From positions 1 through 43,867 of the forward strand of contig CANRBN010000001.1 of NCBI GenBank assembly GCA_947628865.1: 43,867 nt of DNA, written 5' to 3'. Below are positions 1 to 43,867 of the stretch, one piece after another. The DNA is from an uncultured Gemmiger sp. (GTDB lineage: Bacteria; Bacillota; Clostridia; Oscillospirales; Ruminococcaceae). Made by a program: the position numbers and the translations under genes. Position 1 is the stretch's first letter, and each line of letters begins with the position of its first letter. The notes beneath the pieces were generated by a model that did no database searches, had not been told where the DNA came from, and saw only the letters and a program-made list of their open reading frames with translations.

Positions 1-78
1 GGCTTTCAAGATTGATCTTGGTTTTTTCTGTCTACTATCTATTGACCTTTTCAGCGAAGCCGGTGGTCCTGACTTTTG

Positions 79-1860
79 TCATGCGGCGGGCAGCTCGGTC
101 GGGCCTGAGGGCGCAACGCCGGGCGGGTAGCGGTGCTCGGCCTCAGACTGGCCCACGATATCCGTATAGATATAAGGGTCATAGGCGTGGCTATAGTTGT
201 GGGCATTGGAATACCGCATCAGCTCGACATCGGTGAGATAGAAGAACTCCGAGCCGTCCACGCGGCGCGTGGTGTCAAAGTGATACCAGCCCTCGCCGAT
301 GTTGACAAGGTTCCAGAAATGCAGCGAATCGCCGTGCGGGATCTTGGCGATATCGCGGTTTTGGATGCCGGCGTTCGTGAGCAGCAGCTTCGCCGACATC
401 GCGTAAACATAGCAGTCGCCCCGATGCTCGACAAGGCCGCGGTAGCAGGCTTCGATCCAGTTGTCCTTGTTGGAGGAATCGACATAGCCGATGTTGTCGT
501 GGCAATAGCGGTAGATCGCGTAGATGATGTCCCGCTGGCTGTAAGCATCTAGACCGTTCGGGAACAGCGCGGCCAGCGTGTCGTTTGCAGCCGCCTGCAC
601 GACATCCTCCGAGATATCCGGGGGCAGCGGCGTGATGACGTGCAGCACCGTGCTGGCCGTGGCGGTGTTGCCGGCGCTGTCGGTGACTGTGTAGATGACG
701 GGATAGCTGCCCGGTACGTTGAGGTTGACGGCGCTGTTGTCGACCTGGAGCTGCAGGTCGGTATCGCAGTTGTCGGTCACGACGATATCGCGCTTGTAGG
801 CGACCGTGCCTCCCTGCTCCACCGTGAGCTCCTGCACGCCGGATATGACCGGCGGCTCGTTATCGGGCAGGACATTGATGTTTGCCGTGATGTCGGTATG
901 GTTGCCTCCGGCATCGGTCACGCGCACGCGCACCTGCTGCAGCCCGAGGACGGAGAGCTTTGGCTCGCTGACAAAGGCGACCGTCAGGGGGGTTTTGTCC
1001 TGCATGGATTCGATCAGATCCTCCGGCTGGACGGTGCCGTTGACATAGGCCTCGATATCACGGCCCACCACCACGGGGGCGACACTGTCGACCACATGCA
1101 GAATGGCTGTCTGCTCAAAGCCGAGCACCTTGAAAACGACCTCATGGTCGCCCACGGTGTTCATGTCGATGCCGCTGTCCAGCCCGCGCACAAGCGTTGC
1201 CTCAAAGCCGCCGGAGCTGAAATCCTGCGCCGACGGCAGCGCGCTGCCGACTTCAAGGGTGAGATCCCGCACGTTCCAGGGCGCAAATCTCCACAGAACG
1301 ACAGCCAGCAGCAAAATGGAGAATGCCAGGAACAAAAACGGCAAAAGAGAGGCGCTCTTGCGCGCGCGGCGCTTGGCGTGCCCTGTTCTGCTTTTTGGCG
1401 AAGTGCTGCGGTGCTGCGCGGCCCTTTGCTGAGGGCGGTGTGCCTGCGGCGCATCATGTGCGGACGGCGCGCTGCGCCGCTGCGGAACGGCGCCGGACGG
1501 CTGCGTGCCGGCACGGCGCGGGGCCTGTGGCGCGGGCGCGGGAGCCGCCGCCGGGCGCTGCGGCGCGGCAGCGGGCTGCCTTGCAGGCTGAGGCGTTATT
1601 ACGTTGTTTCGCACAGGGGGCATCGCGCTTTGTGCGGCGTACGGCGGCTGTTGTGCGCTGTGCGCGGCAGCCAGACGCCGGCTGCGTTCCTCGGGGGTCA
1701 GAACGCGCACCTTGTGCGCGGGGGACGCCGCCTGGCGGTTTGCGGGCGGCATCTGGATCCTGCGCGCGCCGCTGCCGACCGGCTGGCCCTCGACCGCCGG
1801 TCGCTGCGGTGTATTTTGGGCGCCGCTATGCGCAGCACCGGATGCGCTGTTGATCTTCAT
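79..1860 (-). CDS. Membrane-anchored transglutaminase-like protein with Ig-like (DUF5011/HYR-like) repeats
   Basis: Pro/Ala/Gln/Arg-rich N-terminus, one TM helix (LLPFLFLAFSILLLAVVLW), repeats of the D..PP.I.G...Y.VTD.AGN type, and a putative triad GDCYVYA / HFWNLV / WYHFDTT. Start is 1860 (GGGGGA upstream) or 1872. Confidence 0.8.
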   Translation of the reverse strand: MKINSASGAAHSGAQNTPQRPAVEGQPVGSGARRIQMPPANRQAASPAHKVRVLTPEERSRRLAAAHSAQQPPYAAQSAMPPVRNNVITPQPARQPAAAPQRPAAAPAPAPQAPRRAGTQPSGAVPQRRSAPSAHDAPQAHRPQQRAAQHRSTSPKSRTGHAKRRARKSASLLPFLFLAFSILLLAVVLWRFAPWNVRDLTLEVGSALPSAQDFSSGGFEATLVRGLDSGIDMNTVGDHEVVFKVLGFEQTAILHVVDSVAPVVVGRDIEAYVNGTVQPEDLIESMQDKTPLTVAFVSEPKLSVLGLQQVRVRVTDAGGNHTDITANINVLPDNEPPVISGVQELTVEQGGTVAYKRDIVVTDNCDTDLQLQVDNSAVNLNVPGSYPVIYTVTDSAGNTATASTVLHVITPLPPDISEDVVQAAANDTLAALFPNGLDAYSQRDIIYAIYRYCHDNIGYVDSSNKDNWIEACYRGLVEHRGDCYVYAMSAKLLLTNAGIQNRDIAKIPHGDSLHFWNLVNIGEGWYHFDTTRRVDGSEFFYLTDVELMRYSNAHNYSHAYDPYIYTDIVGQSEAEHRYPPGVAPSGPTELPAA

Positions 1861-1876
1861 GTCTTCCCCCATCCCG

Positions 1877-1902
1877 CGCCCCGCGCCGTTCAGCGCGGGG
1901 CG
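1877..1902. terminator. GC-rich hairpin between asnB and the transglutaminase-like gene
   Basis: cgccccgcgc-cgttca-gcgcggggcg is a perfect 10-bp stem, with no U-tract on the minus strand. Confidence 0.4.
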
Positions 1903-1929
1903 TGCTTTCTGTACAAGGCAAAAGCTGCC

Positions 1930-3768
1930 TCAAATCGTCAGACGGTAGCGCTCGCAAAGCATCGTCACGGTCATGGCGATGAGCAGATAGTCGATCTCAT
2001 AGGCGCCCATGAGCTTGAAATCCTGTTGGCAGTAGAGGGCCTTGAGCTCGTTGATATAGCCGGCGTCAAAGATGCCCTGTTTTTTGAGGAGCGACTCGGT
2101 CAGGAACATGTTTTCGCCCGGCTGCTTGATGAGCGACGACATGCCCGGCGCCTGGAACGGGAATTTTTTGCGCTTGAGGATCTCGTTCGGCACGATGCCC
2201 TCCCCCGCTTTTTTGAGGATATACTTTTCGTTGACGCCGTTGAGCTTGTACTTGTCCGGGATGGTCACGACGAAATTGAGCAGGTCGATGTCCAAAAACG
2301 GGTGGCGCCCCTCGACCGAGTGGGAAAAGATCATGCGGTCGCCGTGCTCGCCGAGAAGATGGTCGGAAAGGCGCAGCTTGTAGTCGATATAGGAGCGCCT
2401 TTTCTGGCTGCTCAGGCCCTTGACGCGCGCGACGTTGATGGGGCTTTCGGCAAAGGCGGAGAAATGCTCGATCTCGCCGCGCACATCGGCGCTGTACAGC
2501 TTTTTGTGGATCTCGCGGATGGCGGGGTGGTTGCGCTCGTAGCGGAAATACGGGTCGCCCCACAGGCGCTCGTTGACCGCGCATTCCTCGGCGCTCATCT
2601 TGCCCTTCTGCATGTTGCGGAAGAGATCGACCATATACCCGACGTAGCCGCAGAAGAACTCGTCCGAGCCCTGCCCGGTCAGCACGGCCTTGGCCGGCGA
2701 GCCCTGTACGAGCGCCGAGAGCAGATAGGCGGCCACATCGTAGCTTTCCTTGACGGCGGATTCGGCATGGTAGATGACGTTAGGCAGGTTTTCCCAGATG
2801 CGCTGCTCGTTGATATGGGTGACGTAGTGTTCGCTTTTCACATAGTCATGGATGATCTTTTGGAAGCGGCTCTCGTCGAGATCGCCCTCCTCCATCTCGG
2901 CGGAGAAAGAATAGTAGCTGTTGAGCAGGTATTTGCCGATGTAGCAGGCGACGACGGAGCTGTCGAGCCCGCCGGAGATATAAAAGCCGATGGGCACATC
3001 GGCGATGAGCCGGCGGGAAATGGCGCTCTTGAGCAGCTCGCGCAGGCGCTCGACATAATAGGCTTCGCCCTTGTCCTCCTCCTCGGGCTGGTATTGCAGA
3101 TCCCAGTATTCGATATCGCGGGGCTCCTGGCCGGGGCGGAGCAGCAGCATATGCCCGGCCCGCAGCGAATTGACGCCGGCAAAAAACGTGTTGGGCGAGA
3201 CGACGCCGGGATAGTTCATCAGCTGGTCGACGGCCTTGAGGTTCAATTTGCGCGGCACACCGGGAAATTCAAGGATGGCCTTGATCTCGGAGCCGAACAC
3301 GACCCAGCCGTCCACATGGGTATAAAACAGCGGCGCGATGCCGATGTGATCGCGCACCAGCAGCAGCTGGCGTTGGCGCGCATCGTACAGCGCGATGGCG
3401 AACTGGCCGTTGAGGCGGTTGGGAAAATCCAGGCCCTCCTCCTCATACAGGTGCAGGATGACCTCGACGTCGGTTTTGGTGGCAAAGCGATGGCCCTTTT
3501 TCTCCAGCTCCTCGCGCAGCTCCTGAAAGTTGAAGATCTCGCCGTTGCAGATCATCACGACGCTGCCGTCCTCGTTTTGCAGCGGCTGCATACCGCCGGC
3601 AAGATCGAGGAAGCTCAGGCGGTTGAAGCCCAGCCCCAGCCCCGGCTGCAAAAGCGTGTTGCTGCCGTCGGGGCCGCGGTGCTTGATGGCATCCAGCATG
3701 CCGCCCAGCAGCGCCGGATCCTGCCTGCGCTCGCCCAGAAGATCGTAAAAACCGCAGATACCGCACAT
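1930..3768 (-). CDS. asnB: Asparagine synthase (glutamine-hydrolysing) family amidotransferase
   Basis: N-terminal MCGI Ntn nucleophile, HRGPD, NGEIFN, SGGLDSS PP-loop, TGQGSDE, R.PFLD, EKYILK. Confidence 0.93.
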   Translation of the reverse strand: MCGICGFYDLLGERRQDPALLGGMLDAIKHRGPDGSNTLLQPGLGLGFNRLSFLDLAGGMQPLQNEDGSVVMICNGEIFNFQELREELEKKGHRFATKTDVEVILHLYEEEGLDFPNRLNGQFAIALYDARQRQLLLVRDHIGIAPLFYTHVDGWVVFGSEIKAILEFPGVPRKLNLKAVDQLMNYPGVVSPNTFFAGVNSLRAGHMLLLRPGQEPRDIEYWDLQYQPEEEDKGEAYYVERLRELLKSAISRRLIADVPIGFYISGGLDSSVVACYIGKYLLNSYYSFSAEMEEGDLDESRFQKIIHDYVKSEHYVTHINEQRIWENLPNVIYHAESAVKESYDVAAYLLSALVQGSPAKAVLTGQGSDEFFCGYVGYMVDLFRNMQKGKMSAEECAVNERLWGDPYFRYERNHPAIREIHKKLYSADVRGEIEHFSAFAESPINVARVKGLSSQKRRSYIDYKLRLSDHLLGEHGDRMIFSHSVEGRHPFLDIDLLNFVVTIPDKYKLNGVNEKYILKKAGEGIVPNEILKRKKFPFQAPGMSSLIKQPGENMFLTESLLKKQGIFDAGYINELKALYCQQDFKLMGAYEIDYLLIAMTVTMLCERYRLTI

Positions 3769-3786
3769 AAAACCGTTTCCCGCCTT

Positions 3787-4323
3787 TTACAGTACAGTGG
3801 AATGATATTCGATGGAAAGCACCGTATCGCCGCTCTGCACGACGAACCACAGCTCGCTGCCACCCTTTTCGTACACGATGGTGCCCGCTTCGGCGGCTTT
3901 TTCACCGTAGGCGGCGGCCACGTCTGCGACCGGCGCGCCGATGGCAAGGCCCTCCGCGGTCTCGACCATATCGTCCTTGAGGATCACAGCCGAGATGCGG
4001 TCGGTATCGCCGTCGGGATAGGTATCGACCTCAAAGCTCGCGTAGGTGTAGATCTTGTCAAGGCCGTCGAAGGCGCAGCTGGCGGCCTCCTGATAGTCAA
4101 CGGGGTCGCCCAGCGCCGCGATGATGGGGGCCGCGTCGGCATCCATGGGGATCTCGACGCCGTTGTAGGTAAAGACATAGGCGTCCTCCGCGGCGGTCTG
4201 GCCGGCGCCGCCGTTTGCCGACGGTGTGCCGCCATTGCCGGCGTCAGACCCGCCGCAGGCGGCGAGCAGGCAGGCCGCCAACACGGTGCAGAGGATCAGG
4301 GAGAGATGCTTTTTCATGTTCAT
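3787..4323 (-). CDS. Acidic lipoprotein of unknown function
   Basis: MKK + hydrophobic stretch + LAAC lipobox, followed by a Gly/Asn linker. Overlaps the upstream gene by 4 nt. Confidence 0.8.
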   Translation of the reverse strand: MNMKKHLSLILCTVLAACLLAACGGSDAGNGGTPSANGGAGQTAAEDAYVFTYNGVEIPMDADAAPIIAALGDPVDYQEAASCAFDGLDKIYTYASFEVDTYPDGDTDRISAVILKDDMVETAEGLAIGAPVADVAAAYGEKAAEAGTIVYEKGGSELWFVVQSGDTVLSIEYHSTVL

Positions 4324-5381
4324 GCGTCCTTTCTTTCCATGCCATAGAGTTTGTATTGTGCTTCGATCTCCGCGTCATACGCGGCGATCTTGCCTTTCCA
4401 GGCGGCATCCAGCGCGGCTTCGCCGCGGCGATCCGCAAGACCGAATTCGGTTTGCAGGTAGCGCCCCAGCCAGACAGCCAGCTTTTCGGCGCCGGAGAGG
4501 TTCATGTGCAGGCCGGCATCGTAGGTGTCGGTGTTGTAATCTATGCCGGTCTCGTCCTGGATCTCCAAAAAGTTGATATACCGGCGGTCGTGGGCTTCGG
4601 CATACGCCTCGACCTGCTCCTCCCATTCGGGGTACCAGTAGGGGTACAGGCTCGGCGCCTTGATGAGCAGCAGCTCCACGCCCTTTTCGCGGCAGAGCGC
4701 GTCCATCCTGTCAAGATATTCCCAGGCCTTGTCGCCAAAGCTGTAATCGCCCAAAATGCGCCCCTGTGTTTCCGATTCGACCGGGCGCACATCCACGCGC
4801 ATATAGTACCCGTTGTGGGTGACGGGCTTTGTCTTGAACAGGTATTCAAGGTCGGTCGGCGCGAGCTCGCTCCAGCGGCTGTGGTAGCGCAGGATGGGGA
4901 AAACATAGTCGAGGAAATGTTCGTTTTCTTTCATCGAGGCGAAGATCGCGCCGACCTTGGACGGCGACCATTTCATGCCCTCGATGGACATGCGGTTGTA
5001 GGCCTCGTTCTGTGACTCGTTGAATTGCAGAGACTGGATGTTGAACACCACAACATCCGGCGTTTCATAGCGCAGCGTGTCCTCCAAAAGATAGTAGGAC
5101 TGCCAGATATACTGCTCGGCGCTGCCGCGGATATAGCTGTTGATGCCATATTCCTGCCAGAGTTTTACCGGGGAAAAGTTTTCATAGACCTCGCAGTCGC
5201 CGATGAAGATGACGTCGTGATCCTTTTCCTCCCGATAGTATTCGGCGACGAAAGCGCCCTCCACGATGCCGTCGACGTATTTGGGCATGAGCAGGCGCTG
5301 CAAAAGGTACAGGCTGCCCGCCACGATGAGCGCCGAGACCGCGATGCGCACGAACCGGCGCCGTTGATCGGCTTTTTCCAT
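4320..5381 (-). CDS. DltD/AlgJ-like SGNH-fold extracytoplasmic acyltransferase
   Basis: N-terminal TM anchor, block I-like DVIFIGDCE and C-terminal D-AGL-H-MN. Directly follows the MBOAT gene. GAGGGGAGG RBS before ATG 5381. Confidence 0.7.
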   Translation of the reverse strand: MEKADQRRRFVRIAVSALIVAGSLYLLQRLLMPKYVDGIVEGAFVAEYYREEKDHDVIFIGDCEVYENFSPVKLWQEYGINSYIRGSAEQYIWQSYYLLEDTLRYETPDVVVFNIQSLQFNESQNEAYNRMSIEGMKWSPSKVGAIFASMKENEHFLDYVFPILRYHSRWSELAPTDLEYLFKTKPVTHNGYYMRVDVRPVESETQGRILGDYSFGDKAWEYLDRMDALCREKGVELLLIKAPSLYPYWYPEWEEQVEAYAEAHDRRYINFLEIQDETGIDYNTDTYDAGLHMNLSGAEKLAVWLGRYLQTEFGLADRRGEAALDAAWKGKIAAYDAEIEAQYKLYGMERKDA

Positions 5382-5409
5382 GGCGGTGCCCTCCCCTCTT
5401 GTAAACGAT

Positions 5410-6999
5410 TCAGAAGCGGTTGTAGATGAACTGGCTGGCGTCATAGCCGATGCCGTACGCGCCCATCAGCAATACCAGCAGGAACAGCCCGTACCAAACG
5501 ATGAACCGCACCGCGTAAGGGCGTTTTGCGATCTGCGCGCGCACGCTGCCGCGCCGCCCGAGGAGGCTGACGGTCAGCATCAGCGCGACGGCGCCCGCCA
5601 GCACGGCATAGTCGACGCCGGTCAGGCCCAGCTCAAGCAGCGCGCCGTTCCACAAAATGCCCCAGTTGCGGGCGGTCAAAACGGAGCCCAGCATGAACAG
5701 CGTGTCGCCGATGTTGGCAAAGCAGTCGAACAGATTGAGGCAGCAGATCAAAAGGAACGTGCGCCCCACCGCGAACAGCCGCCAGCCGAGGCCGCCAGCG
5801 CCGGGATGCTTTGCGTGAAAGCGCGCATACAGCGGCTCCAGCTCCTCGGATATCATCAGGATGGCCCAGTTGAGCAGCCCCCAGACGATAAAGTTCCAGC
5901 TGGCGCCGTGCCAGATGCCGGTCGCGAACCAGACCACAAAGCTGGACACATACACCGGCAGCCGGCGACCGACGGCCTCGCCGAACCTTGAGCGCGAAAA
6001 CCTGGCAAAGCGCTGCATCGCTTTGGAGGAGGAGACCGGATAAAAAACGTAATCCCTAAACCAGCTGCACATCGAGATGTGCCAGCGCCGCCAGTATTCT
6101 TTGAGCGATTTGGAAAAGTAGGGGCGGATGAAGTTCTCCTGCACCGTGACACCCAGCGCCTCGGAAAGGCCGATGGTGATGTCGATGCCGCCGGTAAAAT
6201 CGGCGTAGAGCTGCACGGTATAAAACACCATGCCGACCAGCGCATACGCGCCGTGGTAGGCGTTCACATCGCCAAGGATGACCGTGACGGCGCTGACGAT
6301 GCGATCCGCCACGACGAGCTTTTTAAAATAGCCCCACAGCATGCGCTGCAAACCGCGTGCCACGGTGCCGCCGTCGTACGGATGCCCGGCGTAGAGCGTC
6401 TCGCTCAGCTGGCCAAAGCGGCTGATGGGGCCCTGGATGACCAGCGGAAAGAAAGAGACGAACAGCAAAAAGCGCGGCAGGCTGCGCTCGGCGGGCTGGC
6501 TGCCGCGGTAGACGTCGATCAGATAGCCCACGGCCTGAAAGGTATAAAACGAGATGCCCAGCGGCAGCAGGATGTGCAAAAGCGGTAGCGGCCCTTTGGA
6601 AAACAGGCCCAGCACGGCGTTGACGTTGGCGATGGCAAAATCCGTGTATTTTACAACGGCCAGGATGCCAAGATCAAGCAGCAGGCAGCCGGTGAGCCAG
6701 CGCCTGCGGATGCGCTTTTGCTGTGCGCGGTAGGCTTTTTTGCCCTCACGGTCAAGGGTGTCCTTATGGGCCTGCAGATAGGCGCTCTGCTGTGCGGCGT
6801 TTGCCTGGATGCGCAGCGCCGCGTACCAGACGCTGACGGCGGTGGCCAGGATGTAAACGATCGCCCAGGCGCCGCCAAGCAGGTAAAACACAAGACTCGC
6901 CGCCAGCAGAAGCTTCCACTGGTGGCGTTTGGGCAGAAGATAATACAGCAGCAGCAAAACCGCGGCAAAGCCGAGGAACCCATAAGAGGTGAAGAGCAT
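5410..6999 (-). CDS. MBOAT family O-acyltransferase (DltB/AlgI-like) with fused C-terminal FIYxxF motif
   Basis: MLFTS start, LPLGISFYTFQ, GPISR, ENF.RPY, WRRWHISM, catalytic TGIWHGA, C-terminal FIYNRF. Confidence 0.92.
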   Translation of the reverse strand: MLFTSYGFLGFAAVLLLLYYLLPKRHQWKLLLAASLVFYLLGGAWAIVYILATAVSVWYAALRIQANAAQQSAYLQAHKDTLDREGKKAYRAQQKRIRRRWLTGCLLLDLGILAVVKYTDFAIANVNAVLGLFSKGPLPLLHILLPLGISFYTFQAVGYLIDVYRGSQPAERSLPRFLLFVSFFPLVIQGPISRFGQLSETLYAGHPYDGGTVARGLQRMLWGYFKKLVVADRIVSAVTVILGDVNAYHGAYALVGMVFYTVQLYADFTGGIDITIGLSEALGVTVQENFIRPYFSKSLKEYWRRWHISMCSWFRDYVFYPVSSSKAMQRFARFSRSRFGEAVGRRLPVYVSSFVVWFATGIWHGASWNFIVWGLLNWAILMISEELEPLYARFHAKHPGAGGLGWRLFAVGRTFLLICCLNLFDCFANIGDTLFMLGSVLTARNWGILWNGALLELGLTGVDYAVLAGAVALMLTVSLLGRRGSVRAQIAKRPYAVRFIVWYGLFLLVLLMGAYGIGYDASQFIYNRF

Positions 7000-7024
7000 G
7001 GCAAAACTCCCGGGAAAAAGGCGG

Positions 7025-7255
7025 TCAGGCCTCGTCCTGCAATTCCTGGATGAGCGCGTACAGCGCCTTGGCGGAGTTGAAGTTGGCCGGCACGATCTTG
7101 TCCGCCGTGATGGTGACATCAAACTCCTCGCCGATCTCGGCGATCAGCGTGACGATATCGAACGAATCCAGGATTATATCGTCGATCAGGTGCTCGCGGG
7201 TGGTAAAGTCGATGTCGGGGTGAAGCTCGTTCAAAATGTGCAGCAGTTCATCCAT
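7025..7255 (-). CDS. Acyl/aminoacyl carrier protein (DltC-like)
   Basis: 76 aa, acidic, ILDSFDIV phosphopantetheine Ser motif, NFNS near the C-terminus. Confidence 0.88.
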   Translation of the reverse strand: MDELLHILNELHPDIDFTTREHLIDDIILDSFDIVTLIAEIGEEFDVTITADKIVPANFNSAKALYALIQELQDEA

Positions 7256-7277
7256 GGGTGGTCATCCTTTCCTCTGG

Positions 7278-8792
7278 TTATTTGCCTTGCGCCATGTTTT
7301 TGAGCGTGACGCGGTCGATCTTTCCGTTGGCGGTCTGCGGCAGCTTTTCGAGCCGCACAAGGCGGTTGGGCAGCATATAGCGCGGCAGCTTGCCCTTGAG
7401 CGCGGTGGTCAGCGAGGGCTCATCCGCATCGCCGACATAATAGAGTACGATCTTCTGGCGCGCATTATCATAAACGCAGGCGGACATTTGGATGCTGTCC
7501 AGCATGTCGACGTTGGCTTCGATCTCGCCCAGCTCGATGCGATGGCCCATGTGCTTGATCTGGTGGTCACGCCGGGAGACAAAGACAAGATCACCCTCGG
7601 CGTTGCGCCTGCCGATATCGCCGGTCTTGTAGATGATCTCCGGGTATGCGGTGTTGAGCGGGTTCTGCACGAACGCCTGCGCGGTGCGCTCGGGGTCGTT
7701 ATAGTACCCGAGCGTGACGGCGGTGCCGCGGATGCAGATCTCGCCCTCCTCGCCGTCGCCGGCAAGCGTGCCGTCGGCTCTGAGCAGCAGGATCTCGCGG
7801 TTTGCAAAGGGACGCCCGATGGGGATGACCTCATCGTCGGCAAAATCGCGGTCGGCACGGTACCAGCAGCACATGCCGGTGCCCTCGGTGGGGCCGTACA
7901 GATTGGTGAAGGTCGCGCTCGGCACGGCCTCGCGCCAGAGGCGGAACTGACGGATGGGAAAGACCTCGCTGCCAAAGGCCACCGTGCGCAGATACTGCGG
8001 CTTGACGGTCTTAAAGGTGCCAAGCGCGCTCACCATCGTGAGCGCCGAGACGACCCAGCAGATGGTATTGATCCTGTGTTCGTTGAGGTATTCGACCAGC
8101 GCGATGGGGAACGAGAACAGGCGCTGCGGGATGAGCCAGGTCGTCGCGCCGAACTTGATGGTGGAATACACGTCCTTGAGGCAGGCGTCAAAGTAAAGCG
8201 GCGCCTGGTTGCCAAAGACGGTATCTTCGTCAAAGGCGAGCACCTCGGACAGCTGCTCGATGTAATCGAGCACCGAGCGGTGGCAGGCCGCCACCCCCTT
8301 GGGGATGCCGGTGGAGCCGGAGGTGAAAACGATGTAGATGGGGTCGGTGTCGATGGCGGCGCGGCGGATGGCATCGAGCGCGGCACGGTCGGGCTCGGTG
8401 TGGATGAGCTCCTCGTACAGCGCGAGCTCGCCGCCCATCAGATCGAACTGGCGGGCCTTTTCGATGGTATCGGCGTCGCAGATCACGAGCGGAGATTTGA
8501 CGTTCTCCAAAATCAGGCGGATGCGGCTGTCCGGCATCTCCTCGTCGAGCGGCACATAAAAATCGCCGCCGGCAATCACGCCGAAGAACGCGGTGATCTC
8601 CATCGGTGACTTGCGCATGAACACAACGACGGGCCGCTTGCAGATGCCGCGCATGTGCAGGCAGGTGGCGATGCTTTCGGTGCGCTGCAAAACCTCGGCG
8701 AACGTCAGGGTGACGGTATCGCTGCAATAGGCCGGCTTGTCCGGCAGGCGCGCCGCCGTCGCATACAGATCATTCAAGACATTCTTGTTCAT
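7278..8792 (-). CDS. Stand-alone amino acid adenylation enzyme (DltA-like)
   Basis: A3 YIVFTSGSTGIPKG, A4 FDAC, A5 NLYGPTE, GEICIRG, YKTGD, GHRIELGEIE, A10 NGKIDR. Confidence 0.92.
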   Translation of the reverse strand: MNKNVLNDLYATAARLPDKPAYCSDTVTLTFAEVLQRTESIATCLHMRGICKRPVVVFMRKSPMEITAFFGVIAGGDFYVPLDEEMPDSRIRLILENVKSPLVICDADTIEKARQFDLMGGELALYEELIHTEPDRAALDAIRRAAIDTDPIYIVFTSGSTGIPKGVAACHRSVLDYIEQLSEVLAFDEDTVFGNQAPLYFDACLKDVYSTIKFGATTWLIPQRLFSFPIALVEYLNEHRINTICWVVSALTMVSALGTFKTVKPQYLRTVAFGSEVFPIRQFRLWREAVPSATFTNLYGPTEGTGMCCWYRADRDFADDEVIPIGRPFANREILLLRADGTLAGDGEEGEICIRGTAVTLGYYNDPERTAQAFVQNPLNTAYPEIIYKTGDIGRRNAEGDLVFVSRRDHQIKHMGHRIELGEIEANVDMLDSIQMSACVYDNARQKIVLYYVGDADEPSLTTALKGKLPRYMLPNRLVRLEKLPQTANGKIDRVTLKNMAQGK

Positions 8793-8913
8793 CGTATCTC
8801 CCCAAACCGCCGGGCAGGCCGTGCCGGCAAACATTCAAATACAGTTTGCACCGCACGGCGCGCAGCTATGCGCGGCTTCGGTTCTGCTTTTTTACACAAA
8901 AACCGACAGTAGC

Positions 8914-8942
8914 ATTATACTATCACAAACCCACAAATGCAA
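8914..8942 (-). promoter_or_regulatory. Sigma-A-type promoter for the adenylation/MBOAT operon
   Basis: TTGCAT-17 nt-TATAAT on the minus strand. Confidence 0.7.
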
Positions 8943-8978
8943 GTGCTATTTGTTGTTCAAAACCACAAAATACAGGGT

Positions 8979-9017
8979 AAAAATGCCGCACAGCGCAAAA
9001 GCTGTGCGACATTTTTT
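8979..9017. terminator. Rho-independent terminator
   Basis: aaaaatgccgcacagc-gcaaaa-gctgtgcgacattttt stem with A/T tails, at the stop codon of the 9017-9361 ORF. Confidence 0.75.
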
Positions 9018-9361
9018 TACAAAAGCAGATCCTGCATCCCCAGCTGCTGCGTACTGCGCGCAAAAAAACCGAGCTTGAGCAGGATGGGGTACAGATAACT
9101 GGCACCGTAGCAGTCGAGCTTTTTGGGGCCGGAGATGTCCTCCCCTTTTTCCAGCAGCTCGTCGATGCGGCGCAGCGCCGCGGCGACCGTTGCGATGGTG
9201 ATGGATTTTTTCCGGCGATCCACGAACAGCTCCCCGCCGCGAACGGTGTAGGTAAAGGGCAGGCCCTTGGCGGTGACGAACGTGTCGCCGGCGTGGGCGG
9301 CGAGCAGCTGCCAGACTTCCCGCAGCCGTGCATCCCCGTTTACATAAGCGGCTCTTGGCAT
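9017..9361 (-). CDS. Hypothetical protein
   Basis: 114-aa ORF with normal codon usage and globular-looking composition (F.TAKGLPFTY...GPKKL...GASYLYP). AAGAGG RBS. Confidence 0.7.
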   Translation of the reverse strand: MPRAAYVNGDARLREVWQLLAAHAGDTFVTAKGLPFTYTVRGGELFVDRRKKSITIATVAAALRRIDELLEKGEDISGPKKLDCYGASYLYPILLKLGFFARSTQQLGMQDLLL

Positions 9362-9371
9362 GGGATCCTCT

Positions 9372-9848
9372 TTACGTCTCGTCGGCGGCCTGCAGCGCCT
9401 GCGTCTGCTCGATCTCGGTGATCATGTCGACGCGGGCCTGATGGCGTCCGCCCTCATACTCCGCCTCCAGCCAGGCGTCCACGATCATTTTGGCCATCTC
9501 CGGGCCGATCACGCGTGCGCCGAAGCAGATGATGTTGGCGTTGTTGTGCTGCTTTGTGAGCCGCGCGGAATAGGGCTCGCTGCAGGCGCAGGCGCGGATG
9601 CCGTGCACCTTGTTGGCGGCAAGGCTCATGCCGATGCCGGTGCCGCAGATGAGCACGCCGCCGTCCGCCTTGCCGTCCGCCACCAGCCGCGCGACCCTGT
9701 AGGCGCTGACCGGATACTGGAAGCTGCCCGTTCCGTTGGTGCCGACATCGAGCACCTCTATCCCCTTTTTCGCAAGGTGATCCTTGATCTCCTGCTTCAT
9801 CGCGACCGCGGTGTGGTCGTTGCCGATGGCGATCGTTTTGGCTGACAT
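9372..9848 (-). CDS. rpiB: Ribose-5-phosphate isomerase B (RpiB/LacB family)
   Basis: IAIGNDH, ICGTGIGMS.AANK, HNNAN, GARVIG, GGRH..RV. Confidence 0.9.
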   Translation of the reverse strand: MSAKTIAIGNDHTAVAMKQEIKDHLAKKGIEVLDVGTNGTGSFQYPVSAYRVARLVADGKADGGVLICGTGIGMSLAANKVHGIRACACSEPYSARLTKQHNNANIICFGARVIGPEMAKMIVDAWLEAEYEGGRHQARVDMITEIEQTQALQAADET

Positions 9849-9899
9849 GTACTTTCGCATCCTTTCCCTGACTAAGAGCATCCGTATGCCTTTAGAGTA

Positions 9900-12002
9900 T
9901 CATTCCGGACATTGCCTGTCAACCGCAGCGGGCTCGAGGTAAAAATCCTGCCGACGTTCGCTCTGCACGAGCCAGCAGGGCTCACCGCCAAACAGCGCTG
10001 CGGGCAGCCGCCAGGGTCGGCCTGTGTCAAAATGGTCGGCCAGCAGGCGGGTGCCGTCGGCGTTGTAGAGCTGGGCGACATCGTATTCGCCGACGATCTC
10101 CACAAAGCCGGCATCGCCGTCAGCTTGAGCGCGGTACCAGCGCCGCGCGCGCGGCCCGCCGTAGCAAAGCTCCTCCGGGTACAGCGGGGCGAACGGCTCT
10201 TCGGCAGGCGTCAGCGTCAGCGTTGGCGGCGTGAACGGGCGGTGCACTTCATAGCGTTTGAAAGCGCCGTCCTCATATTTCCAATAGGCAAAACTGCCCG
10301 GCTGGATGCAGTGGATCGCACCGTCGAGGGCATAGACGTCGCACCCGTCGCCGAGATAGAGCGCGCCGTCCAGACGCCGCAGATACCGCGCCTGCGCGAG
10401 CGGCAGCGTGACGATGCGGATGCCGCCGTATGTGAGGACTTTCTCGATCGTGCAGGCTGACGAGAGGATCGTTTCCCGCCCGTCCGGCGCGGCAAAGGCG
10501 TACCGTGCCGGGATGCCCTCAACGGACGCAAAGAAAAAGGTATCGCCCTGCCGGCAGATCGGCTGCGCGGTGGCCCAGCGCAGATGCACGCCGCCCAGCT
10601 CGATGTGCGCCGGAAAAAAGAAGCAGATATCCCCGCACACGTCCACGGGCGGGAAATCGACGCCCGGCGCGTGCAGCACCGCACTGTGCACGTCGTTCAG
10701 CCGGCAATGGCGCTGATGATGGTTGACAAAGACAAAGCTGCTTTCCCCATCCGTACGCAGGCCGCAGCGCAGATGCTCGCTATCCGTGCACGGGATGAAG
10801 GGCACGGCGGGCGCGTGCCCCATGGGCGCCAGAACGGCCCCGAAATCCTGTGCAAAAAGATGCAGAAGATTTAAAAGCCCATATTGCGCGCGTGCCTCGC
10901 CGAACTGGCTTAGGCAGGTGCCGAAATCATAATCCAAAATGGGCAGATCGTTGGGATAGCCGGTGGCCTTGGATTCCTGAAAGGTGGAATGCTTGCCGAT
11001 CTTGTTGGTGCCGCCGTGGTACATGTAATAGCCGATGAGATTGTTGCCGCAGCCCAATTTGACGAGCGACATCGCATAGGCATCCATCGGGCTGACGATG
11101 GGCCGCCGCTTGTGTGTCGGCTGCAGGCCGCAGCCCATCTCGCAGATGGCAAAGGGATAGCGCTCATACGGCAGGCGCCAGCCGTCGGTATCATACAGCT
11201 CGTCGGTGCCGGCCCAGACGGCGCTGTCATTGCGGATGGTGACAAACGAATAGAGGTAGGAAAGCGGCAGCTCCTCGGTCGTGTCGTCCCAGGGGTGGTC
11301 GGCATAGGCGGAAAAGACCGGTAGCACCTCGTCGACCGGCAGGCGCGCGCCATACTGGTTGTTCCAGCCGGTCGCCGTGTAAAGCGGTACGTCGAAGCCG
11401 ATCTCTCTGGCCAGTTCTTTCAAGGCAAGGATGTGGTCGGCGCCGTCGGTGAGCTCATTTTCGATCTGCAATCCGATGACCGGCCCGCCGTCCTTATAGA
11501 GAAGCCCCTTGACCTGCTCGTACACAGCCTCGAACCAGGCGCGTGCCTTTGCCATATAGCGCGCATCGTTCGTGCGCAGCGGCAGGCCGCTGTTTTGCAG
11601 CCAGTCCGGGAAGCCGCCGTTGCGGCACTCGCCATGTGCCCAGGGCCCAATGCGCAGCACCACGTCGAGCCCCTGCGCCGCACATTCTGTAAGGAACGCG
11701 CGAACGTCGAGATCGCCGTCTAAGCGCAGCCGGCCCTCCTCTTCCTCGTGGTAGAGCCAAAAGGTATAGGTGGCAATGATATTGACGCCGCCGGCCTTGA
11801 TCTTGGCAAGCTCCCGCCGCCAGTTGGCGCGGCTGTCACGGCTGAAATGATACTCCCCCATCACCGGGATGACGGGCCTGCCGCCGCGCAGGATATAGCG
11901 GCTGTTGACGCGGATCTCTTCGCCCCGGTCATTCACGCCGCCAAGGCGCAGATGCCCCTCCAGCACAGGCGTCGGCGCATACGCCGCAAAGCGGATCTCC
12001 AT
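9900..12002 (-). CDS. Beta-galactosidase (GH35 family)
   Basis: GEYHFSR, RIGPWAHGE.RNGG.PDW, QIENE acid/base, YYMYHGGTN. Confidence 0.88.
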   Translation of the reverse strand: MEIRFAAYAPTPVLEGHLRLGGVNDRGEEIRVNSRYILRGGRPVIPVMGEYHFSRDSRANWRRELAKIKAGGVNIIATYTFWLYHEEEEGRLRLDGDLDVRAFLTECAAQGLDVVLRIGPWAHGECRNGGFPDWLQNSGLPLRTNDARYMAKARAWFEAVYEQVKGLLYKDGGPVIGLQIENELTDGADHILALKELAREIGFDVPLYTATGWNNQYGARLPVDEVLPVFSAYADHPWDDTTEELPLSYLYSFVTIRNDSAVWAGTDELYDTDGWRLPYERYPFAICEMGCGLQPTHKRRPIVSPMDAYAMSLVKLGCGNNLIGYYMYHGGTNKIGKHSTFQESKATGYPNDLPILDYDFGTCLSQFGEARAQYGLLNLLHLFAQDFGAVLAPMGHAPAVPFIPCTDSEHLRCGLRTDGESSFVFVNHHQRHCRLNDVHSAVLHAPGVDFPPVDVCGDICFFFPAHIELGGVHLRWATAQPICRQGDTFFFASVEGIPARYAFAAPDGRETILSSACTIEKVLTYGGIRIVTLPLAQARYLRRLDGALYLGDGCDVYALDGAIHCIQPGSFAYWKYEDGAFKRYEVHRPFTPPTLTLTPAEEPFAPLYPEELCYGGPRARRWYRAQADGDAGFVEIVGEYDVAQLYNADGTRLLADHFDTGRPWRLPAALFGGEPCWLVQSERRQDFYLEPAAVDRQCPE

Positions 12003-12119
12003 CTTGCCACTCCCCTTTTGTTTGTTCCTCGCAAGCCATTTGCGACCACGCTACACCGATTGTACGACAAAACCCTTTCGCGCGCAAGCGTCTGCGAAAA
12101 GATGAAGGCTGAAAACGCA

Positions 12120-12157
12120 AAAAATCCATCCTGACGATTCCATCAGGATGGATTTTT
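12120..12157 (-). terminator. Terminator downstream of tRNA-Pro
   Basis: aaaaatccatcctga-cgattcca-tcaggatggattttt is a perfect 15-bp inverted repeat. Confidence 0.8.
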
Positions 12158-12181
12158 GTGCTGAAGCCTTCGCCCCGCTTT

Positions 12182-12258
12182 TGGTCCGAGTGGCGAGAGT
12201 CGAACTCACGGCCTCTTGAACCCCATTCAAGCGCGCTACCAAACTGCGCTACACCCGG
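12182..12258 (-). tRNA. tRNA-Pro(GGG)
   Basis: CCGGGTG acceptor stem pairing with CACTCGG-A-CCA, D arm AGCGCAGTTTGGTAGCGC, anticodon arm CTTGA-ATGGGGT-TCAAG, GTTCGA T loop, encoded CCA. 77 nt. Confidence 0.96.
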
Positions 12259-12288
12259 GCATGGCGGGCGTTCGGTTCAGCAATAGTC

Positions 12289-12317
12289 ATTATAGCCATT
12301 CGCACGCGGGTTGTCAA
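12289..12317 (-). promoter_or_regulatory. Consensus sigma-A promoter of tRNA-Pro
   Basis: TTGACA-17 nt-TATAAT, an exact consensus match. Confidence 0.85.
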
Positions 12318-12350
12318 GGCCTCTGGCGGAATTTTGCCCGCCCCGGCGAT

Positions 12351-13481
12351 TCACCGCCCGAACGCGGCGGCGCATTCCCTGAGGCGCTCGATCACGTTGA
12401 TCTGCTGCGGGCAGGCATTCTCGCACTGGCCGCAGGCGACACAGGCGGAGGCCGGGCTGGCAGAGGCCGTCAGGGCCGCATACTCCCCTGCCCCCTGCTC
12501 GAGCTGGCCCCAGACGAGCTGGCAGTTGCGGGCGGCAAAGATCTCGGGGATGGGGATCTGCATCGGGCAGCCGGCTGTGCAGTAGTGGCAGGCCGTGCAG
12601 GGGATGGATCTGACGCCGCTGATGGCCTCCTGTGCTTTGTGGATGGCGGCCTGCTCGGCGGCGCAGAGGGGCTTGAAATCTTTCATGTAGGAAAGATTGT
12701 CCGCCATCTGTTCTACGTTCGACATGCCGGACAGCACCGTGATGATGCCCTCGAGCGAGGCCGCAAAGCGGATGGCCCAGGAGGCGCAGGAGGCGTTCGG
12801 GTCGGCGCCGTGCAGGATATCCCGCACGGCGGGGATCGGCTCGGCCAGGGCGCCGCCCTTGACCGGCTCCATCACCACGATGGATTTGCCGTGGCGGCGC
12901 GCGACCTCATAGCAGGCGCGGGAGGCGACTCTTTCGTTCTCCCAGTCGGCATAGTTGATTTGCAGCTGCACGAATTCGGCGTCCGGATGGTCGGTCAGCA
13001 GCTCGTCCAGAATCTCCGGCGTCGCGTGGAACGAAAATCCCCAGTGTCGGATGAGGCCTTTGGCTTTCTGCTCGCGGACAAAATCCCAGATGCCGAAATC
13101 CTCGTACATCCTGTAATTGCCGGATTGCAGGGCGTGCAGCAGATAATAGTCAAAATAACCGGCGCCCGTGCGCTCCAGGCTGGTAAAAAGCTGCTGCTTC
13201 GCATCCCGTTCATTGGGATGCTCCCCCGCCCAGGCACAGAGCTTGGTGGCGAGCGTGTAGCGCTCGCGCGGGTAACGGTCTACGAGGGCCGCTTTCGCGG
13301 CGCGTTCGGAGTCGCCGCCGTCGTAGACGTAGGCGGTGTCAAAGTAAGTCAGGCCGGCCTCCATGAACAGATCGACCATCTGCTTGACCTGCTCGATGTC
13401 GATGCTGCCGCTGCCGTCCTTGGGCAGGCGCATGAGGCCGAAGCCGAGCTTGGGGGTGCTTTCGCCAAAATAGTGTTCCAT
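12351..13481 (-). CDS. Aldo/keto reductase with C-terminal 4Fe-4S dicluster domain
   Basis: LGFGLMRLP, YFDTAYVY, YLLHAL, MEPVKGG, CTACHYC..CP and CVACGQCENACPQ. Confidence 0.9.
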   Translation of the reverse strand: MEHYFGESTPKLGFGLMRLPKDGSGSIDIEQVKQMVDLFMEAGLTYFDTAYVYDGGDSERAAKAALVDRYPRERYTLATKLCAWAGEHPNERDAKQQLFTSLERTGAGYFDYYLLHALQSGNYRMYEDFGIWDFVREQKAKGLIRHWGFSFHATPEILDELLTDHPDAEFVQLQINYADWENERVASRACYEVARRHGKSIVVMEPVKGGALAEPIPAVRDILHGADPNASCASWAIRFAASLEGIITVLSGMSNVEQMADNLSYMKDFKPLCAAEQAAIHKAQEAISGVRSIPCTACHYCTAGCPMQIPIPEIFAARNCQLVWGQLEQGAGEYAALTASASPASACVACGQCENACPQQINVIERLRECAAAFGR

Positions 13482-13497
13482 GCTGTTTCTCCTGTGG

Positions 13498-15168
13498 TCA
13501 CCGGGATTTTTCGATCAATTCGCGGGCATTGGCAAGGCCGATGTCGGTGACCTTGTCACCGGATATCATGGCCGCCAGCGCCTGCACGCGCTGTTCAAGG
13601 CCGAGCGGGGCGATATCGGTATAGGTGCGGCCCTCGCGCGCCGACTTGCTGATCAGGAGATGCTCGTCCGCAAAGGCGGCGACCTGCGGCGTGTGCGTGA
13701 TGCACAGCACCTGATGCCCGACCGAGGTTTTTTTGAGCACCTGCCCGATGCGGCCCGCCGCAAGGCCCGAGACGCCGGTGTCGATCTCGTCATAGATGAC
13801 GGTGGGGATGGCGTCGCGCTCGGCCAGCGCGCTCTTGAACGCGAGCATGATACGCGACAGCTCACCGCCCGAGGCGATCTTTGCCAGCGGCTTTGGCTCC
13901 TCGCCGACGTTGGCGGAGAGGAGAAATTCGAGCTTGTCCTGCCCGGACGAGGCGAGCGGGCCGCGCGCGTGCCGCAGCACGAAACGGATGCCGGGCATGT
14001 TGAGGAACGCGAGGGTCTCACACATCTCCCGATCAAGGCTTTCAAAGGCCTTGAGGCGGGACTGTGTCAGCGCCTCGGCGGCCTGCTTGGCCTGCGTATA
14101 CAGCGCACGCTTGCGCGCCTCGAGCTCCTGCGTGCTCTCCTGCCCGCCCTGCAAGCTCTCGAGCTCGGCGGCGGCGTGCTTCTCCAGCGCGATGAGATCC
14201 TCGAGCTCGGCGGCACCGTATTTCTTCTTGAGCCGGTACATAAGATCAAGGCGTGATTCCAGCTGTTCGAGCTCGTTTGGGTCGATATCGTAGGCGTCAC
14301 GCCGGTCGGCAAGGTCGGTGGCAAGCTCCCGCGCCGTGTAATAGAGGTTCGTGAACTGTTCCGCCTGCGCGGCGAGCGATGGGTCGAGGCGCGCGCTCTC
14401 GGCAAAGGCGGCGACCGCCCCGCCCAGCAGGTCGGCGGCGCCGGCGGCGTCCTCGTCCTGACCGCTCAGGGCCAGGTGGGCGGCTTCCAGCCCCGCCAAG
14501 ATCGTCTGCGCGTGGGTGATGACGCTTTTGCGCTCGTGGAGGGCCTGCTCCTCGCCGGGGGTGAACGCGGCGGCCCGCAGCTCCGCAAGCGTCGCCTCCA
14601 GCGCTTCGATGTGGGCGCGGCGTTCCGCCTCGCCGGCATTGCGCGCCTCCAGCTGGCGCATCACCGTGACGAGCTTGCGGTACAGGGCGTGATAGGCCGT
14701 GAACAGCTCCTCGTTGCGCGCATAGCGGTCGAGCAGGCTCAGATGGAGCGAGGGGTCGGTCAGATCCTGGCTGTCGTGCTGGCCGTGGATGGTGAGCAGC
14801 CCCTGCGAGAGCTGGCGCATCACAGCCGCCGTGGCCGGCATGCCGTTGATGCGGCAGGCGCCCCTGCCGTCCGCCGAGATCTCGCGGTACAGAAGCAGCG
14901 CGTCCTCGCCGGACTCGTATCCGCCGTCGGCAAGCTGGCTTTTGACCTGCTCCGGCAGGCCGGTAAAGGTGGCGCGGATGCAGGCCTTTGCGGCGCCGGT
15001 GCGCACGAGCTCGCGCGAGGTGCGGTTGCCGAGGATGGCGTTGATGGCGTCGATGAGGATGGATTTGCCGGCGCCGGTCTCGCCGGTCAGCACGTTCAGG
15101 CCGGGCGCAAAGCGGACCCGCGCTTTTTCAATGACGGCGACATTCTCGATATTCAGCTCCGTGAGCAT
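13498..15168 (-). CDS. recN: DNA repair protein RecN
   Basis: GETGAGKS Walker A, IHGQH, SGGELSR signature, DEIDTG Walker B, ITH.PQ. Confidence 0.95.
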   Translation of the reverse strand: MLTELNIENVAVIEKARVRFAPGLNVLTGETGAGKSILIDAINAILGNRTSRELVRTGAAKACIRATFTGLPEQVKSQLADGGYESGEDALLLYREISADGRGACRINGMPATAAVMRQLSQGLLTIHGQHDSQDLTDPSLHLSLLDRYARNEELFTAYHALYRKLVTVMRQLEARNAGEAERRAHIEALEATLAELRAAAFTPGEEQALHERKSVITHAQTILAGLEAAHLALSGQDEDAAGAADLLGGAVAAFAESARLDPSLAAQAEQFTNLYYTARELATDLADRRDAYDIDPNELEQLESRLDLMYRLKKKYGAAELEDLIALEKHAAAELESLQGGQESTQELEARKRALYTQAKQAAEALTQSRLKAFESLDREMCETLAFLNMPGIRFVLRHARGPLASSGQDKLEFLLSANVGEEPKPLAKIASGGELSRIMLAFKSALAERDAIPTVIYDEIDTGVSGLAAGRIGQVLKKTSVGHQVLCITHTPQVAAFADEHLLISKSAREGRTYTDIAPLGLEQRVQALAAMISGDKVTDIGLANARELIEKSR

Positions 15169-15199
15169 GGCTCTGCCCCCTTTCCCTGCCAAATCTTGC

Positions 15200-15667
15200 T
15201 CAGCCGCCGCTCTTGTAGCGGTTGAGCCGCTCGCAGATGGCTTTGGCCGCCGCCTCGGTGCGCATGAGGATGAAGAAGGTATCGTCGCCCGAGAGCGTGC
15301 CGACGACATCCTCCCACGCCTGCGAATCGAACACCTCGCAGGCGGCATTGGCCATGCCGGAAAAGCACCGCACGAGCACCATATGCCCGGCGTAGTCGAC
15401 GTGGATGAGCGCCTCGCGGAAGATGGTCTCAAAGCGGTTGCCGGGATGCGCGGTCTTGCCGGCGGCGCTGCCCGGCGCCATGTACCGATACCCGCCCCCG
15501 ACCGCCGATTTGACGAGCCGCAGCTCGCGGATATCGCGCGAGACGGTCGCCTGCGTGACATCGAACCCCGCGGCGCGCAGATGGGCAAGCAAGTCCTCCT
15601 GCCGGTCGATGGGGTATTTTTCAATGAGCTGCAAAATGGTTTCGTGGCGCTTGTGCTTGGCGGCCAT
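15200..15667 (-). CDS. argR: Arginine repressor
   Basis: VTQATVSRDIREL winged helix, GTLSGDDT. Confidence 0.93.
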   Translation of the reverse strand: MAAKHKRHETILQLIEKYPIDRQEDLLAHLRAAGFDVTQATVSRDIRELRLVKSAVGGGYRYMAPGSAAGKTAHPGNRFETIFREALIHVDYAGHMVLVRCFSGMANAACEVFDSQAWEDVVGTLSGDDTFFILMRTEAAAKAICERLNRYKSGG

Positions 15668-15681
15668 GGGCCTCACCTCTT

Positions 15682-16530
15682 TTAGTTGATGGAGAGCAGT
15701 TTGTTGACGACGGCGCGGAACTGCTCGGCGTGGTCAAAGCTGATGAGCGGCAGCGTGCTGTCGGCGATGGAGAGCTCCACGGCCTGCCCCGGCGTCAGCT
15801 CAATGGGGTTTTGGCTGTCGGCACAGAGGATGACGTTGTCGCGGTTTTCGGGCGCCGTCAGGATGCGCAGGCGCCGCCCCGCGGCAAAGACCAGCGGCGT
15901 GCGCCGCCCGCCCTGCGGGCAGATGGGGATGAGCTCCATCATCTGGGCCCAGGCGTCCAGCACGGCGCCGCCGGCGGAAAAGGCGTAGGCAGTCGAGCCG
16001 GTCGGCGTGGCGGCGATGATGCCGTCGCAGCGGTAGCGACCGACCGGCACGTCGTCGCACAGGATGGTGTAATCCATCGGGTGCAGGCGGCTTTTGCCGT
16101 AGAGAACGACATCGTTGATGGCGGTCTCGTGCCAATCCTGCTCCTCACAGGCGGCGGCCAGCAGGCTGCGCGGCTCAAGGGTGAACTCCCCTCTTGCAAG
16201 GCGCGTGACCTTTTCCGGCAGCTCGGCCAGCTCGCAGGTGGCCAAAAAACCCGTGCGCCCCAAATTGATGCCGAGCACCGGCTTGTGGTAGGTGATGCAG
16301 TCGGCGCCGGCCTGCAGCAGCGTGCCGTCGCCGCCGATGGTCAAAACGAGGTCGGCTTTTGCAAATGCCTCGGCGAGCGGTAGAAAGCAGATCTCCAGCT
16401 CGCGCAGCTCGACCGCGAACGCGGAGTCGGCCAGCACGGCGGCGCCGCAGCTCGAAAGCAGCGCCGCGGTCTGGCGTGTGACCGAGAAATCAGCATCCTT
16501 GATCCGGTTGGGATAAAGCAGTACCTGCAT
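15682..16530 (-). CDS. nadK: NAD(+)/NADH kinase
   Basis: GGDGT, GINLG..GFL, ND, DG...ATPTGSTAY..SAGG. Confidence 0.93.
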   Translation of the reverse strand: MQVLLYPNRIKDADFSVTRQTAALLSSCGAAVLADSAFAVELRELEICFLPLAEAFAKADLVLTIGGDGTLLQAGADCITYHKPVLGINLGRTGFLATCELAELPEKVTRLARGEFTLEPRSLLAAACEEQDWHETAINDVVLYGKSRLHPMDYTILCDDVPVGRYRCDGIIAATPTGSTAYAFSAGGAVLDAWAQMMELIPICPQGGRRTPLVFAAGRRLRILTAPENRDNVILCADSQNPIELTPGQAVELSIADSTLPLISFDHAEQFRAVVNKLLSIN

Positions 16531-16553
16531 CGTAAAAACCGCCTTTACCGTAT

Positions 16554-17360
16554 TCAATGGGCGTCCAGCTCGGCATGCGCGGCGCGCACGACGGCCTCGA
16601 TCTCGTCGGCAGCCGGCACGCGCGGCGCCCCGCTGTGGGAAAGATAGAGCAGGAATTCGATGTTGCCGGCCGGGCCCTTGATGGGCGAAAAATCCAGCCC
16701 CTCGACGCTGAAATGGTTTTGCTGCGCATAGCCGACGGCGGCGAGGAGCACCTCTTTGTGGATGGCAGCCTCCCGCACGACGCCGTTTTTGCCCACCTTG
16801 CCGCGCCCGGCCTCGAACTGCGGCTTGACAAGGCAGACGCCGTGTGCGTCCGGTGTGCAGATGGCGTCCGCCACCGGCAGCACCAGTCGCAGCGAGATGA
16901 ACGATACGTCGACGGTGAAAAACTCGATCGCGTCCGCAAGGTCGGCGGCGGTCACGCCCCGGATGTTGGTGCGCTCCATGTTGACGACGCGCGCATCGTT
17001 GCGCAGGCTCCAGGCGAGTTCGCCGTAGCCGACATCGACCGCATACACCCGCGCCGCGCCGTTTTGCAGCATGCAGTCGGTAAAGCCGCCGGTGGCGGCG
17101 CCGATGTCCATGCAGATCTTGCCCTCTACGTCGACGGGGAAGACCCGCATCGCCTTTTCGAGCTTGAGCCCGCCGCGGCCTACATAGCCGAAATCCTGCC
17201 CGCGAACCTCGACGGCGGCGCCGTCCGGCACCGTGTCGCCGGCTTTGTCGGCCTTTTGGCCGTTGATGTAGACGACGCCGGCCATGATGAGCGCCTTGGC
17301 GCGCTCGCGGCTTTGGGCAAGGCCGTTCTGGCAAAGGTACTGGTCAAGGCGCTGCTTCAT
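16554..17360 (-). CDS. tlyA: TlyA family rRNA methyltransferase
   Basis: S4 domain, RGGLKL, DIGA.TGGFTD, DVSFISL, LVKPQFE, GNIEFL. Confidence 0.93.
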   Translation of the reverse strand: MKQRLDQYLCQNGLAQSRERAKALIMAGVVYINGQKADKAGDTVPDGAAVEVRGQDFGYVGRGGLKLEKAMRVFPVDVEGKICMDIGAATGGFTDCMLQNGAARVYAVDVGYGELAWSLRNDARVVNMERTNIRGVTAADLADAIEFFTVDVSFISLRLVLPVADAICTPDAHGVCLVKPQFEAGRGKVGKNGVVREAAIHKEVLLAAVGYAQQNHFSVEGLDFSPIKGPAGNIEFLLYLSHSGAPRVPAADEIEAVVRAAHAELDAH

Positions 17361-19216
17361 ACGGCGCCCTCCGCCAAAAGAGCGGCTTTCGCGATGGACG
17401 CGGCATCAAGACCCAGCGCCGCGCGCATCTGCGGCACCGTCGCGTGCGGCAGGCAGGCGTCATGGATGGCGCAGAGCACAAAGTGCCCCCGCCAGCCGGC
17501 CTGCTGGAGGGCAAACGCGAGCTGCTGGCCGATGCCGCCCGTGGCAACGGCATCCTCGGCAAAAACGACGGTGCCGTACCCTTGCAGCGCCTCGCAAAGG
17601 CCCTGCGGCAGCGGATGCAGGCGCACAAGGCGGCAGACATCGGCCTCCCGGCCGTTTTGCCGCAAAAGCGCGGCGGCGTCGAGTGCCTCCTCGCTCTCGC
17701 TGCCATAGCTGACGATGACCGTATCGGCAGGCTTTTCACTGTAAAGCTCATATTCTTTACAGCTGCATCCGAGCGCCGCCAGTGCCGGCGTCTCGGTGCC
17801 GCGCGGGTAGCGGATGGCGCGCGGGCCGGCGGTGTGCAGCGCGAGCTGTTCAAGCCAGTATTCGAGCTCGGCATAGTTGGCCGGCGCGTACAGCGGCACG
17901 CCGATGTGGCTGAAAAAGGCGGTATCGTAGATGCCCTGGTGCGTCTCGCCGTCGCCGGGCACGAGCCCGGCGCGGTCGACGGCAAAGAGAACATCCAGCT
18001 TCATCAGGTTGACATCGTGGATGATCTGGTCATAGGCGCGCTGGAAAAAGGTCGAATAGATGGCGACCGTCGGCAGCAGCCCCTGGCTCGCCAGCCCCGC
18101 CGAGAATGTGACGGCGTGCTGCTCGGCCATGCCGACGTCAAAAAAGCGCTCGGGGAACGCATGCTTGAAGTATTGCAGGCCGGTGCCGTATTTCATCGCC
18201 GCCGTCACGGCGCACAGGCGCGGCTCCGCCTGCCCGAGCTGCGCCAGCCTGCGGCCAAAGCGCGTGGAGAACGAGTCCTCCTGGGAAAGCTCTGGGTTGG
18301 TGCGCTGCTCGGCGGCGGAGATGTTGTGGAATTCGCCGGGGTTTTCCTCGGCGGGCTTGAGGCCCTTGCCCTTTTGCGTCTCGATGTGGAGAAAGAGCGG
18401 CGCGTACTGCTCGCGCAGGTTGCGGAACAGACGTAACAGGCCGGCGAGGTCGTGCCCGTCGACGGGGCCGACATACTGAAAGCCCATCTGCTCGAACATG
18501 GTGGAATGGTAGAGCGCGCGCCGCACCAGCTGCTTGCCGTTTTGCAGGCCGCGAACCATCGTCTTGCCGACCAGCGGCACCTTGCCAAGCACTGTCTCGG
18601 TGCCGGCCTTGACGCGGAAATAGGTCGGGTCGGTGCGCAGGCGCGTGAGATAGTTGGCGATCATGCCGACATTTTTGGAGATGGACATCTTGTTGTCGTT
18701 GAGGATGACGACGAGGTTGTTGAGCACGCCGATGTTGTTCATGCCCTCGTAGACCATGCCGCCGGTGAACGCGCCGTCGCCGATGACGGCAATGACCTTG
18801 CCGGGCTCGCCCTTGAGCTTTTTGGCGCGCGCGATGCCGATGGCCGCCGAGAGCGCCGTGCTGCCGTGGCCGGCCACAAAGGTATCGTACGGGCTCTCCT
18901 CCGGCGCGGGGAAGCCGGAGATGCCCCCCTGCTGGCGCAGCATGGCAAAGCCCTCGCGCCTGCCGGTGAGCAGCTTGTGGGTATAACACTGATGGCCGAC
19001 ATCGAACAGCAGCTTGTCCTGCGCAAGATCCATCGTGCGGTGCAACGCGACCGTCAGCTCCACCACGCCGAGGTTGGAGGCAAGGTGCCCCCCGGTGGCG
19101 GAGACGCTTTCGATGAGAAAGCCGCGTATCTCGGCACAAAGCTGGTCAAGCTGCTCCGCGGGCAGCGCTTTCACGTCGCCCGGGGCGTTGATCTTATCCA
19201 GCAAGGGGTAACTCAT
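17357..19216 (-). CDS. dxs: 1-deoxy-D-xylulose-5-phosphate synthase
   Basis: GGHLASNLG, DVGHQ.Y.HK, GDGA...NDN ThDP motif, AEQHAV, DRAG.V..DGETH. Confidence 0.96.
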   Translation of the reverse strand: MSYPLLDKINAPGDVKALPAEQLDQLCAEIRGFLIESVSATGGHLASNLGVVELTVALHRTMDLAQDKLLFDVGHQCYTHKLLTGRREGFAMLRQQGGISGFPAPEESPYDTFVAGHGSTALSAAIGIARAKKLKGEPGKVIAVIGDGAFTGGMVYEGMNNIGVLNNLVVILNDNKMSISKNVGMIANYLTRLRTDPTYFRVKAGTETVLGKVPLVGKTMVRGLQNGKQLVRRALYHSTMFEQMGFQYVGPVDGHDLAGLLRLFRNLREQYAPLFLHIETQKGKGLKPAEENPGEFHNISAAEQRTNPELSQEDSFSTRFGRRLAQLGQAEPRLCAVTAAMKYGTGLQYFKHAFPERFFDVGMAEQHAVTFSAGLASQGLLPTVAIYSTFFQRAYDQIIHDVNLMKLDVLFAVDRAGLVPGDGETHQGIYDTAFFSHIGVPLYAPANYAELEYWLEQLALHTAGPRAIRYPRGTETPALAALGCSCKEYELYSEKPADTVIVSYGSESEEALDAAALLRQNGREADVCRLVRLHPLPQGLCEALQGYGTVVFAEDAVATGGIGQQLAFALQQAGWRGHFVLCAIHDACLPHATVPQMRAALGLDAASIAKAALLAEGAV

Positions 19217-19244
19217 GGCGAATTTCCTTTCCGGTTGTTGTGGG

Positions 19245-19712
19245 TCAGACGGCGGGCATCAGCAGCGCGATGCCGATGCCCAGCGCCGCGCCGGTAACGA
19301 CCTGGATGGGCGTGTGGCCGACCATTTCCTTGAGCTTTTTGTCCCCCAGAAGCGGCCAGAACTGGGCGCCCTGGTCGAGCCAGTCGGTGAGCATATGGTT
19401 CAGGATCTGGGCCTGCTTGCCGGTCTCCCAGCGCACGCCCATGGCGTCGTACATGACGATGACGGCCAGCACCAGCGCCACGGCGAAGATCGTGGAATGG
19501 ATGCCGCTGTAACGCCCCGTCGCGACCACCATGGCGCAGACGGTCGCGGAATGGGCGCTGGGCATGCCGCCGGCGCCCCAAAGGCGTTCGGGAATGAACT
19601 TGCGCACAAGGATCAGATTGATGATGACCTTGGCCAGCTGTGCGACCGCCGCGGCGCAGAGCGCCGTGATGAGCACATAGTTCCATTTGAGTGCCGCCAG
19701 GAACCACGCCAT
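19245..19712 (-). CDS. Divergent PAP2 family protein (DUF212/YuiD-like)
   Basis: GGMPSAHSA, VMYDA.GVR...G.QA..LN, LKE.VGH.P.QV. Confidence 0.88.
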   Translation of the reverse strand: MAWFLAALKWNYVLITALCAAAVAQLAKVIINLILVRKFIPERLWGAGGMPSAHSATVCAMVVATGRYSGIHSTIFAVALVLAVIVMYDAMGVRWETGKQAQILNHMLTDWLDQGAQFWPLLGDKKLKEMVGHTPIQVVTGAALGIGIALLMPAV

Positions 19713-19739
19713 TTTGCATACCCGCTTTCCTGTCTTTTC

Positions 19740-20630
19740 TTACCTGCCGCGATGCAAAAGATCCTGCGCCAGCAGGCGCAAAAAGTCCGCATCTTCCGCA
19801 AAATCACCGAGCGCTGCGAGCGCGCGGTCGGTTTGTTCCGCTGCCATCTGCTGCGCCCCGGCAAGGCCGAAGAGCGTGACAAAGGTCGTCTTGCCGTTGG
19901 CGGCATCGCTGCCCGCGGGCTTGCCGAGCTGCTCGCTGCTGGCGGTGACGTCGAGGATATCGTCGACGATCTGGAACCCGAGCCCGACAGCCTGCGCATA
20001 CGCATCCAGCGCCCGGTACACGCCGCTTTGCGGCACATCGAGCGCTGCCGCCGTACAGCCCAGCGCCGCCGCCGCGCCGATGAGGGCGCCGGTCTTGTTG
20101 GCGTGCAGCGCCAAAAGCTGCTGCGCGTCGGCGGGGTGTGTCTCGTGGTATTTGTCGAGCTCCTGCCCGTACAGCATGCAGCCGGTGCGCTGTGCGAGCA
20201 GCGCCGTGGCCGCCGTGCGGCTTTGCGCCGGGCAGTCCCGCGCGTCTGCCGTTACCGCAAAGGCGGCGGCGAGCAGGGCGTCGCCGGCGAGCAGGGCGGT
20301 CGCCTCGCCAAAGCGCTTGTGGCAGCTGGGGCGGCCGCGGCGCAGATCGTCATCGTCCATGCAGGGCAGGTCGTCATGGATGAGCGAGTGGCAGTGCACC
20401 ATCTCGAGCGCGCAGGCAAAGTCCAGCGCCGCCTCGCCGCCGCCCGCCAGCGCGCAGCAGGCGAGCGTGAGCACGCCGCGCACGCGCTTGCCGCCGCCCA
20501 AAAGGCTGTAGCGCGCGGCCTGCCCGATCTCGCTTTCCGGCGCGAACAGATCGTCGCACAGCTGCGCGAGCCGCTGCTCACAGCACGCGGCATAGCGCGC
20601 ATATTGCTGCTTGTATTCCGCCTGCGTCAC
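19740..20630 (-). CDS. ispA: Polyprenyl synthetase (geranyltranstransferase)
   Basis: GGKR.R, LIHDDLPCMDDDDLRRGRP, FQIVDDILD. Confidence 0.92.
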   Translation of the reverse strand: MTQAEYKQQYARYAACCEQRLAQLCDDLFAPESEIGQAARYSLLGGGKRVRGVLTLACCALAGGGEAALDFACALEMVHCHSLIHDDLPCMDDDDLRRGRPSCHKRFGEATALLAGDALLAAAFAVTADARDCPAQSRTAATALLAQRTGCMLYGQELDKYHETHPADAQQLLALHANKTGALIGAAAALGCTAAALDVPQSGVYRALDAYAQAVGLGFQIVDDILDVTASSEQLGKPAGSDAANGKTTFVTLFGLAGAQQMAAEQTDRALAALGDFAEDADFLRLLAQDLLHRGR

Positions 20631-20633
20631 AGC

Positions 20634-20861
20634 TCAGCCCTCGTCCGGCAGCGCCCTTGCAAGGCGCGTGTCGATCTCTTCGATCTTCAGCTTCGCGTCG
20701 GTCAGCGCGCCGTGGCAGAAGGCCAGCAGCTCGGCGGCCTCGGCGTAGAGCTTGACGGCCTCGTCAAGGGGCGTCTCCTCGCTTTGCAGCTGCGCGAGCA
20801 GGGCCTGCAGGCGCTCCATGGCCTGCTCAAAGGTTTTGTCGTTTTGAGCGTTTTCCATCAT
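20634..20861 (-). CDS. xseB: Exodeoxyribonuclease VII small subunit
   Basis: TFEQAMERL...L.EAVKLY.E...L..C...L..A..KI, immediately after xseA. Confidence 0.9.
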   Translation of the reverse strand: MMENAQNDKTFEQAMERLQALLAQLQSEETPLDEAVKLYAEAAELLAFCHGALTDAKLKIEEIDTRLARALPDEG

Positions 20862-22078
20862 CAGTACTCCCCTTTTCGGCCCTTGCCTGTCTTTTCGACT
20901 TTGCAGGCCGCCCAGGCCGCGGCGCCCTGTACAAGGATGGCGTCGCCGGCGTTCAGGCTTTCGGTTCGGCGCGGCATGCCGTCGCTGCCCAGCACCATCG
21001 CGTAACCGCGCGCCAGCACATTGTACGGGCTGAGGCCGGCGGCCAGCGCCGCCGCGTTCTGCACACGGCTTTTTGCTGCCGCGATCGAATCGGAGGCCGC
21101 CGAAGAGAGACCGCTTTGCAGCCGCGCGAGCCGCTCCGCACCGGCGGTGACCGCCGCCGGCGCACTGCGCAGCGCGGGCGCATGGGCAAGCTCTGATGAA
21201 TGATTATACCATACTTTATACAAAGACTGTATAGAATCCGCAAATTTTTTCCGCATCTGCGCAAGCGCGAGCAGCGCATCGGCCTTGTCCGGTACGCAGA
21301 GCTCCGCCGCGGCGCTGGGCGTCGGGGCGCGCAGGTCGGCGACGTAGTCAAGGATGGTGTAGTCCACCTCGTGCCCGACGGCGCTGACCACCGGCTTGCG
21401 GCAGGCGGCTGCCGCGCGGGCGATACGCTCGCTGTTGAAGACCCAGAGATCCTCCTTGCTGCCGCCGCCGCGTGTGACGAGAATGAGCTCGGGGCGGGCG
21501 TCGGCGTCGAGCGCGCGGATGCCCGCCACGATGCTCTCCTCGGCCTGCGCGCCCTGCACGATGACGGGGGCCAGCAGCAGCCTTGTGAGCGGCCAGCGGC
21601 GCCCGATGACGTTGCACACGTCCTGCAAAGCGGCCCCGGTCTTGGAGGTCACGACGCCGATGCAGCGCGGCGCCGGCGGCAGCGGGCGCTTGCGCGCGGC
21701 GGCCAAAAGCCCCTCGGCCTCGAGCTTTTTGCGCAGCGCATCAAAGGCCATCTGCGCGGCGCCGGCGCCGAACGGGCGCATATATTCGACATAGACCTGA
21801 AAGCTGCCGTCCCGCTCATACAGGGCGGCGCGCCCGTAGGCGAGCACCTGCATGCCGTCCTGCGGCTGGAAGCCCAGCAGACGGGCTTTATCCCGGAACA
21901 TCACGCCCTTGACGGCGGCGTTCTCGTCCTTGAGGGTGAAATAGCAGTGCCCGCTTTTGTAGTGGCGCACAAAGCCCGACAGCTCGCCGCAGAGGATGAG
22001 CGCGTTGAGCGGCTCGCTTTGGGCGAGCACCTGCCCTGCCAGCCGGTTGAGCTGGCTTACGGTGATGTAATCGGCCAT
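20861..22078 (-). CDS. xseA: Exodeoxyribonuclease VII large subunit
   Basis: SGH.YFTLKDE OB fold, TS.TGAALQD, RGGGS.EDLW.FN.E, GHE.D.T..D.VAD.RAPTPSAAAE. Confidence 0.95.
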   Translation of the reverse strand: MADYITVSQLNRLAGQVLAQSEPLNALILCGELSGFVRHYKSGHCYFTLKDENAAVKGVMFRDKARLLGFQPQDGMQVLAYGRAALYERDGSFQVYVEYMRPFGAGAAQMAFDALRKKLEAEGLLAAARKRPLPPAPRCIGVVTSKTGAALQDVCNVIGRRWPLTRLLLAPVIVQGAQAEESIVAGIRALDADARPELILVTRGGGSKEDLWVFNSERIARAAAACRKPVVSAVGHEVDYTILDYVADLRAPTPSAAAELCVPDKADALLALAQMRKKFADSIQSLYKVWYNHSSELAHAPALRSAPAAVTAGAERLARLQSGLSSAASDSIAAAKSRVQNAAALAAGLSPYNVLARGYAMVLGSDGMPRRTESLNAGDAILVQGAAAWAACKVEKTGKGRKGEY

Positions 22079-22998
22079 GCGCCCACCTCCCTGGCGGCCA
22101 GAATGGCCACGCCGATGGCATTGTCCGAGGCGAAGCGCCCCGGCACGAAATACGCGCCGGGCAGCCGCGCCGTGACGGCCTCGCGTATGACATCGCTGCT
22201 CATCACGCCGCCGGCAAACACCACCGGCAGGCCGGCATGCTGCCTGCGCGCGGAGAGCGCCATGCGCACGAGCGTATCGGCGATGCACAAAAGGCAATAC
22301 TTGCAGACATATTCCGGCGCTCTGCCGGCGTCCAGCAGTGCTTTGCACTGGTTTTCAAGGCCGGAAAGGCTGCAATCCAGGCCGCGCACCGCGCTTTTGG
22401 GGGAGATATCCTCCACGCAGCGCAAGGCCGCCTCGCTGACCCTTGCCCCGGCGGGGAACGCGTAGCCGAGCCGCACGCCGAGCCTGTCCACCGCCTGCCC
22501 GGCGTAGAGGTCGGTGCTCGTGCCGAGCAGCGTCAGCGTGCCGTCGGGCGCGTGGCGTAAAAGGTCGGTCGTGCCGCCGGAAACGTGGAAAAGGAGCGCT
22601 TTCGTATCCTGCGGCAGGCCCGCCGCATAGAGCGCCGCCGCCGCGTGGCCCTGCTGGTGGGTGGTTTTGACGAGCGGCACGCCCCGCGCCGCGGCGAACG
22701 CCGACGCGGCGCTGACGCCGGCGAGAAAGCACGGCATATAGGAACCCGCGGCGGCGCGCGGCTTTTCCGATACGCCGACCGCGCCGATGCCGGTGAGCGG
22801 CGCTTTGTTTTTCAGCTCGGCAAGCAGCTGCGGCAGCGCGGCGGTGTGGTGGAACACGGCATCGCTTTGGCGCAGGCCGAGCTCGCCCGGCTTTACCGGC
22901 AAAAAGCGCTTTGTATCGCAAACAACCTCTTTGGCGGTCGCATCGAACACCGCCAGAGAGGTTGCATAGTTGCTGGTATCGATCCCCAGGATCAGCAT
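22057..22998 (-). CDS. TsaD/Kae1-like (peptidase M22 family) protein
   Basis: LGIDTSNY.TS, HQQGH metal motif, HVSGGTT, GQAVDR.G, GGVMS, DNA.GVA. Confidence 0.82.
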   Translation of the reverse strand: MLILGIDTSNYATSLAVFDATAKEVVCDTKRFLPVKPGELGLRQSDAVFHHTAALPQLLAELKNKAPLTGIGAVGVSEKPRAAAGSYMPCFLAGVSAASAFAAARGVPLVKTTHQQGHAAAALYAAGLPQDTKALLFHVSGGTTDLLRHAPDGTLTLLGTSTDLYAGQAVDRLGVRLGYAFPAGARVSEAALRCVEDISPKSAVRGLDCSLSGLENQCKALLDAGRAPEYVCKYCLLCIADTLVRMALSARRQHAGLPVVFAGGVMSSDVIREAVTARLPGAYFVPGRFASDNAIGVAILAAREVGAWPITSP

Positions 22999-23438
22999 GA
23001 TGGCGTTTCTTCTTCCGGCGCGGCGCCGCGCTCGCGCACGACCGTGCCGAGCAGACCGTTGACGAACTGATAATCGGTCTCGCCGCCATATTTTTTGGCC
23101 AATTCGACCGCTTCGTTGATGGCGACGCCGGGCTTTTGCTCCTCGCCATACAAAAGCTCCGCCAGCGCAAGGCGCAACGCCACCATGCTCACGCGCGGCA
23201 CGCGCTCCATCGTCCAGCCCTTGAGGTGCACCGCGATGGCCGCGTCGAGCTCGGCGCGGTGGTCAAGCATATCGTGCAAAAGCGCTGTGCCGAACTCGTC
23301 CAGCGGGAGCTCTCCGCCGTCCGCAAGCGCCCGCAAAGCCTCGTCCGCCGCGGCGGGCTCGGGATAGTAGGTCAGCGCGAAAGCGGCCAGAAAGGCGTTC
23401 TCGCGCGCCTGGCGGCGGGGCAGTTTCTTTTGTGCCAT
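22992..23438 (-). CDS. nusB: Transcription antitermination factor NusB
   Basis: RRQARE, W...R......LRLA..E, INEAVELAKKY, FVNGLLG. Confidence 0.93.
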   Translation of the reverse strand: MAQKKLPRRQARENAFLAAFALTYYPEPAAADEALRALADGGELPLDEFGTALLHDMLDHRAELDAAIAVHLKGWTMERVPRVSMVALRLALAELLYGEEQKPGVAINEAVELAKKYGGETDYQFVNGLLGTVVRERGAAPEEETPSC

Positions 23439-23456
23439 AACCTGCGCCCTGCTCCG

Positions 23457-23804
23457 TCAGCTCTTGGCGGCGGCAAGCCCCGCCACGAGCACATCGACGC
23501 GGGAGACCGTGATGCCGGTCATGTTCTGCACCGTGTGCTTGACGTTCTCCTGCACGCGCTCGCACATCGGCATGATCTTGCTGCCGCTGGCGGCCAGGAT
23601 GCTCACCCGCAGCTGCGCCACGCCGTCCTGCATCTCGACAGTGACCGGCTTGGCGGGCTTTTTCACGCCGAGCACGCCGGCGCAGGGCCTGGCGGCGGCG
23701 ATATCCGCCACACCGTCGACCTCCAGCGCCGCCAGCTGCGCGATGCGCGCGACTGCGTCGGTCGAGATCTGCAGGCTGCCGGCCTCGGTTTTGCGTACGT
23801 CCAT
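23457..23804 (-). CDS. Asp23/Gls24 family envelope stress protein
   Basis: G.L.IS.D.VA.IA..AA.EVDGV, VQE.VK..V..MTG..V..V.V.V. AGGAGG RBS 9 nt before ATG 23804. Upstream of nusB. Confidence 0.88.
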   Translation of the reverse strand: MDVRKTEAGSLQISTDAVARIAQLAALEVDGVADIAAARPCAGVLGVKKPAKPVTVEMQDGVAQLRVSILAASGSKIMPMCERVQENVKHTVQNMTGITVSRVDVLVAGLAAAKS

Positions 23805-23872
23805 ATTCTCCATCCTCCTGGCTGTGAGGACTTGCCGGGCCCGGGCACGGCAAGGCAGAATTTGATACCTAT

Positions 23873-23901
23873 ACTCTACCACAAAGCCGGCGTTTTTGCA
23901 A
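23873..23901 (-). promoter_or_regulatory. Putative sigma-A promoter for the asp23-nusB operon
   Basis: TTGCAA-17 nt-TAGAGT with TGn extension. Confidence 0.5.
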
Positions 23902-23908
23902 CCGCCTT

Positions 23909-24625
23909 TTATCGCACCTCCACGACCTTGATGCTCTGCGCGTTGAGCTCCGGGCAACGGCTGAGCACCACATCGCGGATCTGCGTCACCTCGCCGGCGG
24001 TGAGCGCGTCATTCTCGGTCATCACGGTGACGTCGGCGCCGTCCGCGCTGAGCATAACGACGCAATCGGCAAAGCCCTTTGCCTTGATGAGGGTCTCCAG
24101 GTCGCTCTCCTTGGTCACAAAGGCAAGCTGGGAGGAAAGACGCGCGGTGAGACCGTCCTTCTCCTCCTGCGTGAGGTCAGCGCGCTTGAGCGCGGTCTCC
24201 AGCTCCTGCAGAGCTTCGTCGCGCGCCTTGGAGCGCGTGAGGCGCGCCTGCTCAAAGAATTCCGTGCCGGAATCCTGATTGGCACTCACGAGCTGCGCCT
24301 CGCCGTAGTTCTTGCCGGTGTTCTGCTCAGCGGTGTTTTCCTGCGGCACCGTGTCGCCCAGAGCATCGTAGACGGCTACGCTTTCGCCGGCCTGCTCCGG
24401 CGCGTCGGCGGTCACCTCGGACACGCCGCCCTGTGCCGTATCGCCGGCGGTCAGGAGCGGCGCATCCTGCGAAAAGCTCCAGTTGAGATACACCGCCGCG
24501 CCGAGCGCGAGCGTGAGCGCGACGATCGTGATGCCATGCCCGCCCGCTTTTGTCCTTTTGGCCATCGTTTCTGTCTGCGCCGCCTGCGGTTCGGGGTTCT
24601 TTTTGAGATGTAAGGCTTTCATCAT
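23909..24625 (-). CDS. spoIIIAH: Stage III sporulation protein AH
   Basis: TM helix ending AVYLNW, FF.QARL.R...RDE, E..LE.LIKAKGF.DCVV. Last gene of the spoIIIA operon. Confidence 0.88.
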   Translation of the reverse strand: MMKALHLKKNPEPQAAQTETMAKRTKAGGHGITIVALTLALGAAVYLNWSFSQDAPLLTAGDTAQGGVSEVTADAPEQAGESVAVYDALGDTVPQENTAEQNTGKNYGEAQLVSANQDSGTEFFEQARLTRSKARDEALQELETALKRADLTQEEKDGLTARLSSQLAFVTKESDLETLIKAKGFADCVVMLSADGADVTVMTENDALTAGEVTQIRDVVLSRCPELNAQSIKVVEVR

Positions 24626-25155
24626 TCTCCTCCTTCAGTCGACGTGACCAGCCGGGTCACGGTGATGCGGTTCGTGCCGATGCCGGTGAGCGCCTGTACG
24701 ATGTCGGTCACGCGGCGCTGTACGGTGGCGCTGCCGCCCCCCTCGCACAGCACAGCCACCCCCTGTACTGGCGGCGTCGTGACCGCTTCGATGAGCGCCG
24801 TGCCGCCCGGCAGCACCAGCTCCTCCTGGGTGGCGCCGTCGGCACCGACGCGCCTGTCTCTGGCATAGACGGTCTCTTCACTGCCGGCCAACGTGACCAT
24901 GACCTCGACGCGTCCGGCGCCCTCGACCTGGCACAGCAGGGCGCGCAGGCGCTGCTCGAGCTCCGCGGCTGCATCGCATTGCGCGACGATTTCGCTGCTG
25001 CCGCGCGGCCCATCCGACGTCGGCGAGGTGTCCGGCCAAAACTCCGAAAGGCCCAGAAGCAGGATGCCGGCGGCGCCGGCGAGCAGCAGCAGGTTCGCGC
25101 GCTGCTTTTCGGTGCCGAGCCGTTCCCCGAGCTTTTGCAAAAATGCCAGCTTCAC
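24622..25155 (-). CDS. spoIIIAG: Stage III sporulation protein AG
   Basis: LE.RL..LL..VEGAG.VEVMVTL, P.VQGV.V.CEG, I.V. Confidence 0.85.
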   Translation of the reverse strand: MKLAFLQKLGERLGTEKQRANLLLLAGAAGILLLGLSEFWPDTSPTSDGPRGSSEIVAQCDAAAELEQRLRALLCQVEGAGRVEVMVTLAGSEETVYARDRRVGADGATQEELVLPGGTALIEAVTTPPVQGVAVLCEGGGSATVQRRVTDIVQALTGIGTNRITVTRLVTSTEGGE

Positions 25156-25607
25156 GGCGCGTCACCCCCTTGCAGCACGGTGAGCTCATAGGCGAGCGCG
25201 CCGCAGGCGGCGGCGACGATGGGTTCCGCAGCCGCCAGGTCGGCGCCGCTGCGCAGCTCGACGGTGCAGAGCGTCTCGGTGATGCGCACCCGCGCTGTGA
25301 TGCCGTTTTCGGCGAGCTGCCGCTGCAAAGCCGCGGCGGCCTCGGCGCGGCCCAGCGCGGACGCATAGCGAGAGAGATCCGCCTCGTGGAGTGCGGCGGG
25401 TTCCGTGCGCGCCCAGGCACGCAGGCCGCGGGCAAGGGCGGGCCAATCCGTCTCACGGACGACGGGCACAACGGACGCTACAATATACAGCATCAGCACG
25501 GTGTTTATGACTGGCTTGAAGCCGTTTTCCGGCCAAAAGATGCGCACGATGCCGGCTGCCGAGCACAGCAGGCAGCAGCCCAGCGCAAAATGGCGCACAG
25601 CGGTCAT
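25152..25607 (-). CDS. spoIIIAF: Stage III sporulation protein AF-like (divergent)
   Basis: Two N-terminal hydrophobic segments around P...FK and the position between AE and AG. Weak sequence resemblance otherwise. Confidence 0.55.
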   Translation of the reverse strand: MTAVRHFALGCCLLCSAAGIVRIFWPENGFKPVINTVLMLYIVASVVPVVRETDWPALARGLRAWARTEPAALHEADLSRYASALGRAEAAAALQRQLAENGITARVRITETLCTVELRSGADLAAAEPIVAAACGALAYELTVLQGGDAP

Positions 25608-25610
25608 CGC

Positions 25611-26639
25611 TTATCCCCCGTTCCCCGTCATCAACAGCAGCGCCGTTGAGAGAAAGACCATAAAAAAATAGAGTATCAGCACCGAGGCGCAGAGCCTTGT
25701 GCCGTCGCCGAGCAGGCGGCAGATGCGCCCGCAGTGCTCCTGCCCGGTGCCGGCGGCGATGATGCCGGCGCCCGAAAAGACGAGATAGTAGACCACACAC
25801 CTTGCGAACACCGGCAGAAACGCCGCCCCGAGGCTGCCGACAAGCGCCAGCGCCAGCGTGCCCTTGAGCAGGTGCACGGCGGCAGCCGCCCCCGAGAGCG
25901 CCGCCGCGGCAGCATCGCCGACAAGCGGGATGGCTCCGGCCAGCGCCGTGCCGCCCATGCGCACGGCCGCGTTGTCGGCAAGGCCGGTGAGCAGGTTCTG
26001 CAGGCCCAGCACGAAGGCGAACAGCGCCCCGCAGCCCTTGAACAGCCACCCAAGGCAGCGGCTGAACAGCTTGGCGGCCTCCTCGACGCCGGCATCGCCC
26101 CACAGCGCCGCCGAGACGGAAAAGCAGAAATAGATGCGCATGACGGGCAGGATCAACCGCTCGATGGCCGCCGAGAGGAAAGCCGAGACCGAGAAGAACA
26201 GGCCGCTGTAGCCGGCGGCGCCGCTCACCTGCCCGCCCAGCGAGAGCACGGCCCCGAACACCGGCACGAACGCCGCCAGATAGGTCTGGCTCTCCTGCGC
26301 CGTCTGCCCGACCTGTGTGACCAGCTCCATCATCGTGGACAGGCTCAACACGCCGAAGCCCAGCACCGCGACGGCATCAAGGCATTTTTTCCACGGCAGG
26401 CTCGTACACAAAATGCCTGCCAGCGCGGCCAACAGCAGATACAAAAGCGCCTGCCCGGCAAAGCGTAGCGGCGGGCCCATGCCCTGCGCGGCCTTGTCCG
26501 CGAGCCAGCCGAGCAGGGCCGAGAGCGTCCAGCCGCCGGCACTTTCCGCCGCGGCGCCCCCGTCCGGCAGCAGTGCCGCTGCGGACGGCGGCAGCTCGAC
26601 CGCCGCGGCGCGCACGGGGAGGCAGGCGGCGAAAAGCAC
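25611..26639 (-). CDS. spoIIIAE: Stage III sporulation protein AE
   Basis: Polytopic membrane protein with IPLVGDA motif, between AD and AF. Start uncertain; a GTG overlapping the AD stop codon was chosen. Confidence 0.8.
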   Translation of the reverse strand: MLFAACLPVRAAAVELPPSAAALLPDGGAAAESAGGWTLSALLGWLADKAAQGMGPPLRFAGQALLYLLLAALAGILCTSLPWKKCLDAVAVLGFGVLSLSTMMELVTQVGQTAQESQTYLAAFVPVFGAVLSLGGQVSGAAGYSGLFFSVSAFLSAAIERLILPVMRIYFCFSVSAALWGDAGVEEAAKLFSRCLGWLFKGCGALFAFVLGLQNLLTGLADNAAVRMGGTALAGAIPLVGDAAAAALSGAAAAVHLLKGTLALALVGSLGAAFLPVFARCVVYYLVFSGAGIIAAGTGQEHCGRICRLLGDGTRLCASVLILYFFMVFLSTALLLMTGNGG

Positions 26640-27022
26640 TATTGCAAAAAAGACAAAAAGGTATCGGCCAGCGTTTGCAAAAGCGGCAGCGCCTGCACGA
26701 GCGCGAGCGCCCGCCCGCCCAGCTCGACGCCGGTGGCCGCCGCCTGCATGCCGGCATCGCGGCAGGTATCGGCGGCGAACTGCGCCGCCAGCGCGATGCC
26801 GACTACCTGTATCAGGCAGCTCACGGCCTGCCCCTGCCCGTAGCCGGAGAGCAGCCTGAAAAAATCCAAAAGCGGCTCCAGCCGCGCCGCGACCGCGACG
26901 AACAGCGCTATCGCGCCGCAGGCGGAAAGCAGGAACGCAAACACAGGCTGCTCGCGCTTGAGCAAAAGGCAGAGGGCGCCGCCGGCCAGCGCCGCCGCGG
27001 CGATGCGCAGGATATCCGTCAT
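26639..27022 (-). CDS. spoIIIAD: Stage III sporulation protein AD
   Basis: GIA..AQFAAD.CRDAG..A.A..VEL.GR......ALP. Confidence 0.9.
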   Translation of the reverse strand: MTDILRIAAAALAGGALCLLLKREQPVFAFLLSACGAIALFVAVAARLEPLLDFFRLLSGYGQGQAVSCLIQVVGIALAAQFAADTCRDAGMQAAATGVELGGRALALVQALPLLQTLADTFLSFLQ

Positions 27023-27028
27023 AAGCCG

Positions 27029-27223
27029 TCATAGATCAAACAGTGTTTCGATGAGCAGAAAAAGCTCGCTGATCTGGCGCACAAGCATCGTCAGCACCAC
27101 GATGAGGCCGGCAATGGTCGTCATCATCGCCTGATCCTCACGCCCGGAACGGATCAGCAGTTGGTTGAGCACCGCCACGATGATGCCGATGGCGGCGATC
27201 TTGAAAACCAGGTCGATGTCCAT
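27029..27223 (-). CDS. spoIIIAC: Stage III sporulation protein AC
   Basis: MDIDLVFKIAAIGIIVAVLNQLL..SGREDQA, 64 aa. Confidence 0.93.
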   Translation of the reverse strand: MDIDLVFKIAAIGIIVAVLNQLLIRSGREDQAMMTTIAGLIVVLTMLVRQISELFLLIETLFDL

Positions 27224-27257
27224 GCGCGTGTGCCCCTTATGCGTGTTGTTTGCGGCG

Positions 27258-27737
27258 CTAGAGCAGCACCACGGCGGCCAGTACGCCGGCGCAAAAGCCG
27301 AGCCGCGGGTAAAGGCGCCCTGCCTCGTCGGCGCGGCGGGCAAGCGACGCTTCCCGCGCGCGGCATTGCCCGATCAGCCGCCCAAGCAGCGCGCACGCGC
27401 GCTCGAGCGGGACGCCGCCCAGCGCGGCAAGGGTCTCGCGCGCCTCGCCCTGCAGGGCATCGCCCAACGCCCCCGGCACCGGCAGCGCGGCAAAGGTCCG
27501 GCAGCTTTCGAGCCTCAGGGGCGCAAAGCGCGCATCCTGCGCCGCCCGCCGCAAAAGCTCCGCGCAGGGGCAGGCCTGGTAGCGTATGCCGGCCAGCAGA
27601 TATTCGAGCAGCGCGCAAAACGCGTATGTGCTCGCGCAGGCGCGGCGTCTTGCCTGCCAGACCGCTGTGCCGGCGCCGGTGCAGGCGCCGACGAGCAGCA
27701 AGGCGCCCAGCAGGCGCACAACGGCGCGCGCGCTCAC
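27258..27737 (-). CDS. spoIIIAB: Stage III sporulation protein AB
   Basis: N-terminal TM, L...IRY...P..E, C-terminal LY..LG...G......L. Confidence 0.78.
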   Translation of the reverse strand: MSARAVVRLLGALLLVGACTGAGTAVWQARRRACASTYAFCALLEYLLAGIRYQACPCAELLRRAAQDARFAPLRLESCRTFAALPVPGALGDALQGEARETLAALGGVPLERACALLGRLIGQCRAREASLARRADEAGRLYPRLGFCAGVLAAVVLL

Positions 27738-28630
27738 AGCGTTACGGTGCGCAGAACGGTGCCGGGTCTGGCCCGCCCGTCCAAAAACGCCACAGTCCCG
27801 AAAGCGCCTGAGGCCAGCAGCCGCTTGAGGGCCGGCTTTTGCTCGAGCGCTGCCAGACCGGCGCCGCTCTCACAATGCACCGAGGCCAGGAACACCACCC
27901 CGCAGGCAAGGCCGCCCTCGACGGCGGCGGCATCCGCCTCGGTGCCGAGCTCGTCGCAGACGATGGCCTGCGGGTTCATGCAGCGCAGCGCCATGGCGAT
28001 GGCCTGTTCTTTCGGCCAGCGTGAATAGACATCCGCCGGGATGGCGCTGGCGCGGGATGCTGGCAGGCCGTCGCCGGGCAGCAGCTCGCCACGCTCGTCC
28101 ACCACGCAGAAGACGCGATCCCCCCGCCCCAGAAAGGTGATCATCGAGCGCAGAAAGGTCGTTTTGCCGCTGCCGGGCGGCCCCGCTACAAGGATGCCGC
28201 CGGAAAGCGCTGACAGGCTTTGCTGGATCTCGGTCGACAGCGGGCAGGTCAGCCAGCGCGCGACCCGCAGATCGAGCGAGGTGACGGTCGAAAAGCCCTC
28301 CGGCCCGCGCTGGCCGGCCACACCCACCCGGCAGCCGCCCGGGACGGTAAAATATCCCTGCCGAAGCTCCTGCTCATAGGCGTAGACGGAATGGCGGCAG
28401 AGCGCCGCAAAGCAGTTTTGCAGCGCGCCGGCATCCAGACGCGCGCAGGCCTCTGCCCGCGGCAGAAACTTGCGGCAGGGCGCGAGCCGACCCTTGACCG
28501 TGAACTGCACCGGCTGGCCAAGGCGCAGGCGGATCTCCTGCACGAAAGGCGCGATCTGCATGTCCAGCGCGAGCAATTCGGTCGAATACGGCTCCGGCAG
28601 GCGGCGGACAGCGGCATAATACTCGTCCAC
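27734..28630 (-). CDS. spoIIIAA: Stage III sporulation protein AA (ATPase)
   Basis: EIRLR, SVYAYE.EL.QGY.T..GG.RVG, GPPGSGKTT, VDERGE, R.M.P..I.CDELG. Confidence 0.92.
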   Translation of the reverse strand: MDEYYAAVRRLPEPYSTELLALDMQIAPFVQEIRLRLGQPVQFTVKGRLAPCRKFLPRAEACARLDAGALQNCFAALCRHSVYAYEQELRQGYFTVPGGCRVGVAGQRGPEGFSTVTSLDLRVARWLTCPLSTEIQQSLSALSGGILVAGPPGSGKTTFLRSMITFLGRGDRVFCVVDERGELLPGDGLPASRASAIPADVYSRWPKEQAIAMALRCMNPQAIVCDELGTEADAAAVEGGLACGVVFLASVHCESGAGLAALEQKPALKRLLASGAFGTVAFLDGRARPGTVLRTVTL

Positions 28631-28652
28631 AACATCTCACCTCACAGCCAAT

Positions 28653-28681
28653 ACTTATGTGAAACGCCGACCCGCTAGAAC
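28653..28681 (-). promoter_or_regulatory. Possible sigma-E-type promoter of spoIIIA
   Basis: CATAAGT -10-like element upstream of the RBS. A similar CATAGCAT lies upstream of yunB (31846-31853). Both genes are sigma-E dependent in B. subtilis. Confidence 0.4.
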
Positions 28682-28695
28682 CCGGGCACACAAAA

Positions 28696-28991
28696 GCCGC
28701 CCGCATGCCCCGAATGGGGCGCACGGGCGGCACAGACTGTCAAAAAAAGCATATTCTAAACCCATCGTCCTCGGCTGACATGTGCAGACGAGGGCGATAC
28801 CTCTAGAGCAAAAAATGCCGTTCGAGTCACCTTTAGGCATGAGAACGGCATTTTTTTGCGACGGGGTGTGTCCAAGAGAGGGGTGCAGGCGGTCTGGCGT
28901 AGCCAGCGTAGCCGAACCCCTCTTTTGCAGCGTGTCGAATTGTTCGACACGCTGGGCCGCCCGCATGCCCCGAATGGGGCGCACGGGCGGC
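28696..28991. mobile_element. MITE-like non-coding insertion (224 bp) flanked by a 36-bp direct repeat
   Basis: gccgcccgcatgccccgaatggggcgcacgggcggc occurs identically at 28696-28731 and 28956-28991. The insert ends are imperfect inverted repeats (cagactgtcaaaaaa / cagcgtgtcgaacaa, 11/15), and there are several internal hairpins. Confidence 0.7.
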
Positions 28992-29008
28992 TCAAGCGAT
29001 CTTGAGGT

Positions 29009-31084
<2,076 letters not shown>

Positions 31085-31128
31085 TTACCGCTAGTATACC
31101 ACACGCGCCGGCAAAATCACAGCGTTTT

Positions 31129-31815
31129 TTATCCGCCGGCGCCGTAATAGAGCGGTATCTCCCCGCTCACCAGAACGCTGGCCAGCGGTATGCGGCTGTC
31201 AAGGTACAAAACGCGGTTCTTGCCGTCCAGCACCATGTTGACGGTGATGTGCAGCCGCACCGCCGCCGTATAGCGCACCCGGTTGACGGCCACGCTCTCG
31301 GCGCTCTCCTCCAATTCGCTCTCGGCATAGCCCTCCGGCTGCAGGCTCAGCGGCCAGCCGGGGCCAAGGCTGTTGAGCAGAGAAAAGCCCGTCAGCGTGC
31401 CGAACGGCACATGGAGCTTTTGCGCCGGCATGGCTTTGAGCGCCGCGTTGACCGCGGTGGCAAGGCTGAGGCGCACGGCGTTCATCGCCGCCGTATCGGC
31501 GGTGACCGAGAGCACCTGCCCCGCCGCGTCGGTTTGAAGCGCATACAGCCCCGCGTAGGCGCCGGCATTTTGTCGCGCATGGCGCTGCGCGGCAGCTTCG
31601 ACCGCCTGTGCCACCGCCGCGCGGGCCTCGTATTCGGCCAATTCATCAAGGATGGGGTCAAAGCGCAGCTCAAGCAGACGGCAGAGCAGCAGGATCACCG
31701 TCAACAGCAGCGCCGCCCACTGTGTACAGCGCAGGCCGGTGTGCTTGCCGCGCCGGCGGCGACGCGTCAAACGCAGGCGCAGCGGTCTGCGCGGGCACTG
31801 GCGCCTGTAGCGCAT
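31129..31815 (-). CDS. yunB: Sporulation protein YunB
   Basis: N-terminal TM, VP.G.LTG..LL..LGP, N...Y, IPLA..LV.GEIP.YY. Confidence 0.8.
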   Translation of the reverse strand: MRYRRQCPRRPLRLRLTRRRRRGKHTGLRCTQWAALLLTVILLLCRLLELRFDPILDELAEYEARAAVAQAVEAAAQRHARQNAGAYAGLYALQTDAAGQVLSVTADTAAMNAVRLSLATAVNAALKAMPAQKLHVPFGTLTGFSLLNSLGPGWPLSLQPEGYAESELEESAESVAVNRVRYTAAVRLHITVNMVLDGKNRVLYLDSRIPLASVLVSGEIPLYYGAGG

Positions 31816-31904
31816 ACCGCATCGCCCCCTTTTCCCCGCTCCTGCATGCTATGCCTGCGGCGTGACGCGCGGCACAAAAAACAGGCCCGCTTAACACGGG
31901 CCCG

Positions 31905-31964
31905 CAGCGTGCCGAGAAACTCGACACGCGAAAGAGGGGTTCGGCTACGCTGGCTGCGCCAGAC
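31905..31964 (+). repeat. Inverted partial copy of the right end of the 28.7-29.0 kb element
   Basis: cagcgtgccgagaaactcgacacgcgaaagaggggttcggctacgctggctgcgccagac closely matches the reverse complement of 28892-28954. Confidence 0.8.
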
Positions 31965-31973
31965 GGAAAAAGG

Positions 31974-32207
31974 TCAAAACAGCTTGTCGCCCACCCACAG
32001 GCACACGCAGGCGCCGACGATGGAGACGATGGCGCGCCCGACGATGCCGCTGGCGGAAAGCCCGAACAAAGCGAACAGCGCGCCGCCGACAACGCCGCCC
32101 AGCAGGCCGAGCAGGATGTTGCGGAGCATGCCGCCCTCCTTGTTCATCAGCCTGCCGGCGATAAAGCCGCACACGCCGCCCAAGATCAAATCGAGGATAA
32201 AGCCCAT
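31974..32207 (-). CDS. GlsB/YeaQ/YmgE family stress response membrane protein
   Basis: 77 aa, Gly-rich and hydrophobic: G.IAG.LM...GG.L.NI.LG..G..VGG.LF...IVGA. Confidence 0.85.
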   Translation of the reverse strand: MGFILDLILGGVCGFIAGRLMNKEGGMLRNILLGLLGGVVGGALFALFGLSASGIVGRAIVSIVGACVCLWVGDKLF

Positions 32208-32295
32208 TTCACAGTCCCTTTCCGCCCGGTGCGGGCAACGGATTTGCGTGTTGTCTGGATGTATTTTACCATGGCCGCGGGCGTCCCGTCAAGGT

Positions 32296-33627
32296 TCAGG
32301 TGATGGGCCACGGCGCGCCGGGGATGAGGCCGTAATCGATCAGAGGCTTTTCGTTTTCCGGCGGCGTGCGGCCATGCAGCTCCTGTGCCGGCGGCGGGGC
32401 AAGCATCGCGAGCGGTGGGTGCGGCGCCCAGGGCGTTCTCTGCGCCGGCGCCGCCAGGCCCAGTCGCGCAAGCTCCCCTGCCACAAAGCCGGCGGCCAGA
32501 TGCGCGCCGAAATCGTCGGTGTGCGTATAGTCACAGGGGCGGAACCAGGGGCGTGCGGCGTCCATGCCGCGGCGCAAAAGGTGTTCCTTCATCGCCGCGT
32601 GCAGCTCGAGCACCGGAACGCCCTGCTCGCGCCCGACGGTACGCATCGCCTCGGCAAAGGGGGCCAGCATATCGTTGTACTCGGTCGGTGACGACCATGT
32701 GTTGCGCGCCAGCGGCGTGACGAGCACCGGGCTTGCGCCGGCCGCACGCAGCTCGGCGATATAGCGCAGCAGGTTCTCGCGGTAGCCGGTCTGCGGGGCC
32801 AGATGCAGGCGCTTCTGGTCGTTGTGGGCGAACTGGATGAGCACCGTATCGCCCGCGTGCAGCAGGCTCTTGAGCAGCGCATAGTGGCCCTTTGTGCGGA
32901 AGGTCTCGGTGGACAGGCCGGAATGTGAATGGTTGGAAACACAGTACGCCTCGCCCAGATAGAGCGGCAGCACCTGCCCCCAGCCGGCGTAGGTGGCGCC
33001 CGGCGCGTACGGGTACTGCGCGGGCTGGTCGGTCACGGTGGAATCGCCCATCAGGTAGAGCATCGGGCCCTGCCACGGCTCGATCCGCACGGCGGTGAGT
33101 GCCGCGCCGAGGAGCGTGATGTCGACGCTCGTGTCGTCGGCGCGGGCAAACTCGCCCTCCGCGGCGTTGCCGCCGCCGCTCGGGATGATGGGCGAGACAT
33201 CGCACAGCGCGCGGATGCGCACGCTCTGCCCCTTTGCCAGCGCGCCGCGCCAGCAAAGGCGGCGCCGGCTCAAAAACAGCAGCACCTCGCCGCAGTCCTG
33301 CAAGGCGGTGATGGTCACGCACACGCGGAACTGCCCCGGGCCGGTGTCGGCCTTGAACCAGAGCGGCAGCGCGCGCCCGTCAAGATCCGCCGCGCGCACA
33401 GCGGCGGAGGGGTGTACCGAAACGCCGTGTCCGTCGGCGGAAAGCTCGCTCAAAACGTCGTCGCCGTACCACCAGGCGGGCGCGAAAGCGTTGTTGAGCT
33501 CCGGCGTTTGCAGCGCCGGGAATGCGGCGCGCTCGCGCTCGGTCACAAAGCCCCAGCCGCCCGGCGCATAGAGCGGCACCGCATGACCGGCAAGATCATG
33601 GGAAAACGGAAGCTCCATCTCTGCCAT
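32296..33627 (-). CDS. Rhamnogalacturonan acetylesterase-like GDSL/SGNH esterase (CE12-like)
   Basis: GDSTVTDQ, GWGQ, NH..SG, IQFAHND, D.TH. Confidence 0.82.
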   Translation of the reverse strand: MAEMELPFSHDLAGHAVPLYAPGGWGFVTERERAAFPALQTPELNNAFAPAWWYGDDVLSELSADGHGVSVHPSAAVRAADLDGRALPLWFKADTGPGQFRVCVTITALQDCGEVLLFLSRRRLCWRGALAKGQSVRIRALCDVSPIIPSGGGNAAEGEFARADDTSVDITLLGAALTAVRIEPWQGPMLYLMGDSTVTDQPAQYPYAPGATYAGWGQVLPLYLGEAYCVSNHSHSGLSTETFRTKGHYALLKSLLHAGDTVLIQFAHNDQKRLHLAPQTGYRENLLRYIAELRAAGASPVLVTPLARNTWSSPTEYNDMLAPFAEAMRTVGREQGVPVLELHAAMKEHLLRRGMDAARPWFRPCDYTHTDDFGAHLAAGFVAGELARLGLAAPAQRTPWAPHPPLAMLAPPPAQELHGRTPPENEKPLIDYGLIPGAPWPIT

Positions 33628-33630
33628 CCT

Positions 33631-34167
33631 TTACGCTTCGGCGCACAGCCAGGTCACGGCGGCGGCCTCGTCCCAGGTGTGCGGCTGCTTTTGCACCGCC
33701 TTTCTGCCGACGGCGATGGCGATCTGGAACGAATACCCCGCCGGGAAGCGGAGCGCCTTGGCAAAACAGGCCTGCTTTTCGCCCAGCATGGCGTTTTTGA
33801 TGCAGCCGATGATCACGCTGCCCAGCCCCAGCCCCTCGGCGGCAAGGGCGATGTTTTCGACCGCGATGCCGGCGTCCACCGCCGTCCAGCGGAAATCCGT
33901 CTCGCCGCTCAAAATGAGAACGGTCGGCGCCTCATAATAAAAATTGTGGGCGGGCGGCGCGTCCAGCGCTTTGTTCTTTTCCGCCTCGATCTCGGCGAGG
34001 ATGGGATCTTTCCCGTCCAGCACCGTGATATGGATCTCCTGGCGGTTGGTGGCGGTCGGCGCCTGCAAGCCGGCGCGCACAAGGGCCGTGAGCTGTTCGC
34101 GCATCAACGGCTGCGCGGTATAGCCGCGCGTGGAGCTGCGGCTTTCAAGAGCGGCAAAAACGTCCAT
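33631..34167 (-). CDS. Nitroreductase family protein
   Basis: R.STR.Y, APTA.N.Q, DAGIAVENI.LAA..LGLGS.IIG. AAGGA RBS before ATG 34167. Confidence 0.88.
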   Translation of the reverse strand: MDVFAALESRSSTRGYTAQPLMREQLTALVRAGLQAPTATNRQEIHITVLDGKDPILAEIEAEKNKALDAPPAHNFYYEAPTVLILSGETDFRWTAVDAGIAVENIALAAEGLGLGSVIIGCIKNAMLGEKQACFAKALRFPAGYSFQIAIAVGRKAVQKQPHTWDEAAAVTWLCAEA

Positions 34168-34222
34168 TCTGCATCCATCCTTTCTTGAGGCAAAGGGGCG
34201 CAAAGCGCCCGGGTACAACGGT

Positions 34223-34317
34223 ATTATAGCATCGTTCCGGTTCGCCTGCAACCGGCAGGCAAAAAGCTCCGCCGTGCCGTCGCGGGACTTTACATCCGGA
34301 GGGATCTGTGGTATAAA
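34223..34317. promoter_or_regulatory. Back-to-back sigma-A promoters
   Basis: Minus strand: TTGCAG-17-TATAAT (34251-34223). Plus strand: TTTACA-17-TATAAA (34289-34317). Both have a TGn extension. Confidence 0.55.
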
Positions 34318-34347
34318 TGATACACAACATCTTGTGCTGGGGGTGCT

Positions 34348-34806
34348 TTGGTGACGGCGATATGGCATTCCATCGTGGTTTACCTGACGGCGGCCCTGCC
34401 CCTGATCGAGGGCAAGGGCGCTGTTGTGCTGGCCCGTGTGCTTGGGCTGCCGCTGCCGCTGTCCAACGTGCTGTGCATCGCCGGCTCCTACACGCCGGTG
34501 CCGTTCCTTTTGTACGGACGGCGCGACCCGAAGCTGCCGCTGCAGATCTTCGAAAAACTGCCGAAGACCGTTCGCCGCTATGTGCGGCGCTATGGCTGCT
34601 GGGCGCTGCTCGTGATGATCGCGGTGCCCTTTACCGGCCTTGGCTGCTGGCTGGGCGCGCTGTTCGCCAACACGATGCGGCTGGATAAGCGCCGCAGCGC
34701 CTTGGCCATCTTTGTCGGCAACGCGCTGGCCATCCTGCTGATGACGGGCTGCCTGTCCGGCGTGATCCTGGCGTTCAGGCACTTTTTCCTGCCGGGCGGG
34801 GCGTAA
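34348..34806 (+). CDS. Small multi-drug export-like membrane protein (COG2426-like)
   Basis: LPLIE.KGA, YG..AL...IAVP..G.G.W.GAL.A, hydrophobic. Confidence 0.72.
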   Translation: MVTAIWHSIVVYLTAALPLIEGKGAVVLARVLGLPLPLSNVLCIAGSYTPVPFLLYGRRDPKLPLQIFEKLPKTVRRYVRRYGCWALLVMIAVPFTGLGCWLGALFANTMRLDKRRSALAIFVGNALAILLMTGCLSGVILAFRHFFLPGGA

Positions 34807-34910
34807 AGCGCCGCCGCTTTTTGCAAAGGGCCTGCTCCGTGCGTGGGGCGGCTCTTTTATTTTTTGCTCTTTTTGTGTCCCATAGGCGGGACTTCCCCAT
34901 ATTTGGGGGC

Positions 34911-34964
34911 TTGCATTGGCAAAAAGCGGGTGCTATAATGGGTATAACAACCTATGGTTGTTAT
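34911..34964 (+). promoter_or_regulatory. dinB promoter with adjacent palindromic operator
   Basis: TTGCAT-17-TATAAT (TGn extended), followed by a perfect inverted repeat ataacaacc-tat-ggttgttat (34944-34964). Confidence 0.75.
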
Positions 34965-35001
34965 CCGATCCAAGCCCTCCTCTCCTGTTCCGGTGGCCGT
35001 T

Positions 35002-36261
35002 ATGGAGACCTGCATCGCCCATGTGGACGCGAACTGCTTTTATGCCAGTGTGGAAATGGCCGAGCACCCCGAGCTGCTCGGCAAGGCCATCGCTGTCTGC
35101 GGTGACCCGGCCAACCGCCACGGCATCATCCTGACCGCCAGCTACCCCGCCAAGCGCAAGGGCGTCAAGACGGCCATGGCCATCTGGGAGGCAAAGGCTC
35201 TTTGCCCGGAGCTCATCCTTGTGCGGGCCGACCTGCGCCTGTATATGCGCTACAGCCGCTATACGCGCGATATCTTTTACCGCTACACCGACCGCGTGGA
35301 GCCGTTCGGCCTGGACGAGGCGTGGCTCGGCCTGCGCGGCTGCCCCGCCTGCGGCGGCGAGCCCTTGCGCATCGTGCAGGCCATCAGCGACGCTTTCAAG
35401 CGGGAGCTTGGCATCACATGCAGCATCGGGCTCTCTTTCTCCAAGGTCTATGCCAAGCTCGGCTCCGATTACAAAAAACCCGATGCCATCACCGTGTTTG
35501 ACCGCGCCAACTACCGTGAGCGGGTCTTTCCCCTGCCGGTCTCGGATCTTTTGTATGTGGGCCGCGCCACCACCCGGAAGCTCAACGAGATGGGCATCTA
35601 CACCATCGGCGACCTGGCCACCTGTGACCCCGCGCGCCTGCAGCGCAAGCTCGGCAAGATGGGGCTGGTCGTCCACCGGTTTGCCAACGGCTATGACGAT
35701 GAGCACATCTGCCAGGTCGGCGACCGCGCGCCCGTCAAGAGCGTGGGAAACTCCTGGACGACGCCGCGTGACCTGACCGAGGACACCGACGCCTGGGTGG
35801 TGTTCATGCTGCTCTGTGAGAGCGTCGGCGCGCGGCTGCGGGAGCTCGGCTGCAAATGCCGCGGTATCGAGATCTCGGTGCGGGACGCTTCACTTTCCTG
35901 GTTTTCACGCCAGACCGTGCTGCCGATGCCCACGAACATCACCGAGGAGCTCACCGCCGCGGCGTGTGCGCTGTTCCGGTGCCACTACCATTGGAGCAAG
36001 GGCCTGCGCAGCCTGGGCGTGCGCGGCTTCGACCTTGTCTGGAGCGATGAGCCCGTCCAGCTGCGGCTGGACATCGACGCCAACCGGCAGGAGGAGCTCA
36101 TGCGTTTGGACGGTGCCATCGACGATCTGCGCCGGCGGTACGGGTTTTCCATCGTACAGCGGGCCAAGGTGTGGACGCGCCCGGAGCTGGCAAGGCTGGA
36201 CGCCAGGCATGACAACGTCGTGCATCCGCACGGCTATTTTGGGCAGATGGAGGGGCTTTGA
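35002..36261 (+). CDS. dinB: Y-family DNA polymerase (DNA polymerase IV/UmuC-like)
   Basis: H.D.NCFYASVE, ASY.AK..GVKT.M, FGLDEAW, AKLGSD.KKPD, KSVGNS.T, clamp-like QLRL. Confidence 0.92.
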   Translation: METCIAHVDANCFYASVEMAEHPELLGKAIAVCGDPANRHGIILTASYPAKRKGVKTAMAIWEAKALCPELILVRADLRLYMRYSRYTRDIFYRYTDRVEPFGLDEAWLGLRGCPACGGEPLRIVQAISDAFKRELGITCSIGLSFSKVYAKLGSDYKKPDAITVFDRANYRERVFPLPVSDLLYVGRATTRKLNEMGIYTIGDLATCDPARLQRKLGKMGLVVHRFANGYDDEHICQVGDRAPVKSVGNSWTTPRDLTEDTDAWVVFMLLCESVGARLRELGCKCRGIEISVRDASLSWFSRQTVLPMPTNITEELTAAACALFRCHYHWSKGLRSLGVRGFDLVWSDEPVQLRLDIDANRQEELMRLDGAIDDLRRRYGFSIVQRAKVWTRPELARLDARHDNVVHPHGYFGQMEGL

Positions 36262-36554
36262 GCATGAAACGGCGCAAGCTGTATGTAGCGGTGGAAAGCT
36301 ATACCGACGCCGCCGGCGTCGAGACGCCGCGCATCATCCACTGGCCGAACGGCGAGCAGTACCCGGTCACGGCGGTGCTGCGCACCGTCAACCGGCAGCA
36401 CGCAAAGGTCGGCGGCACCGGCACCTGCTACACCTGCGCCTTTGCGCAGGGCGGCATCGGCAATGTTTACCATGAGGTGCTCGAGGATGATGCCAGCAGC
36501 GTCATCGGGGCAAGATGGTTCGTGGAGGAAAAGATCGAGGCGGAACACGCCTGA
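36258..36554 (+). CDS. Small hypothetical protein coupled to dinB
   Basis: Overlaps or abuts the dinB stop (start 36258 or 36264). Beta-rich pattern V.V....D..G...P....W..G..Y....V...K.GG.G..YTC...WFVE. Confidence 0.75.
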   Translation: MSMKRRKLYVAVESYTDAAGVETPRIIHWPNGEQYPVTAVLRTVNRQHAKVGGTGTCYTCAFAQGGIGNVYHEVLEDDASSVIGARWFVEEKIEAEHA

Positions 36555-36572
36555 AGACGGGAGGCGGCAGCG

Positions 36573-37160
36573 ATGTGCGGAAGATACCAGTTCAGCGTGC
36601 AGGCCTGCCCGGCGCTTGCGGGCATCGCGCGCCGCGCAGGGCAGAGCCCGCAGGGCGGGCCGCCGACCGGCGATATCTGCCCGACGCAGACCGCCCCGGT
36701 GCTGACGGCGCGCGGCGGACAGATCGCGGTCGAGATGCAAAAATGGGGCATGCGGCGGTACGGCAAGACCATCATCAACGCCCGCGCCGAGACGGTGGCC
36801 ACAAAGCCGATGTTCCGGCGCGATATCCTCGCGCGGCGCTGTGCCGTGCCGGCCTCGGCCTACTATGAATGGGACGCCGGCAGGCACAAGTACCGCTTTA
36901 CAAGGCCCGGGCAGGCGCTGTATCTGGCCGGTATCTATGACGTACAGGACGACGGGCGGCACTTTGTCGTGCTGACCACGGCGCCCAATCCAAGCGTACA
37001 CGGCATACACGACCGCATGCCGCTGATCCTGCGGCGCGAGGATGTGCGCCCCTGGCTGACCGACAGCGCCGCCGCGCTCAAGCTGCTGGCGGATGCCCCG
37101 CCGCTGCTCGAAAGAACTGCCGAGGATGGGCAGCTGAGCTTTGGAGATCTCATGGACTGA
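36573..37160 (+). CDS. SOS response-associated peptidase (SRAP/YedK/HMCES family)
   Basis: N-terminal MCGRY, INARAET, RC.VPA..YYEW, IHDRMPLIL. Confidence 0.93.
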   Translation: MCGRYQFSVQACPALAGIARRAGQSPQGGPPTGDICPTQTAPVLTARGGQIAVEMQKWGMRRYGKTIINARAETVATKPMFRRDILARRCAVPASAYYEWDAGRHKYRFTRPGQALYLAGIYDVQDDGRHFVVLTTAPNPSVHGIHDRMPLILRREDVRPWLTDSAAALKLLADAPPLLERTAEDGQLSFGDLMD

Positions 37161-37222
37161 ACGCGCCCAAAAGCGTTCGCAAAAGTATGTCGACAGCCTG
37201 CGCCGGCAGCTTGCCGCCGCCG

Positions 37223-37257
37223 AAAAAAAAGCAGGCTGCCAATGAGCAGCCCGCTTT
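37223..37257 (-). terminator. Terminator between the convergent SRAP and cpsD genes
   Basis: A8-gcaggctgc-caatga-gcagcccgcttt stem with a U-tract on the minus strand. Confidence 0.65.
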
Positions 37258-37330
37258 GGACGGTATTCAAGCATTTTTGGCCGAGCTGGATGAAGAGTGA
37301 CCGCGGTGTGAGCGCCGCGGCGGCGCCGGT

Positions 37331-38026
37331 TCAATACTGCTCGCCGTATTTTTTGCCGTAATACTTGCCGTAATACTTGCCGTAATACTTGCCCGAATGG
37401 CGGCGGTCGACCTTGTTGAGGATGACGCCGAGCACCGGGCAATTTGCATTTTTGAGCTTTTGCACCACGTCCTGCGCAGCGCGGTAGCTGACCTCGTTCG
37501 CCTCAATGACGACGGCGGCGCCATCACAGTACTGCACGACCATCGCCGCGTCGACGACCATGCCCAGCGGCGCGGTGTCGATGATGACATAATCAAAGCT
37601 GTCGCGCGCGGCGGCAATGACCTTTTCCATGCGCTCGCCGCCCAGCAGCTCGGAGGGGTTCGGCGGCACCGTGCCGGCAAAGATCACCGTCAGGCCGTCC
37701 GGCGTCGTGCGGTAGATGATGTCCTCCGCGTTGCACTGGCCGGAGAGATAGTGCGAAAGCCCATATGTGATCTGGCCGGAAACGACTTTCCGCCGCAAAA
37801 CGGATTTGCGCAGGTCGGCATCGATGAGCAGCACCTTTTTGCGCTGCTCGCGCAGCGAGCGGCACAGGTTGAGCGCGACGGTGCTTTTGCCCTCGCCGGC
37901 CATGCAGCTGGTCAGGCAGATGACTTTCTTTTCCGTGCCGCAGAACTGCAGGTTGGCGCGCAGCAGCTTGAGCTCCTCATTGATCTCGTAAGGCAGCTCC
38001 CGCATTTCCAATTCGACGTGTTCCAA
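37331..38026 (-). CDS. cpsD: CpsD/CapB family bacterial tyrosine kinase
   Basis: LR.NLQF, GEGKST Walker A, IDADLRK, PPNPSELL, IIDTAP, C-terminal Tyr cluster. TTG start with AAGGAG RBS. Confidence 0.92.
   Translation of the reverse strand: MEHVELEMRELPYEINEELKLLRANLQFCGTEKKVICLTSCMAGEGKSTVALNLCRSLREQRKKVLLIDADLRKSVLRRKVVSGQITYGLSHYLSGQCNAEDIIYRTTPDGLTVIFAGTVPPNPSELLGGERMEKVIAAARDSFDYVIIDTAPLGMVVDAAMVVQYCDGAAVVIEANEVSYRAAQDVVQKLKNANCPVLGVILNKVDRRHSGKYYGKYYGKYYGKKYGEQY
37353..37393. repeat. 12-bp tandem repeat (x3.4) encoding GKYY
   Basis: (ttgccgtaatac)3 ttgcc. Confidence 0.9.
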
Positions 38027-38040
38027 AAATTCCCGCTCCT

Positions 38041-38760
38041 TTATCCCAACGCTAATATTGAAAACGGGTTGTCCCACAACACCCTTTGGGCGTAGGCATC
38101 CCCCAATTTATTTTCGATCTTATGGGCACACAGGCCCAGCTCCACAGGCCGATACTCCGGCCCATGCGCATCGGAAGCCACCACATGGATCAAATCATGC
38201 TTTGCAAGCTCCCAGCAAAACAACTGTTGGCGCAGACCCTCGCGGCCCAGCAGGCTGCCGGCGTTGACCTGGATCATGGCGCCCAGCTCCCGCAGGCGGC
38301 GCACCGCGTCGATGCCCGTGCGCACGGCGGGATAGCGCTCGACATGCGCGACCAGCGGCTGATACCCTGCCGCGATGACCTTTTGCAGGCGGTGGCAGAT
38401 GATATCCAGCGTGTGACGGCCTGAAAACTCGACCAAAAGGGTCTTTCCCCTGCCCAGCGGCAGTAGCTCGCCCTGCTCGAGCAAACTCATAAAATGGGAA
38501 TCACAGTAATATTCCCGGCTCAGGCACAGGTAGATGGGCAGCTTTTGCGTGCGGATGTAATCCCGTGCCCGCTCAAATTGATGCTTGACTTCTTCGTTGC
38601 CGGACTCGAACATCCCGTGGCGCAGGTGCGGCGTCGCACATACGACGCTGATGCCCTGCCGCGTCTGCTCATTGAGCAGCTGTTCCATCTCTTCCAGATG
38701 TTCGGCACCATCGTCCACGTAGGGCAGGATATGGCAGTGGATATCCGCCAGCCTTGTCAT
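38041..38760 (-). CDS. cpsB: CpsB/CapC PHP-family tyrosine phosphatase
   Basis: DIHCHILP.VDDGA, ATPH, AHVERY, VASDAH...RP. Confidence 0.92.
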   Translation of the reverse strand: MTRLADIHCHILPYVDDGAEHLEEMEQLLNEQTRQGISVVCATPHLRHGMFESGNEEVKHQFERARDYIRTQKLPIYLCLSREYYCDSHFMSLLEQGELLPLGRGKTLLVEFSGRHTLDIICHRLQKVIAAGYQPLVAHVERYPAVRTGIDAVRRLRELGAMIQVNAGSLLGREGLRQQLFCWELAKHDLIHVVASDAHGPEYRPVELGLCAHKIENKLGDAYAQRVLWDNPFSILALG

Positions 38761-38790
38761 GCCCTGCTCCTCCCGTTTCTCCCTTCGCCA

Positions 38791-38822
38791 AAGGGGCCCC
38801 GCTTTTGGGGCGGGGTCCCCTT
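38791..38822. terminator. GC-rich hairpin after the surface-protein gene
   Basis: aaggggccccgc-ttttggg-gcggggtcccctt, with no clear U-tract. Confidence 0.5.
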
Positions 38823-38838
38823 GACTTAGGGGAATGTG

Positions 38839-39420
38839 TTACATTTCCTTTTTGCGCGCCTTGACAGCCACGATGCTGGCCAACGCGATCACGGAGATGC
38901 CGACGAACGGCACAGCCATGGGGGCGCCAGTCTGGGGCGCGGTCGGGGTGGTGCTGGGCGGGTTGGTGGCCGGCGTATCGTCGGTCTTGCCCTTCACGAC
39001 GATGAAGGCGAACGGCGAGAAAGCATCAGCGCTAAAAGTGACTTTAGAGCCAGTGCCCTGGCCGATGAATTCCCAAGCACTGCCAGTCCAGTGCAGCACG
39101 ATGACAGTGTCATTGGCCGCAACACCGGAAACCGTGAAAGTGTAGGAACCATCGGGATTGCCGATCGGCTCAATGTCCTGAACGATGACGTTGACGACCT
39201 CCTGCTTGGCGGTGTCGATCTTGCCAAGAGTAGTCAAGACCTCCGTCGCTTTCGCAACAGACTGAACCGTCTCGGTGACAGCCGTATCCGCCACTTCCTT
39301 AATCGTGACGTTATCGGGCCCCTCGAGCTGATCCGTCGAGCTGGGGCCCGCGGCAAAAGCGGGGACAGCCAGGCAAGTGGTGAGCATCAGAGCCAGCACC
39401 ATTGAGAGAACCTTTTTCAT
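38839..39420 (-). CDS. Small sortase-anchored cell wall protein (APQTG sorting signal)
   Basis: Sec signal MKKVL...AFA, Thr/Pro-rich linker, APQTG + hydrophobic helix + KARKK tail. AGAAAGGAGG RBS. Confidence 0.85.
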   Translation of the reverse strand: MKKVLSMVLALMLTTCLAVPAFAAGPSSTDQLEGPDNVTIKEVADTAVTETVQSVAKATEVLTTLGKIDTAKQEVVNVIVQDIEPIGNPDGSYTFTVSGVAANDTVIVLHWTGSAWEFIGQGTGSKVTFSADAFSPFAFIVVKGKTDDTPATNPPSTTPTAPQTGAPMAVPFVGISVIALASIVAVKARKKEM

Positions 39421-39484
39421 TGGAGTGTACCTCCTTTCTTCCAAAATTTATTCAAACGCGCTTTCGCGCGAGTGAATACACCAT

Positions 39485-40519
39485 TCAAGGGGCGGCGGTC
39501 TCGGGCTCGTAAAAGAGCTCGATGATCATCTGCTGGAGCGCTTCCTCGTCCACATGATACTCGTCATGTACAGCACCGGCCACGGTGGCCCCGGGCACCT
39601 TGAGGGTCTCCTCCTGCAGGTCATATTCCGCCAACATCTGGAGCGTTTCGGCGTCGAGATTGGTCTCGATGGAATCCCCGGCCACAGTCAGCATATGCTG
39701 CAGCGTTTCGGCCATGCCGCCCTTGGCTTTCAGTTGGGAAAACAGCTCGTGCATGAACCATGTCTCGCGCGCAAGGCGCTGCTCTGCCGAGCCGGTAACG
39801 GTGATATCTCTTGAGCGGACGAACTTTTCCGTCGCGGGGCCGTCCAGTGTGACCTGCGCGCCGGAAACATACGCCGGGTCGATGTAGGAATAATCCTCCG
39901 GGAATGTGAGCGTGATGCCGCCGAGCTCCTCGACGATGAGCGGGATGCCGTCCATCTTGAGCGCGAGGCTGCCGGTGATGGGCACGTTGTACAAAAGGCG
40001 CGATACCGTGCGTTCCATCAAAAAGCAGCTGCGGCGGTCACTGTCACCATAAATGTATTGGAGCGTGATGTGCATCGGACCCGTATAGGCGTAGTCCCCG
40101 TTGCCGCGGTAAACATCCACGTCCGTGATGGTGTCACGGGAGATGGCAAGCGTCTGCATGGTTTTGGTGCCCGTGTCGAGCAGGAACAGCATGATGGCAT
40201 CCGCGCGTCCGTTGTTGCCCGCGATCTCGCCCACGCTCTCGGTGAGATTGGCGTTGTCCACGCCGAGGAAGAGCACGGTCTTCAGATCGCGCCGGCGGCG
40301 GTAGTTTACGCCGTTGAACGTGATGGTGCTCTGCCAGTCGGCGTTATCATCCGCCGGCGGCAGGCTGACAGCGGGTTCCGAATCCGCCGGCGCAGCCGCA
40401 CCTGACGCGGGAGCAGACCCGCAGCCGGCGCAAAGACCCGCCAGCAGCAGCGCCGCAGCCAAAAGCGGAAGCACCTTCATCGCGGGCGTTCTCATCCGAC
40501 CACAGCCTGCTGATCCCAT
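39485..40519 (-). CDS. LCP (LytR-CpsA-Psr) family glycopolymer transferase, possibly a lipoprotein
   Basis: VLFLGVD, GRADAIML, ISRDT, VEELGGI, FVRSR, R..R. Hydrophobic stretch ending LCAGC. Confidence 0.88.
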   Translation of the reverse strand: MGSAGCGRMRTPAMKVLPLLAAALLLAGLCAGCGSAPASGAAAPADSEPAVSLPPADDNADWQSTITFNGVNYRRRRDLKTVLFLGVDNANLTESVGEIAGNNGRADAIMLFLLDTGTKTMQTLAISRDTITDVDVYRGNGDYAYTGPMHITLQYIYGDSDRRSCFLMERTVSRLLYNVPITGSLALKMDGIPLIVEELGGITLTFPEDYSYIDPAYVSGAQVTLDGPATEKFVRSRDITVTGSAEQRLARETWFMHELFSQLKAKGGMAETLQHMLTVAGDSIETNLDAETLQMLAEYDLQEETLKVPGATVAGAVHDEYHVDEEALQQMIIELFYEPETAAP

Positions 40520-41310
40520 GCGCTTTCCTCCTGCAGGACCCCTATGATGAGATAGCGGTGGATCACGCTGTCCGAATTTCCGGTACAGGTGGAGAGGATG
40601 AGGATCTTGTCGTCCTTCGTGACCGGCACATCCTCAACGATGTGGTTGTTGAGGTCGCGCACGGTCGAGGGCAGTGAATCCAGGAACGCCTGCCGGTTTT
40701 CCGGCGCGGAGTCATCATAATAATAAGGTATATAGGCGTTACTGTAGGTGATCGCGGCAAAGATACGGTAACGCAGCTCCTCTTCCGGCGTGTAGACGAA
40801 GATGTCGGGGTTCGCCTCCAGCACCGCGGTATCGCGGTACTGGGTCAGATTGCTGAAGAGGGTGCCATCCTCATAGTTGTGACCGTAGAGGATGGTGTGA
40901 TAGTCGGAAAAATCACCGGCATTGACAGAGGGCTCGCTGTAGATGGCGCCGTGGCGGTTGTACGCGCCCGTGATATCGTGCCGAAGATAAAAGGCGTCAT
41001 TGTCCGGGTGCTGCACCACGGGATAGGAGATATCCAGCCCCGGTATCTCGATCCAGCCGTAGATATCGGCGCATTCCTGCCAGGCCTGTTCAAAATCGAC
41101 GGGGCAGAGATGCGGCTCGGGCGTGGGGGTCGGCTCCGCGGTCGGGGCCTGTGTGGGCGCCGGCGTGGCGGTGGGCTCGGCAGTCGCCTGCAGCTCCTTA
41201 TAGACATCCGCCTCGTGCGCGGTGGTATAGAAGTAATGGATGAGAAAGCAGGCTGTAACTGCGATCACGACAAGACTGCCATAATAGACGATCTTTCTTG
41301 CGCCTTTCAA
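40492..41310 (-). CDS. srtB: Class B sortase
   Basis: N-terminal TM, GWIEIPG..I.YPVVQ..DN..FYL.H, ILYGHN..DG..F..L, LSTC, RY. Confidence 0.9.
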   Translation of the reverse strand: MKGARKIVYYGSLVVIAVTACFLIHYFYTTAHEADVYKELQATAEPTATPAPTQAPTAEPTPTPEPHLCPVDFEQAWQECADIYGWIEIPGLDISYPVVQHPDNDAFYLRHDITGAYNRHGAIYSEPSVNAGDFSDYHTILYGHNYEDGTLFSNLTQYRDTAVLEANPDIFVYTPEEELRYRIFAAITYSNAYIPYYYDDSAPENRQAFLDSLPSTVRDLNNHIVEDVPVTKDDKILILSTCTGNSDSVIHRYLIIGVLQEESAWDQQAVVG

Positions 41311-41364
41311 AGAGTCCTTTTCCCTCCTTGCATGACGGTCGAACGCGCGGTGCCGGCGAACTGC

Positions 41365-42105
41365 TTATTTCTTCTTTTTGCCGCCGGAGCTTGACTTGGC
41401 CGCCTTGACGTGCTCCATCGGGAGCGCCGCCAGCGTGGTGACGCCGAGATACCGCTGGACGTCGTCCTCATCCTTGATGGTATCGTCCATAAAGTGCTGT
41501 ACCAGGATAATGCCGGCGGTCAAGGCAAAGAACAGCAGCGCGCAGACCGCGCAGTTGAGCAGCAGGCTCGGGCTGCTGGGGGCTTCGGGAACGACCGCCC
41601 GCTGTACCGTGGAGGGCGTATCGGTGCTCATGACCTCGGCGATCTGCAGCTTCATCTGGTCGGCCAACGCATTGCTGAGCTGGGCGGCCAGGTCAGGGTC
41701 AGGATTTGTGACCGTGATCTGCAGCATGTGGGAATCGCTGGGGTTCGTGACCTCGATGGTCTTGACGAAGTCCTCATACGGGTCGGTGATGCCGTACTGC
41801 CCCATGACGACCTCGACGACCTCGCGCGTGGTGGCGATGATCTGGAAGTCAGCGGCCAGCTGGCTGCCGATCTGCAGATCCGCCAGCGAGGTGATGCTGG
41901 TCGTCTTGGAAAGTATGTAGATGATGGAGGTCGCCTCATACTGCGGCGTGATGAAGAGCAGTGTGACGATGGCCGCCGCTGCAATGCCGGCCACCGTGGT
42001 CGCCGCCAGCAGCCAGACCTTGTTCCACAATACATGGAACACTTCCAGCAGGTCGATCTCCTGCTCGTCCAGCTGTTGCTGCTGCTGCAATTCAAGGTTT
42101 TCCAT
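41365..42105 (-). CDS. cpsC: CpsC/CapA (Wzz/Wzd) polysaccharide co-polymerase / kinase activator
   Basis: EIDLL, two TM helices, P.YEAT..IYI, A..P..PSSPS...N, DDTIK..DDV..YLG...LA.LP. Confidence 0.9.
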   Translation of the reverse strand: MENLELQQQQQLDEQEIDLLEVFHVLWNKVWLLAATTVAGIAAAAIVTLLFITPQYEATSIIYILSKTTSITSLADLQIGSQLAADFQIIATTREVVEVVMGQYGITDPYEDFVKTIEVTNPSDSHMLQITVTNPDPDLAAQLSNALADQMKLQIAEVMSTDTPSTVQRAVVPEAPSSPSLLLNCAVCALLFFALTAGIILVQHFMDDTIKDEDDVQRYLGVTTLAALPMEHVKAAKSSSGGKKKK

Positions 42106-42252
42106 AGTTTCCCCCAACTTCGATATTCCCACTGCCTGCACAAAGGCACGGCGGCCAAATCACGGCGCAGCGCGGGTTTGTGCACAGAATTCGCATTATT
42201 TGCGCAAAGCTTAGCTCATTCAAGGACACTAAACGCTCGATATATCCTGTAC

Positions 42253-42281
42253 ATCATAACACATTTGCCCCACCCATGCAA
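42253..42281 (-). promoter_or_regulatory. Putative sigma-A promoter of the cpsC-srtB operon
   Basis: TTGCAT-17 nt-TATGAT with TGn extension. Confidence 0.6.
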
Positions 42282-42458
42282 GAGGGAAAGCAAAATTTTG
42301 TGACTATTGGTATCAAATGCCACAAGATAACGTGGATTTTACCAAAAGTTTCATCGATCACGCGTCTTTTTCGCACTAAAGTGTCAGAATCGACGCTTGG
42401 AGCAGATACCAAAGGACGAAAGCGCTGCCATTCATCGTTCATTTCGCCGCTCGTTGGC

Positions 42459-42487
42459 TTGCCGGATGAACGATGAGATGTTATAAT
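42459..42487 (+). promoter_or_regulatory. Putative sigma-A promoter upstream of the nitroreductase gene
   Basis: TTGCCG-17 nt-TATAAT with TGn extension. Confidence 0.55.
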
Positions 42488-42675
42488 GGCAGCGGTTCTG
42501 CATCAACATCTCCCGCCTATGGACGCGGACAAAGGATGTGTTCGAGATCTTTGTGCCGCATACCGGGCATGAGATGACGGTCGTGCAGCTGGGCATGGAC
42601 AGTTGAAAGTAAACCTGACGCGGGTGTCTCCCGCTTCTTTATGACCGATACCATATATAAAGGAGGGTTCCTAAT

Positions 42676-43425
42676 ATGACAGAATGGGAAGCCGTAGAAA
42701 AACGCATATCCTGCCGCGCCTATGCAGCACAGCCCCTTGATGAAGCGACGCTACAGAAGCTGCGCTCGTATGTAGAGGAACTTCGGAAAGCATCGGGGCT
42801 GCCGTTCCAGCTCTTCACGGCGCCCGCCGGAGAAGCGGCTGTCAAGCTGTCAGGGGCAATGTTCAGCGGCACGGTTTCGGTCTGCGCGGCGTTGGTCGGC
42901 GGCGATGACCCTTTGTCTGCTGAAAAGGTCGGTTATTATGGGCAGGACTTGGTTCTCTATGCCACACGGCTGGGCCTTGGTACCTGCTGGGTGGCCGGCA
43001 CGTTCGACCGTGCCTCTGTTGCGGTCACGATTGGCGATGGGGAAAAGCTGTGGGACGTCATCCCCATCGGCTATGCCGCGCAAAAGATTCCGGCCAAACA
43101 AAAGCTGATCCGCGCAAGCATCCGGGCCAGGGATCGCGCGCTGGAAGCGTTTGTGGAAAGTGATGTACCCTTCTCTTCCCTGCCCGAATGGGTGCAAAAG
43201 GGCGTGACCGCGATTCGGCTGGGCCCCTCGGCGGTCAACCAGCAGCCGGTCAACATTGTCTATAAGAACGGCCAGGTATCGGCCCGCCTGTGGAAGAAGG
43301 CGAACGACCTTGTGTACAATGACCTCGGCATCGCCAAGCGCCAGTTTGAGGCCGGTGCGGTCGCCTGCGGCATGAATGGGCAGTGGGACTGGGGCGATGG
43401 CGGAGAGTTTCATTGCTGTGTTTGA
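42676..43425 (+). CDS. Nitroreductase family protein (two-domain type)
   Basis: R.SCR.Y, GYYG..LVL.AT.LGLGTCWV.GTF, second half PSAVNQQP and DLGIAK..FE. AAGGAGG RBS. Confidence 0.85.
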   Translation: MTEWEAVEKRISCRAYAAQPLDEATLQKLRSYVEELRKASGLPFQLFTAPAGEAAVKLSGAMFSGTVSVCAALVGGDDPLSAEKVGYYGQDLVLYATRLGLGTCWVAGTFDRASVAVTIGDGEKLWDVIPIGYAAQKIPAKQKLIRASIRARDRALEAFVESDVPFSSLPEWVQKGVTAIRLGPSAVNQQPVNIVYKNGQVSARLWKKANDLVYNDLGIAKRQFEAGAVACGMNGQWDWGDGGEFHCCV

Positions 43426-43761
43426 AGTGAAAGACAGGCAAAGTGATGTTAGCGTCAGTAAACCTTTTAAAACGCTTCAGTTTTTTGCCAGCTCCGCTTT
43501 GGCTCGAAAAAATCAAGCATCCTTTCCGCTATTCCACATAAAATCATAGCTTACAATTTTACGTTATGCACAACACTAATTTCACATTACATATGGACTT
43601 TCGGTGCAAAAATAACGCAGTTACGAACCAAATATTACTTACAAAACCGCTTGTTCCATACGCTGAACCAAACAGGCACCGTTTTTATGGGTGAAAAGCC
43701 ATGCTGCACGCTGTAGCTGGCAAAACACTGCCGAGAGAACGCGCGTAAAATTTAACGGCAT

Positions 43762-43799
43762 AACGAAAAGAGCCAGCCGTTTTGGCTGGCTCTTTTCGT

Positions 43800-43800
<1 letters not shown>
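43762..43800 (-). terminator. Terminator directly after tRNA-Ala
   Basis: aacgaaaagagccagcc-gtttt-ggctggctcttttcgtt is a perfect 17-bp inverted repeat. Confidence 0.82.

Positions 43801-43867
<67 letters not shown>

What the first reader, a model, noticed from the sequence alone, without database searches (positions are those of the whole stretch)
79..8942. Dlt-like envelope aminoacylation operon coupled to an AsnB amidotransferase and a transglutaminase-like protein
Seen: seven co-oriented genes under one sigma-A-like promoter, with gaps under 30 bp through asnB and about 60-70 bp to the last gene. The order is adenylation enzyme, carrier protein, MBOAT, DltD/SGNH-like protein, lipoprotein, AsnB and TM-anchored transglutaminase-like protein. 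Known: DltA-C-B-X-D move D-Ala across the membrane onto teichoic acid, and AsnB-family paralogues amidate cell-wall substrates (mDAP, D-Asp cross-bridges). Inference: this is a parallel, non-alanine pathway that activates an acidic amino acid, amidates it (free or carrier-bound), exports it through the MBOAT and attaches it to a surface polymer or protein. The Cys-His-Asp enzyme could then use or remove the amide. I do not recognise this as a characterised system.
Basis: partly seen in the sequence, partly recalled or inferred. Interest (0 to 1): 0.88.

Follow-up and report, generated by a model that had tools for sequence, protein, structure and literature searches.

The report
Dlt-like operon with extracellular cysteine relay
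This seven-gene operon, whose core recurs in about one in ten sampled Clostridia genomes, resembles the machinery that puts D-alanine on Gram-positive cell walls, but it likely exports D-aspartate (here probably converted to D-asparagine) and is predicted to pass it along three conserved cysteines outside the cell to form an amide on an unknown wall target, a route my literature searches did not find.

Summary
All seven genes, their order and gaps are confirmed, and the promoter is conserved in the closest relative. No part passes a Dlt cut-off. The core (adenylation enzyme, carrier, MBOAT with fused FxYxxF shuttle, SGNH, lipoprotein, transglutaminase-like enzyme) is tightly linked: lipoprotein in 65 and transglutaminase in 66 of 67 complete clusters, in shuffled orders, with 11 fusions. 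The SGNH nucleophile is Cys (126 of 127), the lipoprotein has one invariant Cys (64 of 64) and the transglutaminase keeps Cys-His-Asp. An Asp/Glu-family racemase lies in 44 of 67 clusters (here elsewhere in the genome), which with pocket Lys points to D-Asp. AsnB is an accessory of one subclade (3 of 67); the pocket code is the same with or without it. The lipoprotein plus transglutaminase pair also sits on a true dlt operon and on AlgI/AlgX-type loci, where an L,D-transpeptidase sometimes stands in. Best reading: an extracellular thioester relay ending in amide formation; acceptor unknown, nothing assayed. The scan noted this family before on other genomes.

The parts
8914..8942 (-). sigma-A-type promoter, TTGCAT-N17-TATAAT
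   Evidence: read; same hexamers and spacing upstream of the orthologue in L031; not listed by the scan
7278..8792 (-). stand-alone amino-acid adenylation enzyme; pocket code DAKCAGLGMK (D202, A203, K206 ...); likely activates D-Asp
   Evidence: TIGR01733 321.5 > 317.4; DltA models below cut-off; code in 107 of 123 close relatives
7025..7255 (-). carrier protein, phosphopantetheine site LDS (Ser31)
   Evidence: PF00550 above cut-off; DltC model 26.6 vs 68; DS conserved
5410..6999 (-). MBOAT with catalytic His364 (WHG) and fused C-terminal acyl-shuttle hexapeptide FIYNRF (Tyr526)
   Evidence: PF03062; G.WHG in 128 of 128 and F.Y..F in 123 of 128 relatives; positions
4320..5381 (-). membrane-anchored SGNH-fold transferase with Cys63 in place of the Ser nucleophile (G-D-C; Gly86, Asn114, Asp288/His292)
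   Evidence: model pLDDT 87.9; SGNH fold, DltD 7dxm Z 10.9, rmsd 5.0, 239 aligned; GDC in 126 of 127
3787..4323 (-). lipoprotein (lipobox Cys23) with a tandem BLIP-like fold and one invariant Cys83 in a beta-hairpin loop; predicted extracellular acyl carrier
   Evidence: Cys in 64 of 64 aligned; model pLDDT 95.6; fold matches 4ifa Z 11.5, YfeY Z 10.2, DUF4309 Z 10.1; fused to the SGNH in 9 loci
1930..3768 (-). glutamine-dependent AsnB-family amidotransferase, accessory; Ntn Cys2, PP-loop SGGLDS, GQGSDE where E. coli AsnB has GEGSDE
   Evidence: TIGR01536 438 > 267, E. coli-type NF006949 304 < 499; alignment; linkage
1875..1904 (.). 12-pair GC-rich hairpin between asnB and the last gene; T-run only on the + strand
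79..1872 (-). transglutaminase-like enzyme: Pro/Ala-rich N-terminus, one TM (175-193), Ig-like stalk, Cys487-His518-Asp533; predicted terminal amide-forming transferase
   Evidence: PF01841 and PF16403 above cut-off; triad invariant in 71 of 71 aligned, motif in 141 of 148; fused to the SGNH in 2 loci

Best explanation
The operon likely encodes a Dlt-like aminoacyl export line that is predicted to end in an extracellular three-cysteine thioester relay, which would attach D-aspartate (probably amidated to D-asparagine in this subclade) as an amide to an unknown cell-envelope amine. Steps: (1) a two-Cys racemase (in the cluster in 44 of 67 relatives; at C24:3678-4388 in this genome) would supply D-Asp [inferred]; (2) the adenylation enzyme would load it on the carrier's phosphopantetheine [family knowledge; substrate inferred]; (3) AsnB would amidate the side chain, most likely on the carrier, since the pocket code is unchanged in AsnB clusters [inferred]; (4) MBOAT His364 would move the acyl group to Tyr526 of its own FxYxxF tail [shown for PatA and DltX, inferred here]; (5) SGNH Cys63 would take it as a thioester, hand it to lipoprotein Cys83, and on to transglutaminase Cys487 [residues shown conserved; transfers inferred]; (6) the transglutaminase, held away from the membrane on an Ig stalk, would transfer it to an amine; a peptidoglycan amine is my first guess, a surface protein or amino sugar the next [inferred]. 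Rough odds per step: export relay 0.9, D-Asp 0.65, amide-forming Cys relay 0.55, AsnB acting on the carrier 0.45, peptidoglycan as acceptor 0.35.
For: Linkage from three independent anchors: 67 complete clusters hold lipoprotein 65, transglutaminase 66; 39 lipoprotein-anchored loci hold Cys-SGNH 36, transglutaminase 35, close A domain 31; 40 of 42 top SGNH hits in a 399-genome class sample have a lipoprotein hit on the same contig within about 5 kb. Gene order is shuffled, even inverted; fusions SGNH+lipoprotein 9, SGNH+transglutaminase 2. Cys at the SGNH block-I position in 126 of 127; Ser in 14 of 15 SGNH of the distant sister loci (one fragment), and 0 of those 17 loci hold lipoprotein, transglutaminase or racemase. 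The lipoprotein Cys has no conserved partner Cys and lies in a hairpin loop. The pair is portable: in L301 it precedes a true dltA/B/D set (542.8 > 476, 453.8 > 375, 307.4 > 150); with AlgI/AlgX-type genes it comes with a transglutaminase (L191, L204, L208, L305, L309), and in L207, L209, L212 the lipoprotein sits beside a YkuD L,D-transpeptidase instead, another Cys acyl-enzyme that makes amides (established knowledge). Precedent for transglutaminases making amides from carrier-bound acyl groups: AdmF and CtaJ (PMC7898593, passages). Racemase: TIGR00035 207.6 > 93.1. Racemase + AsnB-family amidase is the D-Asp/D-Asn trio of lactic acid bacteria (PMC4155827, passages). Nearest AsnB relatives (41-49%) sit by NRPS genes in 6 of 11 metagenome loci and next to a stand-alone carrier in G736.
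Against: No enzyme was assayed and no product is known. Five near-complete genomes of one genus keep Cys-SGNH, lipoprotein and arrays of up to six transglutaminases with no close A domain in the genome. G638 (100% complete) has racemase, A, carrier, MBOAT and Cys-SGNH but no lipoprotein or transglutaminase hit. Where the pair sits with AlgX-type or DltD enzymes these keep Ser, so a Cys SGNH is not required, and five such loci (L196, L198, L200, L206, L213) show no transglutaminase or YkuD among the ORFs tested. Three weak Cys-bearing lipoprotein homologues (L214, L218, L220) have no MBOAT or transglutaminase nearby. The racemase scores 188.7 against a cut-off of 190 for cysteate racemase CuyB, so cysteate or Glu is not excluded. 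23 of 67 clusters, and this one, lack the racemase. AsnB linkage is essentially one evolutionary event. BLIP-like folds include immunity proteins.
Confidence: 0.48

Rival explanations
1. The Cys-SGNH is the last transferase, as DltD and PatB are, and makes an ester or amide directly on a wall polymer; the lipoprotein is a redox guard or inhibitor of the catalytic cysteines and the transglutaminase-like enzyme is a remover (deacylase or protease).
For: G638 keeps the Cys-SGNH line with neither partner; five genomes keep the outside trio with no close loader; lipoprotein fold relatives include immunity proteins RhsI1 (Z 6.1) and BtiO (Z 4.2); the nearest solved transglutaminase-like sequences include a putative cysteine protease (4u65).
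Against: The lipoprotein Cys is kept beside Ser-type AlgX and DltD enzymes that have no Cys nucleophile to guard; the pair follows three unrelated MBOAT systems; a YkuD enzyme takes the transglutaminase's place in three loci; fusions put SGNH on one chain with either partner.
Confidence: 0.25
2. Same export line and relay, but the cargo is another anionic amino acid (D-Glu or D-cysteate) or the L-form, and AsnB supplies a free amino acid or amidates a separate wall substrate such as mDAP.
For: Racemase is borderline for CuyB cysteate racemase; Lys at pocket position 239 is recalled from Glu-activating domains (memory, not tested); the DltA Cys that selects the D-form (PMC8972799, passages) is Gly here and Cys in only 4 of 83 close relatives; racemase absent from 23 of 67 clusters.
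Against: Racemase passes the aspartate-racemase-type model and scores only 28 bits on glutamate racemase models; a sulfonate offers AsnB no carboxylate to amidate (chemistry); racemase and AsnB share the cluster in 10 of 21 cases; this AsnB's relatives are NRPS-linked.
Confidence: 0.17
3. The cluster makes a secreted or lipid-linked small molecule (an N-acyl or lipid-aminoacyl product) rather than modifying a wall polymer.
For: AsnB's nearest outside relatives lie in NRPS clusters; the proven thiotemplated transglutaminases make small molecules (PMC7898593).
Against: FxYxxF tail plus SGNH partner is the mark of polymer-acylating MBOATs (PMC12148441, passages); relatives' transglutaminases carry SLH, choline-binding, G5 and fn3 domains; no condensation, thioesterase or exporter family was among the commonest neighbours.
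Confidence: 0.08

Closest known systems
Dlt pathway (DltA, DltC, DltB, DltX, DltD), D-alanylation of teichoic acids
   Same: Stand-alone adenylation enzyme, carrier protein, MBOAT with catalytic His, FxYxxF Tyr shuttle, membrane-anchored SGNH-fold transferase (mechanism from PMC12148441 passages).
   Different: All parts below Dlt cut-offs; shuttle fused to the MBOAT, no DltX; SGNH has Cys, not Ser; pocket has Lys; extra lipoprotein, transglutaminase, racemase (in relatives) and AsnB.
MBOAT-SGNH O-acetylation pairs (PatA/PatB, AlgI/AlgJ/AlgX, PatA1/PatB1)
   Same: Long MBOAT with C-terminal hexapeptide and a separate SGNH partner.
   Different: PMC12148441 (passages) says these lack a carrier protein and use acyl-CoA and a Ser intermediate to make O-esters; this system has a carrier, a Cys nucleophile and two further Cys proteins.
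Thiotemplated transglutaminases AdmF (andrimid) and CtaJ, and papain-like ligase CtaG (closthioamide)
   Same: Cys-His-Asp enzyme placed to take an acyl group from a carrier and form an amide (PMC7898593 passages; PMC12865890 abstract).
   Different: Those act in small-molecule assembly with phosphopantetheinyl carriers; this one is membrane-anchored with an Ig stalk behind an MBOAT, and the predicted donor is a lipoprotein Cys. Homology to them was not tested.
RacD / AslA / AsnH D-Asp and D-Asn cross-bridge pathway of lactic acid bacteria
   Same: Aspartate-racemase-type enzyme plus AsnB-family amidotransferase (PMC4155827 passages).
   Different: No ATP-grasp ligase among the seven genes; activation is by adenylation and carrier, followed by export; AsnH acts after ligation to the precursor.

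Membership tests
Dlt pathway | DltA orthologue above curated cut-off | tested here: not met
   NF003417 271.5 vs 476; TIGR01734 264 vs 559.85
Dlt pathway | DltB and DltC orthologues above cut-off | tested here: not met
   TIGR04091 149.1 vs 375; NF003464 26.6 vs 68
Dlt pathway | separate DltX microprotein carrying the shuttle Tyr | tested here: not met
   motif is the MBOAT's own C-terminus; intergenic gaps are 57 bp or less
Dlt pathway | DltD with Ser nucleophile | tested here: not met
   no TIGR04092 hit; block-I residue is Cys
Dlt pathway | D-Ala ester on teichoic acid | not testable with these tools
   needs wall chemistry
MBOAT-SGNH acyl-shuttle systems | MBOAT catalytic His and C-terminal FxYxxF | tested here: met
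   128 of 128 and 123 of 128
MBOAT-SGNH acyl-shuttle systems | adjacent membrane-anchored SGNH-fold protein | tested here: met
   model matches SGNH enzymes, Z 10.9-13.0; TM 13-31
MBOAT-SGNH acyl-shuttle systems | Ser acyl-enzyme | tested here: not met
   Cys in 126 of 127
Transglutaminase-like superfamily (PF01841) | profile match and Cys-His-Asp triad | tested here: met
   34.8 bits vs 23; C487/H518/D533 invariant in 71 rows
Thiotemplated transglutaminases (AdmF/CtaJ) | amide formation from a carrier-bound acyl group | not testable with these tools
   needs assay
Asparagine synthetase B, broad family (TIGR01536) | Ntn Cys, PP-loop, score above cut-off | tested here: met
   438.2 vs 267.1; Cys2 and SGGLDS
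E. coli-type asparagine synthetase B (free L-Asp) | equivalog score and the Glu of GEGSDE | tested here: not met
   NF006949 304.4 vs 499; Gln at that site in 30 of 31; best solved match is hydroxyamidotransferase 7ylz
RacD/AslA/AsnH pathway | ATP-grasp D-Asp ligase in the operon | tested here: not met
   none among the seven genes; the rest of the genome was not searched for it
Exosortase A / PEP-CTERM EPS cassette | TIGR03098 ligase and TIGR03108 amidotransferase above cut-off | tested here: not met
   212.9 vs 592.35; 385.1 vs 816.9

The most novel reading that the evidence does not exclude
The small Cys lipoprotein is a new class of extracytoplasmic acyl carrier protein: a portable adaptor that takes acyl or aminoacyl groups from unrelated MBOAT systems (this D-Asp line, AlgI/AlgX acetyl lines, a true dlt operon) and delivers them as thioesters to transglutaminase-like or L,D-transpeptidase enzymes in the wall. 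That would be thiotemplated amide synthesis outside the cell, giving gut Clostridia an undescribed D-Asp/D-Asn (or acetyl, D-Ala) N-acylation of peptidoglycan or surface proteins, possibly a post-export route to D-Asx cross-bridges.
Probability: 0.35. Interest if true: 0.92.

Novelty: new variant of a known kind. Interest (0 to 1): 0.77.

Why it matters
The characterised MBOAT-SGNH lines described in the papers I read end in a Ser acyl-enzyme and an O-ester. A line that ends in a protein-cysteine carrier and an amide-forming enzyme would extend Dlt-type logic to stable N-acylation outside the cell. The core is in 42-44 of 399 sampled Clostridia genomes, gut and rumen lineages whose wall chemistry is largely blank in a recent review table (PMC11382707, passage). 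It predicts a specific, searchable mass tag (+115.027 Asp, or +114.043 Asn in AsnB carriers such as this one) on muropeptides or surface proteins, which could bear on lysozyme, phage and NOD sensing of commensals (inference).

Tried and rejected
Complex prediction of the transglutaminase domain with the lipoprotein gave no answer (score 0.02, mark 0.32). No RNA holder was listed for the region. The profile search of protein representatives with the SGNH alignment was still queued when I stopped, so the range of Cys-SGNH outside Bacillota is untested; the ESM Atlas gave no answer. A ~470-aa 'asnB' hit beside clusters of one genus looked like a second, independent AsnB link; Pfam shows GATase plus phosphoribosyltransferase (PurF-like) for the one member scanned, so I dropped it. 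A disulfide between SGNH Cys63 and the second conserved Cys230 was set aside because that Cys also occurs in 7 of 15 Ser-type relatives. Pocket conservation could be an artefact of the A-domain search patterns; it holds in 36 of 40 loci found by other anchors. PDB sequence searches found nothing significant for the lipoprotein or SGNH profiles. A search for longer lipoprotein fusions returned only 5 proteins (weak). A YkuD-family gene flanks 11 core clusters, in mixed orientation and few lineages, so I give it little weight. Literature: searches returned 0 papers; searches returned no description of this system (one search's one hit, PMC12419801, was checked by passages and is unrelated). Subscription papers are not covered; the Dlt mechanism paper and the AsnB Glu348 paper were not held, so the role of that Glu is recalled only. 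Supplements were not read; genome-neighbourhood tables in them could mention this cluster.
Full report
Observation. The seven ORFs are real, co-oriented on the minus strand and in the stated order, with gaps of 22, 25, 28, -4, 18 and 57 bp. A TTGCAT-N17-TATAAT site at 8942..8914 falls under the scan's threshold but is repeated with the same hexamers and spacing in the closest relative, L031. A GC hairpin at 1875-1904 precedes the last gene; its T-run is on the other strand. The genome (86.75% complete) has one copy of the adenylation enzyme, carrier and lipoprotein, and paralogues of the MBOAT, SGNH, AsnB and transglutaminase.

Not Dlt. The adenylation enzyme, carrier and MBOAT all score far below the DltA, DltC and DltB cut-offs. 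The MBOAT is the long type, with His364 and its own C-terminal FIYNRF; G.WHG is in 128 of 128 and F.Y..F in 123 of 128 relatives. PMC12148441 (passages) shows this hexapeptide's Tyr is the acyl shuttle in PatA and DltX, and says the MBOAT-SGNH pairs other than Dlt lack a carrier protein; this system has both a fused shuttle and a carrier.

What travels together. I fetched 80 loci by the adenylation enzyme (the best 80 of 257, so biased to close relatives), 20 from the window's family, 60 by the lipoprotein and 54 by AsnB (the 31 best analysed). Of 67 clusters with a close A domain, a Cys-SGNH and at least 1.5 kb of sequence on both sides, AsnB-anchored loci left out, 65 hold the lipoprotein, 66 the transglutaminase, 44 a racemase and 3 AsnB. 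Of 39 loci anchored on a strong lipoprotein hit, 36 hold the Cys-SGNH, 35 a transglutaminase and 31 a close A domain. In an even sample of the class, 44 of 399 genomes have the SGNH at E <= 1e-60, and 40 of the 42 strongest have a lipoprotein hit on the same contig within about 5 kb (my comparison); the exceptions are one contig edge and G638. Orders are shuffled and sometimes inverted. The SGNH is fused to the lipoprotein domain in 9 loci and to the transglutaminase in 2. These genomes are related, so the counts are not independent trials, but named carriers include Oscillospiraceae, Lachnospiraceae, Eubacteriaceae, Clostridiaceae and Erysipelotrichaceae.

Three cysteines. The fourth gene has no sequence match, but its model (pLDDT 87.9) has the SGNH fold (DltD 7dxm Z 10.9, rmsd 5.0, 239 aligned; best Z 13.0), with G-D-C at the end of strand 1, Gly86, Asn114 and Asp288/His292 at the usual block positions. 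The nucleophile site is Cys in 126 of 127 close relatives (the other is cut by a contig end) and Ser in 14 of 15 from the distant sister loci (one fragment); none of those 17 loci holds a lipoprotein, transglutaminase or racemase hit; two intermediate Ser-type clusters also lack them. The lipoprotein domain has a single conserved Cys, in 64 of 64 rows, in a loop between two strands of a confident model (pLDDT 95.6) whose fold matches 4ifa (Z 11.5, rmsd 2.5, 115 aligned), YfeY and DUF4309. The transglutaminase keeps Cys487-His518-Asp533 (motif in 141 of 148) behind one TM helix and Ig-like domains.

A portable module. Weaker lipoprotein homologues that keep the Cys sit on other MBOAT systems. 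L301 has lipoprotein, then an SLH-bearing transglutaminase, then dltA, dltB, a carrier, dltD (all three scored genes pass a cut-off) and a DltX-like 52-aa ORF. With AlgI-type MBOATs and AlgX/DHHW enzymes (Ser-type in the five printed) a transglutaminase is adjacent in L191, L204, L208, L305 and L309; in L207, L209 and L212 the lipoprotein sits beside a YkuD L,D-transpeptidase with SLH or SH3 domains; L196, L198, L200, L206 and L213 show neither among the ORFs tested. Eight weak homologues without the Ser-Cys motif have no MBOAT or transglutaminase nearby, but neither do three weak Cys-bearing ones. Both terminal enzyme types form Cys acyl-enzymes resolved by amines (established knowledge); for transglutaminases acting on carrier-bound acyl groups see AdmF and CtaJ (PMC7898593, passages). 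This is the main reason to read the three cysteines as a relay ending in an amide.

Cargo. The ten-residue pocket code, placed by motif homology to NRPS domains, is DAKCAGLGMK in 20 of 21 AsnB clusters, 87 of 102 without AsnB, and 36 of 40 loci found without using the A domain. Asp at the first position indicates an alpha-amino acid and Lys at the third an anionic side chain (the latter recalled from Glu-activating domains, not tested). Earlier scan notes pointed me to a racemase; clustering neighbours found it in 79 loci. It passes TIGR00035 (207.6 vs 93.1), falls just short of cysteate racemase CuyB (188.7 vs 190) and scores 28 bits on glutamate racemase models. This window lacks it; the genome has a homologue at C24:3678-4388 with both Cys motifs (243 bits, against 262-371 for cluster copies). 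D-Asp is the best guess; D-Glu and cysteate remain open. The Cys that selects the D-form in DltA (PMC8972799, passages) is Gly here.

AsnB. It is accessory but not accidental. Twenty of 21 AsnB-linked A domains fall in one clade of 25 (FastTree support 0.967), the other nearby. In 47 genomes whose cluster lacks it, no orthologue was found (best 45% in one genome, 30-35% in eleven; completeness not given). Of 20 orthologues at 64-82% identity, 18 adjoin a cluster gene and 2 have almost no upstream flank; 11 relatives at 41-49% have no cluster gene and 6 of them adjoin NRPS-type genes; in G736 one follows a stand-alone carrier gene. It has Gln where E. coli AsnB has Glu (30 of 31). Since the A pocket does not change, amidation after loading is the simpler reading (inference). 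Racemase with an AsnB-family enzyme parallels RacD/AsnH (PMC4155827, passages).

Against. Nothing here is assayed. Five genomes of one genus (97-99% complete) keep SGNH, lipoprotein and up to six transglutaminases with no close A domain, and G638 has the export half without the pair; either fits a remover or guard role as well. Transfer from a Ser ester to a thiol, as the AlgX and DltD cases would need, is uphill unless the lipoprotein takes the acyl group from the Tyr ester directly (inference; L212 shows no SGNH among the ORFs scanned). The acceptor is unknown.

Novelty. Ten literature searches found no description (open-access library only). The scan itself has noted the family, the racemase, the Cys-SGNH and the AsnB variant on other genomes; the portability of the lipoprotein-transglutaminase pair, the true dlt case and the YkuD substitution do not appear in the few lines of those notes that I saw. 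Verdict: a real, conserved, uncharacterised variant of MBOAT-SGNH/Dlt logic; interest 0.77; best mechanism 0.48.

Noticed in passing
L243 (G000:C25:294-5361): A transglutaminase paralogue, 53% identical to the window's, overlaps the end of a vanS-like / VanG-like ligase (443.8 vs cut-off 495) / VanT catalytic-subunit (477.1 vs 460) operon; a cell-wall context for this enzyme family.
   Followed up: partly
L301 (G955:C39): True dltA-dltB-carrier-dltD-dltX-like operon led by the Cys lipoprotein and an SLH/choline-binding transglutaminase, among SLH proteins.
   Followed up: yes
L187, L189, L201, L202, L210 (one genus): Cys-SGNH and lipoprotein with arrays of 3-6 transglutaminase genes and no MBOAT, carrier or A domain at the locus; no close A domain in the genomes. 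Acyl donor unexplained.
   Followed up: partly
L114-L130: Sister A/carrier/MBOAT/Ser-SGNH clusters with other pocket codes (DVK.., IAR.. and SM.. types, the last two lacking the amino-binding Asp), 11 beside a LysA-like decarboxylase; further uncharacterised envelope acylation systems.
   Followed up: partly
window 1-77: The 77 bases directly after the transglutaminase stop are 100% identical to C3:139-215 of the same genome; a repeat or mobile-element end at the contig break.
   Followed up: partly
L237-L238 (G736:C1): NRPS cluster with two AsnB-type genes, stand-alone carriers, a DegT aminotransferase, FkbM methyltransferase and hydroxyacyl dehydrogenase; unassigned product.
   Followed up: no
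L244 (G000:C35:10371-13288): A second MBOAT plus Ser-type SGNH pair (GSS) in the same genome, 28-32% identical to the window's; five further MBOAT paralogues and a fragment elsewhere.
   Followed up: no
window 38041-41310: CpsB/CapC, LytR-CpsA-Psr and sortase genes about 30 kb from the operon; probably unrelated. The rest of the scanned window is housekeeping and spoIIIA genes.
   Followed up: no
window 9017-9361 (+): 114-aa ORF divergent from the operon promoter with no Pfam or NCBIfam match.
   Followed up: no

Follow-up and report, generated by a model that had tools for sequence, protein, structure and literature searches.

LCP phosphotransferases are known for ligating capsule to peptidoglycan. 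A SrtB from the capsule locus of R. gnavus has reportedly been implicated in surface protein display, which may bear on the novelty of the system described here. The closest published counterpart is the srtB4 cluster of Mediterraneibacter gnavus ATCC 29149 (RGna_12030-12060; Obana et al. 2026, PMC13121745), whose capsule is decisive for competition in gut colonisation and lessens inflammation in mice. In that organism, capsule display depends on each of srtB4, the LCP, and the phosphatase, the srtB4 deletion was complemented, and LCP and srtB4 mutants lose visible capsule (PMC13121745). The authors assign the LCP to peptidoglycan attachment and call the role and mechanism of the sortase unclear (PMC13121745). 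According to the peer-review file for PMC13121745, the wall showed no RGna_12050 carrying a FLAG or fluorescent tag, and the wild type and the srtB4 mutant gave the same result. Hot water (95 °C) was used to extract capsule from M. gnavus cells, a procedure that by itself is no sign of a covalent wall link. A related precedent is A. oris LcpA, which attaches a phosphate-linked glycan to GspA, a substrate of sortase (PMC6381275).

We analyzed a window of 43,867 nucleotides, the whole stretch of DNA under study, from contig CANRBN010000001.1 of an uncultured Gemmiger sp. (GCA_947628865.1). Six intact genes on its minus strand form an operon in the order cpsC-srtB-LCP-APQTG protein-cpsB-cpsD, with all frames and catalytic residues preserved. 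Gene calls, profile matches, and the sequence bore out the first-pass annotation with respect to the six genes, their order, the promoter, the terminator, the overlap of the srtB and LCP genes (4 nt, ATGA), and the missing glycosyltransferase; between promoter and terminator there is no glycosyltransferase, flippase, or polymerase gene. The features are as follows.

42253..42281, minus strand: predicted sigma70-type promoter, TTGCAT-17-TATGAT with an extended -10 TG, read from the sequence
41365..42105, minus strand: cpsC, Wzz-type co-polymerase and kinase activator, 246 aa (PF02706, 2.8e-13)
40492..41310, minus strand: srtB, class B-like sortase, 272 aa (PF04203; His144, Cys242, Arg252)
39485..40495, minus strand: LCP phosphotransferase, 336 aa, from a subfamily linked to carriers (PF03816, 52.3 bits; cut-off 24.6)
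39449..39478, minus strand: hairpin upstream of the carrier gene (z -2.9; equivalents in G023, z -3.6)
38839..39420, minus strand: small sortase substrate (P0001) and candidate polysaccharide carrier, 193 aa, from sequence features
39337..39342, minus strand: Ser27-Ser28 (mature +4/+5), putative glycan acceptor, from conservation of an N-terminal Ser in the family
38986..39351, minus strand: putative MAIN-related beta-sandwich, likely inactive, with A-F-S replacing H-x-S, from profile matches and a structure model
38926..38940, minus strand: APQTG sorting motif, residues 161-165, from the sequence
38787..38825, minus strand: strong hairpin between the carrier gene and cpsB (z -5.2; G023 counterpart, z -4.4)
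38041..38760, minus strand: cpsB, PHP-family phosphotyrosine phosphatase, 239 aa (PF19567, 1.3e-68)
37331..38026, minus strand: cpsD, BY-kinase (TIGR01007, 192.8 bits against a cut-off of 108.05)
37228..37257, minus strand: intrinsic terminator facing the convergent SRAP gene (terminator scan; fold z -4.0)

The same promoter is kept upstream of cpsC at an orthologous locus (G023); a consensus promoter scan found 4 sites versus 2.2 expected by chance, a yield no better than chance, and the operon promoter was absent from its list. All features of a CpsBCD regulator are present: a Wzz-type CpsC (its match to TIGR01006 falls below cut-off), a PHP phosphatase, and a BY-kinase with Walker A, A', and B motifs and 8 Tyr within its last 22 residues. 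The open frame of cpsD reaches 38077, but its likely start is the TTG at 38026, which is preceded by an AAGGAG overlapping the cpsB stop. The hairpin at 38787..38825 is possibly an mRNA stabiliser or partial terminator. The operon is flanked by a nitroreductase gene and a umuC/SRAP cassette.

To compare this operon with the M. gnavus cluster, we used metagenome loci matching the RGna_12040 and RGna_12050 primers (PMC13121745). The gene order of the two is the same, with an SPQTG sorting motif in M. gnavus versus APQTG in the window, and was complete in five of six primer-matched loci examined, the sixth (L033) being interrupted after the VanZ-like gene. Identities to the M. gnavus-type proteins were, in gene order, 38, 39, 45, 33-36, 36, and 50%. 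In quick trees, the window LCP and RGna_12040-type LCPs share a 6-row clade with support of 100, and the window sortase and SrtB4-type sortases share a 6-row clade with support of 95. Both clusters have their own promoter ahead of cpsC and are conserved where glycosyltransferase genes vary. They differ in that the window has no VanZ-like gene at the position of RGna_12045, its LCP, unlike that of M. gnavus, has a lipobox-like N-terminus, and the operon is detached from biosynthetic genes, whereas the M. gnavus cluster is contiguous with glycosyltransferase, flippase, and polymerase genes. Gene order, identities of 33-50%, and trees thus indicate that the operon is orthologous to the srtB4 cluster, a combination already published as genetics.

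The window LCP keeps D99, R120, R229, and R240. It belongs to a set of 32 LCPs set apart from the others in the tree by a branch with SH-aLRT support of 98, and the catalytic Arg and Asp residues are present in 32 of 32 of these proteins and in 52-53 of 53 in a second set. This fold and these catalytic residues, together with CpsB, CpsC, and CpsD, are shared with canonical cpsABCD-type systems (S. pneumoniae CpsA, B. subtilis TagTUV, and S. aureus LcpA), to which the module adds a seemingly obligate carrier gene and in many cases a sortase. Residues K135 and D224 of S. aureus LcpA have been named as near proposed peptidoglycan-binding sites (review PMC7831098). When positions were mapped onto the S. 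aureus numbering by motif, Lys or Arg was found at the K135 equivalent in 0/32 subfamily LCPs compared to 16/16 class controls, Asp or Glu at the D224 equivalent in 2/32 compared to 28/28 controls, and Asn at the N137 equivalent in 0/32; the second set gave Lys in 0/53 and Asp in 2/53 at the K135 and D224 equivalents. The window LCP has H140, T142, and A237 at the equivalents of K135, N137, and D224, and thus lacks the acceptor-side motifs. Solved canonical LCPs carry K-x-N and D-x-G-R where the window subfamily has Q-x-A/C and N-x-x-R, although these substitutions do not by themselves prove that the acceptor has changed, because 12 housekeeping LCPs of the genus also deviate from canonical K-x-N and the window LCP retains the Arg equivalent to R99. 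These comparisons point to a distinct clostridial LCP subfamily, new here, in which the catalytic Arg and Asp residues are kept and the proposed peptidoglycan-binding residues changed. The LCP gene adjoins a sortase-substrate gene in both the window and A. oris, and the equivalents of the essential Arg residues of A. oris LcpA are invariant in the window subfamily, whereas its dispensable R128 is, by motif, mostly replaced. The window operon has cpsBCD, whereas the excerpted text of PMC6381275 reports no cpsBCD link for the A. oris system.

Genes for carriers, the small sorting-signal proteins of which P0001 is one, lay no more than two genes from a subfamily LCP at 18 of 21 loci in a class-wide draw (a 19th was recognized by eye) and at 48 of 53 loci in a later order-wide draw; for lower-scoring canonical LCPs in the class-wide search, the corresponding count was 0/16. 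Neither the set of 21 loci nor that of 53 entered the profile that scored it. The gene combination is therefore widely conserved, as a neighbourhood survey suggested in the first-pass annotation was meant to establish, and the reading is not refuted by non-conservation. Of the 53 loci, cpsC/D were found in 36, srtB in 19, and biosynthetic genes, within ~4.5 kb, in 21, and thus the LCP is linked more tightly to the carrier than to cpsC/D, srtB, or biosynthetic genes. Many loci have the LCP at the place of cpsA, directly before the priming transferase. Because the module is part of, or adjacent to, a cluster for capsule biosynthesis at ~40% of loci (13/32 by count; 21/53), the missing glycosyltransferases are a local arrangement: the description holds at the window, but we rejected their absence as a defining trait. 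The subfamily occurred in 62 of 401 sampled genomes of the order (~15%). Exceptions included a trio of orphan LCPs from a single genus (L054, L059, and L131), a genus in which three loci have srtB and a carrier without a sorting signal (L049, L051, and L052), a carrier that stops 4 residues past its motif (L022), five carriers with no clear xPxTG (L024, L025, L047, L048, and L057), and a locus with a module-type SrtB and a carrier but no LCP in 11 kb (L077). A reverse survey with the carrier profile found matches in 32 of 400 genomes. Its strong matches are circular; among the weaker ones, most of them large sortase substrates that share the C-terminal domain of the carriers, an LCP was nearby at 0/15 fetched loci, and thus the carrier domain is not exclusive to the module.

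P0001 consists of a signal peptide (residues 1-23), a beta-sandwich (24-145), a T/S/P linker (146-160), the APQTG motif, a membrane tail, and KARKK. It was the only small substrate of its kind in a scan of the genome, and Pfam and PDB sequence searches returned no family for it. The protein is small, with a predicted mature mass of 14.6 kDa, but the earlier description of it as Thr/Ser/Pro-rich holds for the 15-residue linker only, the remainder being largely a folded beta-sandwich of 122 residues (pLDDT 88). The first-pass annotation also implied that the glycan goes on the T/S/P stretch. We rejected the linker as a conserved acceptor, as it varies among carriers and an N-terminal Ser is nearly invariant. 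Of 47 new carriers, 43 had Ser-[P/V/I/T] within mature positions 2-10, compared to 11 of 85 controls. The controls were crude and noisy in that many are membrane proteins or lipoproteins, and the loci are kin, so p-values exaggerate the difference. Thr-[P/V/I/T] was not enriched at the same positions (7/47 carriers versus 21/85 controls), and F-x-x-S-[P/V] was found in 18/18 further carrier homologues. Two carriers (L136 and L141) have only 26-28 mature residues; neither they nor a third of 136 aa (L135) contain a folded domain, yet all three keep Ser-Pro. Thus, what stays invariant among the carriers is a Ser that closely follows the signal peptide. Prediction of an LCP-carrier complex scored 0.08 against a mark of 0.32 and counts neither way.

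MAIN (microbial GAIN) domains, the subject of a preprint by Brogan and Rudner (bioRxiv 10.64898/2026.05.12.724683), are autoproteolytic; neither LCPs nor capsule come up in that preprint. In HHalign comparisons, the carriers matched a group of 10 clostridial domains, HFS-bearing ones among them, themselves found with the carrier profile, at 97% and E 8e-11, and 3 of these 10 matched YfkN 1251-1347 and IgA-binding BAC 920-1032 at E 8.6e-7 to 1.9e-5; when carriers were compared directly to the MAIN regions of YfkN and BAC, 0/8 matched. Fold searches with two carrier models gave no clear match: the best Z was 5.1, carbohydrate-binding modules reached this value, equal to any other match, and CD97 and ZU5 chains, of interest for a GAIN-B-like fold, scored 3.8-4.1. 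In both MAIN proteins and carriers the beta-sandwich lies directly before the sortase signal, in a C-terminal position beside the wall anchor, whereas the carriers are smaller, have no large N-terminal protein cargo, and have lost the His. H-x-S was found in 1/30 and H-x-C in 4/30 carriers (His in 5/30), compared to H-x-S in 7/10 non-LCP relatives, and with A-F-S in this place we rejected active autoproteolysis in P0001. On this two-step profile link, the carrier domain would be a relative of MAIN, likely an inactive one. The beta-sandwich, which some carriers dispense with, is likely to be a spacer.

In a tree of sortases, a branch with support of 99 separated 36 of 38 module sortases from the three other SrtBs of this genome. 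The operon SrtB thus belongs to a module-specific clade and is encoded in the same operon as the carrier; its best-matching sortase model was TIGR03064 (113.9 bits, cut-off 153.75). Adjacency and family suggest that it would act on the neighboring APQTG substrate, whereas A. oris uses its housekeeping SrtA. Exosortase/PEP-CTERM systems of the Gram-negative envelope also place a sorting enzyme amid polysaccharide genes. Their likeness to the window is one of concept only, as the enzyme and motif are unrelated, a PF04203 sortase and APQTG being found here rather than an exosortase and a PEP motif.

We think that the operon probably encodes a protein-tether module in which the LCP puts a lipid-pyrophosphate-linked polysaccharide on the N-terminal Ser of the carrier and SrtB anchors the product. 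Repeat units would be built on undecaprenyl pyrophosphate and flipped by products of genes on other contigs, and CpsC, CpsD, and CpsB would, as in their families, control polymer length. The carrier would be secreted, freed of its signal peptide, and held by its C-terminal tail; the LCP would then form a sugar-1-phosphate-serine phosphodiester at Ser27 or Ser28, and SrtB would cut APQT-G and link the glycoprotein to the wall. The LCP-carrier linkage, the changed LCP residues, the N-terminal Ser, the M. gnavus genetics, and the A. oris precedent all favor this reading. As earlier proposed, the polysaccharide appears to be made elsewhere, at least by gene location: priming transferases, glycosyltransferases, and a flippase are encoded on other contigs, and the polysaccharide genes of this genome are scattered over at least six contigs. 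This scatter is also compatible with an LCP that glycosylates the carrier with a short or non-capsular lipid-linked glycan, yielding a GspA-like glycoprotein whose effect on capsule is indirect or locus-dependent. Such a reading would fit the 7/32 loci with only carrier, srtB, and LCP and no cps genes and the 17/53 without cpsC/D, but we regard it as unlikely given that most of the 53 loci have cpsC/D, that the LCP often stands at the cpsA place, and that LCP and srtB4 mutants of M. gnavus lose visible capsule.

The canonical LCP role, the interpretation in PMC13121745, and the negative localisation of the tagged orthologue would instead be explained if the LCP ligated capsule to peptidoglycan as usual and the sortase-anchored protein were an accessory scaffold, guide, or non-covalent binder, a role for which the Z values of up to 5.1 with carbohydrate-binding modules could also speak. 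We consider this account unlikely too, as carriers of 26-28 residues are too short for a folded scaffold or lectin yet keep the Ser motif, the residues proposed to bind the wall have changed throughout the subfamily, and the genome encodes a separate housekeeping LCP. A mucin-like arrangement, with glycan on many Thr/Ser of the T/S/P stretch rather than on one N-terminal Ser, would suit the P0001 linker (7 S/T in 18 residues) and those of close relatives (up to 14 in 21), but only 14/30 family members have at least 4 S/T in the linker and several linkers are Ala-rich or 2-4 residues long, and thus we judge it very improbable. Finally, the operon might be a remnant left stranded when a capsule island lost its biosynthetic genes, and be nonfunctional here, as a GC content of 58-62% versus 65% for the genome, a close LCP in only 2/24 other genomes of the genus, and flanks that include the umuC/SRAP cassette and a tRNA end could suggest. 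This is hardly credible, because six frames and the catalytic residues are intact, G023 keeps the detached arrangement, promoter, and hairpins at 38-74% protein identity, and the cpsBCD set is the only one found in an assembly that is 87% complete and has priming transferases, glycosyltransferases, and a flippase elsewhere.

The cluster itself has been described as the M. gnavus srtB4 module, and what is new is the LCP subfamily, its linkage to the carrier, the N-terminal Ser, and the relation to MAIN. The sortase requirement left open by the M. gnavus authors is thereby turned into a test of one residue, the N-terminal Ser, for which there is a named enzyme and a natural substrate of 26 residues. 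Beyond the tether reading itself, we see an even chance that gut Clostridia have a third mode of holding capsule, in which a dedicated LCP ligates a whole Wzy-type polysaccharide via a phosphodiester to one N-terminal Ser of a sortase-anchored peg, which could be a bare MAIN domain or have as few as 26 residues, and in which the minority of pegs with a His-x-Ser/Cys turn could release their capsule through autoproteolysis and force. If the tether reading is true, the LCP and a short Ser tag could together be considered as a tool for joining polysaccharides to proteins, the subfamily would be a second, independent-looking lineage of protein-acceptor LCPs beside A. oris LcpA, and the capsules of Gram-positive gut bacteria could be glycoproteins.

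In the window, six co-oriented minus-strand genes, all intact, run from a predicted promoter to a terminator in the order cpsC, srtB, LCP, the gene for a 193-aa APQTG sortase substrate (the carrier), cpsB and cpsD:

42281-42253, minus strand, predicted promoter (kept at the orthologous locus of the relative genome G023)
37257-37228, minus strand, terminator

This is the gene set claimed in the first-pass annotation, and the reported overlap between srtB and the LCP gene is present and amounts to 4 nt. Pfam and NCBIfam assign CpsC, a class B-like sortase, LCP, CpsB and CpsD, with no family match in either for the 193-aa protein; the sortase and kinase have their catalytic residues in place, and two intergenic hairpins are also kept at the G023 locus. 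The LCP N-terminus (40421-40495, minus strand) is lipoprotein-like (C-A-G-C) rather than the usual membrane helix, and the G023 LCP has L-G-G-C at the same lipoprotein-like start (L021:3161-3220).

The assembly (87% complete, 1.8 Mb) holds one cpsBCD set and, besides the operon's own genes, three SrtB-like genes and one LCP gene. Priming transferases, glycosyltransferases, nucleotide-sugar enzymes and a Wzx-type flippase are encoded on at least six other contigs, and we infer that the operon would use these scattered biosynthetic genes. NeuB, nucleotidyltransferase and DegT aminotransferase genes at locus L097 (G000:C65) suggest a nonulosonic-acid pathway and a possible capsule sugar. GC falls to 52-62% across 37-43.9 kb, and the operon may lie inside an island. 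A umuC/DinB-like polymerase gene, a 98-aa ORF and an SRAP gene (34954-37160, plus strand) converge on its terminator, and a tRNA gene (43803-43867, minus strand) is cut by the contig end. At 79-8834 (minus strand), genes for a transglutaminase-like Ig-domain protein, asparagine synthase, two proteins without a Pfam family, an MBOAT protein and an AMP-binding enzyme form a cluster reminiscent of Dlt-like systems for acylating or amidating the envelope.

The LCP belongs to a distinct subfamily with near-obligate linkage to the carrier gene. Among 40 relatives, 2 of the genus's 24 genomes had a close LCP match, as did 8 loci in genomes of 6 other families, and a small secreted protein adjoined the LCP or sortase at 9/9 loci fetched in this first survey. 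A profile built from the LCPs of these loci hit 35 of the 399 class genomes; its scores fell into two cleanly separated groups, 23 places over 265 bits and 16 under 160 bits. The neighbourhood survey in Clostridia that the first-pass annotation had proposed as a check bears out the pairing of carrier and LCP: a carrier-family gene lay at most two genes away at 18/21 new high-scoring loci (one more was recognized by eye and two were orphans), compared to 0/16 low-scoring loci, and at 48 of 53 previously unseen loci from an order-wide draw in which the profile matched 62 of 401 genomes; these locus counts are descriptive only, because kin are not independent. Of the other five order-wide loci, two had the carrier 3-4 genes off; in the remaining three the LCP was orphaned, located at a contig end or broken, once each. 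The same 53 loci included cpsC/D at 36, srtB at 19 and biosynthetic genes at 21. In a quick tree of 60 LCPs, the 32 subfamily members were separated from the other LCPs by a branch of support 98, and the window's LCP shared a 6-row clade with the Mediterraneibacter gnavus-type enzyme; 36/38 module sortases clustered away from 8/9 other SrtBs.

D99, R120, R229 and R240 are invariant in subfamily LCPs. Peptidoglycan-binding sites have been proposed for Staphylococcus aureus LcpA near R99, K135, N137 and D224 (review PMC7831098, available part), and we transferred these positions by motif, via solved canonical LCPs. So mapped, the K135 equivalent is K/R in 0/32 subfamily members and 16/28 controls (16/16 class controls, the 12 genus housekeeping LCPs aligning with a gap), the N137 equivalent is N in 0/32 versus 14/28, the D224 equivalent is D/E in 2/32 versus 28/28, and the R99 equivalent is Arg in 4/32, the window's LCP among them, versus 15/28. 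The pattern was repeated in 53 new loci (Q in 49, A/C in 51, N in 45). The subfamily LCP looks active yet retuned on its acceptor side. A precedent is Actinomyces oris LcpA, whose phosphotransfer activity puts glycan on GspA, a sortase substrate; the enzyme can do without its first Arg but needs two others (PMC6381275, in the part available).

The mature window carrier (residues 24-164, 14.6 kDa) consists of a flexible N-terminus, a beta-sandwich modelled with confidence (pLDDT 88) and a short linker of T/S/P type; the linker is not conserved (at least four S/T in 14/30 carriers). Ser occurred in mature positions 1-8 of 31/31 carriers (those with a called signal peptide, from 34 tried) compared to 19/53 controls. 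At new loci, Ser-[P/V/I/T] occurred in 43/47 carriers (3/50 were dropped for want of a signal-peptide call) compared to 11/85 controls, a crude set that includes membrane proteins and lipoproteins and in which only 5 had a sorting signal, 2/5 with the motif; Thr-[P/V/I/T] was not enriched in the new carriers. Carriers L136 and L141, with predicted mature products of 26 and 28 residues, retain Ser-Pro and have no domain, and they are the decisive cases for the N-terminal Ser as the carrier's constant element. In the window, Ser27 and Ser28 are the candidate acceptors.

The carrier profile also matched domains at the C-terminus of large sortase substrates from clostridia (H-x-S in 7/10). HHalign connects this set to the carriers at 97%, a value that is not independent, as the domains were found via that profile. 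Three of these 10 domains match C-terminal regions of YfkN and BAC protein, reference MAIN proteins in the available part of bioRxiv 10.64898/2026.05.12.724683; the carriers themselves gave no direct match to YfkN or BAC, and fold searches with carrier models gave no clear match. The His is lost in 25/30 carriers, including the window's, whose beta-sandwich is probably a MAIN domain that is no longer active. MAIN domains normally bear large N-terminal protein cargo. Because the carrier, unlike MAIN proteins, has no such cargo, a glycan would fit as its cargo.

Several loci depart from this arrangement. The LCP is inverted and convergent on the carrier gene at L044, L045 and L050, from two genomes of one genus. 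L049, L051 and L052 have a long-branch srtB, an extra 154-159-aa gene ahead of the LCP, and carriers that lack a sorting signal and whose N-terminus is coiled or of low complexity. At L022:10335-11591, a 418-aa Thr/Ala-rich carrier stops four residues past SPKTG and is possibly secreted or decayed; none of the reading frames supplies a membrane tail, and cpsB is missing. Orphan subfamily LCPs at L054, L059 and L131, all of one genus, had no carrier among ORFs down to 50 aa; those at L054 and L059 adjoin Trk-type potassium-uptake genes. At L077:3918-5739, an SrtB of the module clade is encoded together with a carrier-like protein of 285 aa whose N-terminus is Cys-rich, and no LCP lies within 11 kb.

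In M. gnavus, according to the accessible portions of PMC13121745, three genes are required for capsule display, namely srtB4 (complemented), RGna_12040 (LCP) and RGna_12055 (phosphatase); the block RGna_12030-12060 is served by a promoter of its own and stays conserved where upstream glycosyltransferases vary. Those portions remark on the SPQTG protein RGna_12050, tagged versions of which gave no wall localisation, and report that capsule was not raised in srtB4 mutant supernatant. An RGna_12050::erm disruptant was made and its growth shown (supplements 1 and 3), with no capsule phenotype for it in the main text. Ten metagenome loci matched a primer from that study, and 5/6 examined have the window's gene order plus one extra VanZ-like gene, at 33-50% identity to the window; the sixth (L033:11600-19400) is broken after the VanZ-like gene by ParA/ParB- and replication-like ORFs, with no carrier, cpsB or cpsD found within 10 kb.

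Given the observed gene content, orthology to the capsule-display module, LCP residue pattern, almost constant pairing with a carrier gene and conserved Ser, we propose that the LCP would transfer polysaccharide to the carrier's N-terminal Ser and that the operon's SrtB would anchor the product. Such a protein-tethered capsule is the reading toward which we lean. Counting against tethering, or left unexplained by it, are the failure to see tagged carrier in the wall, the extraction of capsule by heat, and the exceptional loci; we conjecture that the tagged protein could have escaped notice if its tag was N-terminal or if it ran as a polymer-sized smear. That the carrier is instead a non-capsular glycoprotein seems unlikely to us, and that the LCP performs ordinary wall ligation slightly more so. 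The full-text literature searched, most subscription papers lying outside it, yielded a single directly relevant study, PMC13121745, and no proposal that the M. gnavus capsule is linked to the small protein. The locus is a further member of a system that is known genetically and unexplained in mechanism, which the PMC13121745 authors, in the part available, describe as unclear, and our analysis offers a single-residue test of the question they left open.
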